Below are positions 1 through 64,000 of a stretch of DNA of 64,000 bases, piece after piece. How positions within the stretch are numbered: position 1 is the stretch's first letter; every line of letters begins with the position of its first letter. The stretch spans positions 11,988-75,987 of the forward strand of contig JBAXAB010000002.1 of the NCBI GenBank assembly GCA_037142735.1, read 5' to 3'. This DNA comes from a bacterium (lineage in GTDB: Bacteria > Patescibacteriota > Minisyncoccia > Phycocordibacterales > CAIZLB01). Under the pieces are notes generated by a model. It was given only the letters and a program-made list of their open reading frames with translations, had not been told where the DNA came from and did no database searches. The position numbers and the translations under genes are program-made.

Positions 1-86
1 TATATTTTGAGCCTGAGACAAAACCTCTTGGATTTTATCTTTAAGACTTTGTGGAAGTGTAGTGTTTTGGTCTGTATTCATAATTT

Positions 87-1430
87 TTATTGTTTTATTT
101 TAGCGTCATAAAACCCATCCTTCAGTGCATCGAAATTGGCCTCTAATTGTCCAGTACTCTTGAAATAAACTTTTAAAACCTTAGCGAAATCATTGAATTC
201 AGGTTTCTCATTTTCACCGTAACCAGTTTTTGCCGTAAAATGATCTGCTTGTATAAGAAGATCTGGTCGCTTACTTACAAAATGTTCCGTTATAAATTTA
301 TTAAATAGTTCTAGATATTTTTTGATTTCCATTTTTTCTTTGCCTTTTTCTATAACAGATTCGGCTGCAGGTGGCGCTTCGGCACCTGCATCACCTGCAC
401 CTGAAGAAACTGCCTCTGGTGCAACTTCGATACTCTTTGCAACTGGTTTTTTAGGCTGGCGCTCTTTCATCCCTTGTACCTTTTGAGCCTTGTCTTTATA
501 CACCTTAATCTCGGCCTCTGTTGTAACTATTTTAGCTTGTATGTTTGCCATTCTCTGTGCGTATTCAAGTCTGCTCTGTTGAACCTCAGCGCGACCATTT
601 TCTACTTCACTATTTAGCACTTGAATTGCGTCAAAATTGGCAATTTCCTTATCTGTCATTCCTCCCTGTTTTAATAAAATTATTAAATCTGCTCGATTTT
701 TTTCTATATCATCAACCCTTTCTAGCTGTGCTTTAAAACGAGTTTCATCTACTAATGAAAGGAGTTCCGTTTCCTCTTCGCAAGCTTTTAATTCTTCGAG
801 ACTTCTGGATAGTGGGCCAAGCTTGCTTTCATATTTACTGGCCCATTTATCAACTACTGCGTCTCTTTTTGTCGTGTATGTTTCAACCTTGGAATTTCTA
901 TCTGCTATTTCGGTATTCATCCCGTCTCGTTGCGATTGCAGCTCGTCTTTGGAAGCTTGAATTTCGTCAACTTTTGCTTGTAAAGATTCTAGACCTTGCA
1001 CACCTTGCGCTTTTAAGGATTCTAGTTTGGCGACAATTCCCTGCTGGTTTGTATGCAGATCTAAAATTTTCGAATCTGCCCCTGTGACTTTCTCTTTTAA
1101 AGCAGCCACACCTTTTGAGTGATTATCCATCCAGTGTTGATGGTGGGCAATTTGAATACGACTGACAGCTCGGTCGATTGCAGGGACCTTGCGGACCACT
1201 TCAAGGGCAAAGCTGGCCAAAGATCTAGCTGCTCCACCCATCTTTTGAAAAACATTTCGATTGTCTTTATTCAAGACTGCTTCTGGCTCTGGTGCTTCTT
1301 CAGTTAATACTTCTAGCTTTCCTGCCTCAGTATCATTAGTATCAGCGAGTTTTTCTGGAATGACAGGAGCGTCTGGTTTTAATTCAACTTTTAATTCAAC
1401 AGGTGTGTCTAAAAATTCGACTGACGTCAT
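87..1430 (-). CDS. hypothetical charged coiled-coil protein
   Basis: 447-aa ORF rich in Glu/Lys/Gln/Ala with heptad-like periodicity and an acidic N-terminus; no catalytic motif recognised. Confidence 0.45.
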   Translation of the reverse strand: MTSVEFLDTPVELKVELKPDAPVIPEKLADTNDTEAGKLEVLTEEAPEPEAVLNKDNRNVFQKMGGAARSLASFALEVVRKVPAIDRAVSRIQIAHHQHWMDNHSKGVAALKEKVTGADSKILDLHTNQQGIVAKLESLKAQGVQGLESLQAKVDEIQASKDELQSQRDGMNTEIADRNSKVETYTTKRDAVVDKWASKYESKLGPLSRSLEELKACEEETELLSLVDETRFKAQLERVDDIEKNRADLIILLKQGGMTDKEIANFDAIQVLNSEVENGRAEVQQSRLEYAQRMANIQAKIVTTEAEIKVYKDKAQKVQGMKERQPKKPVAKSIEVAPEAVSSGAGDAGAEAPPAAESVIEKGKEKMEIKKYLELFNKFITEHFVSKRPDLLIQADHFTAKTGYGENEKPEFNDFAKVLKVYFKSTGQLEANFDALKDGFYDAKIKQ

Positions 1431-1476
1431 TGGCTTAAATTATGATAGATAATTAATTAAAAGTATACCACGACAC

Positions 1477-2031
1477 CTAATCCTTCCAATGGATATCCTT
1501 CTGGTCGCGTATGGTGCAAACTTTGGCTTGGAATTCTGTGCGCCCTGAACCGTCTTTGTACGCATAATAATGTGAAGGATTCTTGCTGGAATAATTTTGA
1601 TGGTAATCTTCCGCATTATAAAATGGCATTTCTGGAAGAACCTTTACAGAAATAGGTTTATCGTACAATTTGCTGTCTTCAAGCTCTTTGATCAAGTTTT
1701 CGGCCGCAGTCTTTTCTTCTTCATTTTTATAATAAATGGCAGTAGTGTAAGCAGAACCTCTATCGAAGAATTGACCGCCTGCATCTGTCGGATCAATATG
1801 GTCCAGAAAAAATTGAGTCATTTTTTTAAAAGTAGTGAGGTTTGCGTCATATACAACTTTGACTGCTTCTCTATGCCCCGTGTGATTCTCGTAGCTAGGA
1901 TTATCTGATTGTCCACCAGTGTAACCAGAAACAACGTCGATCACCCCAGAAACCTTTCTAAGGTCACTCTCGGTACACCAAAAACATCCACCCGCATAAA
2001 CAGCATTATTTAATTTTTCTTGATCAATCAT
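1477..2031 (-). CDS. msrA: peptide methionine sulfoxide reductase MsrA
   Basis: 184 aa; N-terminal GGCFWC active-site motif and MsrA-like sequence throughout. Confidence 0.85.
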   Translation of the reverse strand: MIDQEKLNNAVYAGGCFWCTESDLRKVSGVIDVVSGYTGGQSDNPSYENHTGHREAVKVVYDANLTTFKKMTQFFLDHIDPTDAGGQFFDRGSAYTTAIYYKNEEEKTAAENLIKELEDSKLYDKPISVKVLPEMPFYNAEDYHQNYSSKNPSHYYAYKDGSGRTEFQAKVCTIRDQKDIHWKD

Positions 2032-2063
2032 ATTATTTTAATTCTACTGTATAAAAAGGTGTC

Positions 2064-2315
2064 TTGCTATACGTAACCTGTCGGTATAGTATAATTGCCA
2101 ACATGCAGGCTTTGCTTAACTATAAAGAGTGGCTAGAAATAGGGCTTTTAATCGGTATGACCATCTATTGGAGCTTTGTTTTTATAGTCATTTACCACCT
2201 TATTCGTTTCGGGGTTGGCACATTACCTAAGAAAATTGCGGTGATCTTTCTGGCTGGTGGCATTATGCTATCAATGATCACTATTTTATTCTTTGCTCAA
2301 ATGTTTAACGGGTAG
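2064..2315 (+). CDS. small hypothetical membrane protein
   Basis: 83-aa ORF with two hydrophobic helices; sits directly upstream of the next membrane protein gene. Confidence 0.35.
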   Translation: MLYVTCRYSIIANMQALLNYKEWLEIGLLIGMTIYWSFVFIVIYHLIRFGVGTLPKKIAVIFLAGGIMLSMITILFFAQMFNG

Positions 2316-2327
2316 CAATCACATATT

Positions 2328-3011
2328 ATGACAAACTTATTTTCAATTTTCACAAGCTCTTCAAATTCATTCGAAGGAAAACACGATGATGAGGTTGTAT
2401 TGCTTTATTTACATCGCCATTGGTACACACTCGTAAGTAAATTGGTCTACTTATTTCTTGGATCACTCCTTCCTTTTTTACTTATATACGTATTCGGTAC
2501 GTTGATTGTGCATTATCAATTAGCAAGTTTGGTAGTTTTTTTATGGTCGGCCTACTATATGATTTTGTGGTACGTCTTTGGTTACATAATTACCATGTAT
2601 TCCATGGATATTTGGATAGTCACCAATCAACGAATCATTGACAGCTATCAGCAAGGATTCTTTAACCGCTCGGTTTCAGAAGTGGGACTAGAAAACATCC
2701 AAGATATCTCAATTAAAATTGTAGGCGCTATACCAACAGCTTTCAATTACGGAGACATCGAGGTGCAATCTGCAGCAGCCGTTGATCGTTTTAACTTTGA
2801 CCACATACCCGACCCACAAGGAGTAAAAGATGTTATTTCAAAAGCTATAGGTGAGTTTAAGGCCAATCATTTTAAAGACGAAGCCTTTGAGGTGGTCCGT
2901 CAGGTAGAAAAAGCCAAAGTTGATACCTACACGCCAGCCGAACCTTCTGAATACACCGGAACTGGCGATGAGACCCCTACAGAAAATGTGCCTGAAAACC
3001 TGCCTCAGTAA
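2328..3011 (+). CDS. membrane protein with membrane-flanked PH-like (YdbS/YdbT-like) N-terminal region
   Basis: 227 aa; N-terminal 'LYLHRHWYTL' followed by two TM helices, typical of bPH_2-type proteins; acidic C-terminal tail. Confidence 0.4.
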   Translation: MTNLFSIFTSSSNSFEGKHDDEVVLLYLHRHWYTLVSKLVYLFLGSLLPFLLIYVFGTLIVHYQLASLVVFLWSAYYMILWYVFGYIITMYSMDIWIVTNQRIIDSYQQGFFNRSVSEVGLENIQDISIKIVGAIPTAFNYGDIEVQSAAAVDRFNFDHIPDPQGVKDVISKAIGEFKANHFKDEAFEVVRQVEKAKVDTYTPAEPSEYTGTGDETPTENVPENLPQ

Positions 3012-3032
3012 ATCCCTACCACCTGCTAAAGT

Positions 3033-3080
3033 AGAGACAAAACAAAAACGCCCATCGATGGGCGCTTTTGTTTTGTCTCT
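3033..3080. terminator. bidirectional rho-independent terminator (near-perfect 24-bp stem)
   Basis: agagacaaaacaaaaacgcccatc/gatgggcgcttttgttttgtctct hairpin with A/T runs on both sides, between convergent genes. Confidence 0.6.
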
Positions 3081-3091
3081 TTAGATTGAGA

Positions 3092-3367
3092 TTATTTGGC
3101 TGTAGCCTTTTTAACCATAGCAGCAAGTCTAGACTTCTTTCGAGCGGCTGTGTTCTTCTTTAAAGTACCTGATTTTGTTGCCTTATCGATAACTGCGTAT
3201 GCGAGAGAGAGCATTTTTAATGCTTCTTTTGCATTCTTTTTATCACTTAATAAGAATTTTTTAAGACCTTTTGACGCTTCGTCTGCATTTTTCTTTCGGC
3301 GTCCATTGAAAGAACGCTTTCTTAGAGAAGAGCGGAGGGCTTTTTTGGCTGATGATGTAATTGGCAT
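3092..3367 (-). CDS. rpsT: 30S ribosomal protein S20
   Basis: Lys/Ala/Arg-rich 91-aa product starting MPITSSAKKALRSS. Internal ATG chosen over the longer ORF-track start. Confidence 0.8.
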   Translation of the reverse strand: MPITSSAKKALRSSLRKRSFNGRRKKNADEASKGLKKFLLSDKKNAKEALKMLSLAYAVIDKATKSGTLKKNTAARKKSRLAAMVKKATAK

Positions 3368-3426
3368 AGTAGGGCTAGGATAACAGAATATATATAATTT
3401 GGCAATATTTTTGCTATAATCAACCC

Positions 3427-3996
3427 ATGATTGCACAACTTACTGGAACGGTAGCTTATATTGATTTAAAATTCATCATCCTTAATGTGAACAATGTTGG
3501 ATACAAAGTATTCACAACAAACGATGAACTCTCTACCCTCTCGGTTGGATCAGAGCGAGCATTTTGGATACATAGCACCATACGAGAGGATGCATTTGAT
3601 TTATATGGTTTTACTAAAAAAGAGAATCATGATTTTTTCGAGCTTCTCATCACGGTGTCTGGGATAGGACCCAAGTCCGCCTTAGGGATTTTATCGGTTG
3701 CTAGCGTAGAAAGCCTACGCGAAGCGATTGTTTCCGGAGAGACGTCATATATCACAAAGATAGGTGGTATCAGTAAAAAGATTGCAGAAAAAATCACAAT
3801 AGAGCTTCGTGGAAAAGTAACCAGTGATGAAGGTGAATTCTCTAAAGGGAGAGGTAAAAATGACGCTGATGCCCTTGATGCATTACGTGCGCTCGGATAT
3901 AGTCACAAAGAGGCTCGTGAGGCGCTAGAAAAGGTCCCAGCTACAATCAAGGACCCTGGAGAGAAGGTTAAAGCCGCACTGAAGAATCTCGCCTAA
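3427..3996 (+). CDS. ruvA: Holliday junction DNA helicase RuvA
   Basis: 189 aa; RuvA N-terminal OB domain, HhH region (GIGPKSA) and C-terminal domain; -10 TATAAT just upstream. Confidence 0.85.
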   Translation: MIAQLTGTVAYIDLKFIILNVNNVGYKVFTTNDELSTLSVGSERAFWIHSTIREDAFDLYGFTKKENHDFFELLITVSGIGPKSALGILSVASVESLREAIVSGETSYITKIGGISKKIAEKITIELRGKVTSDEGEFSKGRGKNDADALDALRALGYSHKEAREALEKVPATIKDPGEKVKAALKNLA

Positions 3997-3997
3997 T

Positions 3998-4891
3998 ATG
4001 CCGGAATTGCCAGAGGTAGAAACAACTTCACAGATGTTAAACAGGTTCGTTAAAGGACGAATGATTTTAGATGTTTGGACTGACTACAATAGCCCCTACT
4101 ATACAGGAAAGGATAATGTTAAGAATCCAGTTTATTTTAAGAAATTTAGGAAAGAAGTTAGTGGTAAAAAAATTGAGAAAGTTTTTCGTAGAGCAAAAAA
4201 TGTTTTGATTGATATTGAAGGAAAAAATACGATTTTGGTCCATATGAAAATGACCGGGCATTTATTGTATGGAAAGTATAAGTTTGAAAAGAAGAAGTGG
4301 GTACCAGAAGATCCAAAAAGCGCATTCGCTGATCCATTTAGTCGGTTCGTGCATTTGGTTTTCATTTTAGACAATGGAATGCATATCGCTTTTTCTGATA
4401 TGCGAAAGTTTGCGACGGTTACATTAGTTGATGATTTAGATACACATTTTAAGAAGATTGGCCCTGAACCTTTAGACGACAGTTTTACAGTAGAAGTTTT
4501 AAAAGAAAGGTTAAACAAGCAACCTAACGGAGCGGTAAAAACTGTTTTAATGAATCATGAAATTGTGGCAGGTATTGGGAATATTTATAGTGATGAAATT
4601 TTGTGGACGGCGGGAGTTCATCCTGAGAGAAAAGTATCGAAGATTAGTGATAAGGAATTGAAAGATATTCATAAGTGGATCAAGACCATCTTGCGCAAAG
4701 GAATTGATTTTGGAGGAGACTCTATGAGTGATTACAGAAATCCTATGGGTGAAAAAGGAAGTTTTCATCATGAGCATAATGCGTATAGAAGGACGGGGCA
4801 ACCTTGTGCAAGGAAGGGTTGCGAAGGAACAATTCGACGTAAAGTGATTGGCCAAAGATCAGCGCATTTTTGCGATGTGCATCAGAAATAA
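3998..4891 (+). CDS. mutM: formamidopyrimidine-DNA glycosylase
   Basis: N-terminal MPELPEVE catalytic motif and C-terminal zinc finger (CxxC...CxxC); 2-nt spacing after ruvA. Confidence 0.85.
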   Translation: MPELPEVETTSQMLNRFVKGRMILDVWTDYNSPYYTGKDNVKNPVYFKKFRKEVSGKKIEKVFRRAKNVLIDIEGKNTILVHMKMTGHLLYGKYKFEKKKWVPEDPKSAFADPFSRFVHLVFILDNGMHIAFSDMRKFATVTLVDDLDTHFKKIGPEPLDDSFTVEVLKERLNKQPNGAVKTVLMNHEIVAGIGNIYSDEILWTAGVHPERKVSKISDKELKDIHKWIKTILRKGIDFGGDSMSDYRNPMGEKGSFHHEHNAYRRTGQPCARKGCEGTIRRKVIGQRSAHFCDVHQK

Positions 4892-4914
4892 AAGGACCTG
4901 AGATTCACGTCCAT

Positions 4915-5385
4915 TTACACCCCCAATATCCTAAACAACACGACAGCACCAGCAACGGACACATTCAACGACTCCTTCTCCCCTTTCATAGGGATTTCCG
5001 CCACAATATCGCACATCTTTAGTAAATTTTTTGGAGCACCGTCAACTTCATTCCATAAAATAATTGCAGTGTCACCTTTTACTTTTACCTTTTTGTAATC
5101 GACAGAATTTTTAGATTGTTCGATTGCAATAATTGTAAATTTTTCTTTCTTAAGTTCTTTTAAGACTTTCTTAATGTCTTTTTCATGTCGCCATGATACG
5201 GATTTTTCTGCTCCGAGGGCTGTCTTTGCAATCTCTTTTACTGGGCGGTTGAACTTATCGATTGGTGTTGGAGTGTAGCCACTGAGGATGATTTCGTTTA
5301 TTCCAACACAGTCTGCAGTGCGAAAAAGTGACCCCACATTGTGGTTACTTCGGATGTCGTGAAGGATAAGGATGGTTTTCTTCAT
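4915..5385 (-). CDS. SpoU/TrmH-family RNA 2'-O-methyltransferase
   Basis: 156 aa; SPOUT-class motifs (NVGSLFRTADCVGI ... IAIEQ ... ILWNEVDG). Confidence 0.7.
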   Translation of the reverse strand: MKKTILILHDIRSNHNVGSLFRTADCVGINEIILSGYTPTPIDKFNRPVKEIAKTALGAEKSVSWRHEKDIKKVLKELKKEKFTIIAIEQSKNSVDYKKVKVKGDTAIILWNEVDGAPKNLLKMCDIVAEIPMKGEKESLNVSVAGAVVLFRILGV

Positions 5386-5398
5386 GTGATTCCATGAT

Positions 5399-5426
5399 AC
5401 CCATTGTTAATTAATTGACAATGGGT
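5399..5426. repeat. palindromic motif copy 1 (acccattgtYaattaattRacaatgggt)
   Basis: 28-nt near-perfect palindrome, 14 nt upstream of the SpoU gene start and about 60 nt upstream of tRNA-Lys; second copy at 60560-60601. Confidence 0.5.
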
Positions 5427-5489
5427 ATGGGAAAAACTCCTTTAAAAGTTGGACTTTCGGCTATTTTCTGGTATATTTTTGCTCTATAT

Positions 5490-5562
5490 GCGCCCGTAGC
5501 TCAGTCGGTAGAGCACCTGCCTTTTAAGCAGAGGGTCGTTGGTTCGATTCCAACCGGGCGCA
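5490..5562 (+). tRNA. tRNA-Lys (anticodon TTT)
   Basis: 73-nt cloverleaf: acceptor gcgcccg/cgggcgc, D-arm gctc/gagc, anticodon loop cttttaa, T-loop ttcgatt; CCA not encoded; -35/-10-like TTGGAC..TATATT upstream. Confidence 0.85.
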
Positions 5563-5651
5563 CAGACGATTTTTAGATCTATTTTATTTGATTAAAGTGA
5601 GGATCGATTCCAGTAGACTGCACAAAAGGTTAGAGGATGACGTATTCTGAG

Positions 5652-5966
5652 TTAGTGTGTTTTTCTAACTGCTTTAATCACTGTGAATATACCTCCTATA
5701 AAGATGACAAGAAAAACAATGCTGGTGAATATCTCAAGGAGCAAAGTGTTGAAGCTTCCATTAATAATAGGCAGGTCAAAAAAGAACCCGATAAACACAT
5801 ATGCACCGCCTGTAGCCGGAATAGAAATAAAAGAAAGAAGTATAAGAAGTAACCCTTTAATAATATTTTCCAAGCGAGTAGGAACTTTTTTGAGGGGGAG
5901 ATTTTTATCCGATTCCATACAATTATTATACAGCAAGAAGATAACATGAACAAAGTGTCGTATCAC
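5652..5966 (-). CDS. small hypothetical membrane protein
   Basis: 104-aa ORF with two to three hydrophobic helices; the overlapping plus-strand ORFs look spurious. Confidence 0.4.
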   Translation of the reverse strand: MIRHFVHVIFLLYNNCMESDKNLPLKKVPTRLENIIKGLLLILLSFISIPATGGAYVFIGFFFDLPIINGSFNTLLLEIFTSIVFLVIFIGGIFTVIKAVRKTH

Positions 5967-5976
5967 TTCACAAAAC

Positions 5977-6004
5977 AGGTTCTAACGTCATCCACTAGAC
6001 TGCA
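5977..6004. repeat. 28-nt direct repeat copy A (aggttctaacGtcatccactagactgca)
   Basis: 27/28 identical to copy at 6559-6586; partial third copy ccagtagactgca at 5609-5621. Confidence 0.6.
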
Positions 6005-6071
6005 CCTGTTCATAGAATCATATTTTCCAACGTAAATTTTTGTGAGTTTGTTGGAAATTGGAACTTAACCC

Positions 6072-6560
6072 ATGTTGGGTGGAATCGAACCTCTGATATA
6101 CTTAAAATTAATGAAAAAAGGGTTTTTAGCAAAGATATTTTTTGTGACAGTATTGGTTGCTTTACTGTCATATTTTTCATACATAACATTTGTCCTTGTC
6201 ACAGATCAGTTGCATATGGAAAAAACAGCTTACAGATCTGAGGGAACGGTGGTCTCCTTTCCTATAAGAAAAAGTCTTTTAAAATTAAGACATGGTGTTA
6301 TGACTAATACAAACTACTTCACCAATATTCAATATGTAACCAAAGAAGGTGAGACTAGAATCTTTACTTCCTATCTAGCGAGCAGTAAGCCAGCCTATAG
6401 TATTGGTGAGAAGGTAAAGATTCTTATACCTTCTGACGGTGGAGACCCTCAGGTAGATTCTTTTACTGCATCGTGGGTTGGACCAATTATTCTTGGGGTA
6501 TTTGTATTACTAAACCTGCTTATTCTTTTGTACACAATATATAGATTTTATTTAAAGTAG
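6072..6560 (+). CDS. hypothetical membrane protein (two TM helices flanking a beta-rich domain, DUF3592-like architecture)
   Basis: 162 aa; N- and C-terminal hydrophobic helices; flanked by the 28-nt direct repeats. Confidence 0.4.
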   Translation: MLGGIEPLIYLKLMKKGFLAKIFFVTVLVALLSYFSYITFVLVTDQLHMEKTAYRSEGTVVSFPIRKSLLKLRHGVMTNTNYFTNIQYVTKEGETRIFTSYLASSKPAYSIGEKVKILIPSDGGDPQVDSFTASWVGPIILGVFVLLNLLILLYTIYRFYLK

Positions 6561-6586
6561 GTTCTAACATCATCCACTAGACTGCA
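6559..6586. repeat. 28-nt direct repeat copy B
   Basis: aggttctaacAtcatccactagactgca; lies about 30 nt upstream of a TATATAAT -10 preceding ORF 6631. Confidence 0.6.
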
Positions 6587-6630
6587 TAAAAACTGTTCAA
6601 GCTTATCTTGTGCCTATATAATAGGAACAT

Positions 6631-6909
6631 ATGGCAGTAGAATTCGAAGAAGAAAATTACAACAAATATAGATCCCAAACCCTCCTAGGCGGACCCCAAA
6701 CATCCAAAATGACCAGGTGGCTGGTCAAGATAGGAATTGTAAAAAATGAGAGACATGCAAACTATATACTATGGGGAGTGTTTATCCTCTCTATTATTGT
6801 AATATTTTCTATTATTTTTTTTAATCCATTATCGGCGAAAAACGGACTACCTAGTGGTTACAAATTAACAGCAGAACAAGGACAACTACCTAGAATGGTA
6901 CCCAGATAA
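6631..6909 (+). CDS. small hypothetical membrane protein
   Basis: 92 aa, single TM helix; TATATAAT -10 element 9 nt upstream. Confidence 0.4.
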   Translation: MAVEFEEENYNKYRSQTLLGGPQTSKMTRWLVKIGIVKNERHANYILWGVFILSIIVIFSIIFFNPLSAKNGLPSGYKLTAEQGQLPRMVPR

Positions 6910-6916
6910 CACTTTC

Positions 6917-7513
6917 ATGAAAAAAGATAAATCAAATGGTGGCTTTACCCTTATAGAACTTCTTGTTGTCCTTTCAATCATCGGAGTTTTAGCGGCTATT
7001 ATAATGGCGAGCTTAAACACTGCTCGTGCCAACTCGCGTGACATGGTCAGAAAACAAGAATTAGTTCAACTTAGAAATGCGCTAGAGGTTTATCGCACCA
7101 CCCACAACTCGTACCCTTCAACCGGCGGAGTATGGTACGCATCGATTCCAGGTGGCGAGACGGCCAGTAACCCTGTTCTGAGCGACAATGGAGGAGATTG
7201 GATACCAGGGTTAGTACAATCTAAAGCAATAGCTAAACTGCCCCAAGACCCAATAGGTGGAATATCTACCATTCCTGACTGTGCAGTAGATGGTTGGCAT
7301 AAAACCTTTTTATACCAATCGAATGGCACTGATTACAAAATTGTTTCTCACTGTGCACCTGAGGGCACATGGACCACTAAAGACCAATTTTATGATCCCG
7401 CTCCCAGAGCATACTGGGCCTGGATGATCACAAGTAACCCCGCCAAACAACCAGGAAACAACGGGACTGACTGTAACCCGCAGTTTGACGTAAATTATCC
7501 TGCGTGTTGGTAA
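6917..7513 (+). CDS. type IV pilin-like protein (prepilin-type N-terminal cleavage/methylation domain)
   Basis: N-terminus KSNGG|FTLIELLVVLSIIGVLAAI is the class III signal peptide with conserved Glu+5; Cys pair near the C-terminus. Confidence 0.7.
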   Translation: MKKDKSNGGFTLIELLVVLSIIGVLAAIIMASLNTARANSRDMVRKQELVQLRNALEVYRTTHNSYPSTGGVWYASIPGGETASNPVLSDNGGDWIPGLVQSKAIAKLPQDPIGGISTIPDCAVDGWHKTFLYQSNGTDYKIVSHCAPEGTWTTKDQFYDPAPRAYWAWMITSNPAKQPGNNGTDCNPQFDVNYPACW

Positions 7514-7538
7514 AACCTACCGATGCACAAGAACCGAA

Positions 7539-8273
7539 CTATCTCCCCCACCTCACAATCAACCTTTCTATAGTGTTATAAAAATCAATTTTTCCTCGGT
7601 GTGCGAGATGATACATTTCGAATAAAGAATTTAATACCTGATCCAAATCTTCTGCTTTCCACTTTAAACTTGCTGATTTTGCATTTTTGAAGACATACGG
7701 ACCAAGGTCGGCACCTACAGCGGACTGTGCAGTACTCGCTAATCTGACAGCTTTCATTTGCCACCACAAAACCCCATGAACTTCCTCAGGCGCCAATTTT
7801 AAATCTAAGAGTGCATGAAAATATTTTTCGGTTTTTTGAAATTCTCGATTGGCAAACGACATAGCAAAAGCAAAAGTTGGAGCTTCATTTTTCCTAGGTT
7901 CATTAATGGGTATTTTTTTAAGCAGGAGTTCTTGTGATTTCTGAGCAACTTTTTTAATTTTTTCTTTGTTCTTTTCAGTAATATTTCCTTCAGCAATAAT
8001 ACACACATGATCTGCCGATTTCATTTGTGGGAGAAAATCTACAAGTTCTGAAAAGGCCTCTTTGTTTTCTGAAATAAAATTAAAAACAATTATATATTTA
8101 GAAAGAAATAGACCTTGAGCATTTAAAAGTTCTTGAACATATTCAGACCTCCAAGACCCGCCTTCAATTTTAAAAACGGATGCGTCCTTTTGTTTAGCCA
8201 ACAAAGCATCCACGGTCGCTGTGATTTTTTCTTTAACTTTTTTAATATCATCACCGTAAATAAATAAAATCAT
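7539..8273 (-). CDS. DNA polymerase III delta subunit (HolA)-like
   Basis: 244 aa; weak HolA-like pattern; immediately downstream of polA; start set at MILFIYGDD to avoid overlap with the polA stop. Confidence 0.4.
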   Translation of the reverse strand: MILFIYGDDIKKVKEKITATVDALLAKQKDASVFKIEGGSWRSEYVQELLNAQGLFLSKYIIVFNFISENKEAFSELVDFLPQMKSADHVCIIAEGNITEKNKEKIKKVAQKSQELLLKKIPINEPRKNEAPTFAFAMSFANREFQKTEKYFHALLDLKLAPEEVHGVLWWQMKAVRLASTAQSAVGADLGPYVFKNAKSASLKWKAEDLDQVLNSLFEMYHLAHRGKIDFYNTIERLIVRWGR

Positions 8274-8277
8274 TTTT

Positions 8278-10782
8278 TTATTTATTAAAGTCTTCCATTT
8301 CACCCCAGTTATCACCAACCTCGACTTCAGTAATTACAGGCACCCCGTGTGTTTCTTTTCCTTCAAAAACTGACTCCATAATTTTACGGATCTTTGGAAT
8401 AATTGTAGGTAACATTTTTTCTCTGACTTCATAAACCAACTCATCGTGCACTTGTAGAATTAGGCGGGCATCATCAAGCAGTTTTTCATTTTTTAAATAG
8501 TTGTGAACATTTTTCATCGCAATTTTAACAATGTCCCCTTCCGTCCCCTGAATTGGAGCATTTATAGCCATACGTTCGGCCATGGCACGGATAAAAGGCA
8601 GGGGTGATTTAAACCCTTGGAAATGACGGCGACGATCAAACATGGTTTCTGTAAAACCTTTTCGTTCAGCTTCTGCTTTGGTTTCATTCAAATAATGAGC
8701 CAGCCCTGGAAAGGTTTCAAAATAGGTATTGTAAAAGTCTTGAGCTTCTTCACGCGTGCCTCCTAGATTGGTTTTTAAAGCACTCACTCCCATTCCGTAT
8801 AATATTCCAAAATTAATCACCTTTGCTTTTCGGCGCATATCTTTTGTCACTTCCCCTTCCGGCACCTTGAAAACCTGAGAGGCCACACCGGTATGAATAT
8901 CAATTCCACTTTTAAACATCTGAATTAACTTTTCATCTTTTGACAACATGGCGGCTATACGCAGTTCAATTTGAGAATAATCTATAGCAACCAATTTGAA
9001 ACCTTTTTCAGCCACAAAAGCATTTCTGACCTTGCGACCCAGTTCTGTTTTGATCGGAATGTTTTGTAGATTAGGATCTTGAGAGGCCATACGTCCTGTG
9101 GTTGTTCCGGCTAGTAAAAAAGTCGCATGAAGCCTCCCGTCCTCTGCCACCAATGTTGGTATTGTGTCGATATAGGTTGAAAGAAGTTTTGCTAATTCAC
9201 GATATTCCAAAACAAAATCAATGATTGGGTGTTCACCACGCATTTTTTCCAACTCTGATTCCTTAGTAGACATGGCGCCGGTTGCTGTCTTTTTTATTTT
9301 TGATTTACCAGACTTTGCCCCGAGAGACAAAACATTAAACAAAATCTCACCGAGCTGTTTCGGTGAATTAATATTAAATTCATTTCCTGCCAGTTCCCAA
9401 ATTTTGGTTTCTAATTTTGAAAGCTGCCGATGGTATTCACCTGCTAAGATTTTTAAATACCCCACATCGATTTTTACTCCAACATCGTGCATAAGATTAA
9501 CAACTGGAATGAGAGGCCACTCTATTTCTTCGGCAACATGGAGCAGTTTTTGTTTTTCAAGATCAGCAATAATAACCTTCTCCGCTTCAGATAAAGTGTC
9601 TTTTTTTGTAAAGAACAACACATCCTCGACCGAAGGGTTGGTCTTGTTTGAATCGACCACCCACAAACCGACCGTCAGTTTCTGTGCAAGAAGTTGGTCA
9701 TCTTCACTCATCTTTATTGAATCATCGGGCTTAGGGGTGTCAGACCTATCTTCAACTTTCTTGATCACTTCATACCCCTTACCACCATTTTTTGTAAACA
9801 CCTCTTTTACCCTAGTGACCAGCGAGCGGAACTCAAACTCTCTAAAGAGACCTTCAACTTTTTCGATATTAACTTGGTCGATCCATTTTTTGTCAGGGAG
9901 TGAAAATGTAATTGGCGCGTCTCGACGAATAGTTGCCAACATCTTACTAAACCTTGCTTCCTCTTCCCCATTTTTTATTAAATCAAACATTCGATCTGTT
10001 AGACCAGAATCTTTTTTAAATTTTGCTTCGTCCTTTTTTAAAGCCTCGTACATAGCTTCTATTGTCTTGTACAAAGTAATTAACGTTGTTGCTGTTTTTT
10101 CACCGATTCCTTTTATACCAATAATATTATCCGACGGATCCCCTCTAAGACCTTTATAATCTGGTAAAGACAGTGGGGCAAAACCAAAACGTGACAATAC
10201 TGCAAGTTCGTCGTACACCACGACGTCTTTGATCCCCTTCTTTAAGGTGTACACAAGGACTTTGTCGCCATCAATTAACTGCATAGTATCCATGTCTCCT
10301 GAAGCAATAATAATTTTAATATCTGTTTCACCTTTTTTATTTGTTTCTGAAATCCTGTGAACAATCGTCCCCAACATATCGTCTGCCTCAAAACCTGGCA
10401 TGTCATACATTGGTACAGAAAACGCCTCAAAGATTTTTCTAGAATTTTTTAATTGTTCAACCAACGCATCATCAGTTTTTTGTCGAGTCCCTTTATAAGC
10501 CTCATATGCTTCATGTCGATATGTAGGCTGTGGAAGGTCATAACATGCAATCACAAAATCTGGATGAAACTTTTCAATGATTCCCATCAACATTGTTGAA
10601 AGCCCATAGAGCGCACCTGTTGGCATACCAGTACTGGAAGAAAAATCCGGCAAGGCGTGATAAGCGCGATGGATGATAGCGTGGGAATCCAAAAGGACGA
10701 GGGTCTGCGGTTCTGCCTTAGAAGAGAGGTTGTCTGTAAGCTTTTTGGATGATTTTTTATCAGTTTTTTTCATTACTACCAT
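8278..10782 (-). CDS. polA: DNA polymerase I
   Basis: 834 aa; N-terminal 5'-3' exonuclease/FEN domain and C-terminal family A polymerase motifs (DYSQIELRIAA, QVHDELVYEV). Confidence 0.9.
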   Translation of the reverse strand: MVVMKKTDKKSSKKLTDNLSSKAEPQTLVLLDSHAIIHRAYHALPDFSSSTGMPTGALYGLSTMLMGIIEKFHPDFVIACYDLPQPTYRHEAYEAYKGTRQKTDDALVEQLKNSRKIFEAFSVPMYDMPGFEADDMLGTIVHRISETNKKGETDIKIIIASGDMDTMQLIDGDKVLVYTLKKGIKDVVVYDELAVLSRFGFAPLSLPDYKGLRGDPSDNIIGIKGIGEKTATTLITLYKTIEAMYEALKKDEAKFKKDSGLTDRMFDLIKNGEEEARFSKMLATIRRDAPITFSLPDKKWIDQVNIEKVEGLFREFEFRSLVTRVKEVFTKNGGKGYEVIKKVEDRSDTPKPDDSIKMSEDDQLLAQKLTVGLWVVDSNKTNPSVEDVLFFTKKDTLSEAEKVIIADLEKQKLLHVAEEIEWPLIPVVNLMHDVGVKIDVGYLKILAGEYHRQLSKLETKIWELAGNEFNINSPKQLGEILFNVLSLGAKSGKSKIKKTATGAMSTKESELEKMRGEHPIIDFVLEYRELAKLLSTYIDTIPTLVAEDGRLHATFLLAGTTTGRMASQDPNLQNIPIKTELGRKVRNAFVAEKGFKLVAIDYSQIELRIAAMLSKDEKLIQMFKSGIDIHTGVASQVFKVPEGEVTKDMRRKAKVINFGILYGMGVSALKTNLGGTREEAQDFYNTYFETFPGLAHYLNETKAEAERKGFTETMFDRRRHFQGFKSPLPFIRAMAERMAINAPIQGTEGDIVKIAMKNVHNYLKNEKLLDDARLILQVHDELVYEVREKMLPTIIPKIRKIMESVFEGKETHGVPVITEVEVGDNWGEMEDFNK

Positions 10783-11252
10783 TGTACCTTACGAGTCGTT
10801 TCATCAACAAACTTGAAGAAAATCCATTTAGCATTGGCTGGAATTGCATCAGCCACCTTTTCTGGCCACTCTATAATCATGAGGTTTTTAGGGTCCTTTA
10901 GTAATTCATCAAACCCTAATGGGATTAATTCACCCAAACCCTCAATCCTATACATATCCACATGAATTATCTGTGAAATCTGTTTCAAGTTTTGATAACT
11001 GTTTTCAGTAATTTCATATCTTTTTTGTAACACAAACGTGGGGCTAGTGACATAATCAGTAATTTTAAAAATATTCGCAACCTGTTGAGTGAACGTAGTC
11101 TTGCCTGCTCCCAGATCACCAGAAAGACACAAAACTGTGGCACCAGCATTAGGGACACTGAGATCTTGTAGAAGACTGCGCGCAAAAACCTGCATTTCTT
11201 CAATACTTTTTATCTCTATTTCATTATTACATTTTACAATAAGATCGTTCAT
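10776..11252 (-). CDS. tsaE: tRNA threonylcarbamoyladenosine biosynthesis ATPase TsaE
   Basis: P-loop SGDLGAGKTTFTQ and YjeE/TsaE-like length; internal ATG (MNDLIV) chosen because a terminator hairpin lies at 11305-11337. Confidence 0.65.
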   Translation of the reverse strand: MNDLIVKCNNEIEIKSIEEMQVFARSLLQDLSVPNAGATVLCLSGDLGAGKTTFTQQVANIFKITDYVTSPTFVLQKRYEITENSYQNLKQISQIIHVDMYRIEGLGELIPLGFDELLKDPKNLMIIEWPEKVADAIPANAKWIFFKFVDETTRKVQW

Positions 11253-11304
11253 GGTTTTATTGTTTAATGATACTACAAGATAATCAACTTCTCGGCAAAA
11301 TCTG

Positions 11305-11337
11305 GCAACAAAAAAACGCAAACCGTCTGTTTGCGTT
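11305..11337 (-). terminator. rho-independent terminator
   Basis: minus-strand hairpin aacgcaaac-cagac-gtttgcgtt followed by a T7 run; downstream of the L,D-transpeptidase gene. Confidence 0.5.
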
Positions 11338-11429
11338 ATGAATCATATGAATCAAATGAACTTTTGGAAACACCCTCCTCCAGGGCCACGACCACACCCC
11401 TGCAGGGTGGGTCGTGGCTTCTTGGCTTA

Positions 11430-12326
11430 TCAAGGCATCACCATGTCCGGTATGCGAGGCATTTGCCGCTTTTCCAGTTCGGAATTCAGGACATCTGCGC
11501 TGATCGTGATAGCACAACCATCAAGGATGATACCAAACAAACGGTCCTTGACGATCTGCCCCCTCGGGACAGGACGGAACATCGGCTGAAAGGCCTTGGT
11601 ATGGGGGCTGGCAAGGAAAGCCCGGACCCGAGGATCGAGGCCGGTTAACCGGTACTCCCAAGTAAGGGCCGAGGAGTCCAAGATCAAGGCGATTATGTTG
11701 TTCGTGAGAACTCGATTTTCAACCTTGATGTCCCTACCGACAAGCGCATCGCCGTAGGGTCTTGCTAAAGGACTCAGGAATTCGCACACACCCTCGAGAC
11801 CTTTCGGCTTTTGGACGGCGAAGTAAACCCTGAGACCACCCTTGTTCTTCTGTGCGTCTGCACCGAGAAGCCCTGTAGGGAACTCCTGCCTGACCTCGAT
11901 GGTGTCACCCTTCTTGGCGATACTGTACAGCAACATGGCTGAGTACCAATCCAATCTGATGCAGCCGTGAGAACCTTCATCCCAATCCTTGTCGAGACCG
12001 AACAGTGTGCCCTGATGGATGCAAAACCCCCTGCCGCCCGAGAGGAGAAGGCACCAGAGCATGACCGCTCCGGGAAACTCCTGTGACACCCTTCTCAACA
12101 TTCTGTCTTCAACAAAATATGAGCCCTGGGGTGTCGGCAAACTACCTCTGCCTGTTGTTGTAGGACACACCATCATCACAACGCCTTCAGCGTTCACGTA
12201 GCAGAGCCTTTGCTCTTGCAAGCTGATGATAATGCGACCCGTCTTTTTACCTGCCATGCCGTTGCTGCCCGCCTCTGCATTGAATGCAAGGCACAGCACT
12301 AACCAGAAGGTCAGTATTTTTTTCAT
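11430..12326 (-). CDS. L,D-transpeptidase (YkuD domain) with signal peptide
   Basis: 299 aa from MKKILTFWLVLCLAFNAEAG; catalytic motif GSHGCIRL; lies in the GC-rich island. Confidence 0.6.
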   Translation of the reverse strand: MKKILTFWLVLCLAFNAEAGSNGMAGKKTGRIIISLQEQRLCYVNAEGVVMMVCPTTTGRGSLPTPQGSYFVEDRMLRRVSQEFPGAVMLWCLLLSGGRGFCIHQGTLFGLDKDWDEGSHGCIRLDWYSAMLLYSIAKKGDTIEVRQEFPTGLLGADAQKNKGGLRVYFAVQKPKGLEGVCEFLSPLARPYGDALVGRDIKVENRVLTNNIIALILDSSALTWEYRLTGLDPRVRAFLASPHTKAFQPMFRPVPRGQIVKDRLFGIILDGCAITISADVLNSELEKRQMPRIPDMVMP

Positions 12327-12560
12327 TTGTTTTAAAGGGCTGCGATGTACCAAGACAGATTCACTAGAATTTGCCTTGTAACACCTGGTTAAACTCAGAT
12401 CTAATTATACAATAGATAATAGCCTTATGTCAATATTAAAATTTAAACAATAGAAAAGGCCCTGGGTGCACTTCGTTTCGCCTTGCGGCTAACGAGAGTG
12501 CATTCCAGGACCTTGTTTTGCTTCACAGAGTGGATCGAGGGTGAAGCTTCCTCTTTGTCG

Positions 12561-13178
12561 CTATTGTCCGAGCGCGACTACGCCCCCCCCGTTACGCTGG
12601 AGGAATCGGGTTCCGGCTTCGGAACCTGCAGCCCTCTTCGTTGCCGTCGAGCCCCGCGTGTTGTTGTACGCGTTCTCTGCTGACCGGATTGCACCCGTGT
12701 ACAGATCAGGACGAAGGTGTTTCTTCCCGTCGAGACCCATGACAGCGACGCTGTCTGGGTACCCGCTGATGAAGACCTTCGTGGTGCCGTTCGTGTTCTG
12801 GTAAGGAATCACGGGTTGCGCGACTGGGACGTCGGGTTGCGGCGCCGGCAGCATCTGGGATCCGGGGATCTCGATGGGCACGAAGCTGGCCTGCCGATTG
12901 CTGCAGCATCCGAAGACCGCGCAGGCGATCCCGATCAAGGCGATGATGCCCAAGATCGCGAGGAGTGCGTACCAGACGTTTTTCCATCCGGTCCATGCGC
13001 AGGCCTGCGGGCAGGGCTGCGCGGCGGCGGCTGGAGCGCCTGCGGGTGCAGGTGCACCGGCGGGAGCTCCGGGAGCGGCTCCGACTCCGGTGGCGGACAA
13101 ACCCGTGAGGGTTGCCGTTCCGTTGCCGTTCCCGGTGGACGTGATAGCGGTGATGTCGAACTGTGCGTTGATTTTCAT
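12561..13178 (-). CDS. hypothetical Pro/Ala-rich membrane protein
   Basis: 205-aa ORF with PGAPAGAPAPAGAP low-complexity tract and one central TM helix; GC-rich, so frame choice is uncertain. Overlapping ORFs in other frames look like GC-driven artefacts. Confidence 0.35.
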   Translation of the reverse strand: MKINAQFDITAITSTGNGNGTATLTGLSATGVGAAPGAPAGAPAPAGAPAAAAQPCPQACAWTGWKNVWYALLAILGIIALIGIACAVFGCCSNRQASFVPIEIPGSQMLPAPQPDVPVAQPVIPYQNTNGTTKVFISGYPDSVAVMGLDGKKHLRPDLYTGAIRSAENAYNNTRGSTATKRAAGSEAGTRFLQRNGGGVVALGQ

Positions 13179-13198
13179 GGTGTTTTTGTTTTCTGAGT

Positions 13199-13259
13199 GT
13201 TGTTATCTGCAAAAAATAGCTTTAAGGCTTATTTATAGCCACTTTTTGCAGATAACAAC
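13199..13259. repeat. perfect 17-bp inverted repeat (gttgttatctgcaaaaa / tttttgcagataacaac) with 27-nt spacer
   Basis: read directly; 20 nt upstream of the minus-strand ORF start at 13178 and at the GC-rich/AT-rich boundary. Confidence 0.55.
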
Positions 13260-13516
13260 TAAACCCTTTCGAAACCTCCTCTACCTTGAAAATCTCTTGT
13301 AAGTAACTTTATCTGGTATTAGTATAGCATACTATCCTATCCTGTCAAGTACCCCCTTCCCGCCATGTTTTATGTGTGTTTTTGTTGTTTTTTGTACGTA
13401 AATGATCCTATCAATTCAATACCAAATCTTTTAAAAAAATTTAACATAAAAAAATAAAAAATTTATCACCATTTTTAATAGCTCACGTTACGATAATCAA
13501 GTATAATGTTTTTGAA

Positions 13517-15196
13517 ATGATCAAGTTCGACGAAGATAAACAAAATCAAAAAATACGAGAGCTCCGAATCAAAGAAGAAGAGCAGTCTGCACAACTCATT
13601 GCTGATAGATATGGTATTGCATACATCGACCTCACCAGAGTTCCGATCAACACAGATGCGCTTCGACTTATAGTAGAGGATGAGGCACGTGAAAACAAAT
13701 TAGCAGTTTTCGACATAGTGGGTAGAAAAATATCGGTGGCCATTCATTCCCCTACCGATGAAAAAATAAAACAATCAATTGAAGTCTTAGCGAAAAAAGG
13801 TTATGCCCCAACCTTATTTATGACATCAATTATTAGTTTAGAAAAAGCGTGGGACAGATACAAAGATCTTTCTTTTGCTTTTGAGACCGAGGCTGGATCG
13901 CTGGATATTTCAAGTGATGAAATTGAAAAGTTAATTGAAAAGTCGCACAAAATGCCAGACGTCATCGCTCTTTTGAACGAAGCGATGCAGATGAAGAAAA
14001 GTCATCGCACCTCACAATTGCTGGCTATCATGATGGCAGGTGCCTTGGCAACAAAAGCCTCAGACCTTCACATTGAACCAGAAGAAGACCACGCTCGCCT
14101 TCGCTACAGACTAGACGGTGTGTTAATCGAGACTGTTCAGTTCGATTTGGATACTTATAATTTATTATTGTCTCGTTTAAAATTACTTTCAGGCTTGAAA
14201 CTCAACATTAAAGAGAACTCTCAAGACGGACGCTTCACTGTAAAAATTTACACAAATGATATTGAAATTCGTACTTCAACCATTCCTGGTTCATATGGAG
14301 AATCAGTGGTAATGCGAGTCTTAAACCCTTCAAGCATCTCTGTGGGTATTGAAGATTTAGGAATGCCAACAAAACTTTATAATTTAATTCAAGCAGAAAT
14401 TAATCGACCGAGCGGTATGATTTTAACTACAGGACCAACTGGTTCCGGCAAAACCACAACCTTGTATGCCTTTTTAAGAAAAGTAACAAATACTGAAACA
14501 AAAATAATCACCATCGAAGACCCGGTTGAATACCACCTGCCCGGAGTTGTTCAAACGCAAGTAGAAGAAAAAAAGGGTTACACCTTTGAATCCGGATTGC
14601 GTTCTGCTATGCGACAAGATCCTGACATTATCATGGTGGGTGAAATCCGAGATGGCGAGACGGCAAACACTGCTATCCAAGCGTCTCTTACTGGTCACTT
14701 GGTTTTTTCTACCCTTCACACAAACAGTGCGGCGGGAACATACACTCGATTGGTGGATTTGGGCGCTGACCCAAAGGTTTTAACTTCTGCCATTCATGTG
14801 GCCCTTGCGCAACGATTGGTCCGAATTTTATGTAAAAAATGTGCCAAGAAAATTCCGGTGCCAGAAATCAGAAACAAATTAATTGATGACGTTATTGCCT
14901 CATTGGTTGGGCTAGACGAAGCCTCTGAATTTCCCACTAGACCAACAGAGATCTGGCAGGCAGTTGGATGTGATGCTTGTAATACCACAGGATATAAAGG
15001 ACGAATCGGGGTATTTGAAGCAATCTTCTCAGACCAATCAATTGAGCAAATTATTCGTGAAAGCCCTAGTGAAAGAGAGATAAAAGAGGTTGCAAAAAAA
15101 CAAGGAATCATCGATATGAAGCAAGATGGTGTTTTAAAGGTGCTACGCGGGGTTACTACTTTTGAAGAATTGGAACGTGTGGTTGATTTGGTTTAG
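13517..15196 (+). CDS. pilB: type IV pilus assembly / type II secretion ATPase (PilB/GspE family)
   Basis: 559 aa; Walker A GPTGSGKTTTLYA, Asp box, His box and C-terminal tetracysteine (CKKC...CDAC); -10 TATAAT at about 13500. Confidence 0.85.
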   Translation: MIKFDEDKQNQKIRELRIKEEEQSAQLIADRYGIAYIDLTRVPINTDALRLIVEDEARENKLAVFDIVGRKISVAIHSPTDEKIKQSIEVLAKKGYAPTLFMTSIISLEKAWDRYKDLSFAFETEAGSLDISSDEIEKLIEKSHKMPDVIALLNEAMQMKKSHRTSQLLAIMMAGALATKASDLHIEPEEDHARLRYRLDGVLIETVQFDLDTYNLLLSRLKLLSGLKLNIKENSQDGRFTVKIYTNDIEIRTSTIPGSYGESVVMRVLNPSSISVGIEDLGMPTKLYNLIQAEINRPSGMILTTGPTGSGKTTTLYAFLRKVTNTETKIITIEDPVEYHLPGVVQTQVEEKKGYTFESGLRSAMRQDPDIIMVGEIRDGETANTAIQASLTGHLVFSTLHTNSAAGTYTRLVDLGADPKVLTSAIHVALAQRLVRILCKKCAKKIPVPEIRNKLIDDVIASLVGLDEASEFPTRPTEIWQAVGCDACNTTGYKGRIGVFEAIFSDQSIEQIIRESPSEREIKEVAKKQGIIDMKQDGVLKVLRGVTTFEELERVVDLV

Positions 15197-15294
15197 TTAT
15201 TACCTGTTTATACAAAGTTTTACACTTAGTTATCAAGGTTTTTGGGTGGTTATTACACAACCCTTACACAACCAGACCACAGTCTATAAACATT

Positions 15295-15315
15295 TTATCC
15301 ACATATTTATCCACG
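15295..15315. promoter_or_regulatory. two tandem DnaA-box-like 9-mers (TTATCCACA, TTATCCACG)
   Basis: direct sequence match to the DnaA box consensus, 12 nt apart, in the pilB-ruvB spacer. Confidence 0.3.
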
Positions 15316-15321
15316 TCACGT

Positions 15322-15357
15322 AAAGAGCCCTACTGTCAATTGACAGTAGGGCTCTTT
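15322..15357. terminator. 36-nt perfect palindrome (terminator-like hairpin or operator)
   Basis: aaagagccctactgtcaa/ttgacagtagggctcttt; downstream of pilB; no strong T-run. Confidence 0.45.
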
Positions 15358-15428
15358 CGGCGCTATTGTGTAAGAAGTTCTTTTCACTCTTCTTAACAAG
15401 GCTCTCAACTATTTCAGAAACAGGTCTT

Positions 15429-15578
15429 TGAATTTCTAAGCAATGCTTTCAATTATAAAATCGGAAGCCCAATGAGCCTCCAAGGATAGCTCCAGTACAT
15501 CACCGTAAGGTGATAACCAGATCGTCCTTTAAGAAACATCGATACACCGCGGGACGGTGGTATTGCTTAGAAATTCAA
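15429..15578. other. 150-bp element bounded by 17-bp perfect inverted repeats (structured ncRNA or MITE-like)
   Basis: ttgaatttctaagcaat ... attgcttagaaattcaa, 116 nt apart; interior has GNRA-capped short hairpins (tcacc-gtaa-ggtga; caccg-cggga-cggtg). Confidence 0.3.
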
Positions 15579-15685
15579 GGAACCGTTGAAAAAAGAAAGT
15601 GCACACAATATCTCAAAGTCTTCCGAAAGTACAAAGGATATCATGCGCACAACTACGAACAATAGGTTAACATGATCTATATTTT

Positions 15686-16690
15686 ATGTCAAGTACACCC
15701 GATAAACAACCAATAGAAGAGCGCGCCTTGGATCAGACCCTCCGACCCAACACCTTTAATGATTATATTGGTCAGGAAAACATCAAAGACAACCTGCACA
15801 TCCTTCTGACTGCAGCAAAACAAAGGAATCACCCACCGGAACACGTACTTTTTTATGGCCCGCCAGGACTTGGAAAAACAACACTTGCTTACCTCATTTC
15901 AAAAGAGATTAATGCTCAAATAAAGGTCACTTCTGGTCCAGCCATTGAACGCGTCGGCGACCTTGCTTCTGTGTTAACCAACCTTTCACCAGGGGATATT
16001 TTATTTATAGATGAAATACACAGGTTAAACAAAACCGTTGAAGAGGTTCTCTACCCCGCCATGGAGTCAGGACAAATTGATATCATTATCGGCAAAGGCC
16101 CGTCAGCAAGAACCATTCAACTGGACTTGCCACCCTTCACTCTTCTTGCGGCAACAACAAGAATCGCAATGATCTCATCCCCTCTGCGTTCAAGATTCTC
16201 TGGTGGCGTGTTTCGTTTAGAGTTTTATACAGAAAGCGAAATTGCAAAAATCGTAAGTCGCTCAGCCAAACTGCTTGGGATAAATATTGCTGATGAAGCG
16301 GTTAACGAAATCTCAAGACGCAGCAGATCAACACCACGAACTGCGAACTATCTATTGAAACGATGTAGAGATTTTGCACAAGTAAGAGGCACAGACTTAA
16401 CAAAATCAGTTATTGACGAAGCTTTGTCTATGTTAAGCATTGACCACAAAGGCCTTGCCTTATCTGATCGAAAAATTCTTCAGACGGTGATTGAAAAGTA
16501 TAACGGAGGCCCTGTTGGATTAAACACCATCGCAGCATCCCTTGCTGAAGACCAAGCAACCATCGAAGAGTTCAACGAGCCGTATCTAATACAAATTGGC
16601 TTTATTGAGAGAACTCCCCGTGGAAGAATAGTAACTAAGGCGGGTTACGACCATCTTGGAATACCCTATCCGACTGAAAAGTTACTATGA
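15686..16690 (+). CDS. ruvB: Holliday junction DNA helicase RuvB
   Basis: AAA+ Walker A GPPGLGKTTLA, sensor motifs, winged-helix C-terminus. Confidence 0.9.
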   Translation: MSSTPDKQPIEERALDQTLRPNTFNDYIGQENIKDNLHILLTAAKQRNHPPEHVLFYGPPGLGKTTLAYLISKEINAQIKVTSGPAIERVGDLASVLTNLSPGDILFIDEIHRLNKTVEEVLYPAMESGQIDIIIGKGPSARTIQLDLPPFTLLAATTRIAMISSPLRSRFSGGVFRLEFYTESEIAKIVSRSAKLLGINIADEAVNEISRRSRSTPRTANYLLKRCRDFAQVRGTDLTKSVIDEALSMLSIDHKGLALSDRKILQTVIEKYNGGPVGLNTIAASLAEDQATIEEFNEPYLIQIGFIERTPRGRIVTKAGYDHLGIPYPTEKLL

Positions 16691-17184
16691 TTATTCTTGC
16701 TATTGATCCAGGATATGAAAGATTGGGAATTGCTGTGGTAGAAAAAACCCACACCAAAAAAGAAACCGTTTTGTTTTCAGAATGCTTCAGAACTTCTTCT
16801 AAATTGGATTTTTATGAGCGACTCCTTTTGATTGGTGACAGGGTTTTAGAAATTATAAAAAATTATTCCCCTTCATCACTTTCGATCGAGAATCTTTTCA
16901 TCAGCAACAACCAAAAAACAGCAATGCGTGTGTCTGAGGTACGTGGTTCAATTATTTTTCTAGCAAAAAAACAAGGATTGACCATTTATGAAATGACACC
17001 TCTCCAAATAAAATCAGCCGTCACAGGAAATGGAAAAAGCAGCAAAGTAGAAATGATAAAAATGGTCGGACTCCTTACTAAAAATTCTTTAAAAACCCTT
17101 AAAAGCCAACCTCTTTTGGACGACGAGTTTGATGCTATTGCGATTGGTTTAGCCTATTTTGCATACAACAAATTACCGATATAA
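16687..17184 (+). CDS. ruvC: crossover junction endodeoxyribonuclease RuvC
   Basis: MIILAIDPGYERLGIAVV RNase H-fold start; overlaps the ruvB stop by 4 nt. Confidence 0.85.
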   Translation: MIILAIDPGYERLGIAVVEKTHTKKETVLFSECFRTSSKLDFYERLLLIGDRVLEIIKNYSPSSLSIENLFISNNQKTAMRVSEVRGSIIFLAKKQGLTIYEMTPLQIKSAVTGNGKSSKVEMIKMVGLLTKNSLKTLKSQPLLDDEFDAIAIGLAYFAYNKLPI

Positions 17185-17271
17185 AACTTATTCACAATAA
17201 TTTTTCTTGCATATTTATGTGAGTATGTTAGATATATTCAACATAACAGCCAATATTGAAAAATCGGGTTT

Positions 17272-17634
17272 ATGAAAAGCAAAAAAGTGGATCAACAAAA
17301 CAACAAAAAAAGTAAAAAAAATAAAGACGCCGAAGAAGAAGTTTCTGACAAAATTTTAGTCGACGATAAAGAGGTGGATGAGGACCATCCTGAAAACCCA
17401 GGAGTTCCCCTTTCAGAAGAAGCCGCGGACGCTCAATTAAACCCGGAAGTTTTGGCTGGCGCTGAAGAAGAACACTCAGAACTTCCAGACGAAGTTGGCT
17501 TTGATGATTTAACAGATGATGAGAGAGAAATGTTGGGCCTTGAAGCAAAACCTAAGGCTGTATCTGAAGATGGTGAAGAGGAAGCCGGAACTAGTTGGGA
17601 AGAGTTCGGTTACGACGAAGAAGAACTACAGTAG
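17272..17634 (+). CDS. hypothetical highly acidic protein
   Basis: 120 aa, Asp/Glu-rich with basic N-terminus; the antisense ORF 17270-17548 looks spurious. Confidence 0.4.
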   Translation: MKSKKVDQQNNKKSKKNKDAEEEVSDKILVDDKEVDEDHPENPGVPLSEEAADAQLNPEVLAGAEEEHSELPDEVGFDDLTDDEREMLGLEAKPKAVSEDGEEEAGTSWEEFGYDEEELQ

Positions 17635-17635
17635 T

Positions 17636-18877
17636 TTATCTTTTTATATTGATCTTTAAAAATCTTTTCTTTCCAACCTTTACTGTCACGTCCTGATCTA
17701 TGGTGATTGAGAAAGAATCCACCTTTTGATTTTCGTTAATGTTTACTGCACCCTCCTTTACTAATCTTTTAAACTCTCCGACAGAATCTATAAGGTTATT
17801 TTCGAAAAGGATCTTTGACAACAACTCGCCCGACACAACAGAGACTGTCTGGATCTCATCAGGCAGCTGGTGTTTTTGGAATGTTTGCGTAAAGTTTTTT
17901 CCTGCAGACAATGCCTTGTGTTCATCGTAGTACAGAGAAACCACTTCGTGAGCAAGCTTCATTTTCACATCACGCGGGTTCGTTTCAGTTCTTCCGAGGT
18001 CATCAGAAATATTTTTTAAATCTTGATCTGTGATCCTGGTGCACAACTCAAAACCAGGAACTATCATACTGTCGGTCCAACTCATAACCTTTCCGTACAT
18101 TTCATTTGGCCCATCTTCTAGAGTCACCATGTTCCCCTCGCTCTTACCCATTTTTTTACCTGAAGAGTCAGTGAGGAGTTTCATAGTAAGGACAAACTTT
18201 TCTTTATTGTTAATTTTCTTCTGAAAATCACGCCCTACCAACATATTAAATAGCTGGTCATTACCACCGACCTCAACATCTACATCGAGAATCACACTAT
18301 CGTAACCCTGCATTAATGCATACATAAATTCATGTAGGTAAATTGGCTTGCCTTCTAATACTCTTTTTTCAAACATATCGCGCTTTAACAATTGGTCCAC
18401 AGTAATCAAAGAAGACAGCTTTAGGATGTCTGAAAAATTCATCTTTTTCAACCATTTTGAGTTGTTCAAAACCTTAGCTGGGTTTTTACCCTTAAAATTT
18501 AAAATTTTAGCTGCCTGTTCTACGTATTTTTTAGCATTAGAAGCGACCTCATTTTCGGTTAAAACCTTACGAGCTGTGTCTTTGCCTGTCGGGTCTCCAA
18601 TTGTTGCAGTAAAACCACCAATCAGCAGAACAATTTCATGCCCCAAATCCTGAAACTGTCTTAGCTTTTCAAGCCAAATTGAATGACCAAGATGAAGGAA
18701 GGGTCCTGTTGGATCAATACCTGTATAGATTTTAAGGCGTTGGCCTGATTTTAACTTGGAGCGCAAAAAATCAACAGAAGGGAGTATTTGTTCCACCCCC
18801 CTATTTAATAAATGTTCAATTTTTTCCTCATCTTTCTTGGTAATAGGTCCTATTTGTGTTTTTTTTCCAAAAATCAT
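17636..18877 (-). CDS. tyrS: tyrosine--tRNA ligase
   Basis: class I HIGH (HLGH) and KMSKS (KMGKS) motifs, C-terminal S4-like domain. Confidence 0.9.
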   Translation of the reverse strand: MIFGKKTQIGPITKKDEEKIEHLLNRGVEQILPSVDFLRSKLKSGQRLKIYTGIDPTGPFLHLGHSIWLEKLRQFQDLGHEIVLLIGGFTATIGDPTGKDTARKVLTENEVASNAKKYVEQAAKILNFKGKNPAKVLNNSKWLKKMNFSDILKLSSLITVDQLLKRDMFEKRVLEGKPIYLHEFMYALMQGYDSVILDVDVEVGGNDQLFNMLVGRDFQKKINNKEKFVLTMKLLTDSSGKKMGKSEGNMVTLEDGPNEMYGKVMSWTDSMIVPGFELCTRITDQDLKNISDDLGRTETNPRDVKMKLAHEVVSLYYDEHKALSAGKNFTQTFQKHQLPDEIQTVSVVSGELLSKILFENNLIDSVGEFKRLVKEGAVNINENQKVDSFSITIDQDVTVKVGKKRFLKINIKR

Positions 18878-18973
18878 AGGTAGAGTTTATCACAAAAATA
18901 GAGCTATTGACCACAATTTTCTATTGTGTAGCATTGGTCAGTTGGTGGAGATAACCACAGGCAAATAATACAA

Positions 18974-21511
18974 ATGAACAAAATTATAAGTATAATGGTA
19001 GGTGTCGCAGATTTTATAATAGAAAAAATTGGTATAGCTTTAGAAAAAGCGACCTTTTTTGTAAGAAAACTAATTCACTTGTCTACTCATCATATTTCAA
19101 AAACCAATTACAAGACAAGCAAAAAACGCCTACTTGTAGATGCTTTATTGGTCTTAATTACCCTAGCGTTTCTCGGGTTAGCGGTCGTTGTCTTTTGGGC
19201 AGTTTCCCTAAAAACACCTAGCCCTGACTCTTTTGACAACAGACTGCTTGGTCAATCGGCCAAAATATATGACAGAACCGGCACCATTCTCCTTTATGAC
19301 TTGAGCCAAAAGATTCGAAGAACTGTGGTTCCTTTCGATAAAATATCACCTTATATTAAGAAAGCTTCTATTGCTATCGAGGATGAAAACTTTTATCAAC
19401 ACGGTGGTATTCAGGCCAAATCTATCATTCGAGCGATATTTGCAAACATTCTTTCTTTGAAGTTTAGCCAGGGTGGCTCTACTATCACCCAGCAAGTGGT
19501 CAAAAACTCACTCCTTTCTAACGACAAATCCATTGCGAGAAAAATCAAAGAATGGATTCTGTCTATAAAACTAGAACAAGTTGCGGATAAGGACACTATT
19601 TTAAACATGTACTTAAACGGGTCGCCTTATGGGGGAAACATTTACGGTGTAGGTGAGGCCACAGAACAGTTTTTTGGAAAAAAGCCTGATGAAGTAAATC
19701 TTGCAGAGGCTGCGTATATTGCAGCCCTTCCCCAGTCTCCAACTACACTGTCTCCTTATGGCACCAATACTCAGAAATTGGAAGATCGTAAAAATACTGT
19801 CTTGAGAAAAATGTTGGACCTAAAGACGATCACCCAAAGTGAATATGACGAAGCCCTTAAAATAAAAGTTGTTTTCCAACCAAAAAACCTTGCTGGGATC
19901 AAGGCTCCTCACTTTGTAATGTATATAAAAGATTACTTAGAAAATAAGTATGGAGATGACATGCTTCAAAACGGGGGTCTAAAAATTGTTACAACCCTAG
20001 ACTACGACCTTCAACAAAAAACTGAAGACATCGTAAAGAAATATGTTATTGATAATCAAAAAAACTTTAAAGCTACTAATGGTTCTATGGTTGCTACTGA
20101 TCCAAAGACAGGACAGATTCTTATGATGGTTGGATCACGAGATTATTTTGACAAAGACATAACTGGAAACTTTAACGTAGCAACGGCCCGAAGACAGCCA
20201 GGGTCTTCCTTCAAACCTTTTGTGTACGGAACAGCCTTTAACCAAGGATATCTTCCTGAAACACCTGTTTTTGACGTTAATACTGAATTTAACTCGGGAT
20301 GTACCGTTTCTGGAACTCCCATTTCAGGAAGTGCTAAGTGTTATCACCCACAAAACTATAGTCTCAACTATAAAGGACTCATGAGCTTCAGACAGGCGTT
20401 AGGAGCGTCTCAAAACATCCCTGCGGTTAAAGTTTTATATTTAGTTGGAGTAGATAATGCAATTAAAACGGCTCGGGCTATGGGAATTGAAGGTCTCTCT
20501 GGTGCAAATCAGTATGGACTATCTCTTGCTCTTGGTGGAGCAGAGGTTTCATTACTCGACATGACTTCTGCATATGGGGTATTTGCAAATAATGGGTTAA
20601 GAAATCCAACAACAGGAGTATTGAGCGTCACGACAGCTGATGGTCAAGTATTAGAATCGTATGATTCTCAGAAAACAACAGGTCAACAAGTGATTCCAGT
20701 TCAAACTGCTGAAATGATGAACGATGTTTTGTCAGATATATATGCCAGAAATTCAATTTTTACTCTTTCTTATACAGGAGACAGACAGGTGGCTATTAAA
20801 ACAGGAACAACCAACAGCTCTCGTGATGCTTGGACTATTGGTTACACTCCGAGTATCTCAATTGGGGCGTGGATGGGAAACAATGATAACACTCCGATGG
20901 CTCAAATCGCTTCTGCTAGAATTGTCTCCCCTATGTGGAAACAAGTTCTTGATTATGCCCTCCAAAAAGTACCTGTTGAACAATTCGAAAAACCTGTGTA
21001 CGACGATTCTGCTAAAAAACCTTTCATTCGCGGAGTTTGGCACACCAACAGCGGTGAAGTTCATTCTGAACTATATTGGATTGATAGATCTAACCCTATG
21101 GGGCCACAACCTTCAAACCCCTCTTCCGATCCTGAATTCAATTTATGGGAAGCTGGAGTGACTGGTTGGGCTCAATCTGGATCTGCACAAGGACTCCTCC
21201 CTCAGCCTGTTATTAACCCTTTAAATCAATCTGGGGCATTTGGTGTAAGAATAGACAGCCCTGTATACACACCTAAAAATAATCGAATAACTGTCAGTGT
21301 TTACAACTATGCTCCGGAAACATCGAAAGTCGACTATACAGTTAATGGTGAAAGTATTGGGACAGCAACACAAGCACCTTTCTCTATTTTGTTTACACCA
21401 GCACAAGTGAAAGGTCTTCAGGATGAAAACGAAATCAAAGCTACAGCTTTTGATCTTTTAGGTAGACATTTTGAAGCAACAACGGTCTTTTCAACTGATT
21501 CTGGAAACTAA
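18974..21511 (+). CDS. class A penicillin-binding protein (glycosyltransferase + transpeptidase)
   Basis: N-terminal TM helix; GT51 motifs (EDENFYQHGG, GGSTITQQ); transpeptidase SxxK (SSFKPF), SxN, KTGT; extra C-terminal beta-rich extension. Confidence 0.85.
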   Translation: MNKIISIMVGVADFIIEKIGIALEKATFFVRKLIHLSTHHISKTNYKTSKKRLLVDALLVLITLAFLGLAVVVFWAVSLKTPSPDSFDNRLLGQSAKIYDRTGTILLYDLSQKIRRTVVPFDKISPYIKKASIAIEDENFYQHGGIQAKSIIRAIFANILSLKFSQGGSTITQQVVKNSLLSNDKSIARKIKEWILSIKLEQVADKDTILNMYLNGSPYGGNIYGVGEATEQFFGKKPDEVNLAEAAYIAALPQSPTTLSPYGTNTQKLEDRKNTVLRKMLDLKTITQSEYDEALKIKVVFQPKNLAGIKAPHFVMYIKDYLENKYGDDMLQNGGLKIVTTLDYDLQQKTEDIVKKYVIDNQKNFKATNGSMVATDPKTGQILMMVGSRDYFDKDITGNFNVATARRQPGSSFKPFVYGTAFNQGYLPETPVFDVNTEFNSGCTVSGTPISGSAKCYHPQNYSLNYKGLMSFRQALGASQNIPAVKVLYLVGVDNAIKTARAMGIEGLSGANQYGLSLALGGAEVSLLDMTSAYGVFANNGLRNPTTGVLSVTTADGQVLESYDSQKTTGQQVIPVQTAEMMNDVLSDIYARNSIFTLSYTGDRQVAIKTGTTNSSRDAWTIGYTPSISIGAWMGNNDNTPMAQIASARIVSPMWKQVLDYALQKVPVEQFEKPVYDDSAKKPFIRGVWHTNSGEVHSELYWIDRSNPMGPQPSNPSSDPEFNLWEAGVTGWAQSGSAQGLLPQPVINPLNQSGAFGVRIDSPVYTPKNNRITVSVYNYAPETSKVDYTVNGESIGTATQAPFSILFTPAQVKGLQDENEIKATAFDLLGRHFEATTVFSTDSGN

Positions 21512-21762
21512 ACAAATCTCTTTATCTGCCTGTCTTTCAGTTTTTCACTTAAAATCATTAAAATTTTAGCCTGGTTCATAAATACAGTATTCCTTTCGGG
21601 GGAACTAATGTTTAATTTTATAGAATCTTTAGAAAAATCAATTTTTTTAGAATCTATAATAAAACCACACACCTCTTTTATTGTGGAAACAACAAAATCC
21701 TTGTCTTCTTGTGGATTTTTAATGCCAATAATTTTTGAAATCAATTCTTTGATGTCCTTCAT
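21508..21762 (-). CDS. small hypothetical protein downstream of dnaN
   Basis: 84-aa ORF in the position often held by DUF721/small RNA-binding proteins; no motif recognised. Confidence 0.35.
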   Translation of the reverse strand: MKDIKELISKIIGIKNPQEDKDFVVSTIKEVCGFIIDSKKIDFSKDSIKLNISSPERNTVFMNQAKILMILSEKLKDRQIKRFV

Positions 21763-21780
21763 GTTTTTCTTATACCAAAA

Positions 21781-22881
21781 TTAGCGGTTCATGGGCATAA
21801 CTACGTATGAAAACGAATCATCATTTACAACTTTTATTACCAAAGGTGTATTTGTACCACTAAACATAAAAGTAAGACTGTCTGCTTTCAAAGAATTAAA
21901 AGCATCACTAATATATCTAAAATTAAAATTCAGACTAAGGTCGTCCCCTTTTACTGTTGCATTAATTAGAGAGGAATTTTCTCCAACTTCGTTGTTTTTA
22001 GAGATTATTTCCATCTGTTTCTCTTTTGAGTGGACGGTTAGTTTTACGTGATTAAAGGTATCAGTGAAAATAGTGCTTAGTTTTAAGCTGTTTATGAGGT
22101 CTTGTTTCAAAATAGTGACCTCAGAGGTAAACTCTTTTGGAAAAATAGCCTTATAATTAGGAAAGTTTCCTTCTGTTGTTCTTGAGACAAGATACAAATC
22201 GTCAACCATAATAGCCATTTGATTTTTATCTATCAAAATTGATATTTCAGCCTTTATATCGTCAATAATCCTTATAATTTCAGAGACGTTCTTGATAGGA
22301 ACAAGAATTGCAGGAAAATCTACTCCTTTTTTTGTTCTTACTTTCTTTTCAGCAAGACGGAAGCCATCTGTGGCAACAAAAACAATAGAATCTCCCTCAG
22401 GATAGATTTTAACACTAGATAGCTCTGGTTTTATAGTAGAGGTAGCGGAACTGTATGAAACACTCCTTAAACCCTCTATAAAGTCTTCTGAGGCTATATT
22501 AAAACCATTAGGTGATTCAATTCGCGGTATTGAAGGAAATTCTTCAGGGGAGAAACTTTTGATAATCGTACTGTTTTTTGAAGTTGATACGTGAAGATTG
22601 TTTTCTATGGTCTCTAATATTATAGATTTTTCGTTTCCAACATTTGAAAGAAATCCGTTCAAGATCGTACCCGGTGCAGCTACCTGTCCTTTTTCTGTCA
22701 CTTTAACAGGAATTTGAATTTCAATCCCTAAATCCAAGTTAGTGGCTTTGATAGTTAAACTATTATCCTGCGCTTCTATAAATATGCACTTCAAAATAGG
22801 CAAAGAAGCGTTTCTTCCGGTGACTTTTTCTGCTTTCGCTACAGCATGTGCCAGTTTTTCTTTAACGGATTCAATTTTCAT
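21781..22881 (-). CDS. dnaN: DNA polymerase III beta sliding clamp
   Basis: 366 aa, three-domain clamp; sits immediately downstream of dnaA. Confidence 0.85.
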   Translation of the reverse strand: MKIESVKEKLAHAVAKAEKVTGRNASLPILKCIFIEAQDNSLTIKATNLDLGIEIQIPVKVTEKGQVAAPGTILNGFLSNVGNEKSIILETIENNLHVSTSKNSTIIKSFSPEEFPSIPRIESPNGFNIASEDFIEGLRSVSYSSATSTIKPELSSVKIYPEGDSIVFVATDGFRLAEKKVRTKKGVDFPAILVPIKNVSEIIRIIDDIKAEISILIDKNQMAIMVDDLYLVSRTTEGNFPNYKAIFPKEFTSEVTILKQDLINSLKLSTIFTDTFNHVKLTVHSKEKQMEIISKNNEVGENSSLINATVKGDDLSLNFNFRYISDAFNSLKADSLTFMFSGTNTPLVIKVVNDDSFSYVVMPMNR

Positions 22882-23180
22882 TTCTTTATTGTATGTATTT
22901 AATTTTTATTTAATTTTTTACAAACCCCTTATTATTAGTCCTGTTGATATGTGGATAATCCCCAATCCCTTTTAATCTCTTTGTCTAATCGAAATTTTTA
23001 TCCCCACTCGTTTGTATAAGGTGTTGTTGGTTTGCGGGAAAAGTTCCATTGTTTATTTTTTCTGTGGAGAACTCCTTAATTATACACAACCTATTCTAAA
23101 ATAATTATGTATTTATCCTATACTTTTCCCGAAGTTTTCCACCGCTAGTACACAATCTTATTAACAAAAGATACAATTTT
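22882..23180. promoter_or_regulatory. candidate oriC (dnaA-dnaN spacer with DnaA-box cluster)
   Basis: AT-rich 299-bp spacer with TGTGGATAA (22950-22958, perfect), TTATCCCCA (22998-23006), TGTGGAGAA (23063-23071), TTATCCTAT (23113-23121). Confidence 0.55.
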
Positions 23181-24512
23181 TTAAATGAGCGCCTTAATCT
23201 GGTTTATTTCTCCGGCCAGTTCACTGTTGTTTTTCAATTCGTTTCTAATCTTTTCACACGAGTGAATGATGGTTGTATGGTCTCTTCCTCCCATTTTTTG
23301 TCCAATTGACGGGAAAGAGTGGTTAAATTCTTCACGGAGAAGATACATGGCCACTTGTCTGGGTTTAACTATCTCTTGGCGGCGAGTTTTGCTGTAAATA
23401 ATCTCTTCTTCTATGTTGTAGTAAGCAGAAACGGCCTTTATAACATCCTTAGCAGAGACATTTTTCTGAGGTTTTGTGGTATTTTTGGTAAGATTCTTAA
23501 TTTCCAACAGTGTTAAGTCCCGGTTCTTTAACTGGGACTGACAAATAATATTGTTTAAGATCCCTTCTAGTTCTCGAATGCTGCCGTGTACTGTTGTGGC
23601 AAGGAAGTCAGCTGTTTCGTGAGGTAAGTTAAAATTTCCATGCAGAGCTTTGGTCTTCAGGATGGCAATACGAGACTCTTGGTCAACAGGAGAAATATCA
23701 ATGATCATTCCCTGCATAAATCTTGATTTTAAACGATCCTCGAGGTTTTGGAGGTAATTGGGGTGCATATCAGAAGAAAAGATAATCTGTTTATTGCTGT
23801 CATATAAATAGTTGAACAGATGAAACAATTCTTCCTGGGTCTTTTCCTTATTAGAAAGAAATTGGATATCATCCATTATAAAAACATCGTATTTTCGGTA
23901 CTTTTCCTTAAAATTGTTAACTTTGTTGGCCTGCACAGCATTTACATAGTCCACCGTGAACTTTTCTGAGGTTACGTAGTGTACCCTCTTCTCTTTGTTG
24001 TGGTTTTTAAAGTAGTTCCCTACCGCCTGCATAAGGTGGGTTTTTCCCAAGCCGGTATTTCCGTGGAAAAAGAGCGGGTTATAAGCCACTGGCTTCTTTA
24101 AAATTGCCTGGGAAGCCGCATGCGCCAGTTCGTTAAAGGGCCCAACCACAAAAGTTTCGAAAGTATAGCGTGGATTAAGGTTGTCTTCAGGATTTATAAC
24201 AAGATTGTCCAAAGGAAGTTCTTTTGTGGGTCCTGGCTGAGGTGTTTTATCAGACTTTTTCTTCTCAGCTTGTCCTATTGAATACTCTAAAGACCTAACG
24301 TTTTCCTCTATATTACGTAAAGATTGCAAAATAACCTTATGGTACTTGGTCTGGAGCCAATCTTTAACAAAAGTGTTAGGAACCGCAAGAAACACTACAC
24401 CGTCCTCAATTTTGGATATAAAAGTATCTTTGAACCACGTGGTGAAGTTCGGGCGCGAGACTTCGAGTTCAACTTGAACCAAAGCTGTATCCCAAATTTT
24501 CTGTGTGTTCAT
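23181..24512 (-). CDS. dnaA: chromosomal replication initiator DnaA
   Basis: 443 aa; AAA+ Walker A GNTGLGKTHL, domain IV DNA-binding helix-turn-helix. Confidence 0.9.
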   Translation of the reverse strand: MNTQKIWDTALVQVELEVSRPNFTTWFKDTFISKIEDGVVFLAVPNTFVKDWLQTKYHKVILQSLRNIEENVRSLEYSIGQAEKKKSDKTPQPGPTKELPLDNLVINPEDNLNPRYTFETFVVGPFNELAHAASQAILKKPVAYNPLFFHGNTGLGKTHLMQAVGNYFKNHNKEKRVHYVTSEKFTVDYVNAVQANKVNNFKEKYRKYDVFIMDDIQFLSNKEKTQEELFHLFNYLYDSNKQIIFSSDMHPNYLQNLEDRLKSRFMQGMIIDISPVDQESRIAILKTKALHGNFNLPHETADFLATTVHGSIRELEGILNNIICQSQLKNRDLTLLEIKNLTKNTTKPQKNVSAKDVIKAVSAYYNIEEEIIYSKTRRQEIVKPRQVAMYLLREEFNHSFPSIGQKMGGRDHTTIIHSCEKIRNELKNNSELAGEINQIKALI

Positions 24513-24657
24513 AGTGGTTGCTATTATAGCTGTTCACAAACTCTTTGGAACTTGTGGAAAGTTTATAAACATGTTGATAAGGTGTGGACGGGGTGGATAA
24601 CCTCATTTCAACATATAATTTTGCCAAATCGGATAAATAGTATATACTCTCCCCATC
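24513..24657. promoter_or_regulatory. dnaA/rpmH divergent promoter region with DnaA-box-like sites
   Basis: gGTGGATAA at 24592-24600 (1 mismatch), TGTGGAaAg and TGTGGAcgg nearby. Confidence 0.35.
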
Positions 24658-24792
24658 ATGTCTCAAACATATAATCCATCAAAGCGAAAAAGAGCAACCA
24701 CTCACGGGTTTCTTGTTCGATCTAAAACTCACGGAGGCAAGCGCGTTCTAAAGGCTAGACGTCGAAAGGGACGAAAGAAGCTTTCTGTATAA
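24658..24792 (+). CDS. rpmH: 50S ribosomal protein L34
   Basis: 44-aa product [44 protein letters not shown]; not in the ORF track (<60 aa); canonical position before rnpA. Confidence 0.85.
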
Positions 24793-24804
24793 GGGTTTTG
24801 TACT

Positions 24805-25158
24805 ATGTTGCCAAAAAAACAAAGACTAACTTCTGTTGAAATAGAAGAGGTTATGATCAAAGGAAAGCCACTCTTTTCTGATTTTTTTGTGGTTAAATTC
24901 ATAAAAAACCACACATTAGAGATTGCGCAGGGTTTTAAGATCTCAGCTGTGTCTCCAAAAAAACCTTTTTCCACAGCCGCTCTTCGTAACAAGGCTCGCC
25001 GTAGAATATACTCTGCTCTAACTTCTTTTTTGGAGACACAAAAACCAAAATCAGGACTTCTAATTGCTATTGTTGGAAATAAAAAAGTCCTGGATATTCC
25101 CCTTTCTGACTTAAGTTTCTCTCTAGAGCAGACTTTCAGAAAAGGAGGTATACTGTAG
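24805..25158 (+). CDS. rnpA: ribonuclease P protein component
   Basis: 117 aa, basic, RnpA-like; rpmH-rnpA-yidC synteny. Confidence 0.8.
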   Translation: MLPKKQRLTSVEIEEVMIKGKPLFSDFFVVKFIKNHTLEIAQGFKISAVSPKKPFSTAALRNKARRRIYSALTSFLETQKPKSGLLIAIVGNKKVLDIPLSDLSFSLEQTFRKGGIL

Positions 25159-25161
25159 CCC

Positions 25162-25896
25162 ATGTTTTCATCATTTTATAACAATTTTCTTTATCATCCT
25201 TTATACAACGGCCTTGTTTATCTTATTGGGGTTGTCCCCTACCACGACGTTGGTATAGCGGTAGTGGTTCTTACTTTGGTAGTTAAGTTTATCCTTTTCC
25301 CTCTTTCAAAGAAGAGTGTAGTAACTCAGATCAAAATGAAACAGCTTGATCCTGAATTAAAAGCATTACAGGCAAAGTATAAAGATAATCGACAGGAATT
25401 GTCGCAACAATTACTTACGTTCTATAAAAAGAATCAATTAAACCCTTTCTCTGGCCTTTTTCTGATCCTTCTCCAGTTGCCTATTATCTTTGCTCTTTAT
25501 AAAGTTTTTTACTCTGGAGACATCCACATTATAAATACAACAATTCTCTATTCTTTTGTGGGCATTCCCGCTGCTATTAATACTATTTTCTTGGGAATAT
25601 TCGACCTTGCTATTAAACACTCGCTTTTCCTATCTATATTTGTCGGTATTACCCAGTTTATCCAAGCTCAGTTGGTTGTTCCTCCCCACGATAAAACTAA
25701 ACCAATAGATCCTAAAGACATGGGACAAAATTTGGCTCGTAGTATGAATACTCAAATGAAGTATGTTCTACCTGTATTTGTTGCCTTTATTTCATATTCC
25801 TTAGCCAGTCTGGTTTCTGTCTACTGGATCACAAGTAACATTTTCGCTATCGGTCAAGAGTTGTATTTCCGTAAAACTATTAAGAAGAAGTCTTAA
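25162..25896 (+). CDS. yidC: membrane protein insertase YidC (short Gram-positive/CPR type)
   Basis: 244 aa, five TM helices, conserved hydrophilic groove region; synteny after rnpA. Confidence 0.8.
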   Translation: MFSSFYNNFLYHPLYNGLVYLIGVVPYHDVGIAVVVLTLVVKFILFPLSKKSVVTQIKMKQLDPELKALQAKYKDNRQELSQQLLTFYKKNQLNPFSGLFLILLQLPIIFALYKVFYSGDIHIINTTILYSFVGIPAAINTIFLGIFDLAIKHSLFLSIFVGITQFIQAQLVVPPHDKTKPIDPKDMGQNLARSMNTQMKYVLPVFVAFISYSLASLVSVYWITSNIFAIGQELYFRKTIKKKS

Positions 25897-25899
25897 AAA

Positions 25900-27312
25900 C
25901 TAACGAGTTTTAGTGCTGCTTGCACTAGTTGTAGATGTTGGTGTTGTTATAACTGCTGCAGGTTTACCCAGTTTCAGTCCCCAGAATGAATAAGTATTCT
26001 TGTCTGTAAATACCAAGTAGTCGTCATTTTTACTTAGGCTTAGGCTTGTGATATCAAATGGTATTTTGGTTAGAGCGGTTGGGTTAAGTATGAATGTGCT
26101 TTCCCCGGTACTCAGGTTAAACTTCCAGATGCTGTCATCGAAGTGTACTGTGCCCATGTACCAATCATCAGGATAGTTGTTTTGGTTTGGAACTTGCTTT
26201 GGAACCGCACAATACACAACAGACGGTTCTTTGTTGCCCCACACGCATTTCTCAGGCATAGTTTGTGCAAACAGTGTCCTTTCTGATGTGTCTTTTATAT
26301 TGTGAACAATCAATTGTAGTCCGTTATTGTTAGTGTCGCTGTATAGAATATTCTTTCCGTCTTTTGATACAAGGGTTGTTAAACCAGTTACACCACCTAG
26401 CACTTTTTTAATGGTAGAAGTTTTAACATCCAATGAATATAAATATCCATAAGCCAGAGCCGAAGGTTTTGTGTTTAAAAAGATTGTGCTGGCGCTTCCC
26501 CATTGTGGAAGCCATTCTCTGAACGGAGAATCAAAAATTCCAATTTTAGAACCACCGTCTAAGTTTGCAATGGTTCCTCGAGGGTTACCATTCCTAACAT
26601 AGAAGAAACGTGTTTTGTCAGGAGACATTGCCATCTCTGTAACGTTTAAAGGAAGGTTCGCGACGGTGGTTGTTGCAATACTTGATGTTGCTAAGTTTGG
26701 AATTTCCTGCAGACTCATTAGTCTAGTCTGTATACCATCGTCCCCTACTATGTTTCTTATAATTACTTGGTTTCCTGAGGTATTAAAATATGCTTCTTGT
26801 AGTTTTGTTAAGGTAACGTTTGTTAATCGATCGAGCTCGTTTGTGCTTGTTGCTGTTTCATAGATATTTCCATTAGCCTTTAAAATAAAACGGATAAATT
26901 CCATAGGCACAAGTTTTCGTTTACTTAAGGCCAATTTAATTTCTTTTGTGGATGTCCCTGTTGGGGTGCTAGATGTAGAAATGTCTACGTTTCTGGTTAT
27001 AAAGTCCCCTCCTGCTACAGGTTGAGCAGAGATTAGTCGCAATACATAGATGGGTTTTGTGGTAGTCGCAGGAGTTTGGTTAGTAGAGGTGCTTGAATCT
27101 GTGTCAAAAGATCCCAAGTTTTTATTTTTAGCAGTGTTTTGAGTTGAATCAAGATTGACCTGATCAAATCCATAAAAAGTTGGAGTATTTTTTGCGATAG
27201 GATTTTGAGGTTCTGGGATAACTCTATTCAAATAAAAATAGAAACCTAAAAGCCCTCCAATTGAAACGATGAGTATTATAAAAACAGCGATGGTAACTTT
27301 CGAGCTGGACAT
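25900..27312 (-). CDS. membrane-anchored protein with Ser/Thr-rich linker and beta-propeller-like (TolB-like) repeats
   Basis: 470 aa; N-terminal TM helix, low-complexity S/T region, repeated DGK/DD..Y beta-strand motifs; last gene of the T4SS-like minus-strand operon. Confidence 0.4.
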   Translation of the reverse strand: MSSSKVTIAVFIILIVSIGGLLGFYFYLNRVIPEPQNPIAKNTPTFYGFDQVNLDSTQNTAKNKNLGSFDTDSSTSTNQTPATTTKPIYVLRLISAQPVAGGDFITRNVDISTSSTPTGTSTKEIKLALSKRKLVPMEFIRFILKANGNIYETATSTNELDRLTNVTLTKLQEAYFNTSGNQVIIRNIVGDDGIQTRLMSLQEIPNLATSSIATTTVANLPLNVTEMAMSPDKTRFFYVRNGNPRGTIANLDGGSKIGIFDSPFREWLPQWGSASTIFLNTKPSALAYGYLYSLDVKTSTIKKVLGGVTGLTTLVSKDGKNILYSDTNNNGLQLIVHNIKDTSERTLFAQTMPEKCVWGNKEPSVVYCAVPKQVPNQNNYPDDWYMGTVHFDDSIWKFNLSTGESTFILNPTALTKIPFDITSLSLSKNDDYLVFTDKNTYSFWGLKLGKPAAVITTPTSTTSASSTKTR

Positions 27313-27369
27313 TACGGATATTATATCATTAATCTAAAAGCAAAATAAATAGTTTGTGCACTACGGATT

Positions 27370-28671
27370 TTATTTTGCCGGACCTACATATGTATACACA
27401 TATGTAGGCAGGCCTCTTCTGTCTCCAACCTTACTTCCCCAGTTTGATGTTGTATAGTCGCCCTTTGTCATTAGTCCTGTATTTGAGTTGTTTGCTATTA
27501 TCTGCCCATTGGTCCCAACAATTCCGGCGTGCCCAAATGTTCCTTGTGTTGGAGAAACTACTATATCCCCGGGTTGTGCGTCTGTTAGTCCTCCTGGCAC
27601 CAGCTTCCAATCAGGGTTCTGACCAAGCGCTTCAGCAAGGTTTGCTGTGCTCGCTCCTCCCCCTGCTTGTTTACCTGTGGCTTTTAATGTAACTGTGTTT
27701 ACTCCGTCAGCACACCCAACTCTATCGGAGGAACAAAAGTCTGATTGGTGTGTACCTACGGAATTTTCAGCTGTTCTTGCGATCGCTTCTCTTCCAGAAG
27801 ATCCGCTTATATCAGCAGAGCCTGTATTTGCAGCCGCTAAACTGCCCGGAACAGAGGCTGATGTTCCAGCTGAGGCAACACTTGTGCCCGCCCCAACACT
27901 TCCAAGTGCTGTCGTCGCCTTCGCATCCAACGAACAATTCGTCAACGCAGGATTGATTGTATTAAGTATCAACCATGTACCCAACGCTAAGGCTAAACCA
28001 AACAAAGCATTATCAACCTTTGTCCTCCCTTCTGACTTACCAAACAGTGAATCTGTTGTTGCATATTGAAAGCCACCAATCACAATCATGACTACAGCCA
28101 ACATTCCTGCTAGTGCAATACCAATACGAAACCAAGAGTTTAACAACTTACACAGAGAGTTACTGTCTTGGGTGATTTGATATATCTTTCCTTTGCTCTC
28201 GTCTGTTCCTATAAATGTACCAACAGGTGCAAGAAGTGTGTAGTTACAGATTCCGTTTTTGCAGATGTTGGTGGAAGTGTCTTTGTAAGTTGGGGTAGGG
28301 TTTTTTTCTGCTTGTGCTGCATAATAGCGAGAGTCTGGGTACATGTTTGGCACCAGGCTGTCTGCGGGTTTCGCCAAGTAAGCACTATAGTCAAAGTTTG
28401 ATGTGGGAGAAGGGCTCATTGTAGGACTTCCCCCTAGTTTGTCTGGACCGGCAACCACTGTTCCTGCAGCGTTTGATGTGTCAACGTTCAGTCGTTGCGT
28501 AGTGTAGGGTAGTTTTACACTAGTGACCGCAGGAGCATTTTCTTTTATGTCTGGTAGCGGTGGCAAGGGTGATATTACATCTTGCTGAGCCAGAACAGAA
28601 ATGGGTGTAACTAAAAGGAGTAGTAAAACAGTTGAAAATATTAACTTTAAATTAAAGAAACTTTTATTCAC
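27370..28671 (-). CDS. VirB2/TrbC-like pilin module fused to C-terminal CHAP peptidoglycan hydrolase domain
   Basis: signal peptide; NGICNYTLLAPVG (compare VirB2 NNICTFILGPFG) then two TM helices separated by a charged loop; C-terminus has CHAP-type Cys...His (FCSSDRVGCADG ... GHAGIVG). Confidence 0.55.
   Translation of the reverse strand: MNKSFFNLKLIFSTVLLLLLVTPISVLAQQDVISPLPPLPDIKENAPAVTSVKLPYTTQRLNVDTSNAAGTVVAGPDKLGGSPTMSPSPTSNFDYSAYLAKPADSLVPNMYPDSRYYAAQAEKNPTPTYKDTSTNICKNGICNYTLLAPVGTFIGTDESKGKIYQITQDSNSLCKLLNSWFRIGIALAGMLAVVMIVIGGFQYATTDSLFGKSEGRTKVDNALFGLALALGTWLILNTINPALTNCSLDAKATTALGSVGAGTSVASAGTSASVPGSLAAANTGSADISGSSGREAIARTAENSVGTHQSDFCSSDRVGCADGVNTVTLKATGKQAGGGASTANLAEALGQNPDWKLVPGGLTDAQPGDIVVSPTQGTFGHAGIVGTNGQIIANNSNTGLMTKGDYTTSNWGSKVGDRRGLPTYVYTYVGPAK
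27911..28175. repeat. 265-bp nucleotide-identical repeat, copy 1
   Basis: identical to 29315-29579; similarity continues more loosely for about 110 bp beyond. Confidence 0.85.
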
Positions 28672-28716
28672 TTTTTTATTATATCAAAAATAAACAAAAT
28701 AAGTTTATGTAAAAAA

Positions 28717-30216
28717 CTACTCTCCGCGGTTTGCAGGTCCCCAGTAACCGTTTGGCCCACTGATATATCCCCTCTCTTGTATTACTCTTTTCATTATGTC
28801 TACACTGGATTTAATACTTAAGATCGGGTCACCTAGAACATCTTGTGGGGTGACTCCGTTATTTCTTGCAACTACTATTACCTCAGGGTCTCTTACACTA
28901 AGTGAAAACAACCCTTCTGAAGAAAATGAGGATTTTCCGTCCAGCTTGTGTGCAACAGTGTTGTCTTTCGCATTGAATCCTGTTGTCTCTTTGTTTGCAA
29001 TGCTTACAAATAAGCTTGCCCATTGGTCCTGGGTTGGATTTCCATTTGGAAAATATTTTGCTGAGTCTGAAGGACTTAAATTCATTATTCCAGAATCTTT
29101 AATATCCTGTATTAAAGCCTCGTTCCATGTTTGGTCTGGAAACATTAGACCAGCTTGGGTGTTGGCTACTATAGACCCTGGGCCTTTTACACCATAAGAA
29201 GCACCTGATCCTAAGTCCAATGTTCCGTTTGTTGCATTTCTCATTACTGTCCCGCCCGCCAGGGCCCCTGTCATCATTCCGTCACTGACTGTCGCCACCG
29301 TACTATTAATCGCCGTCGTCGCCTTCGCATCCAACGAACAATTCGTCAACGCAGGATTGATTGTATTAAGTATCAACCATGTACCCAACGCTAAGGCTAA
29401 ACCAAACAAAGCATTATCAACCTTTGTCCTCCCTTCTGACTTACCAAACAGTGAATCTGTTGTTGCATATTGAAAGCCACCAATCACAATCATGACTACA
29501 GCCAACATTCCTGCTAGTGCAATACCAATACGAAACCAAGAGTTTAACAACTTACACAGAGAGTTACTGTCTTGGGTGAATTGATACACCGTTCCGTTGC
29601 TTTTATTCCCCAAGAACGTGCCTATTGGTGCAAGAAGTGTGTAGTTACAGATTCCGTTTTGGCAGATGTTGGCGGAGTTTGCGGTTCCGTTAGTTGTTCC
29701 ACCTTGAGTCACATTATTATTTCTACCGGTAGGCCAATTCCAGGTATCTGGACCTTGTTGGAATAGAGACTTTTCCTGTTTTACAGCTTCATCCCCAACT
29801 ATATCGCTGTTTGGAAAAGGTAACGCCCCTGTGTTGTTTGAGTACGAACCATCTAGGTTTAGGGTGTATCCTGTCCCGTCACCTGTTAAAGTGGTAGACG
29901 GTTTGCCGTCAGTGCCCAACTGCAAGTGTTGGCTGGTTATAGACGTGTTAGGTGAATATGGTGTTAAGTCTGAACCACTGAAGTCTCCATTCGCAGGTCC
30001 TGTAAGTGCTTTTGTGTCGGCCGGTTTGTTATTTGCTGTACCGCTCAACCCACCGCCTAGCACTACTGTTTTTTGGCCTGGGCCAGTAACAGCTTCGTTG
30101 GGCACTCCTTCTGGTAGTGGGGGTAGATCATCAGCTTTCGCGTAAATAGGTGTAACTAAAATTGCTAGTATATAAAAAGTGAGTATTGATTTATGTTTAA
30201 AGAAACTTTTATTCAC
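28717..30216 (-). CDS. VirB2/TrbC-like pilin module fused to C-terminal putative lysozyme-like/lytic transglycosylase domain
   Basis: paralog of 27370-28671 with the same central pilin module; different N-terminal region and a different C-terminal domain (ANKETTGF...SEGLFSLSV, tentatively SLT-like). Confidence 0.5.
   Translation of the reverse strand: MNKSFFKHKSILTFYILAILVTPIYAKADDLPPLPEGVPNEAVTGPGQKTVVLGGGLSGTANNKPADTKALTGPANGDFSGSDLTPYSPNTSITSQHLQLGTDGKPSTTLTGDGTGYTLNLDGSYSNNTGALPFPNSDIVGDEAVKQEKSLFQQGPDTWNWPTGRNNNVTQGGTTNGTANSANICQNGICNYTLLAPIGTFLGNKSNGTVYQFTQDSNSLCKLLNSWFRIGIALAGMLAVVMIVIGGFQYATTDSLFGKSEGRTKVDNALFGLALALGTWLILNTINPALTNCSLDAKATTAINSTVATVSDGMMTGALAGGTVMRNATNGTLDLGSGASYGVKGPGSIVANTQAGLMFPDQTWNEALIQDIKDSGIMNLSPSDSAKYFPNGNPTQDQWASLFVSIANKETTGFNAKDNTVAHKLDGKSSFSSEGLFSLSVRDPEVIVVARNNGVTPQDVLGDPILSIKSSVDIMKRVIQERGYISGPNGYWGPANRGE
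29315..29579. repeat. 265-bp nucleotide-identical repeat, copy 2
   Basis: identical to 27911-28175. Confidence 0.85.
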
Positions 30217-30263
30217 CTTTTTATTATATCAAATCTGACCTCTCAGTAATACCAAAAAAACTA

Positions 30264-31388
30264 TTAATAGATAAGGTCAAGTTGAGTTCCGGCCTGCTGC
30301 AGAACTTTGTCGCCATTTGAGGCAGACACATCAATTGTAGACTGGCCGCTATCTTGTTTCACTTTTTGTAACACAAGAAAATCTTGATTTTGAGGTAGGG
30401 TGTCTAATGTTGTCCCGTTTATTTTCCATACATATGGAATAGATTTTTTACTGCCAGTACTAAAGAAATATGGATAAGCTCCCATTTGTAAATCCTGGGC
30501 TCCAAAATTGTATGTTCCAATTGCTGCTGTGTTAAATATAGGTCCATAAGTTGGATGGATCTCATACATTACTAATGCGGGCTGGACCGGTCCAACATCT
30601 AGACTTCCTACACCTGTAGAATCTTTATTAAAGGGGTCATAGGCTGTCACCTCTACCGAGGTCGGTTTCGCTAGGATGGATCCTGAAAAATCATAGAAGT
30701 TTTTTCCATAACCAGATTTGTCTGCATAGTTTGTATGGTCAATTCTCCAATTATAGATGGCCTTAGAAGGTTGAATTTTTGCTCCAACATCATTTGTGAT
30801 ATTTGGCATGGCCACGAATTGCACATATGCTTCTGGTGTGTACAGAGCTTTTCCTTTATAGAAAGGGGGTGTGTATGTATTAGCTTGCCAAAGCACATCC
30901 ACATCAGAAGGTTTAAAATTGAAGTTTTTAATAACTTCTGCACCGTATTTTGGTTGAATATGAAGTTCAATTTTGTTTGATTGCCCGTCCGTCCCTGCTT
31001 TAAATATGAACTGCTTTTCACCTTGCCCCTTAAGAACGCTCTTTCCATTCATGACCCAATTTATCTGAGCGGCATCTATGTCTATTCCTCCGTATGCACT
31101 TACATTAATAGTCACCGTCTCTCCTGGTTGTGGCACCTCCGGGTTCACATCAACAGATACTTGTTCTTTGATATCAGGTTCCTTGGCGCTAAGTGGAAGT
31201 TTAGCCTGCTCCTCAGGTGACAGATTTGCGTAGGGGTTTGGTAATATCAAAACATGAGGTTCTGTAGAGGTTGCAGATGTGTTGATGTCTTGGGCTTTAA
31301 CTAAACCTGCACCAAAAAATAGAATCAAAAAAGATAAGAGAAATATAAAAAAATATTTACGAGTAAACTTTTTATTCATCGATTTCAT
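30264..31388 (-). CDS. hypothetical secreted beta-rich protein
   Basis: 374 aa with signal peptide; no catalytic motif recognised. Confidence 0.45.
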   Translation of the reverse strand: MKSMNKKFTRKYFFIFLLSFLILFFGAGLVKAQDINTSATSTEPHVLILPNPYANLSPEEQAKLPLSAKEPDIKEQVSVDVNPEVPQPGETVTINVSAYGGIDIDAAQINWVMNGKSVLKGQGEKQFIFKAGTDGQSNKIELHIQPKYGAEVIKNFNFKPSDVDVLWQANTYTPPFYKGKALYTPEAYVQFVAMPNITNDVGAKIQPSKAIYNWRIDHTNYADKSGYGKNFYDFSGSILAKPTSVEVTAYDPFNKDSTGVGSLDVGPVQPALVMYEIHPTYGPIFNTAAIGTYNFGAQDLQMGAYPYFFSTGSKKSIPYVWKINGTTLDTLPQNQDFLVLQKVKQDSGQSTIDVSASNGDKVLQQAGTQLDLIY

Positions 31389-31418
31389 TATAACACTATT
31401 TACTTGTGACCCGCATCA

Positions 31419-31862
31419 CTACTTACCAACAATCTGCTTAAGCTTCTTCCCACCAGAAATTGCGATTTTCATATATATGATTTCACAAGTCCACTTTGGA
31501 AAAGCATTCAAAACGGGTATAAAACCTACGATTCCCACAATGACAGTCACTAATCCTCTAGATCCTTTGGTAAACTTTATCCCCTTCATTTTGAACCAAA
31601 TCCAGAAACTAAGTATGGCTGCTGGAGTAATCGTGACATCTTCCAAGAATCCACCCGCAATCGGTATTAAGTTCATTAAAAAACAACCTACATCAAAGAT
31701 TATTGCTAAAATTAACATTAAGAAAAAAGTTCCCCAAGGTAGGTCTGGATCGTCATCTTTAATTACTCCTGCGGCCGCTACCTTGGCCTTAATTTTTTGA
31801 TCTGCGAGTCTCGCATCCTCCACACCAGCCATTTCTTCAATTGTTGCTTCTGCGCTACTCAT
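31419..31862 (-). CDS. hypothetical small membrane protein
   Basis: 147 aa, three to four TM helices; overlaps the upstream VirB4-like gene by 8 nt. Confidence 0.4.
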   Translation of the reverse strand: MSSAEATIEEMAGVEDARLADQKIKAKVAAAGVIKDDDPDLPWGTFFLMLILAIIFDVGCFLMNLIPIAGGFLEDVTITPAAILSFWIWFKMKGIKFTKGSRGLVTVIVGIVGFIPVLNAFPKWTCEIIYMKIAISGGKKLKQIVGK

Positions 31863-33732
31863 TTATTCTTCCGAGGGCTGACTTTAACTTGTCGCTTCGC
31901 TCTTTACCCTCTTCTATGCTTTTTGTTGCCAAGTCCTCTTTTGCTTTTTTCATCGCTAGAATTTCTGATGGTTTTGTCGTAATGATCTGTTCTTCTGTGT
32001 ACGAAGCAATGATTTTAATCGCTACGTGTTTCAGTCCTGCAAAGAAGATCCCCTCTCCTACGTCTGATTCAAGAAGTAAATATTTTTCCTCATCTGTTAA
32101 GTTGAATGTCTTTTGAACAATATCAATAGATGATGGAGACTGTTTCAAGAGAACTTGAATTGAAGAGTTGGTAATGATTGGTAATCCATATGGAGACTTA
32201 AGGAAGTCCTCAACGTCTTGTGTGATTGTTGCCATACCTAAATAATATTTTCGTCCTCTCTTTGCTAGTCCATACAAGAATGAGGCTGTGTCGTCTGATT
32301 TCATCATCCACCACGCTTCATCGATAACAAGAAGGCGTTTTTTGATTTCTTTTCGAATAGAGTTCCAAATGAAGTGCATCACGATGTACATTGCGATTGG
32401 CTTCAATTCGTCTTCCATGTCTCGAAGTGAGAACACCACGAATTTTTTATTTATGTCCACGTTTGAAGGGCGGTTGATGAAACCTGCCCACGTACCCTTT
32501 GTGTATTTTGTGAGACGTTGTGCCAGGGACTCTCCCCCTTCCATGCCAGCCAGTACCAATTCGAAATCTGACATTAGGGGCGGTTCGACTGCTGCAAAAT
32601 TTGAATCGGCGGTGATGTCTTTTAATGCATATGTTTCGCTGATGGCTCGGTCAATAATCGCATCTTCTTCAGGTGTTAATCCTCCCAACATAATTCTGAA
32701 AAGTCCCACCAAGTTAACAATGTTTGAACGTAAAATATCAGCTGGAGCTTCGTCTTCGCGTGGTACCGGCAAATCAAACGGGTTGATGTGGTGTTCAGAT
32801 GTAAGGGAGATGTTGAAATATCTTCCACCTGTCGCTTCTGCGAGGTATTCGTATTCTTTTTCAGGATCAAGAACGATTACATCTGTATCAAACATAAGGC
32901 TTCTCAAGATTTCCAGTTTTGTGGCAAAAGATTTACCAGAACCTGCCTTGGCAAAAGTCACTGAGTTGTAGTTTTCCAGAGAAAATCTATCAAACAAAAT
33001 TAAACTTGAATTGTGACGATTGATGCCATAAAGGATTCCCTTATCTGAGGTAAGGTCAAATGAAATGAATGGAAAAAGACTAGAAAGTGGTGAAGAGTTT
33101 AGTTTAGAGTGCACCAATAATTCGTCCTTTGCTATAGGTAAAATACTTCGATAACCCTGCTCTTGTTGGAAGAGTGCCGGTTTGATGTAAATAAGCGCTG
33201 ATTCAAGGATGGATTTGATCTCAGACTCGATCTTGTCCAACTCTGTTTCACTTTCTCCGTAGACGGAGATGTACAAGCCAACATCGAATAGTTTTTCTTG
33301 AGCTTGTTGCAAGTTGTCTCGCAAGGCTTCTAGGTCTTGGTACGCAGTATCGAGCATCGGGTCTCGAACCAACCCCTTCTCTTCTCGCATGTGGATCTGG
33401 CTTTGGACTTCGGCTACTTTCTTTTGAAATTGGCGAAGCACTGTAGCTGTATCAATCGGGTGAATGAATATTGAAATATCAAAAATTTTATCTAGGTTAA
33501 TGATTGGAGAAAACCAACCTTCGTTTAGAAATCTCGGGTATGAGATAACAAAAAATGTTCTCACAATCTTGTCTCCAAGGTTAAGACCTCGCGGTGTTAC
33601 CTTAAGCGCAGACGGGGCGATAATGTCCTGTAATTCTAAGACCCCCGCTTCATATATTTCCTGAGGAAGAATCGAAGTGAGCGAATTCTTTTCTTTTTCT
33701 TTTTTGGATTTTAAAAAGTCTAATATTCCCAT
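31855..33732 (-). CDS. VirB4/TrbE/CagE-like type IV secretion ATPase (C-terminal ATPase body)
   Basis: 625 aa; Walker A FAKAGSGKS, Walker B LLVIDEAWWMM, VirB4-like C-terminal motifs. Confidence 0.7.
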   Translation of the reverse strand: MGILDFLKSKKEKEKNSLTSILPQEIYEAGVLELQDIIAPSALKVTPRGLNLGDKIVRTFFVISYPRFLNEGWFSPIINLDKIFDISIFIHPIDTATVLRQFQKKVAEVQSQIHMREEKGLVRDPMLDTAYQDLEALRDNLQQAQEKLFDVGLYISVYGESETELDKIESEIKSILESALIYIKPALFQQEQGYRSILPIAKDELLVHSKLNSSPLSSLFPFISFDLTSDKGILYGINRHNSSLILFDRFSLENYNSVTFAKAGSGKSFATKLEILRSLMFDTDVIVLDPEKEYEYLAEATGGRYFNISLTSEHHINPFDLPVPREDEAPADILRSNIVNLVGLFRIMLGGLTPEEDAIIDRAISETYALKDITADSNFAAVEPPLMSDFELVLAGMEGGESLAQRLTKYTKGTWAGFINRPSNVDINKKFVVFSLRDMEDELKPIAMYIVMHFIWNSIRKEIKKRLLVIDEAWWMMKSDDTASFLYGLAKRGRKYYLGMATITQDVEDFLKSPYGLPIITNSSIQVLLKQSPSSIDIVQKTFNLTDEEKYLLLESDVGEGIFFAGLKHVAIKIIASYTEEQIITTKPSEILAMKKAKEDLATKSIEEGKERSDKLKSALGRINE

Positions 33733-33737
33733 GGTGT

Positions 33738-34382
33738 TTATTTTTGTGGTACGTGAATTGGTTTATCTACGTCGCCTGGGTTAAAGATTTTATAGAAGAC
33801 TTCAACCAGTTCTTCTGTGCCTAATTGTACAACACGAATACCACAACGAACCAATCCTTGCTGTACTACCTCGAGACGTTGAATAAGTTGACTGCGGTGT
33901 TCTTCGAAATTGGCTGTTTTGTCTGCTGACTCCTCTGCTTTACTCTTTTTTGAAAAGAAACTAGATGCCAGACTACTCTTCCCTCCTAGGATTGGTGGTG
34001 TGTATGGAATAACGATGAAAAAGTTTTTAGTCATGATGTTCGTCTGCTCTGTAAAACTTTTGATGAACTCTATATATTCACGTGTCTGTAAGCGCATTAA
34101 ATCAGTTGATTGATCCTTGTAACGAGTTTCAAGAAGGGCGATGTATGGTCGAATGTCCAAGCGTCGTGATTGAACACTGATCTGAACCGAGAAATTCAAA
34201 GAGTTTAGAAAGTTCTGGAATTGAAACGTGATAGCTTGTTGCTCATCGGCAGATTTCAATGCAAAGTTTAATGACGAAGCAAGCAAGACCGCACGCATAG
34301 ATCCGTCTTTTAAAATCAACACACCATCACGAACCTCTTTTATTGGGACAAATGATTGTGTTGGAGAAGCGTCTAGTACCAT
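33738..34382 (-). CDS. VirB4 N-terminal-domain-like protein (separate ORF)
   Basis: 214 aa ending 5 nt before the ATPase ORF start, in a different frame; pattern resembles the N-terminal region of Gram-positive VirB4 homologs. Confidence 0.4.
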   Translation of the reverse strand: MVLDASPTQSFVPIKEVRDGVLILKDGSMRAVLLASSLNFALKSADEQQAITFQFQNFLNSLNFSVQISVQSRRLDIRPYIALLETRYKDQSTDLMRLQTREYIEFIKSFTEQTNIMTKNFFIVIPYTPPILGGKSSLASSFFSKKSKAEESADKTANFEEHRSQLIQRLEVVQQGLVRCGIRVVQLGTEELVEVFYKIFNPGDVDKPIHVPQK

Positions 34383-34403
34383 ATTGTTAAAAGTATAACA
34401 TTT

Positions 34404-34877
34404 TTAAAATGGTTTTGTATTTGGAACAGTGCTGCCATGAATCATACCTCCTTGTTCGTGTGAATATATAGTGTCATTTATGTCCAAGCTCCAGCTCAAT
34501 TCTTTTAATTTACTGTCAGACAATTTTGGCACAGCGTTCCATGGCATAAAACTTGCAATAGCTTTTTCCTCGATCTCCTTTTCTGTTTGTGGTTTCTTCT
34601 CTTCCTTTTTCCATATATAAAGCCGATTTTTAGTGAAATATTCAAAGGCAGATTGAATGACGTCAATCATGGGGCGTCCGTTCACTTTGTAGAATGCCAT
34701 CATGATACCTAAAATTATAAAGGGTATGGCAGCAACTATGCCAATAAAAGTTGGAAGTAATTTGTACGCAAGAAAAGCTGCCCCTGCCCCTCCAGCCAAG
34801 TATGCGAATTGCTTAAATGTAAATGGTCCGAAAATTTTATCCTCTACTTCGATGAACTGAGGGACTTGGTACTTCAT
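34404..34877 (-). CDS. PrgI/VirB3-like small membrane protein
   Basis: N-terminus MKYQVPQFIEVEDKIFGPFTFKQFAYLAGGAGAAFL, characteristic of the PrgI family; two TM helices. Confidence 0.5.
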   Translation of the reverse strand: MKYQVPQFIEVEDKIFGPFTFKQFAYLAGGAGAAFLAYKLLPTFIGIVAAIPFIILGIMMAFYKVNGRPMIDVIQSAFEYFTKNRLYIWKKEEKKPQTEKEIEEKAIASFMPWNAVPKLSDSKLKELSWSLDINDTIYSHEQGGMIHGSTVPNTKPF

Positions 34878-34894
34878 GCAGGGATTATACCAGA

Positions 34895-35785
34895 TTAAAT
34901 AACTTCCTTGTATGGATCTGTACTTGGAGATGAGACTACAACTGATGAACTTTTTTGAGCGATGGGGTCAACGGTCAATTTTGGAACAACAGCGCCTGTT
35001 GTTTTTGCTGGCAAGATGACTGGCGTTTCCGCAGGGAGATTGCTTGGTTTTTCAGCCTTAACTTCAGGTGTTTTTGGTGATAGAGGTGCGTGGTGAATTG
35101 CCTTTTCTATTTCGTTTGCATCGTTCCATTTGACCTTGTTGGAACCACCTCCCATCACATCAGCATAGCTCTTTGAGCCGGAAACCTTTTTTATGGGGCT
35201 ATTCTCCATTTTAAATGGTTCAGCAGGTTTAATTTGTTGTAGTGAAGAGTGAGGGTTTTCAATTCCATGGAGAATATCCGCATGAGTCAAGGTTGTTCCA
35301 TTGTTGTGCTTCTTAGGCTCTTCGTCTGTAATTGATTCGTTGTATAAAGACTTTGGGTGGAATTCCTGAGGCGATGGAACTGATGGATTTATGGCTACGT
35401 TTGTAGTTTTGTCCTCCCCTTCTATTTTAGACTCGTCAATTTCAATGTCTTTATAGTCTTCCAACATTGTATTTATGTAATCTTGGATAGATTTTCTGAC
35501 AGGCTCTATGATGTTTGTATTAGTGTCGTCTGTTAGTTCTTTGGCCGTTACAGGAGCAAGTTTGAAGTCCGAAACCAATTTTGCGGTAAAGTCCGCTGGC
35601 TTCATGTCAGCGAACATAACTCGGAAAGTCATGTCTTCTAGGTCGTCGGCCTGGTCAAGATGAAGCTTGTACTTGTTTATCAGAGACGTGAATCCTCCTG
35701 TGAAGTTGAATTCAAGAACCACAGAGGCGATCTCGGGTGGTAACTTGTCTGTGCTTTCGAATAAATAATCAAATCCTTTTTTCAT
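34895..35785 (-). CDS. hypothetical protein
   Basis: 296-aa ORF in the operon, Pro/Lys/Glu-rich C-terminal half. Confidence 0.4.
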   Translation of the reverse strand: MKKGFDYLFESTDKLPPEIASVVLEFNFTGGFTSLINKYKLHLDQADDLEDMTFRVMFADMKPADFTAKLVSDFKLAPVTAKELTDDTNTNIIEPVRKSIQDYINTMLEDYKDIEIDESKIEGEDKTTNVAINPSVPSPQEFHPKSLYNESITDEEPKKHNNGTTLTHADILHGIENPHSSLQQIKPAEPFKMENSPIKKVSGSKSYADVMGGGSNKVKWNDANEIEKAIHHAPLSPKTPEVKAEKPSNLPAETPVILPAKTTGAVVPKLTVDPIAQKSSSVVVSSPSTDPYKEVI

Positions 35786-35794
35786 AGTGGTTTT

Positions 35795-38101
35795 TTATAT
35801 TTTACCGTCCTCTTCTTGTTGTTTTGTAAAGGCGTTTTCAACTGAACGTAATTTTGCAGCAAGTTCTTTGAGTTTCTGTTTGTATGTTGTACTTCCAGGC
35901 CTGTTTGTGTTGTATGCCTGCACTATTTGCGATGAATCTGGCACCTTTACTTTGCCAAATCTGTATGCCGTCTCCCGAGTTGTTAAGTCTGTTGAGAGGG
36001 TAAGATCTTCTCCGTCAGTAATTGCATCCAACATGTCAATTGCTAACTTTTCTTTTACAGGATCGATTTTTTCTAAGTAATTTCCTGGGTTTAATGGATC
36101 TTCTTTTCGCATTTCTAATCCTAGGACCTTCCCTACTCCCTTTGCGTTACTTAGACGGTTTTTGTCTTTACGCTCTTCACTTGCAGCGCTTGCTTTTGCT
36201 TGTTTTGCTTTACCTCTTTGATAACCAGAATAGGCGGTTCCACCAAAGAATGTTTTTACCGCATCAACACCGGCTCCAACCCCTGTAACAGGATTACCAG
36301 AAGAATCAAGCCCGACCCCTCGAAGTCCTCTGCCTTTTGCTGCCTTCTTTCTTGTCTTATAAGCCGCATCACTCTCCCATCTGCCCTGTGGAGAAACACC
36401 AGAAAGATATGCATCCTTTTCTTTAAGTGCCGCAGTCTTTCTATCGCGCACATCTTGGTACCCTGTCAGCTTCCCAACACTGCCTAGAAATTTCTCTGTT
36501 CCTGGTATTGGAATAAACCTTGATGCTGACCTCATGGCCTCTGACTCTGCAATTTTTGTTGCAGCTTGCCCGAGTGTTCTTGTTGCCATTCCTTTTGTTC
36601 CAAACCAATTCCCCATTCCAAATCTCTTGTCCATAAAACTATGTGCAAAGTCAGCACCCTTCACACCAAGACTTTTTGATATTAACAAGACTCCGACTAA
36701 CGCTCCCATAATCATACAGAAACTAACTAACCCGCTGATACTTTGTCCATTCAAGATCATTGCTCCAAAGTTTATACTAGTACCCCCAACCCCCTTCATC
36801 GCTTTTATTAATATATATAAAAGCCCAACGAAAACAGGTGCAAATATACAGTTATCTATAAGTTTGTGTAGCCAATTTTTAAAGTGTTTCTCGGTCTCTG
36901 GTAGCGCTCTCGAAGCAAAAGCAATTGAAGAGAACATTAACAAGAACATCAGGGTGAGCGTTCTGCTTAGAAACATAAAAGCACCAGCAAAAAATACAAC
37001 TGATGTTCCTAGGATAAATACTGAACCAACAAAGGCTAATAATGCGAGTCTCCAATATGGCGCTGCCCCACCGCTTGTAACAGTGCCTGTTACTGAACCG
37101 TTGCTTAGGCTTGTTCCAGCGCCTGCATTCGTTAAAAGAGAGGCATTAGAATACTTATCCTGAGAGGTAGAATAAACACTCTGTAAATTTACCACTTGCA
37201 TGAATTGTTCAGTTATTCCTGTCGGGGCACTGGTGTTGCTGCCATTGGCTGGAGTAATGAGGTTGTAAAACTGTATGGCAACTATGTTACTCGCGTCGAC
37301 AACCACCTTTGCACCAAAAAGGCTAAAGTTTACCAAAACTGCAGTCACTATAATCTGGGCAATAATACTCTTGTCTTTATATGTCGAAGTTCCCAGTATC
37401 ATATTTAAAGCAACATACAGTAGTATGAATATGTAACCGAGATTTGTGATGTCTCTCAATATATTCCAGCCCACATTTACTATAGGAAGTTCCTTCAATA
37501 GTTTGGCCATGTTCAAACTGTAGTTGACTGATAGATCAAATAACATTGCGGCAAACCATAAAACCAAAGACATTAACCATAGTACAAATTGTCCAATCTT
37601 CATGATTCCACAGGGTAACCATGTTCCAGGGCTCCACCAGGCACAACCGTTATCGTCGGTTGGGACATTGTCTAGTATTTTTTTTTCTGTGTTGTTGTCA
37701 GGGTTCGGAGTATTTACTGTACTGTGCATGCTAGGAGCAATTGTTCCTGCTGGTTTTGCTAGGTAAGGACTAAGGTCTTCCCCGCTCCCCGTTGTGTCGG
37801 AAGGAGTCTGGGGATTATTAATTAAATTATTAAGTTTTGCAATATCTTCCGCCGTGAAAGGTCCACCGTTTACGAGGCCGCCCGCCGTTCCGTTTCCTCC
37901 AGCTCTGCCTCCTGTATTTTCCTGCTGAGCAGCCGCATCAGAGGCCTTTACGTTTGGGGCCAGAAGCCCACTTTCTGCTGGGGCTCCTCCTCCTCCTATA
38001 GGTAATGCCTGCGCCAATGCCAAATTACCACCTGTGTTTGTTAACAGTATAAGCAGGCCTAAACCAAATAACAGAGTGTTTTTAATAAATAGTTTTTTCA
38101 T
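35795..38101 (-). CDS. VirB6/TrbL-like polytopic membrane protein with Gly-rich N-terminal region and long C-terminal tail
   Basis: 768 aa; signal peptide, Gly/Ala-rich segment, at least six TM helices, charged C-terminal extension. Confidence 0.45.
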   Translation of the reverse strand: MKKLFIKNTLLFGLGLLILLTNTGGNLALAQALPIGGGGAPAESGLLAPNVKASDAAAQQENTGGRAGGNGTAGGLVNGGPFTAEDIAKLNNLINNPQTPSDTTGSGEDLSPYLAKPAGTIAPSMHSTVNTPNPDNNTEKKILDNVPTDDNGCAWWSPGTWLPCGIMKIGQFVLWLMSLVLWFAAMLFDLSVNYSLNMAKLLKELPIVNVGWNILRDITNLGYIFILLYVALNMILGTSTYKDKSIIAQIIVTAVLVNFSLFGAKVVVDASNIVAIQFYNLITPANGSNTSAPTGITEQFMQVVNLQSVYSTSQDKYSNASLLTNAGAGTSLSNGSVTGTVTSGGAAPYWRLALLAFVGSVFILGTSVVFFAGAFMFLSRTLTLMFLLMFSSIAFASRALPETEKHFKNWLHKLIDNCIFAPVFVGLLYILIKAMKGVGGTSINFGAMILNGQSISGLVSFCMIMGALVGVLLISKSLGVKGADFAHSFMDKRFGMGNWFGTKGMATRTLGQAATKIAESEAMRSASRFIPIPGTEKFLGSVGKLTGYQDVRDRKTAALKEKDAYLSGVSPQGRWESDAAYKTRKKAAKGRGLRGVGLDSSGNPVTGVGAGVDAVKTFFGGTAYSGYQRGKAKQAKASAASEERKDKNRLSNAKGVGKVLGLEMRKEDPLNPGNYLEKIDPVKEKLAIDMLDAITDGEDLTLSTDLTTRETAYRFGKVKVPDSSQIVQAYNTNRPGSTTYKQKLKELAAKLRSVENAFTKQQEEDGKI

Positions 38102-38102
38102 C

Positions 38103-39230
38103 TTATTTACCAGAGCCTAAAGCTTCATTTAATGCGACCTTGATCAAGCTATTAACAATTGCCTCAACAACCTGATCAAATTTTTGCGCCAAAACGAGAC
38201 GGTCTTTCCCAAGGTTTAAGGTTTTTTCCAGTTGCCCTTGAATAACTATACCCGGAGTGACGGTTTTACAAGACGTTGCGTCACCTGGCTTACTGCACTT
38301 TTTATAGTTCAGAAATCCTTTGTTAAGTCCCAATTCAAGAGTTGCCGTATTGTTTTTCGCTGTAATTCTTCCATGTAATTCATCGTTCGACATAATCCAT
38401 GCCCCTACGCCATTATTTTGCGGGTTCTGCGTCATCGAATACCAACCATTCCACCCGCCTGAAGAAAAATCTGCCCCCGTGGTAAATTTATCAATATTAC
38501 CTACTACTTTAGTAAGGGAACATTTAGCACTGTTTTTAAAATTACTACCATTGCTATAATAATTAGATAACCCAACAGAGATCTGCAACTTAAACGGTGA
38601 ACATAGGTCCACCCCACCGTTTGTAATGTTTTTGGCCAAACTGCTCACAAAACTTCCTGCCTCTCTGTCAGCTAGGTCTTGAAAAAAGTTTCCAGTGTTT
38701 TCAATAAATGAAGGATTACCATTGAATCCACTGTTTGCCCATCTAATAGTGCTGTCAGCGATGTATGAAATTACACTATTTACAATACAGTATGCGATTG
38801 CATCCCAGCCTGGTGTGTCTATAATTCCACTACCGAAAGCGAAATGTCCAATTTGAGCATTGTTGGCATTCTTCTGGTTATTGTGCGTTGAATCGTCGTC
38901 TACGCTAACTTTACGACTGATAGTGCTTACGGTGTCTCCAATTGTGTCAGTCACTTTATTCAAGACACTGGAAATGGCTGAACTCAGAAGGCTGGATAAA
39001 ATCTGTCCTGCCGAGCAAGAGAGAGATTCTGTAGCGATGCTAGAATAGTTCCCATTAGAGCTACTGCTTTTCGACACCCCGTTGCTGTAGGCTGATTCCT
39101 GGCTGTCTCCATTTGCTTTTTGAGCGAATGCTCCGATTGGAAAAGACGCACAGAAAATTGCAATAACTAAAACCGATATTTTTAGCGTCTTAATTCCCTG
39201 TTGCATTGTTTTGTTGTGTGCTTTGGTCAT
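38103..39230 (-). CDS. hypothetical secreted Ser-rich protein
   Basis: 375 aa with N-terminal signal/TM, Ser/Asn-rich. Confidence 0.4.
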   Translation of the reverse strand: MTKAHNKTMQQGIKTLKISVLVIAIFCASFPIGAFAQKANGDSQESAYSNGVSKSSSSNGNYSSIATESLSCSAGQILSSLLSSAISSVLNKVTDTIGDTVSTISRKVSVDDDSTHNNQKNANNAQIGHFAFGSGIIDTPGWDAIAYCIVNSVISYIADSTIRWANSGFNGNPSFIENTGNFFQDLADREAGSFVSSLAKNITNGGVDLCSPFKLQISVGLSNYYSNGSNFKNSAKCSLTKVVGNIDKFTTGADFSSGGWNGWYSMTQNPQNNGVGAWIMSNDELHGRITAKNNTATLELGLNKGFLNYKKCSKPGDATSCKTVTPGIVIQGQLEKTLNLGKDRLVLAQKFDQVVEAIVNSLIKVALNEALGSGK

Positions 39231-40134
39231 TAATTTTCAGGTTCATGAACTGATTCCAGAAGGCGCCAGAATCATTTGTTGAAAATATTATATCATTCTT
39301 CTTAAAGTATTGACTGATATTTATTAACACCTGTGATTGAGATTGACCCACCTCTTTGACAGTTTTTAATCCAAGTAGAGATTTGACCGGATCGGTTTCT
39401 TGAAGAGCTACCATTTTCATACCTTCTGACGCAAGAACAAAAGAATTTGCAAGGCTTGATTGCTCCACATTCATTTCAATAGGGGCTTTAACTTTCATGA
39501 TGTTGTAGCCTATTTGGCTGTATATTTTAGCCATTTCAGTAAGATTGTTAGCATATTTCTCCTTATTATTAGCCACTATTTGGTAATTTTGAACGATCAC
39601 ATCTGCCAAGTTGTTACCGTACTGTTTAATCTGGTCTTTCGAAGTCGGCACGAAAAAATGGACTTGGTTTGCAAGGAATTCCGGTTGAGGTAGATCTGAT
39701 TGGTTAATTTGTCCCATAACCACGCTGGTTACATCAGCTGTCGACTGGTCGGTTACCCCATCTGTTTGTTGGGCATACATATAGCCTGAGAATATCTTTT
39801 TGGTCACTCGGTCAGACACAGAATCTCCTGGCTGAGGTGCAAAAGGGTCACTAGAAGTAGCAAGTCCTTCGATGTTTGAGTTGTCTTGTGCGTCTTGTAT
39901 CGCATTCGTAACTACGTTTCCAAGGTCTGTTGTTGTTCCTTGTAATCCAATAATAGCGTCATTTGGGTGGAGGGCTCGTTGAGCAATCGCTATTTTGTAT
40001 GCTACCGAGCCTAAAATAATGGAAAAACATACTGCCCCAAGAATGAGAATAGTCTTACTGGGTGCACTATCGGTGCGTGAGTTTTTATTCTGAAAGTTTT
40101 TTTGAAGAGTCTGCTGATTTTTTTTCAGATCCAT
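39190..40134 (-). CDS. hypothetical bitopic membrane protein (VirB8-like topology)
   Basis: 314 aa; cytoplasmic N-terminus, single TM helix, Gln/Asn-rich extracytoplasmic domain; first gene of the operon. Confidence 0.35.
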   Translation of the reverse strand: MDLKKNQQTLQKNFQNKNSRTDSAPSKTILILGAVCFSIILGSVAYKIAIAQRALHPNDAIIGLQGTTTDLGNVVTNAIQDAQDNSNIEGLATSSDPFAPQPGDSVSDRVTKKIFSGYMYAQQTDGVTDQSTADVTSVVMGQINQSDLPQPEFLANQVHFFVPTSKDQIKQYGNNLADVIVQNYQIVANNKEKYANNLTEMAKIYSQIGYNIMKVKAPIEMNVEQSSLANSFVLASEGMKMVALQETDPVKSLLGLKTVKEVGQSQSQVLINISQYFKKNDIIFSTNDSGAFWNQFMNLKINDQSTQQNNATGN

Positions 40135-40180
40135 TCTGAAATTATATCATAAGCTGTTCAGAAAGAATGATGGGAAATGT

Positions 40181-40954
40181 CTAATTGAGGATATCTGAAA
40201 GTGCAAGCCAATCAGAAACTGACAATTCCTCAGGCCTGCTCTTGGTTGAAAGATTTTGGTTCACTGATTTTACCTGTTCGTCAGTCACGCCAAGAGTGTT
40301 CCCTATTTGCTTACGTCTTTGGCCGAAGGCTTTTTTAAGTGTAAGGAAAAACTTTTCTTCAATCTCTTTCGTGATGTTATTTTTGTGTATATCATTTATT
40401 AAAATAATAGCAGAATCAACGTTTGGAATCGGTCGAAATGCACCACGGGGCACTCGATCTATAATGCGAGGAGTTCCATACAATTTTACACTCATGGATA
40501 AAATACTCTCTTTTCCATCTTTGGTTGTGATTCTCTCGGCTACTTCTTTTTGTACCAAAAGTACGATTTGTTCTGGTTTATGGTCAGCTCCTAAAAACAT
40601 TTCCATGATCATGCCGGTGATGTAGTACGGAATGTTTGCAATCAGTTTATATTTTCTATCCCCAACTAATTTTTGGATGTCTACTTTTAAGATATCATCG
40701 TGGACTAAAATTAATTTCCCATTTTTAATTTGTTCTGAATATTTTTGTTGGAGAATTGGAATAAGACGGTCATCTTTTTCTATGGCAAAAATTGTTGCCC
40801 CTGTGGCCAAAAGTTTTTCTGTAAGCGCCCCTTCTCCTGGTCCAATCTCGATTCCAATTTCATCTTGTGTTAATCCTGAGGCTTCAGCGATTTGCCGCAG
40901 TGCTTTGTCTGATTGAAGAAAGTTTTGACCAAGTGATTTTTTTGCAAAGATCAT
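40181..40954 (-). CDS. rsmA: 16S rRNA (adenine1518/1519-N6)-dimethyltransferase
   Basis: SAM-binding IEIGPGEGALT motif; KsgA-like length. Confidence 0.85.
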   Translation of the reverse strand: MIFAKKSLGQNFLQSDKALRQIAEASGLTQDEIGIEIGPGEGALTEKLLATGATIFAIEKDDRLIPILQQKYSEQIKNGKLILVHDDILKVDIQKLVGDRKYKLIANIPYYITGMIMEMFLGADHKPEQIVLLVQKEVAERITTKDGKESILSMSVKLYGTPRIIDRVPRGAFRPIPNVDSAIILINDIHKNNITKEIEEKFFLTLKKAFGQRRKQIGNTLGVTDEQVKSVNQNLSTKSRPEELSVSDWLALSDILN

Positions 40955-40963
40955 GTTGATGTT

Positions 40964-42970
40964 TTAGAAATCTATAAAGATTGATTTGATGCCAGATACT
41001 TGTTCTTTTTGTTCTATAAAATCTGGTTCGATTTCATTTAAAAATTCAGAAGGAATATTCACCTGCTTGTTTCCATAAATGGTTCGTGTTTGGGCATATG
41101 ATAAATACAATTTTTTACGAGCGCGTGTAAGGGCTACATAAAACAAGCGACGTTCCTCCTCGGACTCTTCACCTGATAGTGTCCCCTCATTCATTTTGGC
41201 GTGCGGAAAAAGGTCTTGTTCTAGGCCAGAAATAAAGACCGTATCGAATTCAAGGCCTTTTGATGCATGCACTGTCATAAGACGTACCGCTTCGTTTTCT
41301 TTTATCTCATCTTGGTCAGATGATAGTGATGCTTCCTCAATTAATTTTTCAATTCCTTCTGGTGCAGTGAGGTGGTCAAACTTTGTTGCAATAGAAACTA
41401 ATTCACGTACGTTTTCCAAGCGCTCTTCGTCTTCCTCTTTTCCAAATTTATACATCGCCTCTATTCCACTTCTTGTAAGAACAAATTTAATAATTTCTGA
41501 GGGTTTTTTTGCCAACAGGTCAGTCTGTCCCTGTGTTCCTCTATTTATTTCACTCGCAATGTCTTTCAAGATTAACCTAAACTCATTAAATTTTATTTTC
41601 ACAGAATCTGTCAGTTCCTCTGCCTTTCCTTCCATGATTTTTAATAATGTCACTTTTCCGATTCCTCTAGCAGGAATATTAATCACACGTTTTATATCCG
41701 CATTTTGATCTGGATTTAATGCCAATTTTAAATATGAAAGGACATCTTTAATTTCTTTTCTCTCATAAAATTTTGTACCCAAAAGCTGATATGGTAATTC
41801 ACGAGTGAGAAAAGCTTCTTCAAGTGCGCGCGATTGAAAGTTGGCACGATACAAAATTGCAATCTCGGAAGCTTTCGCACCTTCACGGATTAAATCTCTA
41901 ACGGTATTTGCAACAAAACTTGCCTCATCTGTCTCATCATATGCAGTATAGGTTGTGATTTTTTCACCTTCCCCGTTTTCCGTAAAAAGATTTTTTTCGC
42001 GACGGTGAATGTTTTTTGAAATAATTGAATTGGCCACAGATAAAATATTTTGTGTTGATCTATAGTTTTGCTCCAGAAGGACAACTTTTGCACCTGGATA
42101 ATCTTGTTCAAAATTTAAAATGTTTTTGATGTCTGCACCTCTCCAGCTATAAATATTTTGGTCGATGTCCCCCACTACGGCCAAATTCTGTTCTGGTCCT
42201 ACAAGGTATTTTGCCATGTTGTATTGAACTTTGTTCGTGTCTTGATACTCATCTATGTGAACATATTTCCAACGTTGTTGATATTTTGAACGAATCTCAG
42301 GGTTCTTGGCTAGTAGTTCAGCTGCTTTAAAGAGCAGGTCATCAAAGTCAAAAGCTTTGTCTTTTTTTAAGATGCCATCATATAGTCTCCATACATTTGA
42401 AACTATTCCGCCAAAATATTCGTCCCCATTTTTTGCTTCGTATTCTTCTTGAGAAACATAGTTCCCCTTCTCTCTTGAGATTATTCCTAAAATCTTTCCA
42501 GGCTCGTATTGTTTTGGGTCATAACCTGACGTCACGATAGCTTCCTTAACGGCAGATTTTGAATCCCCCCTATCGTAAATACTAAAATTTCGGTTGTAAC
42601 CGAACAATTGAGCGTGTTCCTTTAGAATATGAACCCCCAAAGAGTGAAACGTCGACACAAAGGGCCGGGCACCTTCGGCAACAGGAAGGTTTAGTTCTTG
42701 TGAGGTCGAGATTGCATGGTACACCCGTTCCCTCATTTCTTTGGCGGCCTTATTTGTAAAGGTAATTGCCAATATTTGGTCCGGTGAAACACCTTTGTGT
42801 ATAAGGTGTAGGATGCGGTGTGTAACTGTTTTTGTCTTGCCGGCACCTGCACCTGCTAGAATTAAGAGGGGGCCATCTGTACTTAAAACCGCCTCTTTTT
42901 GCTTATCGTTGAGACTTTTAAGGTATGAAACAGATTGTGAATTAGGGTTTTCTTCTTTCATTCGGCACAA
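40964..42970 (-). CDS. UvrD/PcrA/Rep-family ATP-dependent DNA helicase
   Basis: 668 aa; Walker A AGAGAGKTKT, SF1 helicase motifs. Confidence 0.85.
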   Translation of the reverse strand: MCRMKEENPNSQSVSYLKSLNDKQKEAVLSTDGPLLILAGAGAGKTKTVTHRILHLIHKGVSPDQILAITFTNKAAKEMRERVYHAISTSQELNLPVAEGARPFVSTFHSLGVHILKEHAQLFGYNRNFSIYDRGDSKSAVKEAIVTSGYDPKQYEPGKILGIISREKGNYVSQEEYEAKNGDEYFGGIVSNVWRLYDGILKKDKAFDFDDLLFKAAELLAKNPEIRSKYQQRWKYVHIDEYQDTNKVQYNMAKYLVGPEQNLAVVGDIDQNIYSWRGADIKNILNFEQDYPGAKVVLLEQNYRSTQNILSVANSIISKNIHRREKNLFTENGEGEKITTYTAYDETDEASFVANTVRDLIREGAKASEIAILYRANFQSRALEEAFLTRELPYQLLGTKFYERKEIKDVLSYLKLALNPDQNADIKRVINIPARGIGKVTLLKIMEGKAEELTDSVKIKFNEFRLILKDIASEINRGTQGQTDLLAKKPSEIIKFVLTRSGIEAMYKFGKEEDEERLENVRELVSIATKFDHLTAPEGIEKLIEEASLSSDQDEIKENEAVRLMTVHASKGLEFDTVFISGLEQDLFPHAKMNEGTLSGEESEEERRLFYVALTRARKKLYLSYAQTRTIYGNKQVNIPSEFLNEIEPDFIEQKEQVSGIKSIFIDF

Positions 42971-43266
42971 ACTATATCATGAGTCGCACCTTTTTATGAA
43001 TTTTAGATAAAAATTAGACAAATAGGACAACAAATTACACATCACTTATTGGTTGACAGTACTTTTTAATCCTATATCATTATATCCTGTACCTAATAGA
43101 ATACTGATATATACCAAATATGGCCTGAAATAAGGCTTTTTTACTGAAAGACTGAACATTCTGATTAAAAAATAACTTCAAAGATATTTTACAAAACCCA
43201 CAAGACAGCTCGACATTCCCAATTTGCCCAGAAGTTTCCACAGGTGCAGAAAAATACAGTGTCGGC

Positions 43267-44313
43267 TTGAAATATATGAATTTAGGTCTATCGAAGAGGA
43301 TCGGTATATTTTGGGGTGGAATGCTTATTCTTGGCCTTATTTTAGCAACAACTGTTCACCCTTCCGTCGTGCTTGCTAGTGCCCCATCTAGTATTAAGCC
43401 CATCGAAGCCTTTGAAGCTGTTAGAAATAGTAGCCCACAAAACAGAATCCTTTCAGTCAAGATCTCAAGAGCTTTGGTCTTAGATGATTCTGCACTTTCT
43501 CCTATACACAGTCCTATATATGATGGAACTAGTAGTATGGATTCAATTCCTACTTCTATTGATAATGAACAGATTTACCTTTATACCGTCAAAGATGGAG
43601 ATACCGTGCAGGACGTTGCTAAGATGTACGACGTATCTGTTAATACAATTCTATGGGCAAACGACATATCAACCAAAACTTCCCTGAAAAGTGGCCAAGT
43701 TCTGATGATTTTACCCGTAAATGGTGTTAAGTATACGATTAAGAAGGGTGATACTGTGGAAAGTATTGCTAAACGCTTTAAATCACACACAGAAGACATC
43801 GTCCATTTTAATGCTTTGGATGAGAAGGGGGGGCAAATCTCAATTGGTGACGAAATTATTATTCCAGACGGCCAAATGGAATCTTCAAAGCCTCTAAGTA
43901 ATGTTAACCCTATAGACCTGGCTTCAACTGCTGGTAAGAACGGATTAATTATTGGTTATTTTATTAGACCAGTCGTAAATGGTATTAAGACTCAAAACCT
44001 CCATGGCCACAACGGTATCGACATTGGAGCGCCAATTGGAGCTACCATTAGAGCTCCAGCAGACGGAACTGTGGTTCTTGCTAGAGTTGGTGGATGGGGT
44101 GGTGGTTACGGGAACTACGTGATCCTTCAACACCCTAATGGAATGCAGACATTGTATGGACACATGAGCAAGGTGGACGTGTCAATCGGAGACTCTGTAA
44201 CTCAAGGAGAAAAAATTGGTGAAGTTGGCTCATCCGGGGACTCTACCGGCCCTCACCTTCATATCGAGGTTCATCGCAAAGGTGGTGCTAATCCCCCGAA
44301 TAAGTTTTACTAA
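43267..44313 (+). CDS. LysM-domain M23 family metallopeptidase
   Basis: two LysM repeats (YTVKDGDTVQDVAKMY; YTIKKGDTVESIAKRF) and M23 motifs (HNGIDIGAP ... GPHLHIEVH). Confidence 0.8.
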   Translation: MKYMNLGLSKRIGIFWGGMLILGLILATTVHPSVVLASAPSSIKPIEAFEAVRNSSPQNRILSVKISRALVLDDSALSPIHSPIYDGTSSMDSIPTSIDNEQIYLYTVKDGDTVQDVAKMYDVSVNTILWANDISTKTSLKSGQVLMILPVNGVKYTIKKGDTVESIAKRFKSHTEDIVHFNALDEKGGQISIGDEIIIPDGQMESSKPLSNVNPIDLASTAGKNGLIIGYFIRPVVNGIKTQNLHGHNGIDIGAPIGATIRAPADGTVVLARVGGWGGGYGNYVILQHPNGMQTLYGHMSKVDVSIGDSVTQGEKIGEVGSSGDSTGPHLHIEVHRKGGANPPNKFY

Positions 44314-45796
44314 TTTGTTGTCGGTAGGATGCAGCTTCTAGTAAATGATCCATTGTCACCTCTCTCGAGTTCGCCAAAGAAGCGATTGTTTTTGCAACTT
44401 TTGTAATCTTGGCCAACCCCCGTCTCGATAATTTTAATTTCCGAGCAATCACATTCAATTTTTCTTTTGTTGAGATTTTTATACTAAATTTTATTGATGC
44501 TAAATTTTTTCTAGCTTCACGTACTTGTTGTCGGGCCGCATTTATGCTCAACTGGCCCTGTTCTAGAATCGTTCCTGCCCTATCTTCGAATCTGTCTATA
44601 TGTATCAGCATATCGAACCTGTCCAACATAGGTCCAGATATTTTTTGTGAGTAACGCAAGGCATCAATTGTCCTACATGTGCACTTTTTATAATCACTTC
44701 CTCTGAAGCCACATTTACAAGGATTCATTGAAGCAATTAATGTAAACTTTGTAGGTAAGATTGTTGAACCTTTGGCTTTGGAAAGTGTGAGTCGTCCGGA
44801 CTCCATTGGTTCACGTAATGAATCAATGGCTCTGGAATCGAATTCTGGCAATTCATCTAAAAATAGAAATCCATTATGCGACTTCGTTACTTCGCCTGGA
44901 TTTAATTGTGCATCACCAATTAGTGCGCTGTACGATGAGGTGTGGTGAGGATCACGAAATGGTGGGTAGATAATGGGTGAAAATTCAGTTTTATTTGTGT
45001 TTAATTGAGATAAAGCTGTGCATTCAAACGATTCAGCCTTCGATAAAGGTGTATTAATCTCAGGAATACTTTTTGCCAGCATTGTTTTTCCTACCCCGGG
45101 TGGCCCTACCAGAAGTAAATTGTGTCGCCCTGAAACTGCAATAACAAGAGCTCTCTTGGCAGATTCACATCCTTGTATGTGCTGAAAAATCTCTTCACTT
45201 TTTAGGTCCATCTGTTCTGTAGCGATTGTATATTTGTCTGGGGATTGTTTTGTATCCATGGATATCTTTCGAGTTTCTTTATTTCCCAAATTAAGAACCT
45301 CTTTTATGTTTTTGCAATATATTATTCTTTCATCAATAAAGTATTCACACAGGTTTTTACATTCTAAAGAAGTGACGATAATCACCTCTTTGTTTTGCTT
45401 CTGAATTTCTCTAAATAGAAATAAAAAATTCTTTGGTGCACGGATCTCTCCGTTCAAAGAAAGTTCCCCAATAAAAATATAATTATCTGCATTAAAATTG
45501 ACTATACCCACAGCTAGTAGATATGACATTGCTATAGCCAAATCAAAACCACTGCCCTCTTTTTTGATATAAGCAGGAGCAAGTAAGACTGTGATTTTCT
45601 GATTAGGACTCTTTAGGGATCTTAGGTCTGAATTTTTTATAGCAGATTGTACCCTACCCTTCGATTCCTCGACGGCTTTATCACCCATTCCTATTATTGA
45701 GAAATGATAAAGTCCCCGTGAAATATCTGTTTCGACAGAAATCTCTCGTGCATTAAAATTCTCTAAACAGTAGGTTCTAGTTTTTACATAAACCAC
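44288..45796 (-). CDS. comM: YifB/ComM-family Mg-chelatase-like AAA+ ATPase
   Basis: Lon-like N-terminal domain, MCM/AAA+ Walker A VGPPGVGKTMLA, C-terminal ChlI-like domain. Confidence 0.8.
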   Translation of the reverse strand: MVYVKTRTYCLENFNAREISVETDISRGLYHFSIIGMGDKAVEESKGRVQSAIKNSDLRSLKSPNQKITVLLAPAYIKKEGSGFDLAIAMSYLLAVGIVNFNADNYIFIGELSLNGEIRAPKNFLFLFREIQKQNKEVIIVTSLECKNLCEYFIDERIIYCKNIKEVLNLGNKETRKISMDTKQSPDKYTIATEQMDLKSEEIFQHIQGCESAKRALVIAVSGRHNLLLVGPPGVGKTMLAKSIPEINTPLSKAESFECTALSQLNTNKTEFSPIIYPPFRDPHHTSSYSALIGDAQLNPGEVTKSHNGFLFLDELPEFDSRAIDSLREPMESGRLTLSKAKGSTILPTKFTLIASMNPCKCGFRGSDYKKCTCRTIDALRYSQKISGPMLDRFDMLIHIDRFEDRAGTILEQGQLSINAARQQVREARKNLASIKFSIKISTKEKLNVIARKLKLSRRGLAKITKVAKTIASLANSREVTMDHLLEAASYRQQISKTYSGD

Positions 45797-45843
45797 AGTA
45801 TGTAACCGAGAAAAAATATCACACTATACAAATGACGTACCTG

Positions 45844-46194
45844 TTACATGTGTGACATGCACGTCTTCGCGGGAGGGTTTGCCAGAAGTCTTGCTTCCTC
45901 TATTTGCTTTTTACAAACTACACACAGTCCGTACTCACCCATTTCGATATTTACCAAAGCTTCGTTGATATCAGAGATTTGGTTTTTTAAATCCTCTGCA
46001 AAAGTTCCATTCTCTCTAAATTCAGATGCAGCTTCAGCAACCTCTTCATTGTCCGCCAGGGATTCGTTTGTTTCAGTTTGTTTAGCTTGCCAGACGCCGT
46101 GCTCGTCCTTTTGAGCTATATGTGATAATTCCTCCTCTATTTTGTTTTTTTCAGCTAATAATTTATTTTTCTGTTCTTGTATATCGATAGTCAT
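45844..46194 (-). CDS. DksA/TraR-family C4-type zinc-finger protein
   Basis: 116 aa; coiled-coil N-terminal part and CVVCKKQI...C zinc-finger motif. Confidence 0.6.
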   Translation of the reverse strand: MTIDIQEQKNKLLAEKNKIEEELSHIAQKDEHGVWQAKQTETNESLADNEEVAEAASEFRENGTFAEDLKNQISDINEALVNIEMGEYGLCVVCKKQIEEARLLANPPAKTCMSHM

Positions 46195-46249
46195 TATTTT
46201 AGTATTGTAAGATTAATTATAAATAAATTTTTAATAAACTCTGTGTAGC

Positions 46250-47434
46250 TTAACGGGTTATCTTACCGGTGGTTAAGCGCGATATAATCTCTCTAAGCCC
46301 TGCTTCACTAGACACTATAACAAGAGTTTTTGGATCGATGAAGCTGTAAAGCATTCTGGATTGGCCATTCGGCTCATACAAAATTCGACTATCTTTGTTA
46401 AATATGATTCTGTCCGTGAAGACTTTTTGATCGGTTATGTCTGTACGAACAAGGCTTGTTGTTGCGGACTTCTTACTTTTTGTGCTTGTTGCAAGTGTTG
46501 GGGCTACAGGGAGTGTTGATGTGTCTCTGGCAATGAGGTCTCCAATATCATCATTCATATAAGATTCCCAACTAAGCATTCCAGCAAAGGCACTATCGTA
46601 TGATTTAACATTTAAAATAAGGAAGGTGTCTTTTAATGCGTCGCCGTATACACCAAATATATAATCATCCCCAAGCGATCGAATGAGCTGTGGAGACGCG
46701 TGTGTTCCAAGTCGGCCAAACCATTCAGACGTACTGATTTTTTGGACAGTACTGGTCCCTTGAGTCCCATTTTGGGATCCAAGTATAATTTCTTTTACAG
46801 TTGCTAAATCTACATCTTCCGACTTGGCCCGCATCAAATAATTGATAACCGAAACAGGATCCTTACCGTCTACCGGTAATATTTGACGTTTCTCTATTTT
46901 TATTGAGATTTGGTTTTGTGTTATGACAGTATTTTTTTCTTGTGTCCCATTGTTTATATCATTACTGTTTGGTACCAAATAGCCCGCCCACCACAAATAG
47001 CCCCCGATAATCACTGCAAGTAGTAATAATATCATTAATATTTTAGCGAATAATCCACTCGATTTTTGATTGACCACTTCCCCGACATCTTGACGTTCCT
47101 GTTGTTTTCTCTGTTCTGCTAGTGCAATTTGCAAAGCCGACATGTTGTCTTTCTTAAGGGCAATGGACACGTCTCCGTTATAAGTTTCTATTGGTGAAAT
47201 TGAAGTCTCATTACTTAGAAACTGTGAAGTTTCTTGTTCCATCACATCCTTAAACTTTACAGTATCTTTTTCGTTGTTGTTTATTGGATTTACTGGCCCC
47301 CTTGTTACCTCCTTAGAGCCCAAAGGACGATCGGCATTTGGAAATGCGTATTCCGTTTTTTTGTTTTTATTAGTGTCATCCATATTGTTTGTATTATCGC
47401 AGTAATATATAAAATGAACAAGTGTTGCAAGCAA
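46250..47434 (-). CDS. hypothetical single-pass membrane protein
   Basis: 394 aa; cytoplasmic N-terminus about 125 aa, one TM helix (ILMILLLLAVIIGGYLWWAGYLV), large extracytoplasmic domain. Confidence 0.4.
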   Translation of the reverse strand: MLATLVHFIYYCDNTNNMDDTNKNKKTEYAFPNADRPLGSKEVTRGPVNPINNNEKDTVKFKDVMEQETSQFLSNETSISPIETYNGDVSIALKKDNMSALQIALAEQRKQQERQDVGEVVNQKSSGLFAKILMILLLLAVIIGGYLWWAGYLVPNSNDINNGTQEKNTVITQNQISIKIEKRQILPVDGKDPVSVINYLMRAKSEDVDLATVKEIILGSQNGTQGTSTVQKISTSEWFGRLGTHASPQLIRSLGDDYIFGVYGDALKDTFLILNVKSYDSAFAGMLSWESYMNDDIGDLIARDTSTLPVAPTLATSTKSKKSATTSLVRTDITDQKVFTDRIIFNKDSRILYEPNGQSRMLYSFIDPKTLVIVSSEAGLREIISRLTTGKITR

Positions 47435-47476
47435 AAAGCCCCGTTGAAGGGCCCTCGGCTTGTAACATGCAGGTTT

Positions 47477-48235
47477 TTATTTTTTTGCCTCGCCTCCCCC
47501 TGAGAATTCTTCCAAAATTGATTTTGCCAGATCTTTCGAGGATTGTTTTTGAACATTTCTATTGCTCTGTTGTACCCTTCCGCGAGCCAATCTTGGTTTT
47601 GCTTGCTCCGGACTTGTTGGTGCTGTGTTTCCTTCCTCTGCTTGGTTTACTGCTGCCCCACTACCCTCATCTGTTTCACGGTTCCCTGTGTTTCTATTTG
47701 GGTATGGCTGGTTATGTGAATACATTGATGGATTTATGACATATTTTTTTGGATTGTCACACATATCAATAAACTCATCAGCTGTTTCCTTTAATTTGGC
47801 AGAAGAAGATTTTCCAAACGAAATAACCTCGACCTGACAACCTTTGTTGATTTTCAAGTACTCAACCAGTGGAATAAAGTCCCCGTCCCCTGATGCGATG
47901 ATTACAGTATCAAGTTTTGGGGCTAAAGATATTGCATCAACCGCCAAACCAACGTCCCAGTCAGCTTTTTTAGCTCCTCCCATAAATATTTGTAAATTTT
48001 TTGTCTTAGTTTCTATCCCCAACTTCCCTAGTGCCTCGAAAAAGTTTTTTTCCTCACCAGATTCTGTTGTAATAACGTATGCAATTGCTCTAATAAGTGA
48101 TCGTCCCGCAATCGCCTCTTTCATGATTGCACCGAAATTTACCCTTGCGTGGTAAAGGTTTTTTGCACTGTGATAAAGGTTTTGTGTATCAATAAAAATC
48201 CCAACTCGTTGCTCTTTGTGTTTAATAACTGCCAT
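47477..48235 (-). CDS. NYN-domain (LabA-like/DUF88) putative nuclease with disordered C-terminal tail
   Basis: VGIFIDTQNLY ... IASGDGDF motifs typical of NYN/LabA; Gly/Ser/Glu/Arg-rich tail. Confidence 0.65.
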   Translation of the reverse strand: MAVIKHKEQRVGIFIDTQNLYHSAKNLYHARVNFGAIMKEAIAGRSLIRAIAYVITTESGEEKNFFEALGKLGIETKTKNLQIFMGGAKKADWDVGLAVDAISLAPKLDTVIIASGDGDFIPLVEYLKINKGCQVEVISFGKSSSAKLKETADEFIDMCDNPKKYVINPSMYSHNQPYPNRNTGNRETDEGSGAAVNQAEEGNTAPTSPEQAKPRLARGRVQQSNRNVQKQSSKDLAKSILEEFSGGGEAKK

Positions 48236-48354
48236 GTAAATAATTTTTTATAAAAATAGTAATGCCATATTGACTGTAACTGGACACTTTTGTATTTAAA
48301 ACCCACAAAGCGCCAAATTCCTTACAAAAAACAGATCGAAGCTTAAAAAAAATG

Positions 48355-48400
48355 TTTTAAAAACTAAAACCTGCCGTTTAGAATTAAATTCGGCAGGTTT
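48355..48400 (-). terminator. rho-independent terminator of rpsO
   Basis: aacctgccg/cggcaggtt hairpin followed on the minus strand by a T-run. Confidence 0.55.
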
Positions 48401-48408
48401 TAGAAAGA

Positions 48409-48690
48409 TTATGCTGTTTTTTTCTTTAAATCAAGAGCCTTTACTACTTTTGAGTGTCTGGCTGTGTGATTTTTTTGCAAATATTGTAGATGGTTCTGTC
48501 TATCAGCTACAAGTTGCAGTAGTCCTCTTCGAGAGCTCTTATCTGCTTTGTGCTTTTTTAAATGCTTAGTCAATTCGCTGATTCTTGTACTAAGAATCGC
48601 AATTTGAGCTTCAGCTGAACCTGTATCTGAATCATGCAAATGCACTTCTTTTATGACTTTTGCCTTTTTTGTTTTGGTCAACATGGTCAT
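48409..48690 (-). CDS. rpsO: 30S ribosomal protein S15
   Basis: 93 aa; GSAEAQIAILSTRI..LTKHLKKHKADKSSRRGLLQLV typical of S15. Confidence 0.85.
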   Translation of the reverse strand: MTMLTKTKKAKVIKEVHLHDSDTGSAEAQIAILSTRISELTKHLKKHKADKSSRRGLLQLVADRQNHLQYLQKNHTARHSKVVKALDLKKKTA

Positions 48691-48815
48691 GCTAATTTAT
48701 CATAAATACTTTAAAAAAGCAAGGGTTAGCAAGGTATATAGGGATATACAACCAGCACCTATGTAAAATTGGAGGCTTTATCTTATTGCTGGTATAATGT
48801 AAATAGTTAAAACTT

Positions 48816-49793
48816 ATGAAAAATAAGCCTAAATCCCCTACTCTAGAATCAAGTTCAGAAAAGAAGATTAGCAAGCCTATAAGTGAGCTTGAGATGTATA
48901 AGAACCAATTTTTGGAATATGTAGAAATTGAAAAAGGCAGAAGTCTTAAAACAATAGAAAATTACGACAGGTATGTTCTTAGTTTCATTGAATATCTCAA
49001 AAGAGACATTTCTTCGCCAAATGTTTCTCATGTAACACAAGAAGTAATAAGAAGTTACAGATTATGGCTTAACAGAAGGGCATTGGGGGATATATATGGG
49101 TTGAATAACATTAGTAATGTTTCACGTGAGACATTAAAGAAGAAAACTCAGAATTACTACCTTATTGCCTTAAGGTCATTCCTTAAATACCTCAATAAAC
49201 GAGATATTAAAACAATTCCAGCGGACTCGATTGAATTGGCTAAGGTTTCAGAAAGGTCAATTGAGCTAATCTCAACAGAAGAGCTAAACAGGCTATTGGA
49301 TGCGCCAGATCAAGAAAAAGACACCCAAAAGGCATTGAGAGACAAGGCTATTTTGGAACTCCTGTTCTCGACTGGTCTGCGAGTTTCAGAGCTCTGTAAC
49401 TTACCAGTAGACCTCGATGTCTCAAAGGACGAGTTCTCAGTTCGAGGAAAAGGAGAAAAAGTCAGGGTTGTGTTTATATCAGACGGGGCTAGGGAAGCCG
49501 TAATGGCCTATAAGAAGGCGAATAAGACTATAGATAAGGCAAAGTTGTTTCATGTGACACCAAGGACAGTGGAGCGTGTTATAAGACAATACGCAATTAT
49601 TGCAGGAATCTCTAAAAAGGTGACCCCCCACGTTATAAGACATAGTTTTGCCACTGGATTGCTTCAGAATGGTGCGGACCTCAGGTCAGTTCAGATGTTG
49701 CTCGGACATGCCAGCATCTCTACGACCCAGATATACACACACTTAACAGACAAGCACCTAAGGGAGGTTCATAAAAAGTTCCATAAACGTTAA
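48816..49793 (+). CDS. tyrosine site-specific recombinase (XerC/XerD-like)
   Basis: 325 aa; catalytic R..HxxR..Y arrangement (LRVSEL ... HVIRHSFATGLL ... LLGHASISTTQIYTH); TATAAT -10 upstream. Confidence 0.75.
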   Translation: MKNKPKSPTLESSSEKKISKPISELEMYKNQFLEYVEIEKGRSLKTIENYDRYVLSFIEYLKRDISSPNVSHVTQEVIRSYRLWLNRRALGDIYGLNNISNVSRETLKKKTQNYYLIALRSFLKYLNKRDIKTIPADSIELAKVSERSIELISTEELNRLLDAPDQEKDTQKALRDKAILELLFSTGLRVSELCNLPVDLDVSKDEFSVRGKGEKVRVVFISDGAREAVMAYKKANKTIDKAKLFHVTPRTVERVIRQYAIIAGISKKVTPHVIRHSFATGLLQNGADLRSVQMLLGHASISTTQIYTHLTDKHLREVHKKFHKR

Positions 49794-49828
49794 TATCAGG
49801 TTAGAATAGGGCGGCACTTCATTCGACA

Positions 49829-50641
49829 TTGTGCCGCCTGATTTTGCTAAATCATATGAAACAAAGAAGCCTAAACATCTACTGCTGGAACGTCAATGGT
49901 ATAAGGGCCTGGCACAAAAAAGGATGTTTTGACGAAATGTTACACAAGAAACCTGACATCCTGTGTTTGCAAGAGACTAAGGCTCGTCCAGATCAATTAT
50001 CTGCCGATGTTCTGGCTCCTAAGGGTTATTACTCCTATTTTGAATATCCAAAAGTAAAAAAAGGTTACAGCGGGGTAGCTGTATATACCAAAATCAAGCC
50101 CGAAAAAGTAGAGTATGGCCTAAATATTGAAGATTTGGACATGGAAGGTAGGCAGATAACTCTATATTTTGAAGATTTTGTACTTATTAACTGCTATTTT
50201 CCAAATGGAGGAGGGGAGGATCATCGCCTAGAGTATAAAATGAAGTACTATAAGGCGTTTCTTGTGAAACTTAATAAGATAAGAGATAAATATAAGAAAA
50301 TCATATTTTGCGGAGATTTAAATGTTGCTCATACTGAAATTGATATTGAAAGACCTAAGGAAAATGAAAATCATGTTGGTTTCTTGCCTCAGGAGCGTAA
50401 ATGGGTGGATAGTCTTATAGAAAATGATTATTTGGATGTTTATCGTGAAACACACCCTGGTGAAACGAAGCATTATACTTGGTGGGATGTAAAGACCCGC
50501 TCTAGAGAAAGGAACGTAGGGTGGAGGATAGATTACTTTTTTACCACTAAGAACTTGTTGAAAAATGCTGTTAAGGCCGAAATTCATGAAAATATATTGG
50601 GATCTGACCACTGTCCTATATCATTGGAGATTCAGTTATAA
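49829..50641 (+). CDS. xth: exodeoxyribonuclease III (AP endonuclease)
   Basis: LNIYCWNVNG N-terminal motif and C-terminal DHCP motif of the EEP/ExoIII family. Confidence 0.85.
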   Translation: MCRLILLNHMKQRSLNIYCWNVNGIRAWHKKGCFDEMLHKKPDILCLQETKARPDQLSADVLAPKGYYSYFEYPKVKKGYSGVAVYTKIKPEKVEYGLNIEDLDMEGRQITLYFEDFVLINCYFPNGGGEDHRLEYKMKYYKAFLVKLNKIRDKYKKIIFCGDLNVAHTEIDIERPKENENHVGFLPQERKWVDSLIENDYLDVYRETHPGETKHYTWWDVKTRSRERNVGWRIDYFFTTKNLLKNAVKAEIHENILGSDHCPISLEIQL

Positions 50642-50693
50642 ATGCGAGGCGTATTTTAGTGGGTGTTTAAATAAAGGACAAATATATTTTATA

Positions 50694-50730
50694 TAGGACA
50701 GTTATCCCCATAAATGTCCTATACATTTTT
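50694..50730 (+). terminator. rho-independent terminator of xth
   Basis: taggaca-(14 nt)-tgtccta hairpin followed by a TTTTTT run. Confidence 0.5.
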
Positions 50731-50994
50731 TACGTAGGGTATATAATGTTTTCAGGTGGCGGCTTTGAAGAATTTAGCGCGATTGGTCTTTGATGGTTTA
50801 GGTAAGTTGGTTCGACATTAGTATCTAATTTCGAAGATTTTGTTAATAAATAGTCCTAGCAGATTTATTAACAATAAGTTTTTCGCTACCACTTGTTCTT
50901 TGAGTTTCCATTTTCGTTCCCCGGTCCAAGCCTTCCAAGTAATGGTTCAATAAAGCAAAAAGCGATTGGCAGGTTTTACAGTAGACACACAAAT

Positions 50995-51162
50995 TCATTC
51001 TTGAAAATGTTCTGACTGTTTTAAAACTCGTGCGCCAATCCTCTTTGAGCTAAAGCAATTACAAGGATTCACGGAGTCCATTCCGTGACGTGCACAAAAC
51101 GGACCTAGATTTCCCCCTAGTTCTTTACATTTTTTCTTACGCTTCCACTTGAAGCGTAACAT
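50995..51162 (-). CDS. possible 55-aa basic Cys-rich small protein (or fragment of a decayed gene)
   Basis: MLRFKWKRKKKCKELGGNLGPFCARHGMDSVNPCNCFSSKRIGARVLKQSEHFQE; no clear RBS; lies in a 616-bp gap. Confidence 0.2.
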   Translation of the reverse strand: MLRFKWKRKKKCKELGGNLGPFCARHGMDSVNPCNCFSSKRIGARVLKQSEHFQE

Positions 51163-51257
51163 GGTACTTAATACAATTCGGTGTTAAGTCTTACAAGGCC
51201 GCCTTCTTCCCGCAGGTGGCCTTTGTTGTTGAAGGGCTATTTTAGTACATAATAAAA

Positions 51258-52733
51258 TTATTGTACCCGGTGTTTATCACGAATTTCCTGAACTTCTACA
51301 CTTTCAGCGTTTTCTTTGGCCTTCAGCGCTAGCTCACTCATTTTTTTTAGTTCAGGTAATCCAAGACCGTTTAGTTCCATAGCTTTGTCTTTTAGGTAGC
51401 TTTCAGTGTTGTGTTCAGAATTTTCAATAATATCTTCTAATAAAATATTCAGAATGAAACCAATTTTAGGTCCTGGATTAAGCCCAGCTAACTTCATCAG
51501 TTCATTCCCATCAATTTTTAATTTTGAAACAGAAACTGGCTCACGTAGCACTTCATCTATCATCGACATATATTTTCTCAAACGGTAAGGGTCTTCTTTT
51601 GGTCTTCCTGTTCCAACACGGTCGCAAATTCTTAGGTTTACTAGATCCCAAATGTGATCAGTTCCAACATTTCTCACAATACGTCGTACGGCAGAGAGGG
51701 TGATTTGCTCTGTGTCAGAGAAAAACATGTGCCAACGAATCATAGTCGTCACTAGTTTGATTATTTCATTTTTAAACTTAAGTCTCTTTAAGATTACATC
51801 TGCCATTTTAGCCCCAACAACCTCGTGTCCGTGGAAAGTGTAATCTTTTCTTTCCTTCGCGTACCTTTGAGTTGGTGGTTTTCCAATGTCATGAAAAAGA
51901 GCAGATAGCCGAACATAAAATGGAAATCTTTTATCCGCACTACACTGGAGACTTCTTAATAAGTGTTCAAAAACGTCATAAGAGTGTGCTTGGTTTTGTT
52001 TAACGCCTACCGCGTTGCTTATTTCAGGGACAATATGTTTTAGCAATCCAAGTTTTTCTAGGAATACAAAACCCATCATTGGATTTTCTGACATGATAAT
52101 TTTAGATAGCTCATCACGAATCCTCTCAGAAGAAATTTGTTTAATTAAGTCAGCATTTTTTATTATTGAATTCTGTGTTTCAAAATCTATAGTAAAACCA
52201 AGTTCTGCGGAAAAACGAATCGCTCTCATTAGACGCAATGCATCTTCGGTGAATCTTTTATCAGGACTTCCAACCGCACGGATAGTTTTCGTTTTGATGT
52301 CTTGTAGTCCACTAAACTGATCAGTAATCTCACCGGTTATAACATCTGCTGCTAAGGCGTTGATGGTAAAATCTCGACGTTTAAGGTCGTCAGAAAGATT
52401 TTGACTGAACTGGACACTATCTGGGTGCCTATTGTCGCTATAAGACGATTCTATGCGGTAAGGCGTAACCTCTACAGTCTGTCCGTCCTCAAGAACAACA
52501 CCTACTGTCCCGAAGATGTTTTCATAAAAAGTCTTGGTGAAGAGGGGAATGATTTGTTCGGGCACGGCATTTGTTGTTAGGTCCCAGTCCTTTGGAACCC
52601 TTCCTAAAATTAAATCTCGCACACATCCACCCACAATATAAGCCTCGAAGCCTGCCTTCGATAAGGTCTCAGAGACATCGATAATTTGCTTCGGTATTGA
52701 ACTGATATCTATTTTTTCAGCAGCAGACTTCAT
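51258..52733 (-). CDS. cca: CCA tRNA nucleotidyltransferase / HD-domain poly(A) polymerase family
   Basis: N-terminal nucleotidyltransferase motif GGCVRDLILG..DWDL, C-terminal HD domain (HDIGK). Confidence 0.75.
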   Translation of the reverse strand: MKSAAEKIDISSIPKQIIDVSETLSKAGFEAYIVGGCVRDLILGRVPKDWDLTTNAVPEQIIPLFTKTFYENIFGTVGVVLEDGQTVEVTPYRIESSYSDNRHPDSVQFSQNLSDDLKRRDFTINALAADVITGEITDQFSGLQDIKTKTIRAVGSPDKRFTEDALRLMRAIRFSAELGFTIDFETQNSIIKNADLIKQISSERIRDELSKIIMSENPMMGFVFLEKLGLLKHIVPEISNAVGVKQNQAHSYDVFEHLLRSLQCSADKRFPFYVRLSALFHDIGKPPTQRYAKERKDYTFHGHEVVGAKMADVILKRLKFKNEIIKLVTTMIRWHMFFSDTEQITLSAVRRIVRNVGTDHIWDLVNLRICDRVGTGRPKEDPYRLRKYMSMIDEVLREPVSVSKLKIDGNELMKLAGLNPGPKIGFILNILLEDIIENSEHNTESYLKDKAMELNGLGLPELKKMSELALKAKENAESVEVQEIRDKHRVQ

Positions 52734-52794
52734 AAGTACTGCAATACTAGTATCTTTTTGATTTTATATCAATTTAATGTATCATGTTGTGTAC

Positions 52795-52867
52795 GCGCTC
52801 GTGGCTCAATGGATAGAGCACTTGGCTTCGGACCAAGGGATTGCAGGTTCGAATCCTGCCGAGCGCA
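52795..52867 (+). tRNA. tRNA-Arg (anticodon TCG)
   Basis: 73-nt cloverleaf; acceptor gcgctcg/cgagcgc; anticodon loop cttcgga; T-loop ttcgaat. Confidence 0.85.
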
Positions 52868-52940
52868 CACGACCTTTAGTTATTTTTTTTATTAAGATTC
52901 CTTTCCGGGGTCTAAGTTAAGAAAAGTATAAAAGACAAAT

Positions 52941-53011
52941 GCAGGTATGGTTTAGTGGTAGAATGCGTCCTTGCCAAGGACGAGACGAGAGTTCGATTCT
53001 CTCTACCTGCA
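52941..53011 (+). tRNA. tRNA-Gly (anticodon GCC)
   Basis: 71-nt cloverleaf; acceptor gcaggta/tacctgc; anticodon stem cgtcc/ggacg with loop ttgccaa. Confidence 0.85.
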
Positions 53012-53351
53012 CAGAATATAATTCTAGCCTCTAGTTTCAAAAAACATTGATAAGTAAGGATTTTTATGAATTGGCCATTGCCAAAATGTGCAAAACTGTG
53101 GATAACTCAGTGGATATGTGTATAAAAGACAGATATCAAAAATGACAAAAATTGTCCTCTAGAAGTGTATTTTTCTAATATATCTATATTTATCAAGCTA
53201 TTTTGCGTTTTGGTGCATAAAAGACGCGGCTATAACATGTGACTTTTTATGTATCACGTGAAACATTGGTTTTATAGGATTTTAAGACAAATTAAGCAAT
53301 AATTCATTCAAGATTAAGGTTTATTTGCCTTTCGAAGCTTAAAATAGGAGA

Positions 53352-53843
53352 ATGATTGAAAGTAAGATTTTAGGTGAGTTTGGAGAGTTTTTGGCAGGGT
53401 GCCGACTTGTATCTAAAGGTCACAAAATTTTGCGAACTAGATATAGGAAGTGGGGTGGGGAAATAGATATTATTTCAACAAAAAACAAGGTTATCTATTT
53501 TAACGAAATTAAGACCAGGATTGGTAAAGGGAAGGATGGGGTGGATCTTCGGAACATAGGTATCACTAGACACAAAGTCAGCAAGGTCATTAAATGCGCC
53601 CAACATTTTATCCAGAATGAGATAGCTGATATTTTCTATACAACTAAGCAATTCGATGCCTATTTTTTAGAGGTTGTCCTAAATCAAGAGATTAAGAGGA
53701 TTCAAGAAGATGTTTCTACAGTTTCGGACCTGAAATGCTACTTTACTGAAGGAAAGATAAGAATTTTGGCCACATATATAGAAAATATGGATAGGGAAGT
53801 TTTCGGGTGCTATGGAACAAGTTTAATAAGTGATAAAGATTGA
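53352..53843 (+). CDS. YraN/UPF0102-family (restriction-endonuclease-like fold) protein with C-terminal extension
   Basis: N-terminal ~110 aa match the YraN pattern (GE..A..YL..KG..IL.RNYR...GEIDII); extra roughly 50-aa C-terminus. Confidence 0.5.
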   Translation: MIESKILGEFGEFLAGCRLVSKGHKILRTRYRKWGGEIDIISTKNKVIYFNEIKTRIGKGKDGVDLRNIGITRHKVSKVIKCAQHFIQNEIADIFYTTKQFDAYFLEVVLNQEIKRIQEDVSTVSDLKCYFTEGKIRILATYIENMDREVFGCYGTSLISDKD

Positions 53844-53888
53844 GATATGAGGATATCTGTGTTAGGATTCAACACGTTATCGGCATAT

Positions 53889-53961
53889 CGGGGCGTAGTG
53901 TAACGGTTAACATTCCTGTTTTGGGAACAGGCGACTCAGGGTTCGAATCCCTGCGCCCCGA
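53889..53961 (+). tRNA. tRNA-Pro (anticodon TGG)
   Basis: 73-nt cloverleaf; acceptor cggggcg/cgccccg; anticodon loop tttggga. Confidence 0.85.
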
Positions 53962-53966
53962 CAATT

Positions 53967-54305
53967 TTGAAAAAGTTTATAAAAAACAAGGAGGATTTTG
54001 AGTGTGAGAAATGCCATACCAAAGTGATTGGTACTGGCTATACAAACCATTGCCCTAATTGCCTCTATAGTAAGCATGTTGATGTGTCTCCAGGAGATAG
54101 GGCTAATCCATGTGGGGGATTAATGAAGCCTGTTAGAGTAGAGGGAACAGGTATAGACAAAATGCAGATAGTTCACAGGTGTGTTAAGTGTGGCGTAGAG
54201 AAAAATAACAAAATCCAATCCTCTGACAACATAGAGATGGTTGCAAATGTCGCCAAAGAGTTTGCGAAGGAAAAAGTAGAGGGTTGGAAGTTGAAAAGAG
54301 ATTAA
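53967..54305 (+). CDS. RNHCP-domain zinc-ribbon protein
   Basis: EDFECEKCHTKVIGTGYTNHCPNCLYSKHVD matches the RNHCP signature. Start is uncertain: the ORF track uses a TTG 5 nt after tRNA-Pro. Confidence 0.5.
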   Translation: MKKFIKNKEDFECEKCHTKVIGTGYTNHCPNCLYSKHVDVSPGDRANPCGGLMKPVRVEGTGIDKMQIVHRCVKCGVEKNNKIQSSDNIEMVANVAKEFAKEKVEGWKLKRD

Positions 54306-54351
54306 ATTGTAGATTTCAAGGCTCTCTGGTATATTACCAGGGTACAAAAAT

Positions 54352-54422
54352 GCGGGATTGGTTTAGTGGTAGAATGACTGCCTTCCAAGCAGTAGACAAG
54401 GGTTCGATTCCCTTATCCCGCA
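54352..54422 (+). tRNA. tRNA-Gly (anticodon TCC)
   Basis: 71-nt cloverleaf; acceptor gcgggat/atcccgc; anticodon stem actgc/gcagt with loop cttccaa. Confidence 0.85.
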
Positions 54423-54426
54423 CTAG

Positions 54427-55209
54427 TTAAAGTTTGAGAGACTTTCGCATATCCTCAATCGGTGCTGTTTTCCCAGTAAAAATCTCAAACTGTCTTATTG
54501 CCTGGTAAAGCAACATTTCTTTTGCATCCAATGTTTCTAAACCCAACCTCTTCGCTGTCCTTGTCAGCAAAGTATCACCATAAGTCAAATCAAAAACTAC
54601 CGAAACGTTTTTTAGCCAATCTTCAGGGACAATTAGATCATCTTTAGAATTGAAAGCGGATGAGGTAGCATTTATAAGAAAGTCTACTGCAGGTAAATTA
54701 TTATTTTTCACAAATTTAACGTCAAACTCTTCAGCCAATTTCTTACCCTTCTCTTCACTTCTATTTGTCAGGAATAAATTATCTTTTAGGATGCCAAATG
54801 CATACAAACAAGCACGTGCAGCACCTCCTGCGCCATAGATTAAAAACTTTTTATTTTTCATGTCCACTTTATGCTCAATTAATACCTTTAAAAACCCGAG
54901 CCAGTCTGCATTTTCCCCAGTAACTTTTCCATCAAGGGATAAAAATATTGTATTCACCGATTTAATTTCTCGTGCTTCAGCCGTAAGCTCATCAACGTAC
55001 TTAAGAATCTCTTCTTTATATGGAGAAGTGATTGCTAATCCTGAATATTCCCCAGAACGAACTTTAGCAATTACTGTTTTTATTTCTGTTATATTTATAT
55101 CTTCTTTCATATATACATAATCAAGCCCTAATGTTTTAAAACCTGCATTGAATAATGTGGGAGCTAAACTGTGGTTTAGTGGATGTCCGACAAGGGCAAA
55201 TTTTTTCAT
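54427..55209 (-). CDS. aroE: shikimate dehydrogenase
   Basis: N-terminal LVGHPLNHSLAP and NADP-binding GAGGAARA motifs. Confidence 0.75.
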   Translation of the reverse strand: MKKFALVGHPLNHSLAPTLFNAGFKTLGLDYVYMKEDINITEIKTVIAKVRSGEYSGLAITSPYKEEILKYVDELTAEAREIKSVNTIFLSLDGKVTGENADWLGFLKVLIEHKVDMKNKKFLIYGAGGAARACLYAFGILKDNLFLTNRSEEKGKKLAEEFDVKFVKNNNLPAVDFLINATSSAFNSKDDLIVPEDWLKNVSVVFDLTYGDTLLTRTAKRLGLETLDAKEMLLYQAIRQFEIFTGKTAPIEDMRKSLKL

Positions 55210-55358
55210 TTCGGAAGTCCTTTAACCATCTCCCTATAACACTTCTTACAAATATGAAATTTAATTACCCGATTTTTTGCATTTGGAGGACTTAATAAAA
55301 TCGCACCGAATTCCTTCAATTCCTTTTTACATTTATCGCATTTAGGTTTTATAGCCAT
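55206..55358 (-). CDS. 50-aa zinc-ribbon protein (CxxC...CxxC), translationally coupled to aroE
   Basis: MAIKPKCDKCKKELKEFGAILLSPPNAKNRVIKFHICKKCYREMVKGLPK; its stop TGA overlaps the aroE ATG (ATGA); not in the ORF track. Confidence 0.45.
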   Translation of the reverse strand: MAIKPKCDKCKKELKEFGAILLSPPNAKNRVIKFHICKKCYREMVKGLPK

Positions 55359-55411
55359 AATATTATTATACCAAAGAAAGAGCCCACGAAATTAATCGTG
55401 AGCCCTTGCTG

Positions 55412-56263
55412 TCACCTAGAAAGAACTTCAAAAGGACCAAAAGTAAAATGTTTTTCAACACAACTTTCGAAACTCTCCATTGCTCTCTGCCACTTATCCA
55501 TTTCATTTTCTCCAACTTCAACCTCAATGGCGAAATGATAAACGCCATTTCCCGCATGTACCGAATGGATCTGAATCATGTTCAAACCTTCCGTCTTGAA
55601 CGGAAGGAGTGAGTCAACCAACGCACCTGGTTTATGTGGTGTTTTGTACACAATCAGCGCACGATTTTTCTTTCCTACTGCAACCTTGTGTTCCTTCGGT
55701 GTAATTAAAAAGAAGGTCGTGATCGCCTCCTTGTCCTCGAATGCTTCGTCTAGAACTTTCAATCCATATTTCTCCGCCGCTGAACGAGGTCCGAGCGCTG
55801 CACAGCTTTTGTGTTCTTCGCTTTCTGCTACGAGTCGCGCCGCTTCACCGTTGCTTGATGCATTTAATGTTGGGAGTTCAATTTTGCCCTTACAGGCCTC
55901 CAGTGCCTTCGGGTGTGCGATTACAGAAGTTATTTCTTCATTATCTTGTCTTACCATCAAGCAGAAATGAAGTTTCATCTGTACTGCGCCGACGATGTGA
56001 AACGTGCATTCAGGAGACTGTAACGTCTCAATGAATGCCTCCAATGGCTCTGCTACTCGGCCCCCAGCTAGTGTTTCCATGGCAATTGCTCCGTAACCTT
56101 CGTGTTTAGCGATTAGTCGCAAAACTTCTCCATTATTTTTTGCTTCAATATAGTTTTCTGTAGTAACTGCAGGCGCGCCGTAGATGCCCGCCAATGCAAC
56201 ATATGCATCATGCGAGAATGTTGCCCCGATAGGGCCGAGGAATGTGATGTGTGGTGTTTTCAT
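55412..56263 (-). CDS. pheA: prephenate dehydratase with C-terminal ACT domain
   Basis: ITFLGPIGATFSHDA PDT N-terminal motif; ACT-like C-terminal region. Confidence 0.75.
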   Translation of the reverse strand: MKTPHITFLGPIGATFSHDAYVALAGIYGAPAVTTENYIEAKNNGEVLRLIAKHEGYGAIAMETLAGGRVAEPLEAFIETLQSPECTFHIVGAVQMKLHFCLMVRQDNEEITSVIAHPKALEACKGKIELPTLNASSNGEAARLVAESEEHKSCAALGPRSAAEKYGLKVLDEAFEDKEAITTFFLITPKEHKVAVGKKNRALIVYKTPHKPGALVDSLLPFKTEGLNMIQIHSVHAGNGVYHFAIEVEVGENEMDKWQRAMESFESCVEKHFTFGPFEVLSR

Positions 56264-56290
56264 GTTGTTTCTAATGGTTGTGTTGTTTAT

Positions 56291-56340
56291 GTGTGATACA
56301 TCAAAACAAAAAACCGCCGGTCCGGAGAGGATTAGCGGTT
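56291..56340. terminator. bidirectional rho-independent terminator
   Basis: aaaccgc...gcggttt hairpin flanked by an A-run and a T-run. Confidence 0.5.
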
Positions 56341-56498
56341 TCTTTGTCTAGATTTTTACAACGCTAATTTACTCTTCGGTTTGCCGATTGGTTAAAAAAG
56401 AAACTAAAGAATGAGTTAGTATGTTGTATCACGGGATTAAGGGTAACTTAATTTTAAAACTTATGCAAATATGTGAATTTTTCTTAATCTTTTCTTAA

Positions 56499-56526
56499 TT
56501 GACATTTCATCTCCATTTTCTATACT
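56499..56526 (+). promoter_or_regulatory. sigma70-like promoter TTGACA-16-TATACT
   Basis: consensus -35 at 56499-56504 and -10 at 56521-56526 on the plus strand, in a region with no plus-strand CDS. Confidence 0.45.
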
Positions 56527-56532
56527 TGTACC

Positions 56533-56617
56533 AAGCTATAGATTAATCTCAGATTAGCCTATAGCATTTTTGGGACTTCCCACGGCCCCGCCCCCACAAG
56601 GGGCGGGGAGTATTTTT
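56533..56617 (+). ncRNA. candidate ~85-nt small RNA
   Basis: bounded by the promoter above and a GC-rich terminator (ccccgcccc-cacaa-ggggcgggg then TTTTT at 56586-56617); internal extended hairpin gctatag..ttaatc-tca-gattag..ctatagc; 3' end abuts the stop codon of the convergent mazF-like gene. Confidence 0.35.
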
Positions 56618-56622
56618 ATAAA

Positions 56623-57015
56623 TTACAGATCCAAAAGGCTCTTTAACCGAGCTTTTAGGGATAGATAAGTATTAATATCGAGTTGCCCATATTTATCCTG
56701 CAACCTTCGGTAGTTAAATGTTTTTATTTGGGCCAAGTTCGCAGTACTAATTTTTCCACTAAAATTGATTGATATATACCAACTCCCAGCCTTAATTTTA
56801 CTGGTCATTGGTATACCAACAAAAGAATCTTTAGATAATTTCTTTAAAATAATAACAGGTCGTATATATAAATTATCCTTACCGTTGATTTCTGAACCTA
56901 TATTAATTCCAACACTGCACCACCAGGCCTCACCTTCATTGAAATAAGGAGGTTGGTTGGCTGTAGCATCAAGATTTTGTTTTAATTCAGACCATTTCAA
57001 AAAATCTTTTAGCAC
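56623..57015 (-). CDS. MazF/PemK-family endoribonuclease toxin-like protein (GTG start)
   Basis: 130 aa; GEAWW...GSEINGK...RPVIIL...GIPMTSK pattern parallels PemK/Kid (GEIWLV...GHEQQG.RPVLIV...VVPVTS). Confidence 0.6.
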   Translation of the reverse strand: MLKDFLKWSELKQNLDATANQPPYFNEGEAWWCSVGINIGSEINGKDNLYIRPVIILKKLSKDSFVGIPMTSKIKAGSWYISINFSGKISTANLAQIKTFNYRRLQDKYGQLDINTYLSLKARLKSLLDL

Positions 57016-57073
57016 ACCCTATAAATATCATGCGGGGTATGAATATTTATTAAATGATTTATAAATTCTTCTC

Positions 57074-57107
57074 TCCAAAATAAAACACCCCACTTGCGTG
57101 AGGTGTT
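57074..57107 (-). terminator. rho-independent terminator of hup
   Basis: aacacc..cac-ttgc-gtg..ggtgtt hairpin followed on the minus strand by TTTTATTTT. Confidence 0.5.
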
Positions 57108-57136
57108 TTATTAAGTGGGTTTAAATAATCGAAGGA

Positions 57137-57409
57137 TTATTTAACAGCATCTTTAAATGCTTTCGCCGCGCGGAACTTTGGAACTTTCATAGCTGGAACT
57201 TTAACCGCTTCACCAGTTCTAGGGTTTCTAGCTGTGCGAGCCGCTCGCTGTTTAGCAGAGAAGATACCAAGACCAGCAATAGAAACTTCTTCTCCTTTCT
57301 TTACTGACTTGATGATAGCATCGATAAGTGTGTCAACAACTTGTTCAGCCTGAACTTTAGTTGTGTTGATGATACCGTGTACTACATCTGCAAGACTTGC
57401 TTTGTTCAT
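57137..57409 (-). CDS. hup: DNA-binding protein HU
   Basis: 90 aa; HU/IHF fold signature (GLGIFSAKQRAARTARNPRTGEAVKVPA). Confidence 0.85.
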   Translation of the reverse strand: MNKASLADVVHGIINTTKVQAEQVVDTLIDAIIKSVKKGEEVSIAGLGIFSAKQRAARTARNPRTGEAVKVPAMKVPKFRAAKAFKDAVK

Positions 57410-57546
57410 GTTTTTTTAAAAATTTCTTTTTAATTAATTTCGACCACCTAGCGTAATACCATTATATAGCAAGGTATTTTTAATGCAATATGTCACAAAT
57501 CGGTTAAAATAAGGTGTTATTTATTCTAAATTCAGCTGGTTTTAAC

Positions 57547-59079
57547 TTATCTTGCTATCTCTATTACACGTGTTTCTCTGATCACTGTAACCTTTATTTC
57601 ACCTGGGTAACGTAATTCAGATTCGATTTTGAGGGCTATGTCTCGTGCTAGGGCACGGGATTCTGCATCTCCGAGGTCTGCTGGATTGATGAAAACCCTT
57701 ATTTCTCGGCCTGCCTGGAGAGCGTAGGCCTTATCTACTCCTACAAAGGAAGTCGCAATTTGTTCAAGTTCAGCTAGGCGTTTTAAGTACATTTCTATAT
57801 TGTCTTTACGAGCACCGGGGCGCCCTCCAGAGATAGCGTCAGCAGTTTGTACAATGCGGGACTCTATTGTGTCATAAGGGTATTCTTCGTGATGAGCACG
57901 CATGGCACGGATCACATCATCATGTACCCCAAATTTCTCTAATAGTTTAATACCAATCTCAACATGAGTCCCCGCCACTTCATGATCGAGCGCTTTGCCT
58001 ATGTCGTGTAGAAGGGCAGCAGTTTTGGCTACTCGAACGTTTGCGCCTATCTCTTCAGCAATTATTCCAGCAATATGTGAACATTCAATAGAATGTTGCA
58101 AGACATTGTGTCCGTAACTAGTTCTGAAGTGTAGGCGGCCTAGGATTGATACAAGTCGAGGGTCTAGATTTAAAATTCCACATTCATATGTTGCCTCTTC
58201 TCCTTTTTCTTTCACAATTTTGTTCATCTGTTTCTTGGCGTCTTCAATTTCTTTTTCAATACGTGCAGGTTGAATGCGCCCATCCTTAATTAAGCTTTCA
58301 AGCGCAATAGTAGCAATTGCACGGCGAATTGGATCGAATGAAGATAGGGTGATGACTCCAACAGTGTCATCAATGACAACCTCAACGCCAGTTTCTTTTT
58401 CAAAAGTTTTAATATTACGGCCTTCTTTTCCAATTATTTTTCCTTTAATATCCTCAGACTCTATTTTGACATGGGAACTAAAAAAATCAGATGAGACTGA
58501 GGATGCAAGTCGTTGTATTGACATTGCCAGAATTTCTTTCGAAGCGTTTAACACGGCGTCTTCACCGGCAACCTCAAGTTTTCTTAAACGAGATTGAATA
58601 TCAGCCTTGTTTTCTTTCTCAACTAGTTTAAAGATTTCGTCTCGAGCTTCGTCTTTGTCTAATTTGGCTATACGTTTCAATTCTTTTTCAGCCTTTTCCA
58701 ATGTTTTATCTAGACTTGCCTTACTTTCTTCAATTTCTATTTTAGTCTTATTTATATCCTCTATCTGCTTGTCGGATTCTGTTTGACGTGTGTCCAGAAA
58801 TTCTTCCTTTTTTACCAGTCGTTCCTCGGTTTTTTTTATATTTTCTTCACGCTCTTTAACTTGTTCACGGGCAGATTTCAAGGTATCAGAAGCGGTCTCT
58901 TCTGCTTTCAACGTGACGTGCTTAGCTTCTTCTTTGGCATCAACCATCATTCGTTTGATGTCCAGTTCGAGAGATCCTTTTTTTCCAAGTGCAATCAATA
59001 TGCGGATGATGTATCCCAAAGAGAACCCCAGGCCTCCCGCAAGGGTTGCGACGAGGAGTGCTGCTTTAAGGCTTATCAT
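57547..59079 (-). CDS. rny: ribonuclease Y
   Basis: N-terminal TM helix, coiled coil, KH domain and HD domain (LLHDIGKA). Confidence 0.85.
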   Translation of the reverse strand: MISLKAALLVATLAGGLGFSLGYIIRILIALGKKGSLELDIKRMMVDAKEEAKHVTLKAEETASDTLKSAREQVKEREENIKKTEERLVKKEEFLDTRQTESDKQIEDINKTKIEIEESKASLDKTLEKAEKELKRIAKLDKDEARDEIFKLVEKENKADIQSRLRKLEVAGEDAVLNASKEILAMSIQRLASSVSSDFFSSHVKIESEDIKGKIIGKEGRNIKTFEKETGVEVVIDDTVGVITLSSFDPIRRAIATIALESLIKDGRIQPARIEKEIEDAKKQMNKIVKEKGEEATYECGILNLDPRLVSILGRLHFRTSYGHNVLQHSIECSHIAGIIAEEIGANVRVAKTAALLHDIGKALDHEVAGTHVEIGIKLLEKFGVHDDVIRAMRAHHEEYPYDTIESRIVQTADAISGGRPGARKDNIEMYLKRLAELEQIATSFVGVDKAYALQAGREIRVFINPADLGDAESRALARDIALKIESELRYPGEIKVTVIRETRVIEIAR

Positions 59080-59092
59080 TTTATTTTATAGT

Positions 59093-59665
59093 TTAAGATA
59101 GAACTTTATCAATAATTCCGTATTTCTTGGCATCCTCAGCATTCATGAAAAAATTTCTGTCCATGTCTTTTGAAATTTTTTCGAGGGTCTGACCAGTATA
59201 TTTAGCCATCATCTTGTTGAGGCGCTCTCTATTCATGAGGATGTGTTTCGCGCTGATCTCAATATCAGATGCCTGACCTTCTGCTCCTCCAAGTGGTTGA
59301 TGAATCATTATTTCTGAATTTGGTAGAGCAAAACGTTTACCTTTAGTTCCTGCCGATAGAATGTGAGAGCCCATCGAAGCTGCTATACCGACGCAGATCG
59401 TAGAGACATCGTTCTTTATATGATTCATGGTGTCAATAATCGCCAAGCCATCAGTTACGACACCTCCAGGTGAGTTTATGTAAAGCTGGATATCCTTTTT
59501 GGGATTTTCTGATTGCAAGAAGAGCAATTGGGCAATAACCGTATTTGCTACATTATGGTCAATAGGGCCTCCAAGAAATATGATATTTTCTCGTAATAAA
59601 CGAGAGTAAATGTCGTAAGCCCTTTCCCCGAAATGTGATTTTTCTATTACTGTTGGTATAAGCAT
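59093..59665 (-). CDS. clpP: ATP-dependent Clp protease proteolytic subunit
   Basis: catalytic Ser in GIAASMG, His in IHQPLGG, Asp; 190 aa. Confidence 0.9.
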
Positions 59666-59725
59666 GTTTTTTATGTTAGTTTTACTCAGTATATCATCAC
59701 TGTCAAATTTTTAGGTTAAAAACAT

Positions 59726-60487
59726 ATGAGACAACATAGATTTTTCGTCGGTCAAGATTTAAGCAAGTTTTTAGGGCAAAACCCAGCAGTTTTTGATTTC
59801 GACCCAGATACAACTGATTTTGAACCAAAGGACGCCATTGTCAGTCATCAGCACGAGATCATTCGTCAGTGGAAAAAGGTTTTTCGCTATGAACCAGGAG
59901 CAGAAGTCATTTTATTCGATGGAAAAATTGAATATGAAGCAAAAATCCTAGAGCTTTCAAAAAAAGACGAAACAGCAAGGTTGGTTTTAGAGAAAGAGGT
60001 CAGGGCGACCCATAATGATAAAACTGGGGTTTGGTTGGGGTTAGCTATCTTGAAAGGTGAACATACAGATATGGTTATCGAGAAAGCAACAGAGCTGGGT
60101 GTCAGAGGAGTGATCCTTTTTCAGAGTGATAGGGTGGTAAAAAAAGGTGTAAATTTAGAAAGGTTAAGAAAAATTGCGATCGAGGCTGCAGAGCAGTGCG
60201 GAAGAATAGATGTTCCAACAATTGATGTGTGCGGAAACATTGAAGAACTATTAAACAAAGATAGTTTTGATCAGAAGGTTATTTTGGACATGGACGGAGA
60301 GAGGGTAAAAGGTTCTACTAAAGAAAATACCCTTATTTGTATTGGCCCTGAGGGTGGATGGTCTGATGACGAGAGGAAGATATTTAAAGCCAGGAAAGAT
60401 GTTGTTATCGAAAGTCTAGGTGAAAATGTTTTAAGAGCAGAAACGGCAGCGATTCTTGGGGCGGGGGCACTCTATCTAAAGTTCTAG
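59726..60487 (+). CDS. rsmE: 16S rRNA (uracil1498-N3)-methyltransferase RsmE family
   Basis: MRQHRFFV N-terminus (PUA-like) and SPOUT C-terminal motifs (ICIGPEGGWSDDE). Confidence 0.75.
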   Translation: MRQHRFFVGQDLSKFLGQNPAVFDFDPDTTDFEPKDAIVSHQHEIIRQWKKVFRYEPGAEVILFDGKIEYEAKILELSKKDETARLVLEKEVRATHNDKTGVWLGLAILKGEHTDMVIEKATELGVRGVILFQSDRVVKKGVNLERLRKIAIEAAEQCGRIDVPTIDVCGNIEELLNKDSFDQKVILDMDGERVKGSTKENTLICIGPEGGWSDDERKIFKARKDVVIESLGENVLRAETAAILGAGALYLKF

Positions 60488-60498
60488 GTTATTGTGAA

Positions 60499-60546
60499 AC
60501 GAAAAGAAAAAAGCACATCACTGGTGATGTGCTTTTTTCTTTTCGA
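60499..60546. terminator. bidirectional rho-independent terminator (22-bp perfect stem)
   Basis: cgaaaagaaaaaagcacatcac-tggt-gtgatgtgcttttttcttttcg. Confidence 0.6.
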
Positions 60547-60559
60547 CTAACTTTTCTGC

Positions 60560-60601
60560 ACCCATTGTCAATTAATTATAAAGAATTAATTGACAATGGG
60601 T
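60560..60601. repeat. palindromic motif copy 2 (18-bp perfect inverted repeat, 6-nt spacer)
   Basis: acccattgtcaattaatt-ataaag-aattaattgacaatgggt; same arms as the palindrome at 5399-5426. Confidence 0.55.
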
Positions 60602-60611
60602 ATTCAAACTT

Positions 60612-61673
60612 CTACTTAACTCCTTCTAAAAACTGCCAAACCTTTTCATTTGTGAGCATTGTTTCTACGAAAATCATCGCACGTAACTTGTCTGTATCCT
60701 TATACTGAGCCATAATTGTAGCCACTTCTTTGTCTACATCAGCCTCTTCAGGTTTAATTTTTTCAGTATTCGCAATTTCATTAAGCACAATTTGTGTTTG
60801 AGCGCGTTTCACCGCTTCACCTTCCCAACTCTTGTGGAGTTCCGACATAGTTTTATTAACGTGCTTCAGGTAATCATCAACCTTAAGACCCATTTGGCCA
60901 ATTTGATGTGTCATTTCTGATTCCATACGGTGAATTTCATTTTCCACCAGTACGCGTGGCATTTTTATTTCACTTTTAGCAATAATTCCATCGATAGATT
61001 CGATTCGCTTCTTTTCCTTTTCCTTCCTTCCTTTTTGAAGTTTGATGCTCTCTCGAATTTTGTTTTTAAATTCTTCAAAAGTTTTAAAATCTCCAAATTT
61101 CTTGATGAAGTCTTCATTTGTTTCCGGTAGGGGGAGCTCTCCGTGATCGTGCTTATCGTGATCTCCATTTTTCTGATGGAAATCAGTGTGTGCTACTTGT
61201 TGCTGTAACTCTTTGATAGCATCTTCGACTTCTTTGTCGGTCGCTTCTACATCTCCAATCTTCTTGGCCATAATCTCCTTTGAGATCTTTTTGTAATCAG
61301 TCAACTTAACCACAGGGTGTGTAGATGTAGTAATTTTTACCTCAAATGTCTCATTAGGCACAATTTTATTGATAGCTACTTCAGGATTTCCAATGGCATC
61401 GATGTCCGCCTCCTTGATTATGTCGGCGTAGTGTTTCTCCAAAGCCAAGCGTCCTGCCTCTTCTGTTACGATAACTTCTCCAAATTTTTCAGTGACAACC
61501 TTTTCTGGTACATGGCCTGGGCGGAACCCGTCGATTTTTAAGCCTTCTGAAATATTAGATAAGGCTTCTTCACGGAATTCTGCAACGGCTTTTTTATCAA
61601 TAGAAATAAGGATTTCGTACTGGCAGTCAACTTTTTCAACTGGCTTTTTGCTTATGATTTTGAATGATGACAT
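60612..61673 (-). CDS. tig: trigger factor (short form lacking an evident PPIase domain)
   Basis: N-terminal ribosome-binding signature KIDGFRPGHVP; only 353 aa. Confidence 0.75.
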   Translation of the reverse strand: MSSFKIISKKPVEKVDCQYEILISIDKKAVAEFREEALSNISEGLKIDGFRPGHVPEKVVTEKFGEVIVTEEAGRLALEKHYADIIKEADIDAIGNPEVAINKIVPNETFEVKITTSTHPVVKLTDYKKISKEIMAKKIGDVEATDKEVEDAIKELQQQVAHTDFHQKNGDHDKHDHGELPLPETNEDFIKKFGDFKTFEEFKNKIRESIKLQKGRKEKEKKRIESIDGIIAKSEIKMPRVLVENEIHRMESEMTHQIGQMGLKVDDYLKHVNKTMSELHKSWEGEAVKRAQTQIVLNEIANTEKIKPEEADVDKEVATIMAQYKDTDKLRAMIFVETMLTNEKVWQFLEGVK

Positions 61674-61675
61674 TG

Positions 61676-62206
61676 TTATTTACTGTATTTATCTTTGTAA
61701 AGTTTAACTGATTTCTCGAAAGCTTCCATAGCTTTTTCCGCCCCATCAAAACCTTCAACAGTTACCACTTTCTTTTGTAATTGTTTGTAAGTCAAAAAGA
61801 AATGCTCCATCTCTTTGAGGAAATGTGAATTCACATCTTTCAGATCTTTCACATTATCAAATCGGGGGTCTTCTTCAGGCACTGCAATTATTTTAGCGTC
61901 ACTGTCACCACCATCAATCATCCACATGACACCTACTGGGCGCACTTTAACTAAACAGCCAGGGAATAGTGGGTATGTTGTAAGAAGTACAACATCTAAC
62001 GGGTCACCATCGTCCCATAAGGTCTGAGGTACAAACCCATAATCAAAAGGATAATCCTGAGCAGTGTGCAACACTCGATCAAGAGCAATTAATCCCGTTT
62101 TTTTATCAATCTCATATTTGTTTTTTGAACCCTTATTAATTTCTATGATTGTAGTGATTGAGTCCTTTGAGCCTGCTTCTAAATCGTGCCATAAATTCAT
62201 TGACAT
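61676..62206 (-). CDS. ppa: inorganic pyrophosphatase
   Basis: DGDPLDVVLL signature and family I PPase length. Confidence 0.85.
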   Translation of the reverse strand: MSMNLWHDLEAGSKDSITTIIEINKGSKNKYEIDKKTGLIALDRVLHTAQDYPFDYGFVPQTLWDDGDPLDVVLLTTYPLFPGCLVKVRPVGVMWMIDGGDSDAKIIAVPEEDPRFDNVKDLKDVNSHFLKEMEHFFLTYKQLQKKVVTVEGFDGAEKAMEAFEKSVKLYKDKYSK

Positions 62207-62237
62207 ATTTTTTTGAAATTTTTAGTTTATTAATTTA

Positions 62238-63416
62238 TTACGAAGTTGAAACTTCTGCGGCTCCCTCCGTCTTTTCTGTAGTTTCTTCAGTTCCTTCTAC
62301 TGCCACTGACTGAATATCGATTCTCCAACCAGTTAGTTTTGCAGCAAGTCGTACATTTTGTCCGCCCTTGCCGATAGCAAGTGATTGTTGCAGGGGGACC
62401 ACTTCTACCTTTGCAGATTTCTCTGCTTCGTTGATAGTGATATTGATGATCTTTGCAGGTGAAAGAGCTTCCTCAATAAATTTTGCAGGATTCTCTGACC
62501 ATTCGATGATGTCAATTTTTTCTCCACCCAATTCACTCATAACTGTATTCACACGAACTCCACGCTGACCAACCATCGATCCAACTGGATCAACGTGCGT
62601 GTCAATTGAAGCTACTGCGATTTTAGATCGGGCACCTGCTTCACGAGCAATTGATTTTATTTCGACACTGCCTGACGCAATTTCGGGTACTTCTGATTTG
62701 AAAAGTTCAGCCAAGAATTTTGGATGTGAACGAGAAAGGCGAAGAAAGATTCCTTTTGGAGTTTCTTCTACACGAACCAATAGCATTCGAAGGCGCTCAC
62801 CTTGGTTATAGTGTTCATTTGGAATTTGTTCTTCATACGGAAGCATACCAACAGCTCGGCCCATATCAATAAACACATTACCTCGTTCCATTCTTTGAAC
62901 TGTTCCAGATACAATTTCGTTCTCTTTCTTACCGAATTCAGCCAAAACAGAGGTTTTTTCTGCTTCACGGATCTTTTGAATAATTACTTGTTTAGCAGTT
63001 TGAGCAGAGATACGGCTAAAATCATCCTTATATTCCAAAGGGAATATCAATTCTTCACCAACTTTGATGTCTTTTTTGATTTTCTGGGCGTCTTCTATAT
63101 ATATGTGCTGTTCTTCGTTAAAACGGATCTTTTCAGGATTTTCGCCTTCAAGTGAAAGCGCCAGGTCTGGATTTGCCTCAATTTCTTCGTCAGTAACGAT
63201 TTGACTTGGTTCAACTACCACTTTTACCTGGCTGAACTCTGTCTTTCCACTTGAAAGGTCAAAATGGGCACGAACAAACTGTCCGCGACGTCCATATTCC
63301 TTTTTATAAGCCGTAGCCAGAGACATTTCAATAGCCTCAAGCACCCGCGCTCGAGGAATACCACGCTCTTCTTCTAATTGTTCTAGTACCGAATTGATTA
63401 CTTTTAAGTCAAACAT
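62238..63416 (-). CDS. nusA: transcription termination/antitermination factor NusA
   Basis: N-terminal domain, S1 and tandem KH domains; start set at MFDLKVINSVL with TATACT -10 upstream, not the 27-codon longer ORF. Confidence 0.85.
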   Translation of the reverse strand: MFDLKVINSVLEQLEEERGIPRARVLEAIEMSLATAYKKEYGRRGQFVRAHFDLSSGKTEFSQVKVVVEPSQIVTDEEIEANPDLALSLEGENPEKIRFNEEQHIYIEDAQKIKKDIKVGEELIFPLEYKDDFSRISAQTAKQVIIQKIREAEKTSVLAEFGKKENEIVSGTVQRMERGNVFIDMGRAVGMLPYEEQIPNEHYNQGERLRMLLVRVEETPKGIFLRLSRSHPKFLAELFKSEVPEIASGSVEIKSIAREAGARSKIAVASIDTHVDPVGSMVGQRGVRVNTVMSELGGEKIDIIEWSENPAKFIEEALSPAKIINITINEAEKSAKVEVVPLQQSLAIGKGGQNVRLAAKLTGWRIDIQSVAVEGTEETTEKTEGAAEVSTS

Positions 63417-63830
63417 ATATTTTATTGTGATTTTATAACGCCCTTTCAAAAAAATGAGTCCGCCCGGGAAGGCGAACTTACATCTTTCATGAGGCATAGT
63501 ATACGGGGGATTGAGAGGGGTGTCAAATACAAGATTTTTGGTGATGCTCCAAAGGTCGGAGGATGTTCGAACCTATATTACTACTTCAAATCGGCAAATT
63601 TAGCCCTAATTTCCTTTACAGAAAGTAGTTCTGTGTAATTTTGAGTATTTACAGTTTGACCATCAATTCTAAGAGTCGAGTCTCTGATTCAGGACTGCTG
63701 TGATTAAAACTATAAAAAACAATTTGGCTCCAATATTTTCATTCCCAAAGTCTTTTGGCCACTTACTGTTCGGAAATAGCTTTTCTAAGATTTTTGTGAT
63801 TAATTTGGAAAATCTACACTGCTACAAAGT

Positions 63831-64000
63831 ATGCTCAAAAGCAGGCCAGTTCAGATATTGATAAACGCTTTTTTGAATTTAAAGCCTTCTACGGCATCAA
63901 GAACCGAAGACTTGAGAGACTACTTGAGTGTTTATCATAAAATACAAAAGGCCCGCTACTACGAACCTTTCATATGGTTCGCGGCAGGGGCCGTGGTTAC
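63831..64000 (+). CDS. 5' part of an ORF running off the window end (unknown function)
   Basis: MLKSRPVQILINAFLNLKPSTASRTEDLRDYLSVYHKIQKARYYEPFIWFAAGAVV...; last 50 nt noticeably GC-richer. Confidence 0.25.
   Translation, partial: MLKSRPVQILINAFLNLKPSTASRTEDLRDYLSVYHKIQKARYYEPFIWFAAGAVV

Follow-up and report, generated by a model that had tools for sequence, protein, structure and literature searches.

The enzyme described here belongs with the YkuD L,D-transpeptidases (LDTs), a family represented by 5bmq of Stackebrandtia, Ldtfm of E. faecium, LdtMt2 of M. tuberculosis, and LdtA-E of E. coli. Like these proteins, the product of the gene we call ykuD-CTD contains the Pfam domain and the His...Cys-x-Arg motif, and it shares with them a predicted fold and a predicted N-terminal export signal. 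It is nonetheless only ~20 to 30% identical to any characterized LDT, and the LysM, PG_binding, and Ig-like accessory domains of YkuD LDTs are replaced in it by a C-terminal domain of ~150 aa without a match. The gene and its upstream partner, orfX, form a GC-rich cassette in AT-rich DNA, and such compositional islands are reportedly read, under the model of Lawrence and Ochman, as products of horizontal transfer that undergo amelioration. The cassette resembles the islands of that model in its atypical GC content and codon usage, in being an insertion with respect to relatives, and in having its nearest outside homologues in genomes of the deviant composition. Unlike them, it has no integrase, tRNA, or repeats, measures only 2.2 kb, and is old (dS near saturation), and its third-position GC remains about as high as passive decay would allow.

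Tlde1 and Tldi1 of Salmonella are a secreted cell-wall effector with an LDT fold and its cognate immunity protein, and systems of the lysostaphin type comprise a secreted bacteriolytic enzyme, a C-terminal targeting domain, and an immunity gene. By analogy, the cassette may be seen as placing an LDT-fold enzyme with a predicted export signal beside the gene for a small extracytoplasmic or membrane partner, with both genes fast evolving and atypical in composition. It differs from these systems in that the enzyme has only a predicted Sec signal, with no type VI secretion (T6SS) or other trafficking domain, and in that the partner gene lies upstream in what appears to be a separate transcription unit. 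The vls locus of Borrelia burgdorferi is a GC-rich, hypervariable surface-protein locus in an AT-rich genome, and the cassette is likewise a locally GC-rich, very fast-evolving envelope locus in an AT-rich genome. Unlike vls, however, it has no paralogous or silent copies in the 64-kb window (the whole stretch of DNA analyzed here), does not vary between two close strains, and shows no strong GC skew.

The GC content of positions 11340-13200 is 55.2%, versus 39.0% for the rest of the window, a deviation of z = 9.3 (all other segments of 1,861 bp: mean 39.0%, sd 1.7%, maximum 44.3%). The initial annotation had described a GC-rich island of ~1.8 kb in AT-rich DNA and proposed a sliding GC and codon-usage check; when this was run, composition proved not to be uniform, and both measures deviate in the island. 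The enrichment is uneven, with one body at 53% (11340-12353), another at 62% (12461-13200), and a spacer between them at 29% (12354-12460). Third-position GC (GC3) is 0.635 in ykuD and 0.743 in orfX, while the 54 other open reading frames (ORFs) of the window have a mean of 0.349 (sd 0.037, maximum 0.437); codon usage itself is therefore shifted, beyond amino acid content. Most of the ykuD excess sits at third codon positions, with GC1 and GC2 at about host values. GC enrichment sets in at the start codons, the promoters and 5' leaders being AT-rich. Among cassette codons, the rare CGG increases from 0.03 to 0.22, with ACG, CCG, and TCG rising as well, which points to a general GC shift without a clean translational-optimum pattern. 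There is no strong GC skew across the island.

On the minus strand at 11430..12326, ykuD-CTD (53% GC) encodes a predicted secreted LDT of 298 aa, made up of an N-terminal signal peptide, a YkuD catalytic domain at about aa 31-145, and the ~150-aa C-terminal domain. The enzyme family, which had been called from the sequence as a signal-peptide L,D-transpeptidase, was right: the match to Pfam YkuD (PF03734) scores 47.5 bits against a cutoff of 23.4, and the profile is above threshold in all four family proteins (the span aa 31-145 of the 298-aa protein starting at ATG 12326 equals aa 40-154 of the 307-aa ORF with a TTG start). The four-member alignment shows no change at His104, Ser119, Cys122, or Arg124, in keeping with the motif H-x(15-18)-[ST]-x-G-C-x-R, and the catalytic residues align with LHxx...GSHGC of 5bmq. 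The protein is predicted to have the YkuD beta-sandwich fold: its AlphaFold2 (AF2) model matches many solved LDTs in Foldseek with a probability of 1.0, over the LDT domain only, to which the PDB profile hits are likewise restricted, and AF2 confidence in that domain is moderate (block means mostly 57-82, with two blocks at 44). Two relatives (P0002 and P0004) conserve the N terminus, MKKILTFWLVLCLAFNAEA, which looks like a Sec signal peptide.

The C-terminal domain had no match in Pfam, PDB profile, or other searches, and its pLDDT is below 50 in the AF2 model, which was built from the four-sequence alignment. Both domains are conserved in three full-length relatives. These are the only ones that HMMER returned when run exhaustively against 1.84e9 representative proteins, and all are encoded at this same locus. 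No further family member was found in 5.8e9 clusters, viral contigs, metagenome contigs, plasmids, or phages; a word-based search returned only the protein itself, the metagenome scan one unrelated generic LDT, and the viral scan nothing. As far as such comparisons reach, the YkuD domain joined to this new ~150-aa domain is a very rare LDT architecture, known from four lineages only. The window also contains a class A PBP gene, and Mur-ligase and Ddl genes are present in the related locus L018, which indicates that the organism makes peptidoglycan.

The second gene, orfX (12561..13178, minus strand, 64% GC), was assigned to the frame with the highest GC3 and encodes an orphan membrane protein of 205 aa. 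The Pro/Ala-rich membrane protein noted earlier in this region is borne out by its layout, which consists of an Ala/Pro/Gly/Thr-rich N-terminal tail, one transmembrane (TM) helix (aa 71-89), a Pro-rich linker, and a C-terminal region of ~100 aa. We infer that the N terminus lies inside the cell and the variable C-terminal region outside. No homologue of OrfX was found in any database searched, Pfam, PHROG, plasmid, and phage searches among them. Counterparts with the same architecture are nevertheless present by position in all four lineages, although only the L017-L016 pair is significantly similar (z = 7.1), the other pairs being at noise level.

The two genes are predicted to be separate minus-strand transcription units, each starting from a sigma-70 promoter that lies in AT-rich DNA and comes close to consensus, and each ending at a hairpin terminator. 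In the promoter scan, promoter P1 (13321..13348), which would serve the leader and orfX, reads TTGACA-16-TGcTATACT (11/12 consensus plus an extended -10), and its TTGACA and TATGCTATAaT elements are unchanged in four lineages. The leader hairpin of orfX (13199..13259) is real but longer than the 17-bp inverted repeat first reported: its arms are 27 nt and 89% complementary, and the predicted RNA fold has an energy of -35.4 kcal/mol (z = -7.6). The lower stem of this hairpin differs among lineages yet remains paired, and the core resembles an A-tract/hairpin/U-tract terminator. Every cassette locus contains the core sequence, AAAAAGTGGCT..AAG.CT, and we take it to occur nowhere else, counting as chance a second match at 2124-2146 that lies inside an apparent small ORF. 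Downstream of orfX is a long, terminator-like hairpin with a U-tract (12448..12513; fold -48 kcal/mol, z = -5.3), and an analogous GC hairpin and T-run follow orfX in L016, L017, and L018. Promoter P2, predicted for ykuD by the same scan, lies in the 29%-GC spacer (12404..12433; TTGACA-18-TATAAT, 12/12 consensus), and its extended -10, TGTATAAT, is preserved in L017 and L016. Directly past the ykuD stop codon, the 3' untranslated region (UTR) folds into a GC-rich hairpin (11385..11418) that is partly alignable with L017 and L018. An intrinsic terminator with a 9-bp stem and U7 (11315..11337) would end the ykuD transcript before tsaE; the minus-strand terminator proposed at 11305-11337 was recovered in the terminator scan (11337->11315) and folds as predicted, and the RNA of 11300-11432 as a whole folds at -48.9 kcal/mol (z = -3.9). 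That this noncoding architecture (P1, leader hairpin, terminators, and P2) is homologous speaks for a common origin of the cassette in its entirety.

The cassette lies between a pilB-type T2SS/T4P ATPase gene (13517..15196, plus strand; Pfam T2SSE, E = 1e-120), whose transcription diverges from that of the cassette, and tsaE (10776..11252, minus strand, ATG at 11252; Pfam TsaE, E = 6e-30), the first gene of a conserved tsaE-polA unit downstream. Three more lineages, from unrelated samples and other assemblers, have the same order, pilB<->orfX-ykuD-tsaE-polA, with 57 to 58% GC in orfX (in the correct frames), 45 to 52% in ykuD, and 34 to 42% in the flanks. The carriers form one clade (PolA 85-88% and PilB 85-90% identical), and all four of its lineages have the cassette. 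Where it is absent, in the sister clade (L010-L012) and in the more distant L006, L007, and L014, pilB and tsaE are adjacent, ~35-145 bp apart. The cassette is thus an insertion, since pilB adjoins tsaE both in the sister clade and in more distant Paceibacteria. Its gene content marks it as a probable cell-envelope unit of two genes, and it is confined to a single small clade of ultra-small Paceibacteria (Parcubacteria, CPR).

The cassette proteins are the fastest-evolving products in their neighborhood. Across lineages, the YkuD proteins are 27-36% identical and OrfX is not alignable, while the flanking proteins are 85-90% identical. For pilB and polA, as well as the next gene, NG86 dS is 1.9-4.2 or not computable, and four-fold identity is 0.33-0.44. 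Because the cassette is present in all four lineages even though synonymous sites are near saturation, it must be old and not the result of a recent transfer. Four-fold sites in the flanks retain ~0.30-0.40 of the ancestral state per lineage, so that an ancestral four-fold GC (GC4) of 0.85 is predicted to have fallen to ~0.52 today. This prediction equals the observed mean of ykuD (0.52), which therefore fits passive decay. For orfX, GC4 is 0.53-0.67 (mean 0.61) and GC3 0.60-0.74 in the four lineages, and the passive ceiling for GC4 is ~0.52-0.58 even with an ancestral GC4 of 1.0 (upper confidence limit, 0.60-0.63). It is exceeded in two lineages, and orfX is somewhat too GC-rich for passive decay.

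On balance, we lean toward a single ancient acquisition from a GC-rich donor, followed by vertical inheritance with incomplete amelioration. The cassette would have been inserted once, into the short divergent promoter region between pilB and tsaE in the ancestor of the clade, and inherited vertically ever since. Where the LDT domain is concerned, at any rate, its source would most likely have been a bacterium of high GC content. Outside the family, the four nearest YkuD homologues for which contigs were fetched come from non-CPR sequences of 57-67% GC and are ~30% identical, although HMMER matches in GC-rich genomes may stem in part from shared amino acid composition; no donor nearer than ~30% identity was found in the homologue searches. 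The GC excess would then be, for the most part, a foreign composition that decay has so far failed to erase, reinforced in orfX by its Ala/Pro/Gly/Thr-rich amino acid composition, and both proteins would be weakly constrained or under diversifying selection, diverging far faster than any neighboring gene. A passive model needs the acquisition to have taken place near the last common ancestor of the clade, despite a long stem branch. Moreover, a third-position excess with host-like GC1 and GC2 in ykuD is atypical for classical amelioration, and the fully host-like internal spacer counts against reading the cassette as passively decaying foreign DNA. The searches for an integrase, a tRNA target, and a clear target duplication, all negative, weigh against an acquisition as well.

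These points give some room to a more tentative alternative, in which the cassette is equally old and vertically inherited but its GC-rich state, chiefly at synonymous sites, is actively maintained within a streamlined, AT-rich CPR genome even as neutral sites turned over. One possible force is selection on the transcribed or translated region, through putative very high expression of the envelope genes, mRNA stability, or avoidance of AT-rich signals; the other is GC-biased gene conversion, to which a recombination-prone, fast-evolving, and diversifying envelope locus might be subject. The novel C-terminal domain and OrfX might, in the same account, coevolve as interacting partners, either an enzyme with its anchor or an effector with its immunity protein, involved in contact with a host cell wall. 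In favor of maintenance, GC3 is 0.44-0.74 in all eight cassette genes of the four lineages despite the near-saturated synonymous sites of the flanks, orfX exceeds the passive ceiling as described, and the excess falls at third positions from the start codons on, beside AT-rich promoters and leaders. The near-perfect promoters and the CA-rich orfX leader, which has no Shine-Dalgarno sequence, also hint at very high expression. However, the codon shift is general, ykuD agrees well with passive decay, and its mRNA is not unusually structured (z = -1.75). The adjacent pilB N terminus and tsaE show no excess divergence or GC, contrary to what a recombination tract would lead one to expect.

Recurrent allelic replacement, by which each lineage would have obtained its allele separately from an unsampled GC-rich reservoir, at the same locus every time, is improbable. 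It would account for the strong divergence of the alleles beside well-conserved flanks and for the fact that every allele looks near the compositional equilibrium of a 50-64% GC genome. Yet the family was found at this locus alone across the proteins, clusters, viral contigs, plasmids, and phages searched, and the cassette's own noncoding elements (promoters, leader hairpin, and terminators) are AT-rich and homologous among lineages. The boundary with pilB is sharp: the N terminus of PilB beside the cassette is also 85-90% identical, without extra divergence, and hitchhiking of the flank, a mark of allele exchange, is absent. Two strains that are 99.35% identical have no SNP within the cassette. 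The same result, together with a coding strand that is not depleted in A, led us to reject an ongoing hypermutation or DGR-like process.

A recent, strain-specific transfer into this genome is very hard to credit, although the strong contrast in composition and codon usage would suit it. The same site is occupied in 4/4 lineages of a clade with near-saturated synonymous sites, and there are no mobility genes and no matching plasmid or phage. By Pfam, both island ORFs are unrelated to mobility, and no integrase or transposase was found; ARAGORN found no tRNA target nearby. The sole flanking repeat is a 23-nt sequence found at the start codons of tsaE and orfX, the two copies agreeing at 19/23 positions. 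It does not recur elsewhere in the window but is of low complexity and not kept in other lineages, which makes it an uncertain candidate for a target-site duplication. A phage or plasmid origin was likewise rejected: phages gave no match, plasmids gave only generic LDTs of ~30% identity, there was no DNA match, and orfX had no hit at all. Searches with PHROG and PADLOC returned no matches for the cassette proteins. The initial suggestion of horizontally acquired DNA accordingly stands for an old event, given the insertion relative to relatives and the GC-rich homologues, and fails for a recent or strain-specific one.

We give equally little credence to a structured noncoding RNA or other nonprotein element with spurious ORFs. 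In AT-rich genomes, islands of high GC often turn out to be RNA genes, and the orfX region folds somewhat better than shuffled sequence (z = -3.9, with just 20 shuffles). Against this, Rfam (at gathering and E-value thresholds) and ARAGORN identified no RNA gene in the island, only chance miRNA-like matches on the hairpin; ykuD belongs to a bona fide protein family with its catalytic residues kept; and one frame has GC3 above GC1 and GC2, with an orfX ORF containing a TM helix kept in four lineages. An assembly chimera, or a contaminant joined to a Parcubacteria contig, as had also been proposed, can be dismissed: it has the composition jump in its favor and nothing further, whereas an independent Logan assembly of SRR7053531 contains a 5,651-bp contig that is 100% identical over 7896-13546 and spans both junctions, three other samples share the architecture, and the GC-rich genes alternate with AT-rich promoters and terminators of host-like character.

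The cassette is a counterexample to reading a sharp GC island as recent transfer or misassembly, being old, syntenic, and still foreign-looking. Our literature searches turned up neither an account of this cassette nor a report of GC islands that persist in CPR genomes. Were its GC content actively maintained, the locus would be a natural test bed for selection versus biased gene conversion in bacterial base composition. With regard to role, we propose that the enzyme acts on peptidoglycan outside the membrane and that OrfX may be its partner, anchor, substrate, or immunity protein. To our knowledge, the surface biology of these organisms is almost unknown. A rare LDT architecture and an orphan membrane protein confined to one clade of Parcubacteria, both with near-consensus promoters, would be candidates for abundant envelope or host-contact proteins, and their evolution, far faster than that of their neighbors, suggests that both genes may mark an arms-race interface.

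There is also a practical side to these observations. The GC-driven overlapping ORFs that had been noticed on both strands of the island were found, and gene callers misannotate orfX in such islands: in two public assemblies, these spurious ORFs misled automatic callers, which put orfX on the opposite strand in L001 and chose an incorrect frame for it in L016.

The locus between pilB and tsaE is an envelope cassette that is rare, evolves fast and is still rich in GC, and its L,D-transpeptidase has a new architecture. The GC jump reported in the initial annotation is borne out by calculation: positions 11340-13200 have 55.2% GC versus 39.0% in the remaining window (z = 9.3), and no other 1861-bp window exceeds 44.3%. 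The island comprises two GC-rich bodies (53% and 62%) with a 29%-GC spacer (12354-12460) between them. GC3 is 0.635 and 0.743 in its two minus-strand ORFs versus a mean of 0.349 (sd 0.037, maximum 0.437) across the 54 ORFs elsewhere in the window. Codon usage is shifted as well, the shares of ATC (0.25 in the host to 0.70-0.84 in the cassette), TAC (0.40 to 0.75-0.92), AAG (0.30 to 0.52-0.67) and the rare CGG (0.03 to 0.22) all increasing. Because C-ending and G-ending codons both rise, the change is one of composition and does not amount to a clean translational optimum. Neither tRNA genes nor Rfam families were found within the island.

Along the minus strand, in the direction pilB to tsaE, the cassette begins with promoter P1 (13348 to 13321; TTGACA-16-TGcTATACT, 11/12 consensus plus an extended -10), a leader hairpin (13259-13199; -35 kcal/mol) and orfX (13178 to 12561; 205 aa). 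A terminator-like hairpin with a long stem and U-tract (about 12513-12448) is followed by promoter P2 (12433 to 12404; 12/12 consensus) within the AT-rich spacer, ykuD (12326 to 11430; 298 aa), a GC hairpin directly 3' of the ykuD stop codon (11418-11385) and a terminator (11337-11315; stem and U7), beyond which lies the conserved tsaE-polA flank. This terminator had been recognized at the outset and is real; the inverted repeat described at 13199-13259 also exists, with arms of 27 nt instead of 17 bp. A 23-nt direct repeat (19/23 matches) at 11248-11270 and 13174-13196, 1926 bp apart, spans the start codon and leader of tsaE and of orfX. It is the sole such match in the window, is not present in the other lineages, and could either be an insertion relic or have arisen by chance in sequence of low complexity.

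The YkuD enzyme has a signal-like N-terminus and a catalytic domain supported by Pfam (47.5 bits) and by PDB profile and Foldseek matches to solved L,D-transpeptidases; its ~150 further residues matched no Pfam, NCBIfam, PDB, PHROG or PADLOC model. When 1.84 billion representative proteins were searched exhaustively with HMMER, only three full-length relatives emerged (35%, 28% and 27% identity), every other match covering the catalytic domain alone. His104, Ser119, Cys122 and Arg124 are kept in the alignment of the four enzymes, as are motifs across the whole C-terminal domain, so the long ykuD ORF encodes one real protein. (The Logan gene call for the enzyme is truncated at Met24.) OrfX is rich in Ala, Pro, Gly and Thr, has a single strong transmembrane helix (aa 71-89) and had no homolog among 5.8 billion clustered proteins. 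Gene callers misplaced orfX in two public assemblies (351-830 of the SRR7053531 Logan counterpart, equivalent to 12717-13196 on the plus strand of the window, and 2998-3579 of the ENA contig L016), choosing the wrong strand or frame inside GC-rich DNA; the correct frame has the highest GC3 and the transmembrane helix.

The relatives come from Logan SRR21621037 (L017), three JGI metagenomes (L018-L020, including one 790-kb contig) and L016, which matches a contig of NCBI MAG GFS_7744 at 99.96% identity; the same MAG includes the closest PolA relative, L002. The 789,885-bp L018 contig (JGI 3300051785, Ga0502763_0000003), from the same clade, is plausibly a near-complete CPR genome and would be the best reference in which to seek further persistent compositional islands genome-wide. 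Gene order is the same at all three relatives, with pilB diverging from an orfX-like ORF, ykuD, tsaE and polA. In every lineage, an AT-rich spacer separates two cassette genes that are both GC-rich versus their flanks: in the relatives, GC is 57-58% for orfX in its correct frames, 45-52% for ykuD and 34-42% for the flanks. Over the four lineages, GC3 is 0.44-0.74 in cassette genes and 0.27-0.37 in flanking genes.

In trees of PolA and PilB, the window groups tightly with L017, L018 and L016/L002 as a single clade (85-88% PolA and 85-90% PilB identity); the sister clade, L010-L012, has ~60% and ~69% identity, respectively. In that sister clade and in three more distant Paceibacteria (L006, L007 and L014), pilB and tsaE are immediate neighbors, separated by about 35-145 bp, and the cassette is missing. 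The cassette is therefore a ~2.2-kb insertion into a divergent promoter region, and it predates the radiation of the clade. These relatives probably lack the cassette altogether, because no other full-length family member was found in the protein universe searched. Horizontal acquisition, as first proposed, is tenable only as an ancient, clade-level event.

The non-coding signals are homologous over the four lineages and point to shared ancestry of the cassette as a whole. P1 has invariant hexamers, and the leader hairpin keeps its core (AAAAAGTGGCT..AAG.CT) and the pairing of its lower stem, the sequence of which varies by lineage (-26 to -35 kcal/mol, z = -5.4 to -7.6). Across lineages, orfX is followed by a hairpin and T-run, and ykuD is preceded by an extended -10 element. 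In all four lineages, P1 is followed ~55-110 nt on by this very stable long hairpin upstream of orfX (13199-13348, minus strand, in the window; counterparts at L016 2787-2809, L017 1997-2019 and L018 9026-9048). Its core resembles an A-tract/hairpin/U-tract terminator; it matched no Rfam family and could be an attenuator, an mRNA-stabilizing element, a palindromic operator or a short-RNA end.

Why the cassette is still GC-rich was addressed with four-fold sites, which differ by 59-64% between lineages in pilB, polA, ruvB and the gene that follows polA. After correction under F81, the pairwise signal left is 0.09-0.16, which means that each lineage keeps roughly 0.30-0.40 of the ancestral state (upper confidence limit, 0.43-0.48). 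If GC4 started at 0.85, the value expected of a donor with ~67% GC, the prediction for today is about 0.52; a start at 1.0 predicts 0.52-0.58 (upper limit, 0.60-0.63). Observed ykuD values are 0.59 (window), 0.40 (L017), 0.57 (L018) and 0.54 (comparison locus L022). Their mean, 0.52, equals the prediction, so passive, incomplete amelioration explains ykuD, provided that the cassette was acquired not long before the clade arose. Our best estimate, made with modest confidence, is that the composition of the cassette would be a slowly fading relic. Active maintenance of its GC is a less probable reading. In its favor, GC4 in orfX (0.66, 0.53, 0.59 and 0.67 in the same order; mean, 0.61) is at or above the ceiling for passive decay; against it, ykuD fits passive decay. 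The concentration of the ykuD excess at third positions, the fully host-like spacer and the long stem branch also lean towards a maintaining force, although with four saturated lineages none of these is decisive. The chimeric assembly join raised initially is refuted by an independent Logan contig (SRR7053531) that is 100% identical to window 7896-13546 and spans both island boundaries, into pilB and beyond polA.

As for the donor, contigs fetched for four of the nearest non-family YkuD homologs all have 57-67% GC and carry metabolism and porin genes of a kind that does not look CPR-like, and plasmid matches to ykuD fall in Sphingomonadales and Acidobacteria. These matches are weakly consistent with ancestral transfer from a GC-rich bacterium, given identities of only ~30% and possible bias from shared amino acid composition. 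No source was detectable for orfX.

Neighboring orthologs share 53-94% amino acid identity between lineages, the YkuD enzymes 27-36%, and OrfX proteins give no significant alignment except L017-L016 (z = 7.1). All OrfX proteins nevertheless share one layout: a low-complexity tail, one or more transmembrane helices, a linker rich in Pro and a C-terminal region. dN is 0.7-1.0 for ykuD, 1.0-1.4 for orfX and 0.07-0.12 for pilB and polA; given that flank dS is 2 or more, the divergence reflects weak constraint or diversifying selection, and hypermutation is not required. Two strains with 99.35% identity have 0 SNPs in the cassette and 114 elsewhere. The adjoining pilB N-terminus (87-89%) is as conserved as the remaining pilB, and the lower TsaE identity (65-70%) recurs in cassette-free clades, so the hyper-divergent zone is sharp-edged and shows no trace of recombination tracts. 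The next most divergent neighborhood gene (17272-17634, plus strand; 53-62% identity), adjoining ruvC, encodes a 120-aa hypothetical protein with normal GC and no Pfam match.

A class A PBP gene in the window and Mur-ligase and Ddl genes in relatives indicate that a peptidoglycan substrate exists, and the YkuD enzyme retains its catalytic residues and a putative export signal. The Arg/Lys-rich N-terminal tails of OrfX in three lineages suggest an N-in, C-out topology, which would place its variable C-terminal region in the same compartment as the enzyme. We propose a putative extracytoplasmic peptidoglycan-active enzyme whose new C-terminal domain may co-evolve with OrfX as a pair. In wall attachment, OrfX could act as an anchor or as a substrate; another possibility is that the two are effector and immunity protein, directed against a host cell wall. 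High expression is suggested by the near-consensus promoters and by leaders that are CA-rich and have no Shine-Dalgarno sequence.

Elsewhere in the window, dnaN (21781-22881, minus), dnaA (23181-24512, minus) and yidC (25162-25896, plus) probably place the replication origin around 24.5-25.2 kb, some 11 kb away from the island. A few kilobases from pilB lies a type IV pilin-like protein with an N-terminal methylation motif (6917-7513, plus), in keeping with the pilus machinery that CPR bacteria typically have. TraG/VirD4-like P-loop and AAA_10 domains occur in an ORF (31855-33732, minus; GC3 slightly raised, 0.40) that may belong to a type IV secretion or conjugation-like system. Four clustered tRNA genes (52795-54423; Arg-TCG, Gly-GCC, Pro-TGG and Gly-TCC) have small ORFs between them, including one UPF0102 and one RNHCP-domain ORF. 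PemK/MazF-type toxin genes occur at 56623-57015 (minus) and at 20418-20801 of L019, the latter in a strain-variable stretch adjoining AbiEii/DUF6922 genes (17-20 kb of the locus), where nearly all L018-L019 SNPs cluster.

Follow-up and report, generated by a model that had tools for sequence, protein, structure and literature searches.

A conserved structured RNA, very probably a minus-strand small-RNA gene, between pilB and ruvB in Paceibacteria

Cis-encoded antisense RNAs occur at convergent promoters, as in CopA/CopT, RNA I/RNA II, and Anti-Q in the prgQ/prgX region of pCF10. They are usually poorly conserved in sequence and fold into simple stem-loops. The pilB-ruvB element described here resembles them in having its own strong promoter opposite the leader of the potential target, a structured counter-transcript with a probable terminator, and a probable face-to-face promoter arrangement over a few hundred base pairs, which would imply transcriptional interference. 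In contrast to the known examples, it contains a four-way junction, its helices are near-invariant in about 190 genomes, and it is found intact away from ruvB. The orphan structured small RNAs of the Weinberg/Breaker motif collections in Rfam are another close parallel, since they too were recognized through covariation, a promoter, and a terminator within one lineage. Unlike those RNAs, the element has no match in Rfam 15 and its hosts are Patescibacteria, from which none was reported in the literature searched. According to PMC8414754, 6S RNA measures 160-200 nt and has a closing outer stem, an apical stem, and a central region with a hairpin on its 3' side. The element shares with 6S RNA (SsrS; RF00013 and relatives) a length of ~170-180 nt, a long closing stem that joins the two ends, an apical stem that is likewise long, a 3'-side hairpin at the central region, a sigma-70 promoter, a single-locus gene kept lineage-wide, and high conservation beside the central region. 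It differs in having a covarying four-way junction where 6S RNA has a large open bubble, and in showing no covariance-model similarity to 6S RNA at E ≤ 10 in 21 members. Two types of DNA element were also compared. Miniature inverted-repeat transposable elements (MITEs) have similar terminal inverted repeats (17-26 bp) around a unit of ~150 bp, but the element is single-copy in the 64-kb window, occupies a fixed syntenic locus, lacks a target-site duplication, and has repeats that behave as an RNA helix. DnaA-box clusters, such as those at oriC, datA, DARS, and regulated promoters, also contain TTATCCACA-type 9-mers in direct orientation with an 11-12-nt period, whereas only two boxes are found here, with no enrichment in the window and with conservation in close relatives alone.

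The window is the whole stretch of DNA analyzed, 64,000 nucleotides in length. An earlier note on this DNA had listed the repeats and palindromes of the pilB-ruvB spacer, and every listed sequence feature was located in the letters (Table 1). The tandem TACACAACC, the two DnaA-box 9-mers, and the perfect 36-nt palindrome were present as claimed. The 17-bp inverted repeats were indeed perfect, with arms at 15428-15444 and 15562-15578, although the left arm had been placed one nucleotide off; the repeat reaches 26 nt at 88% complementarity (15419-15444 / 15562-15587). The description of GNRA-capped hairpins holds for one plus-strand hairpin (loop GUAA) but for no other on that strand, and the loops of the minus strand, the one on which the structure is under selection (see below), are of the UUCG, CUUG, or UUAC types. 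Among the options that had been proposed for the spacer, a structured regulatory RNA was right in kind, since a conserved, covarying RNA structure was found, but the RNA is assigned to the minus strand as an autonomous gene and is not a leader of ruvB. We consider the 150-bp inverted-repeat unit to be, very probably, a structured small-RNA gene on the minus strand, antisense to ruvB and single-copy within the 64-kb window; this confidence applies jointly to the gene and to its strand. The transcript start, 3' end, and abundance given below are all predictions from sequence.

Table 1. Positions of the features of the pilB-ruvB spacer in the window
Feature	Position	Strand	Details
Tandem TACACAACC x2	15254-15273	+	Copies at 15254-15262 and 15265-15273; 11-nt period
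DnaA-box-type 9-mers	15295-15315	+	TTATCCACA at 15295-15303, TTATCCACG at 15307-15315; 12-nt period
Perfect 36-nt palindrome	15322-15357	.	Kept in 5 close relatives; a T>C / A>G change there is compensatory
Candidate ruvB-sense promoter	15340-15369	+	TTGACA-18-TATTGT; 10/12 consensus matches
Structured small-RNA domain, first to last P1 pair	15418-15588	-	Covariance-model matches, compensatory changes; 171 nt
P1, 5' strand	15562-15588	-	P1a 15588-15581, P1b 15578-15562; P1b is the right-hand 17-nt repeat
P1, 3' strand	15418-15444	-	P1b 15444-15428, P1a 15425-15418; P1b is the left-hand 17-nt repeat
P5', short hairpin at junction	15544-15560	-	5/5 pairs with compensatory changes, 92% of cells paired
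Long arm (Pj, Pk, P3a, P3b, P4')	15470-15541	-	~26 bp
Long arm, Pj	15541-15538 / 15473-15470	-	
Long arm, Pk	15535-15529 / 15482-15476	-	Weakly paired
Long arm, P3a	15528-15525 / 15486-15483	-	
Long arm, P3b	15523-15517 / 15495-15489	-	Invariant tandem U.G/G.U
Long arm, P4' hairpin	15515-15498	-	UUAC loop
P2' hairpin, 10 bp	15445-15468	-	Stacked directly on P1 3' strand; 7 to 9 of 10 pairs with compensatory changes
Small-RNA 5' leader	15589-15657	-	Predicted fold: long hairpin 15650-15599, then U-rich UUUCUUUUUU 15598-15589
Small-RNA promoter	15664-15692	-	-35 TTGACA 15692-15687, 17-nt spacer ending TGT, -10 TAACCT 15669-15664

The small RNA folds into a compact four-way junction made of the closing helix P1, two short hairpins, and a long arm of ~26 bp, joined by linkers of 0-3 nt. 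P1 pairs the 5' and 3' ends of the RNA over 25-28 bp and corresponds to what had been called terminal inverted repeats. The domain measured from P1 to P1 has a family median of 168 nt, close to its length in the window. In the genome-locus alignment, compensatory changes were seen in 50/67 base pairs and 92.6% of cells were paired, compared to 78% in shuffles and 37-50% in slid controls. An independent metagenome set replicated this result, with 91.5% of cells paired and compensatory changes in 41/57 pairs. The helices around the central junction (P5', Pj, and P2') all covary, and the AU-rich Pk segment is weakly paired (55-85%). The tandem U.G/G.U was present in 75/75 and 73/73 distinct sequences of the two sets, and the P1b sequence AAUCUCUAAGCAA is near-invariant in all subgroups. 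G.U pairs occur in P1 of a subgroup (one pair has counts of GC:37 and GU:28), and they show that the constraint acts on RNA and not on DNA. What is invariant is helical sequence, namely the P1 core, the AGGA/UCCU helix, the tandem U.G/G.U, and the base of P2'. The loops and joining strands vary, and the joining strands differ among subgroups; thus, there is neither a conserved single-stranded pairing seed nor a ligand pocket. The conserved helical sequence could also reflect simultaneous constraint on both transcripts.

A palindromic closing helix gives both strands apparent structure and, therefore, the strand was decided from wobble statistics, promoters, and terminators. Single-sequence folds of both strands were more stable than shuffles, at -58.8 kcal/mol (z -6.3) for the plus strand and -68.4 kcal/mol (z -7.4) for the minus strand. 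A plus-strand model (alignment A1, model R1) first looked well supported. It was dropped because A.C mismatches (253) outnumbered G.U pairs (145, of which 74 came from one invariant pair) in the plus-strand-fitted alignment, because the minus strand was much more stable, and because a consensus promoter was present on the minus strand. The minus-strand alignments gave 619 G.U against 96 A.C and 547 against 73, about 6:1. The RNAalifold consensus energy was -64.7 kcal/mol for the minus strand compared to -36.8 kcal/mol for the plus strand, and the single-sequence minimum free energy was lower on the minus strand in 71/74 cases. An invariant "CA/CA loop" of the plus strand reads on the minus strand as the tandem U.G/G.U inside an unbroken helix, and the UUCG and CUUG loops likewise point to the minus strand. 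A pairing of the UUCUU/AAGAA joining strands on the plus strand was also rejected as unsupported; G.U explains this pairing on the minus strand, where it is still weak. A small open reading frame inside the RNA (28 codons from AUG to UAA, minus strand) was discarded since its AUG is missing in relatives, for example in L018 (AUCGGU), and since the variation tracks base pairing rather than codons.

The small-RNA gene is autonomous, with a near-perfect sigma-70-type promoter of its own. The pattern TTGACA-N14-TGNTANNNT (TTGACA-17-TGnTAnnnT) has a single match in the 64-kb window, which is this promoter. TTGACA-N16-18-TANNNT was found on the RNA strand in 146/148 loci, 143 of them with TGn, and the -35 overlaps codons 1-3 of ruvB in nearly every locus. 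Transcription is predicted to start at ~15657, which puts about 29 nt between the transcript and the ruvB ATG and leaves that start codon uncovered. It would run away from ruvB, cross a leader of variable length (6 to 192 nt among relatives), and enter the four-way-junction RNA. A terminator-like hairpin with a U tract lies just before P1 in the window and in 40/148 loci overall. The leader hairpin may be an attenuator, a processing element, or a protective hairpin; together with its U tract, it could end most transcripts ahead of the structured domain. A U run directly follows P1 in many loci and is weak in the window (GUUUCUG), where the palindrome 60 nt past P1 would probably complete termination of the small RNA.

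The RNA was present at about 190 of roughly 200 related Paceibacteria (candidate-phyla-radiation) loci examined. This range covers relatives with RuvB at least about 60% identical; in the RuvB protein-homologue search, the relatives among the matches listed were all at least 73% identical. The element was detected at 75/81 genome ruvB loci by the first model and at 76/81 by the minus-strand model. Covariance-model matches were obtained in 74/100 of the metagenome loci searched, and 120 metagenome loci or contigs were recovered with the RNA pattern alone. The Hainich groundwater wells and JGI metagenomes of freshwater or sediment are the source of many contigs. The element is almost always found at the same pilB/ruvB locus in relatives. 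ruvB lies within 450 nt and on the strand opposite to the RNA in 109/110 pattern-found loci, the link to pilB is kept in 58/79, and between 21 and about 1000 nt separate the small RNA from the ruvB ATG, depending on the locus. The near-absolute linkage to ruvB fits a ruvB-specific role in cis and a frozen overlap of promoter and start codon equally well. At three loci (L035, L052, and L135), the RNA and its promoter are apart from ruvB or beside another gene and still intact. At two others (L047 and L062), pilB and ruvB are adjacent with no RNA between them.

A search of the whole window with Rfam 15 (4227 models) gave no match to the element at the gathering threshold. At E ≤ 10, no match was found on 15100-15800 or on 20 homologous loci. 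SRP RNA, RNase P RNA, tmRNA, and Y RNA were considered and rejected by eye for missing hallmark motifs, in agreement with the Rfam models. The motifs looked for were GGAA/AGCA of SRP helix 8, the P4-helix sequence GGAAAGUCC, and the T-loop. The literature search returned no prior description of this RNA and no lineage-specific structured RNA from Patescibacteria.

The palindrome lies between the pilB stop and the 3' end of the small RNA and can form a perfect hairpin with 18-bp arms (AAAGAG...CUCUUU). Its probable function is intrinsic termination in both directions, ending pilB transcripts on the plus strand and small-RNA read-through on the minus strand. This role is inferred, since the U tract is only 3 nt long and the palindrome was not called in a simple terminator scan of the window. 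The loop of the palindrome contains the -35 of the candidate ruvB-sense promoter. Relatives have TTGAC[AT]-16-18-TAnnnT or TTGCGA-16-TATACT at 18-70 nt before the 3' end of the small RNA, and no consistent ruvB-sense promoter was found between the RNA and ruvB in groups 1 and 2. Group 3, a distant subgroup, has a ruvB-sense TGCTATAAT element between the RNA and ruvB instead. If used, the candidate promoter would give a ruvBC mRNA with a 5' UTR of ~310 nt, antisense to the whole small-RNA gene. Since the sole recognizable ruvB-sense promoter in the clade lies beyond the RNA gene, the two promoters face each other over ~320 bp. Transcription of the small RNA would then oppose that of ruvB-ruvC, and the RNA would be fully complementary to the ruvBC 5' UTR. 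RuvA has a separate gene of its own, near 3.4 kb of the window.

The DnaA-type boxes, possibly with the TACACAACC tandem, could form a DnaA operator for the ruvB-sense promoter or the small RNA. This reading applies to the left-hand stretch of the spacer and does not conflict with the RNA gene; we regard it as possible, though not as the likely outcome. A DnaA-titrating or secondary DnaA-binding locus, which the earlier note had offered, was not borne out: the window holds 24 box 9-mers with at most one mismatch compared to 19.2 expected (22/100 shuffles reach 24), and 21.8-25 kb holds the actual dnaA/dnaN origin region, with box clusters flanking dnaA at 22.9-25 kb. An operator role for local promoters is possible because the proximal box is conserved in close relatives and because group 3 has tandem boxes. 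The proximal box was kept in 6/6 close relatives, and together with its flank (TTTATCCACGTCACG) it is identical in the 6 closest sequences despite divergence of the spacer to its left. In group 3, 14/19 loci carry 2-3 tandem TATC[AC]ACA boxes with an 11-12-nt period between the RNA and ruvB, following the TGCTATAAT element, over a background of 0.36 per kb. The boxes in the window are 25-45 nt upstream of the ruvB-sense -35. TACACAACC occurs 3 times in the window (0.42 expected), the third copy being in the dnaA-dnaN spacer, and dnaA itself is ~8 kb from the pilB-ruvB spacer (the dnaA-dnaN origin-type clusters are 7.5-9.5 kb away). Against an operator, besides the lack of enrichment in the window, the distal box was kept in 2/6 close relatives and the TACACAACC tandem was not conserved in the closest ones. 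Box density across loci is 0.84 per kb near the RNA and 0.40 per kb elsewhere, an enrichment of only two-fold that AT-rich intergenic composition could explain. Only 10/150 loci have two or more boxes within 300 nt, boxes are missing from most of the wider family, and their position and orientation vary among clades.

With moderate confidence, we explain the locus as an autonomous minus-strand small-RNA gene whose product binds protein in trans and whose transcription opposes that of ruvBC. The RNA would be abundant, stable, and trans-acting. That trans protein binding is its main function is proposed more tentatively. The single named mechanism ranked most likely is a 6S-type one, in which the RNA would be the 6S RNA of Paceibacteria, an abundant, rod-like molecule that would imitate a promoter and so be bound by sigma-70 RNA polymerase. 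This remains an unlikely reading. It would make the invariant, junction-proximal part of P1 the downstream duplex and the template for short product RNAs, and the unusually conserved P1 core is consistent with this. The size within 160-200 nt, the closing and apical stems, the 3'-side hairpin of the central region, the full-consensus sigma-70 promoter, and a single-locus gene kept across the lineage also agree with 6S RNA. The weakly paired, AU-rich Pk could open, and the literature search returned nothing on 6S RNA in Patescibacteria. However, the large single-stranded central bubble with which 6S RNA mimics an open promoter is absent, and in its place is a compact four-way junction with covarying P5', P2', and Pj. 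The Rfam 6S models also gave no match at E ≤ 10 in the window and the 20 homologous loci. If true, the RNA would be a polymerase decoy with a closed junction replacing the open bubble.

The RNA could instead serve mainly in cis, controlling ruvB-ruvC through transcriptional interference and through pairing of the counter-transcript with the ruvBC 5' UTR, with the elaborate fold serving stability and pairing kinetics. Several observations agree with this. The gene has its own promoter (146/148 loci) and putative terminators (P1 with its U tract, and the palindrome) on the opposite strand, and the -35 is inside ruvB codons 1-3 at nearly every locus. The RNA is linked to ruvB far more tightly than to pilB (109/110 compared to 58/79), groups 1 and 2 have their sole consistent ruvB-sense promoter beyond the RNA gene, and the promoter-proximal hairpin and U tract of 40/148 loci would yield an antisense RNA of ~60 nt. 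However, zero spacing between promoter and start codon would be enough to account for the tight linkage. The RNA stays intact, promoter included, where displaced from ruvB, and ruvB exists without the RNA at L047 and L062, which speaks against a strict need for a place opposite the target. The predicted start, ~29 nt upstream of the ATG, leaves the start codon uncovered. Cis-antisense pairs get their complementarity free and, therefore, complementarity does not account for near-invariant helices across RuvB identities of 60-94% or for the covarying junction. We consider a main function in cis doubtful for these reasons.

It is also conceivable that the small RNA mimics a Holliday junction and acts on RuvA, RuvB, or RuvC, either as their decoy or as a platform for their assembly. 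The sole points in favor of this idea are the architecture of the nearly fully paired four-way junction, whose linkers measure 0-3 nt, and the almost unbroken linkage to the ruvB-ruvC operon, with whose start codon the promoter is fused; we hold it to be very improbable. If true, branch migration and resolution would be coupled, through the activity or the expression of their machinery, to the level of an abundant RNA. A plus-strand cis-regulatory leader of ruvB, either a riboswitch or a protein-binding leader, has a slighter chance still. The element is upstream of ruvB in nearly all loci, and the plus strand also folds well (z -6.3) and has one GNRA loop. The strand tests favor the minus strand, however, and what is invariant lies in helices and leaves no conserved pocket of unpaired nucleotides. 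At 25 bp, P1 is too stable for a switching helix. No conserved expression platform was found, neither a plus-strand terminator nor a sequestering helix, and the distance to the ATG varies widely. Because the promoter stays with the small RNA even away from ruvB, the RNA is no leader of that gene. Finally, the MITE proposed earlier can be dismissed: terminal inverted repeats, perfect over 17 bp and 88% complementary over 26 bp, do enclose a unit of ~150 bp, but the 17-mer has no second copy at up to 2 mismatches in the 64-kb window, about 190 genomes and contigs share the one locus, the viral contigs searched contained no copies, the flanks (15419-15427 / 15579-15587) extend the inverted complementarity with no direct target-site duplication, and the arms covary and tolerate G.U pairs as an RNA helix does.

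Little is known about gene regulation in Patescibacteria, and the very small genomes of these organisms keep little that is dispensable. The small RNA described here is well supported, by comparative sequence evidence, as a new RNA family, with 50 base pairs that covary and about 190 representatives. No other promoter in the window matches the consensus as well as its own; with the number of representatives and the covariation, this implies an RNA that would be abundant and stable. The gene stands head-to-head with ruvB and ruvC, which serve recombination, and its promoter lies over the ruvB start, an unusual arrangement that offers a concrete model for the control of recombination genes. With the covariance model, these genomes can be annotated and existing metatranscriptomes probed, for example those from the groundwater sites that gave many of the contigs.

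The spacer between pilB and ruvB contains a gene for a small RNA, which represents a previously undescribed structured family of Paceibacteria and lies at the start of the ruvB-ruvC operon, in antisense orientation. The comparison set consisted of 80 ruvB loci with 72-94% RuvB protein identity which, together with the window, gave 81 sources. RuvB comparison assigns the window to class Paceibacteria of the Patescibacteria, among MAGs labelled Zambryski-, Taylor- and Parcubacteria. With nhmmer and a first covariance model, 75 of these 81 were found to have the unit adjoining ruvB. Three further loci without it were truncated by a contig end, and in the related genomes L047 and L062, pilB abuts ruvB and the spacer is absent. 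A pattern of the invariant RNA positions alone recovered at least 120 additional copies from metagenome contigs and zero from viral contigs. In the window and in 20 homologous loci, no Rfam 15 family reached the gathering threshold or even E ≤ 10, and no description of this RNA was found in the published literature searched. The first covariance model also gave a weak extra match about 2.8 kb downstream of ruvB in another related locus (L040:6589-6657, plus strand, 30.7 bits), which is probably just a long hairpin.

The earlier note had read the repeats, boxes and palindrome of this spacer as a miniature inverted-repeat element, a structured RNA or a DnaA-binding locus. Every feature it listed is present in the sequence (see the table below). 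The mobile-element reading was rejected, as the 17-mer of the inverted repeat has no second copy in the window. Either strand of the 171-nt unit is predicted to fold far more stably than shuffled sequence, at -58.8 kcal/mol (z -6.3) for the plus strand and at -68.4 kcal/mol (z -7.4) for the minus strand. The proposed RNA structure was borne out, but not the strand assumed for it or its nature as a promoter appendage; the unit is an independent gene.

Features of the pilB-ruvB spacer and of the dnaA-dnaN region (window positions)
Feature	Position	Strand	Remarks
PilB-type secretion ATPase gene	13517-15196	+	Pfam
Tandem TACACAACC	15254 and 15265		two copies
DnaA-type boxes	15295 and 15307		TTATCCACA and TTATCCACG, respectively
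Palindrome	15322-15357		perfect, 36 nt
Candidate ruvB-sense promoter	15340-15369	+	TTGACA in palindrome loop, TATTGT 18 nt downstream
Inverted repeat	15428-15444 / 15562-15578		perfect, 17 nt; extends to 26 nt at 88% complementarity
Terminator-like hairpin and U tract	15589-15650	-	between small-RNA promoter and P1
Predicted small-RNA promoter	15692-15664	-	sole match to the pattern in the 64-kb window
ruvB	15686-16690	+	Pfam
ruvC	16687-17184	+	Pfam; 3' of ruvB
dnaN	21781-22881	-
dnaA	23181-24512	-
DnaA-box clusters	22950-23088 and 24572-24975		flank dnaA/dnaN

An initial model on the ruvB (plus) strand looked convincing, with 90.3% of cells paired and compensatory changes in 39 of 54 pairs, but it was overturned by four independent kinds of evidence: wobble counts, stability, the promoter and the 3' end. 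In the alignment fitted to the plus strand, the non-Watson-Crick helix cells held 253 A.C compared to 145 G.U, and 74 of those G.U came from a single invariant pair. An A.C cell becomes G.U when the complementary strand is read, so this excess of A.C points to the minus strand. The minus-strand alignments contained 619 G.U versus 96 A.C and 547 versus 73. The RNAalifold consensus energy was -64.7 kcal/mol for the minus strand versus -36.8 for the plus strand, and the single-sequence energy was lower for the minus strand in 71 of 74 cases. The plus-strand A run that precedes the helix corresponds to a U run after the helix on the minus strand, and on the minus strand some of the loops are canonical tetraloops, C(UUCG)G and CUUG. 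We are highly confident that this is a small-RNA gene and that it lies on the minus strand.

The minus-strand covariance model (R2) was used to align 76 genome-derived copies (A5) and 74 metagenome copies (A6). In the final structure, 92.6% of cells were paired, compared to 78% in shuffles and 37-50% with slid partners, and 50 of 67 pairs showed compensatory changes. The independent metagenome set gave 91.5% paired cells and compensatory changes in 41 of 57 pairs. The RNA is modelled as a compact four-way junction with linkers of 0-3 nt, in which P1 (25-28 bp) joins the 5' and 3' ends, P5' and P2' are hairpins of 5 and 10 bp, and a long arm comprises Pj, the weakly paired AU-rich Pk, P3a (AGGA/UCCU), P3b, where a tandem U.G/G.U is invariant, and the P4' hairpin. 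The near-invariant sequence in all three subgroups is helical: the P1 core AAUCUCUAAGCAA / UUGCUUAGAGAUU, AGGA/UCCU, CUGG/CUG, and CUUU/AAAG at the base of P2'. Subgroups differ from one another in their loops and joining strands. One subgroup has G.U inside P1 (37 GC and 28 GU at one pair), and thus the constraint on the two "terminal repeats" acts at the level of RNA and not on a pair of DNA sites.

Beside the ruvB start, the minus strand carries a conserved motif of TTGACA, 16-18 nt ending in TGn, and TAnnnT. Judged by its sequence, this is a predicted full sigma-70 promoter with an extended -10, directed from ruvB into the element. Of 148 loci, 146 have the motif (TGn included in 143), and the other two have TTGACT or TTGACC in place of TTGACA. 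Its -35 is made by ruvB codons 1-3 (ATG TCA AG). Across the 148 loci, the distance from the -10 to P1 was 6-192 nt (median 62); in loci with only 6-12 nt, the transcript must begin at P1 itself. The RNA's own U tract is weak in the window (GUUUCUG). A terminator-like hairpin with a U tract precedes P1 in the window and in 40 of the 148 loci, accompanied in group 2 by a conserved A-rich motif, UUGAAAAAAG. This leader hairpin could serve in attenuation, in processing or in protection, or it could terminate a short antisense RNA distinct from the structured one.

Among the RNA-pattern matches listed, 110 loci had sufficient DNA, and in 109 of these ruvB lay within 450 nt on the strand opposite to that of the RNA; pilB was less often close by (within 650 nt in 58 of 79). 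There is zero spacing, and hence no neutral breakpoint, between the promoter and the ruvB start codon, which could alone account for the linkage to ruvB being tighter than that to pilB. In two loci, genes on the RNA's strand are inserted between its promoter and ruvB, with the promoter kept beside the RNA: an ORF of 224 aa with no Pfam match (L035:2728-3900) and a gene for a tRNA-Thr editing-domain protein (L052:320-1352). In a third, L135:1-300, the RNA and promoter adjoin an unrelated gene whose product begins MKKIDDNSEKD. At the pilB-ruvB junctions of L047 and L062 (L047:3905-3911, L062:3867-3878), ruvB is present but no RNA occurs in about 4 kb of DNA to each side; these two genomes have lost the RNA or carry it elsewhere. 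The small RNA is an autonomous gene with tight but not absolute linkage to ruvB. A RuvA-like coding region was seen at 3427-3840 (+), with 33% identity over 139 aa (E 8.5e-21) to an approximate E. coli RuvA query sequence. It lies 12 kb from ruvB-ruvC, and thus the ruv genes are split, with ruvA outside the ruvB-ruvC operon.

The palindrome is flanked by AAAGAG and CTCTTT. It is retained by the five closest relatives, where a compensatory change converts CCCTACTG...CAGTAGGG into CCCCACTG...CAGTGGGG. It is a probable bidirectional terminator, serving pilB on one side and small-RNA read-through on the other; its U tract is short, and a simple terminator scan did not call it. Relatives have promoters equivalent to the ruvB-sense candidate 18-70 nt before the small-RNA 3' end (TTGAC[AT]-16-18-TAnnnT in group 1, TTGCGA-16-TATACT in group 2), and no consistent ruvB-sense promoter was found between the RNA and ruvB in these two groups. 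If the candidate is used, the 5' UTR of the ruvBC mRNA would be about 310 nt long and antisense to the entire small-RNA gene, and two promoters would face each other about 320 bp apart.

Protein binding in trans could be the main function of the small RNA, a tentative reading of its sequence features. The sequence-invariant helices, the protected ends and the best-consensus promoter in the window would be in keeping with an abundant and stable RNA that binds protein. A purely cis-antisense or transcriptional-interference role accounts for the ruvB linkage but is unlikely, as it leaves the deep sequence conservation and the intact displaced copies unexplained. Of the named mechanisms, 6S-type binding of RNA polymerase was compared with the published definition of 6S RNA; the size, two long arms, 3'-side hairpin and conserved junction-proximal P1 agree (PMC8414754), but the RNA lacks the open bubble that is a hallmark of 6S RNA and gave no match to the Rfam 6S models, making this role improbable. 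A base-pairing trans-acting sRNA is unlikely since there is no conserved single-stranded seed, and the lack of a downstream gene in the RNA's orientation and of a conserved pocket argues strongly against a riboswitch. Whatever the trans role, firing of the small-RNA promoter must oppose ruvB-sense transcription if ruvB uses the upstream candidate promoter.

A titration role for the DnaA-type boxes, raised in the earlier note, is not supported, and neither is a secondary-origin role. DnaA-box-like 9-mers show no enrichment in the window (24 versus 19.2 expected). The boxes lie 25-45 nt upstream of the ruvB-sense -35. The proximal box and its flank are identical in the six closest sequences, with diverged DNA to the left; the distal box is kept in two of the six, and the TACACAACC tandem is not kept among the closest relatives. 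Over all loci, DnaA-type boxes near the RNA were only two-fold denser than elsewhere. In a distant metagenome subgroup, 14 of 19 loci have, between the RNA and ruvB, two to three tandem TATC[AC]ACA boxes with a period of 11-12 nt (L098:1428-1470; likewise L092, L112, L118, L158, L165 and others; background 0.36 per kb), and these are directly downstream of a ruvB-sense TGCTATAAT element, as in L098. The boxes in the window may be a DnaA operator, though this is less likely than not.

The stretch at 21781-24990 has the lowest GC in the window (0.352). It is the probable chromosomal origin and lies 7.5-9.5 kb away from the small RNA. The third and only other TACACAACC copy in the 64-kb window (expected 0.42) is in the dnaA-dnaN spacer at 23083-23091, where it overlaps a TTATACACA box. 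A yidC-like gene is at 25162-25896. Four tRNA genes (Arg, Gly, Pro, Gly) are at 52795-54423, with a pair of DnaA-box-like 9-mers between them (53097-53125). The 1.16 kb upstream of pilB (12354-13516) has the highest GC in the window (0.475) and no Rfam family match. ORFs without any Pfam match overlap there on the two strands, and a hairpin of about 60 nt at 13198-13258 is near-perfect.

What the first reader, a model, noticed from the sequence alone, without database searches (positions are those of the whole stretch)
27370..40134. Type IV secretion-like operon without coupling protein or relaxase
Twelve co-directional minus-strand genes run between ksgA and yidC. They encode a VirB4-like ATPase (Walker A/B present), a PrgI/VirB3-like protein, a VirB6-like polytopic protein, two VirB2/TrbC-like pilin paralogs, and several secreted or bitopic proteins of unknown function. 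No VirD4, relaxase, oriT-like sequence, integrase or flanking repeats are present in the window. This argues against a conjugative element. It favours a chromosomally fixed T4SS-like surface apparatus, plausibly for cell-cell or host contact in a reduced-genome organism. Several components are unannotatable: the 296-aa, 375-aa, 314-aa and 374-aa proteins and the 470-aa beta-propeller protein.
Basis: partly seen in the sequence, partly recalled or inferred. Interest (0 to 1): 0.75.

Follow-up and report, generated by a model that had tools for sequence, protein, structure and literature searches.

The report
Chromosomal Patescibacteria type IV secretion operon
This is the chromosomal, relaxase-less type IV secretion-like gene cluster that ultra-small Patescibacteria (here class Paceibacteria) carry beside their replication origin; it was published in 2023-2025, so the finding is real but not new, although its two pilin-like proteins carry cell-wall-cutting enzyme domains, a detail I did not find reported.

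Summary
Twelve tightly packed minus-strand genes (25900-40134) lie between uvrD-ksgA and the converging rpmH-rnpA-yidC genes, next to dnaA. They encode:
- a VirB4 ATPase split into a TrsD-like N-domain protein (G214) and the ATPase (F625; NCBIfam CD1110-type, above cutoff; Walker A and B present);
- a PrgI/VirB3 protein;
- a probable extended VirB6;
- two VirB2-like pilin-module proteins;
- six further envelope or cytoplasmic proteins with no family assignment.

No VirD4, relaxase, element-type integrase or flanking repeats are present in the window. tblastn with the pCF10 VirD4 and relaxase found neither in 80 related loci.

Gene order is essentially the same in 44 of 44 Paceibacteria genomes with full flanks. 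VirB4 is more conserved (about 80% identity) than DnaA (58%).

It is already published: Wang et al. 2023 and Quinonero-Coronel et al. 2025 (PMC12102498), the latter including the dnaA/ksgA/rnpA neighbourhood.

Added here:
- The two "pilins" are fusions of a pilin hairpin to an NlpC/P60-CHAP-like domain and to an SLT lytic transglycosylase domain.
- They share a 261-nt identical core.
- In relatives the C-terminal domain is highly variable.
- L314 is not VirB8-like.

Function remains inferred.

The parts
39190..40134 (-). L314: bitopic membrane protein with one N-terminal TM segment (residues 28-46) and an all-helical extracytoplasmic bundle. It is not VirB8-like.
   Evidence: - Hydropathy.
- AF2 model: mean pLDDT 65.6, with residues 150-300 mostly above 80.
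- The family is present in 36 of 37 related loci at this position.
- No Pfam or NCBIfam family.
38103..39230 (-). K375: secreted or bitopic, Cys-containing, mostly helical protein of unknown fold. Conserved motifs: W..N.GFNGNP.F and TPG.VIQ.
   Evidence: - 79 homologues, all unnamed or from Patescibacteria/Parcubacteria; one carries a fused SLT domain.
- The AF2 model is low-confidence (pLDDT 60, pTM 0.35).
- tblastn finds it in 38 of 44 loci.
35795..38101 (-). J768: probable extended VirB6. It has a signal/N-terminal segment, an external region of about 150 aa, at least 6 TM segments, and a hydrophilic basic C-terminal tail of about 290 aa.
   Evidence: - Hydropathy.
- 7 of 41 orthologues hit Pfam TrbL/VirB6, best 6e-5.
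- hhalign against pCF10 PrgH gives probability 23% over 117 columns.
- The window protein itself has no Pfam hit.
34895..35785 (-). I296: protein without TM segments. It has a conserved acidic N-terminal domain of about 100 aa (helical is my reading of the consensus, not predicted) and a variable low-complexity tail. Function unknown.
   Evidence: - No TM segment.
- An iterated HMM finds the N-domain in 53 of 54 positional orthologues between VirB6 and PrgI.
34404..34877 (-). H157: PrgI/VirB3-family membrane protein.
   Evidence: - Pfam PrgI 2.3e-10, 41.3 bits against a cutoff of 27.
- Present in 44 of 44 loci at 49% median identity.
33738..34382 (-). G214: TrsD-like protein, equivalent to a free-standing VirB4 N-terminal domain.
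   Evidence: - NCBIfam: conju_CD1110 profile positions 2-119, VirB4_CagE positions 4-164, TrsD 1.6e-4.
- PF26593 TraC-like, precomputed.
31855..33732 (-). F625: VirB4 ATPase (MPF_FATA / CD1110 type) lacking the N-terminal domain.
   Evidence: - NCBIfam conju_CD1110 2.8e-108, 363 bits against a cutoff of 325, profile positions 185-733.
- 26% identity to pCF10 PrgJ residues 215-772, E 8e-41; Walker A and B present.
- 76-87% identical in 80 Paceibacteria genomes.
31419..31862 (-). E147: small membrane protein with 2-3 TM segments; its start overlaps the end of virB4 by 8 nt. Function unknown.
   Evidence: - Hydropathy.
- The family is found in 47 of 69 related loci in the same slot.
30264..31388 (-). 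D374: secreted or N-terminally anchored protein, probably made of Ig-like beta-sandwich domains.
   Evidence: - Weak Ig-like hits across the family: BiPBP_C in 7 of 41, plus PKD_3, Ig_3, TIG and Big_2.
- Phage Hoc 0.0035.
- Present in 44 of 44 loci.
28717..30216 (-). C499: signal peptide, low-complexity region, VirB2-like two-helix pilin module, Gly/Ser/Thr linker, and a C-terminal SLT-type lytic transglycosylase domain.
   Evidence: - T4SS_pilin family.
- The C-terminal profile hits PDB 6ta9 (SLT domain) at 8e-7 and EtgA at 0.038.
- 2 of 3 domain homologues hit Pfam SLT at 8e-4.
- The invariant Glu aligns with the ES motif of the SLT structure.
27370..28671 (-). B433: paralogue of C499 with the same signal peptide and an identical pilin module. 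Its C-terminal domain is NlpC/P60-CHAP-like instead.
   Evidence: - Pfam CHAP 0.0035 and NlpC_P60 0.049.
- In the profile search against PDB, seven of the eight best hits are NlpC/P60-family peptidoglycan endopeptidases or cell-wall hydrolases, at 0.0015-0.046.
- Cys and His are conserved with the L054 orthologue.
- 89 aa and 261 consecutive nt are identical to C499.
25900..27312 (-). A470: N-terminally anchored extracytoplasmic protein, possibly a beta-propeller. It is the last gene of the unit and ends 3 nt from the converging yidC.
   Evidence: - One TM segment at residues 6-24.
- Weak family hits only: DPPIV_N in 2 members, PD40, DUF5050, and TolB at E 0.3.
- Present in 44 of 44 loci in the same position.
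40181..42970 (-). uvrD/pcrA and ksgA: housekeeping genes directly upstream on the same strand, with gaps of 9 and 46 nt. They may be co-transcribed with the cluster.
   Evidence: - Pfam hits.
- Conserved upstream position.
- No promoter or terminator signal above chance.

Best explanation
The locus is the Paceibacteria version of the Patescibacteria-clade type IV secretion system. It is a vertically inherited chromosomal derivative of the monoderm (MPF_FATA) mating-pair-formation machinery that has lost its link to conjugation.

**Shown**
- A two-piece VirB4 ATPase: G214 (TrsD-like N-domain) plus F625.
- PrgI/VirB3 (H157).
- A probable extended VirB6 (J768).
- Two proteins (B433, C499) in which a VirB2-like pilin hairpin sits between a signal peptide and an extracytoplasmic peptidoglycan hydrolase. 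One hydrolase is NlpC/P60-CHAP-like and the other is SLT. Together these are the two catalytic activities of the Gram-positive VirB1 (PrgK/TraG).
- Six further conserved partners: L314, K375, D374 and A470 (predicted extracytoplasmic), E147 (membrane) and I296 (no TM segment).

**Inferred mechanism**
1. VirB4, docked on VirB3 and VirB6, powers extraction of the pilin modules from the membrane and their assembly into a channel or short filament.
2. The tethered hydrolases open the cell wall for this structure.
3. The fast-evolving external proteins contact the host cell.
4. With no coupling protein or relaxase in the neighbourhood, the cargo is not a nicked plasmid strand. I favour a host-contact conduit for protein or other macromolecule traffic that the epibiont needs to grow. 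The direction of transfer is unresolved.
For: **Identity of the parts:**

**Topology:** a signal peptide, TM1, a positively charged loop (KSEGRTK) and TM2 place both hydrolase domains outside the membrane.

**Chromosomal fixation:** gene order is essentially the same in 44 of 44 genomes.

**Purifying selection on the motor:** median identity to the window is
- VirB4 80%
- G214 63%
- DnaA 58%
- UvrD 53%
- KsgA 46%
- YidC 43%

The external parts are far less conserved, at 23-41%.

**No VirD4 or relaxase** in the window or in 80 related loci.

**Literature**
- The system is essential in S. epibionticum, with no recognisable coupling protein or relaxase (PMC10633639).
- Clade-wide description (PMC12102498).
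- T4SS pilins are among the most highly expressed unknown genes in cultured Paceibacterales (PMC10936435).
- Tubular structures suggested to be T4SS pili were seen at the host interface of a cultured relative (bioRxiv 10.64898/2026.06.21.733656).
Against: - No substrate, direction of transport or pilus has been shown for any Patescibacteria T4SS. One review calls its role 'completely unknown' (PMC11665869).
- No VirB8-like protein was found. L314 is a helical bundle and the K375 model is too poor to judge.
- VirB6 membership rests on weak hits.
- The CHAP/NlpC assignment is sub-threshold.
- It is unknown whether a pilin carrying a C-terminal domain of about 140-200 aa can polymerise, or whether it is cleaved first.
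- Only 64 kb of the genome was seen, so an unlinked VirD4 may exist.
Confidence: 0.7

Rival explanations
1. The machine is an importer. Like the ComB system of Helicobacter or the archaeal Ced system, it would take up host nucleic acids or other building blocks, which organisms unable to make nucleotides must obtain from outside.
For: - No coupling protein is needed for ComB-type uptake.
- F625 has a weak match to the CedB DNA-import ATPase (2.2e-9, far below cutoff).
- comM lies 4 kb away.
- A review proposes T4SS-mediated nucleotide acquisition, because comEC is dispensable while the T4SS is essential (PMC11665869).
- A 2026 preprint reports host-RNA feeding and ancient VirB4 acquisition.
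Against: - No DNA- or RNA-binding or nuclease component was recognised in the operon.
- The closest characterised relatives of the ATPase are exporters, the CD1110/PrgJ conjugation ATPases.
- Import has not been shown for any MPF_FATA system.
Confidence: 0.2
2. It is an ordinary conjugation or mobilisation apparatus. Its coupling protein, relaxase and oriT would be encoded elsewhere in the genome.
For: - VirD4-like genes occur, mostly far from virB4, in most Patescibacteria genomes (PMC12102498).
- Only 64 kb of this genome could be read.
Against: - Relaxases were found in only 103 of 3,035 Patescibacteria genomes.
- The unlinked t4cp was not essential in S. epibionticum, while the T4SS genes were.
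- The fixed position beside oriC in 44 of 44 genomes, and 80% VirB4 identity exceeding that of DnaA, do not fit a mobile element.
- No integrase of the element type and no flanking repeats.
Confidence: 0.05
3. It is only an adhesion and cell-wall-remodelling device. The pilin-like hairpins would be plain membrane anchors that hold hydrolases at the division or attachment site, and nothing would be translocated.
For: - Gram-positive VirB1 proteins are also membrane-anchored.
- The Ig-like D374 and propeller-like A470 look like surface-binding modules.
- No substrate is known.
Against: - A strongly conserved hexameric-type VirB4 motor, together with VirB3 and VirB6, is hard to explain without membrane extraction or translocation work.
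- The pilin module is far more constrained than a simple anchor would need to be: 62 of 65 orthologues still match the pilin HMM.
Confidence: 0.1

Closest known systems
Patescibacteria-clade T4SS (Southlakia epibionticum SEML1_0006-0019; surveyed by Quinonero-Coronel et al. 2025, PMC12102498)
   Same: - VirB4 with an adjacent TrsD.
- PrgI/VirB3, VirB6 and VirB2-like pilin genes.
- Peptidoglycan hydrolases next to virB4.
- No recognised VirB8.
- No linked VirD4 or relaxase.
- Chromosomal position beside dnaA, ksgA, rnpA and rpmH.
   Different: - Saccharimonadia carry arrays of 2-11 small, divergent pilins. This clade usually has one pilin-module gene (two in this window).
- In this clade the pilin module is usually followed by a C-terminal extension of 100 aa or more. 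The few extensions that could be identified are hydrolases, and the extensions are very variable.
- I did not find that fusion described in the papers read.
Gram-positive conjugative T4SS of pCF10 (PrgH, PrgI, PrgJ, PrgK, PrgL, PcfC), MPF_FATA class
   Same: - The ATPase belongs to the same NCBIfam family as PrgJ: 26% identity, E 8e-41.
- A PrgI-family protein is present.
- SLT and CHAP-type hydrolase activities are present, as in PrgK.
- The envelope is a monoderm one.
   Different: - No PcfC (VirD4), relaxase or PrgL/VirB8-like protein.
- No LPXTG adhesins such as PrgB.
- VirB4 is split in two.
- The hydrolases sit on VirB2-like hairpins, which Gram-positive systems lack.
- The locus is chromosomal and not mobile.
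Coupling-protein-less T4SSs: Helicobacter ComB (DNA uptake), Bordetella Ptl and Brucella VirB (protein export)
   Same: They operate without a relaxase (ComB, Ptl) and without a dedicated VirD4. They show that a T4SS can serve purposes other than conjugation. This rests on my own background knowledge and on PMC12857230.
   Different: Those are diderm systems with a VirB7/9/10 outer-membrane core. None of those proteins is recognisable here, and the ATPase belongs to a different VirB4 class.

Membership tests
Type IV secretion system (general) | VirB4-family ATPase with intact Walker A and B motifs | tested here: met
   - NCBIfam conju_CD1110 363 bits against a cutoff of 325.
- Walker A AKAGSGKS at residue 261 and Walker B LLVIDE at residue 467.
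Monoderm MPF_FATA-type T4SS | PrgI/VirB3-like small membrane protein next to virB4 | tested here: met
   - Pfam PrgI 41.3 bits against a cutoff of 27.
- Separated from virB4 only by the TrsD-like gene.
Monoderm MPF_FATA-type T4SS | VirB6/PrgH polytopic membrane protein | tested here: inconclusive
   - At least 6 TM segments.
- 7 of 41 orthologues hit TrbL/VirB6, best 6e-5.
- hhalign against PrgH gives 23% probability.
- The window protein alone has no hit.
Monoderm MPF_FATA-type T4SS | VirB8/PrgL-like bitopic protein with an NTF2-like fold | tested here: not met
   - L314, the best candidate by topology, folds as a helical bundle.
- The K375 model is uninformative.
- hhalign of the J768, pilin, K375, D374, L314 and A470 families against PrgL and PrgD was negative.
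- D374, A470, I296 and E147 were not modelled.
Monoderm MPF_FATA-type T4SS | VirB1-type peptidoglycan hydrolase (SLT and/or CHAP) | tested here: met
   - SLT domain in C499: PDB 6ta9 at 8e-7, with the invariant Glu aligned to its ES motif.
- NlpC/P60-CHAP-like domain in B433, supported more weakly.
Conjugative element (ICE or plasmid T4SS) | VirD4/TcpA coupling protein linked to the locus | tested here: not met
   - None among the 45 window ORFs scanned.
- tblastn with PcfC gave no hit in the window or in 80 loci with flanks of up to 10 kb.
- The rest of the genome could not be tested.
Conjugative element (ICE or plasmid T4SS) | Relaxase, an integrase of the element type, and attachment repeats | tested here: not met
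   - No relaxase.
- The only recombinase is Xer-type and lies 8.7 kb away.
- No flanking repeats.
- No adjacent tRNA gene.
Patescibacteria-clade T4SS (PMC12102498) | TrsD-like gene adjacent to virB4, VirB2-like pilin gene(s) nearby, and a chromosomal site near dnaA, ksgA, rnpA and rpmH | tested here: met
   - G214 matches TrsD and the VirB4 N-domain.
- Pilin family.
- Neighbours: dnaA 23181-24512, rpmH 24658-24792, rnpA 24805-25158, yidC and ksgA.
Patescibacteria-clade T4SS (PMC12102498) | VirB4 falls inside the monophyletic Patescibacteria clade nested in MPF_FATA | not tested
   - No phylogeny was built.
- Indirect support only: the 80 best relatives carry Patescibacteria-type or unclassified names, at 76-87% identity.

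The most novel reading that the evidence does not exclude
The VirB2-like module would be a constant 'handle' onto which this clade swaps variable enzymatic 'heads'.

**Evidence for swapping**
- Fifty C-terminal extensions of 100 aa or more from related genomes fall into 27 unrelated sequence clusters. Among the 65 full-length family members scanned (including the two window proteins), the recognisable C-terminal domains are SLT, CHAP, NlpC/P60, two M15 peptidases and a subtilase.
- The two window paralogues share 261 consecutive identical nucleotides across the handle but have unrelated heads. That pattern fits recent recombination or gene conversion.

**Proposed reading**
If the heads stay attached when the pilin polymerises, or are released at its tip, the system would be an enzyme-armed pilus. 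It would deliver host-specific cell-wall-degrading effectors to the host surface, in the manner of polymorphic toxin systems. The heads would then not be housekeeping VirB1 analogues acting on the bacterium's own wall.
Probability: 0.2. Interest if true: 0.65.

Novelty: already known. Interest (0 to 1): 0.3.

Why it matters
Patescibacteria are a large share of bacterial diversity and depend on host cells. Their T4SS-like system is one of the few machines shown to be essential for that lifestyle, and its cargo and direction are unknown.

This locus adds no new kind of system. It does give a clean, complete Paceibacteria example with a defined 12-gene conserved set. It shows a motor more conserved than DnaA beside fast-evolving external parts. 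It also yields a testable idea: that the pilin-hydrolase fusions mark the host-facing, specificity-determining end of the machine.

Tried and rejected
3. **Profile searches against PDB sequences** for the J768, K375, D374, L314 and A470 families gave nothing significant.
4. **hhalign of six family alignments against 14 pCF10 proteins.** Only J768 against PrgH gave anything, at 23% probability. An earlier run timed out.
5. **Homologue search with the C499 C-terminal 200 aa** returned nothing, not even the protein itself. The domain was identified instead from two orthologues in the fetched loci.
6. **The two largest clusters of pilin C-terminal extensions** show H..D...H motifs that suggest LAS/M15 zinc peptidases. 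Profile searches gave only E of about 0.1 to Sonic hedgehog, or nothing, so this is not claimed.
7. **Promoter and terminator scans** were not above the shuffled expectation.
8. **The afdb50 fold library** was unavailable.
9. **The 23-nt repeat at 27318 and 39285** lies inside the operon at 87% identity. I treat it as chance, not as attachment sites.

Full report
**What is in the sequence**

Between 25900 and 40134 the minus strand carries twelve ORFs. Their neighbour spacing runs from a 41-nt overlap to a 57-nt gap.

- Upstream on the same strand lie uvrD/pcrA (40964-42970) and ksgA (40181-40954).
- Downstream the operon converges on yidC (25162-25896). yidC is preceded by rnpA (24805-25158) and rpmH (24658-24792), and beyond them lie dnaA (23181-24512, minus strand) and dnaN.
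- The cluster therefore sits about 1-16 kb from the canonical dnaA/rpmH origin region.
- The rest of the window is housekeeping: polA, ruvABC, fpg, tyrS, a class A PBP, CCA-adding enzyme, RNase Y, nusA, clpP, trigger factor and five tRNA genes.
- GC content in the cluster (0.39-0.43) is close to that of its surroundings (0.37-0.39).

The finding's start coordinate (27370) omits the 470-aa gene it mentions. The unit begins at 25900.

**Recognisable components**

- **F625** is a VirB4 ATPase.
  - Pfam P-loop_TraG scores 3.6e-26.
  - NCBIfam 'VirB4-like conjugal transfer ATPase, CD1110 family' scores 363 bits against a cutoff of 325, but covers only profile positions 185-733.
  - It is 26% identical to pCF10 PrgJ residues 215-772 (E 8e-41) and has Walker A (AKAGSGKS) and Walker B (LLVIDE) motifs.
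- **G214** supplies the missing N-terminal domain. It is the upstream gene and matches positions 2-119 of the same profile, as well as the TrsD family. VirB4 is therefore split in two.
- **H157** is a PrgI/VirB3 protein that scores above the Pfam cutoff.
- **J768** is a probable extended VirB6.
  - It has a signal-like segment, an external region of about 150 aa, at least six hydrophobic segments and a basic tail of about 290 aa.
  - It has no Pfam hit itself, but 7 of 41 orthologues match TrbL/VirB6.
  - hhalign against PrgH gives 23% probability.

**The two 'pilins'**

B433 and C499 each match Pfam T4SS_pilin only below threshold. At family level, 62 of 65 orthologues match T4SS_pilin (best 2.4e-10) and 8 match TrbC/VirB2. 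The pilin module is real.

Neither protein is a small pilin. Each has this layout:
1. a signal peptide;
2. a low-complexity region;
3. a two-helix pilin hairpin whose loop is positively charged;
4. a Gly/Ser/Thr-rich linker;
5. a C-terminal domain of about 140-200 aa, which this topology places outside the membrane.

The C-terminal domains differ:
- **C499** carries an SLT-type lytic transglycosylase domain.
  - A three-sequence profile hits the solved SLT domain 6ta9 at 8e-7 and the type III secretion transglycosylase EtgA at 0.038.
  - Two of the three homologues match Pfam SLT.
  - The invariant Glu aligns with the ES motif of the SLT structure.
- **B433** carries an NlpC/P60-CHAP-like domain.
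  - Pfam gives CHAP 0.0035 and NlpC/P60 0.049.
  - In a profile search, seven of the eight best PDB hits are NlpC/P60-family peptidoglycan endopeptidases or cell-wall hydrolases, at 0.0015-0.046.
  - The Cys and His residues are conserved.

SLT plus CHAP are the two catalytic domains of the Gram-positive VirB1 proteins (PMC12102498). Here each sits on its own VirB2-like hairpin.

The two genes are tandem duplicates with a mosaic pattern of identity:
- 77% identity over the 5' end and signal peptide;
- an N-terminal region that can hardly be aligned;
- an 89-aa core that is identical, with 261 consecutive identical nucleotides;
- unrelated 3' ends.

An identical core with no synonymous differences, set between diverged flanks, points to recent gene conversion or recombination rather than selection alone.

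**The unassigned members**

- **K375** has 79 homologues, all unnamed or labelled as Patescibacteria. It gave a low-confidence, mostly helical model with no fold match.
- **D374** gives repeated weak Ig-like hits across its family.
- **A470** gives a few weak beta-propeller hits (DPPIV_N, PD40, TolB).
- **I296** has no TM segment. Its acidic N-terminal domain of about 100 aa is found in 53 of 54 positional orthologues.
- **E147** is a small protein with 2-3 TM segments, found in 47 of 69 loci.
- The L314 family is found in 36 of 37 loci.

Most of the twelve genes therefore recur at the same positions across the clade. E147 is the least constant (47 of 69 loci), and the pilin-module gene is usually single rather than duplicated.

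**Context in other genomes**

- VirB4 retrieved 80 species-level genomes at 76-87% amino-acid identity. Those with informative names are Paceibacteria/Parcubacteria lineages (Taylor-, Zambryski-, Campbell-, Nomura- and Kaiserbacteria). Many automated records are instead labelled 'uncultured Candidatus Saccharibacteria'.
- In all 44 loci with full 10-kb flanks the order is uvrD-ksgA-[L]-K-J-[I]-H-G-VirB4-[E]-D-pilin(s)-A, then converging yidC, then dnaA. The bracketed genes are detectable only with profiles.
- Median identity to the window across the same genomes:

| Protein | Median identity |
|---|---|
| VirB4 | 80% |
| G214 | 63% |
| DnaA | 58% |
| UvrD | 53% |
| PrgI | 49% |
| KsgA | 46% |
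| YidC | 43% |
| External proteins | 23-41% |

- The loci were chosen by VirB4 similarity, which inflates the VirB4 figure somewhat. The contrast is still large.
- tblastn with pCF10 PcfC (VirD4) and PcfG (relaxase) finds nothing in the window or in the 80 loci. PrgJ hits all 81.
- The single tyrosine recombinase in the window (48816-49793) matches XerC, XerD and XerA end to end and lies 8.7 kb away.
- There are no flanking repeats and no adjacent tRNA gene.

**Comparison with the literature**

All of this matches a published system.
- Wang et al. 2023 (PMC10633639) found an apparent T4SS (SEML1_0006-0019) essential for epibiotic growth of Southlakia epibionticum. It has essential pilins and no recognisable coupling protein or relaxase.
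- Quinonero-Coronel et al. 2025 (PMC12102498) found VirB4 in 2,417 of 3,035 Patescibacteria genomes.
  - The VirB4s form a monophyletic clade nested in MPF_FATA.
  - They occur with TrsD, PrgI, VirB6 and VirB2-like pilins, and VirB8 is scarce.
  - Relaxases occur in only 103 genomes.
  - The site is near dnaA, dnaN, rnpA, ksgA and rpmH in Paceibacteria and Microgenomatia.
- A 2025 review lists these systems as a new branch of the superfamily (PMC12857230).
- The function is described as completely unknown, with effector export or nutrient and nucleic-acid import both proposed (PMC11665869).
- T4SS pilins are among the most highly expressed unknown genes in cultured Paceibacterales (PMC10936435).
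- Tubular structures suggested to be T4SS pili were seen at the host interface of a cultured relative.

**What may be new**

- In 63 pilin-module ORFs from related loci, 50 have a C-terminal extension of 100 aa or more.
- With the two window proteins in place of two of the ORFs, 50 such extensions fall into 27 BLASTP clusters, 21 of them singletons.
- Among the 65 full-length family members scanned, the recognisable C-terminal domains are SLT, CHAP, NlpC/P60, two M15 peptidases and a subtilase.
- The papers I read count VirB2 and VirB1 homologues separately and do not mention this fusion or its variability. They do note that VirB1 homologues are linked to virB4 mainly in Paceibacteria, which may reflect these same proteins.
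- A conserved pilin 'handle' with swappable enzymatic 'heads' resembles polymorphic effector systems. The alternative is that these are simply membrane-tethered VirB1 analogues, which are prone to non-orthologous replacement.

**Mechanism and verdict**

Shown:
- the parts list;
- the external topology of the hydrolase domains;
- chromosomal fixation;
- strong constraint on the motor and rapid change in the external parts;
- absence of linked conjugation genes.

Inferred:
1. VirB4, made of G214 and F625 and docked on VirB3 and VirB6, drives assembly of the pilin modules into a channel or filament.
2. That structure passes through a wall opened by the tethered hydrolases.
3. D374, A470, K375 and L314 form the wall-spanning or host-contact parts.
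4. The structure serves macromolecule traffic with the host. The direction is unresolved.

The finding is real and correctly interpreted, but it is already known. Interest is modest. The pilin-hydrolase fusion is the one lead worth following.

Noticed in passing
window 27889-28188 and 29293-29592: The two pilin-module genes share a 300-nt repeat at 95% identity. Within it, 261 consecutive nucleotides (89 codons) are identical, while the flanking coding sequence is diverged or unrelated. This suggests recent gene conversion or cassette recombination.
   Followed up: partly
L006:13882-15306: One related genome encodes a single 474-aa protein with two near-identical pilin modules in tandem, followed by the same SLT domain as C499. 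This could be a real internal duplication or an assembly artefact.
   Followed up: no
window 11300-13300: A segment with higher GC (0.43-0.475, against about 0.38 nearby). It holds a YkuD-type L,D-transpeptidase (11430-12353) and an Ala/Pro-rich membrane protein with no family (12561-13178). A hairpin-like palindrome near 13200-13258 matches miRNA-hairpin models on both strands. This may be a horizontally acquired piece.
   Followed up: partly
window 48816-49793 (+): A XerC/XerD/XerA-type tyrosine recombinase lies next to an exonuclease III-family gene.
   Followed up: yes
window 6917-7513 (+) and 13517-15196 (+): A separate type IV pilus system is represented by a prepilin with an N-terminal methylation motif and a PilB/T2SSE-type assembly ATPase. 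Type IV pili are the other surface machine reported as essential in Saccharibacteria.
   Followed up: no
window 54427-56263 (-): Shikimate dehydrogenase and prephenate dehydratase genes are present. This is unexpected for a lineage usually described as lacking amino-acid biosynthesis.
   Followed up: no
window 24513-42970: If oriC lies in the dnaA-rpmH spacer, the whole uvrD-ksgA-T4SS unit (14 genes) is transcribed towards the origin, head-on to replication, and this orientation is kept in 44 of 44 relatives. GC skew gives no clear origin signal in this window.
   Followed up: no
window 43267-44313 (+) and 44288-45796 (-): A LysM + M23 peptidase gene diverges from uvrD and is followed by comM. 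The M23 gene is next to the cluster in only 6 of 44 relatives, so it is probably not part of the system.
   Followed up: partly
window 28717-29319 (C499 C-terminal domain): A search of 5.8 billion proteins with this 200-aa segment returned no hit at all, not even the source protein. The neighbouring genes L314 and K375 were found at 100% identity. The gene may be missing or called differently in the public annotation.
   Followed up: no
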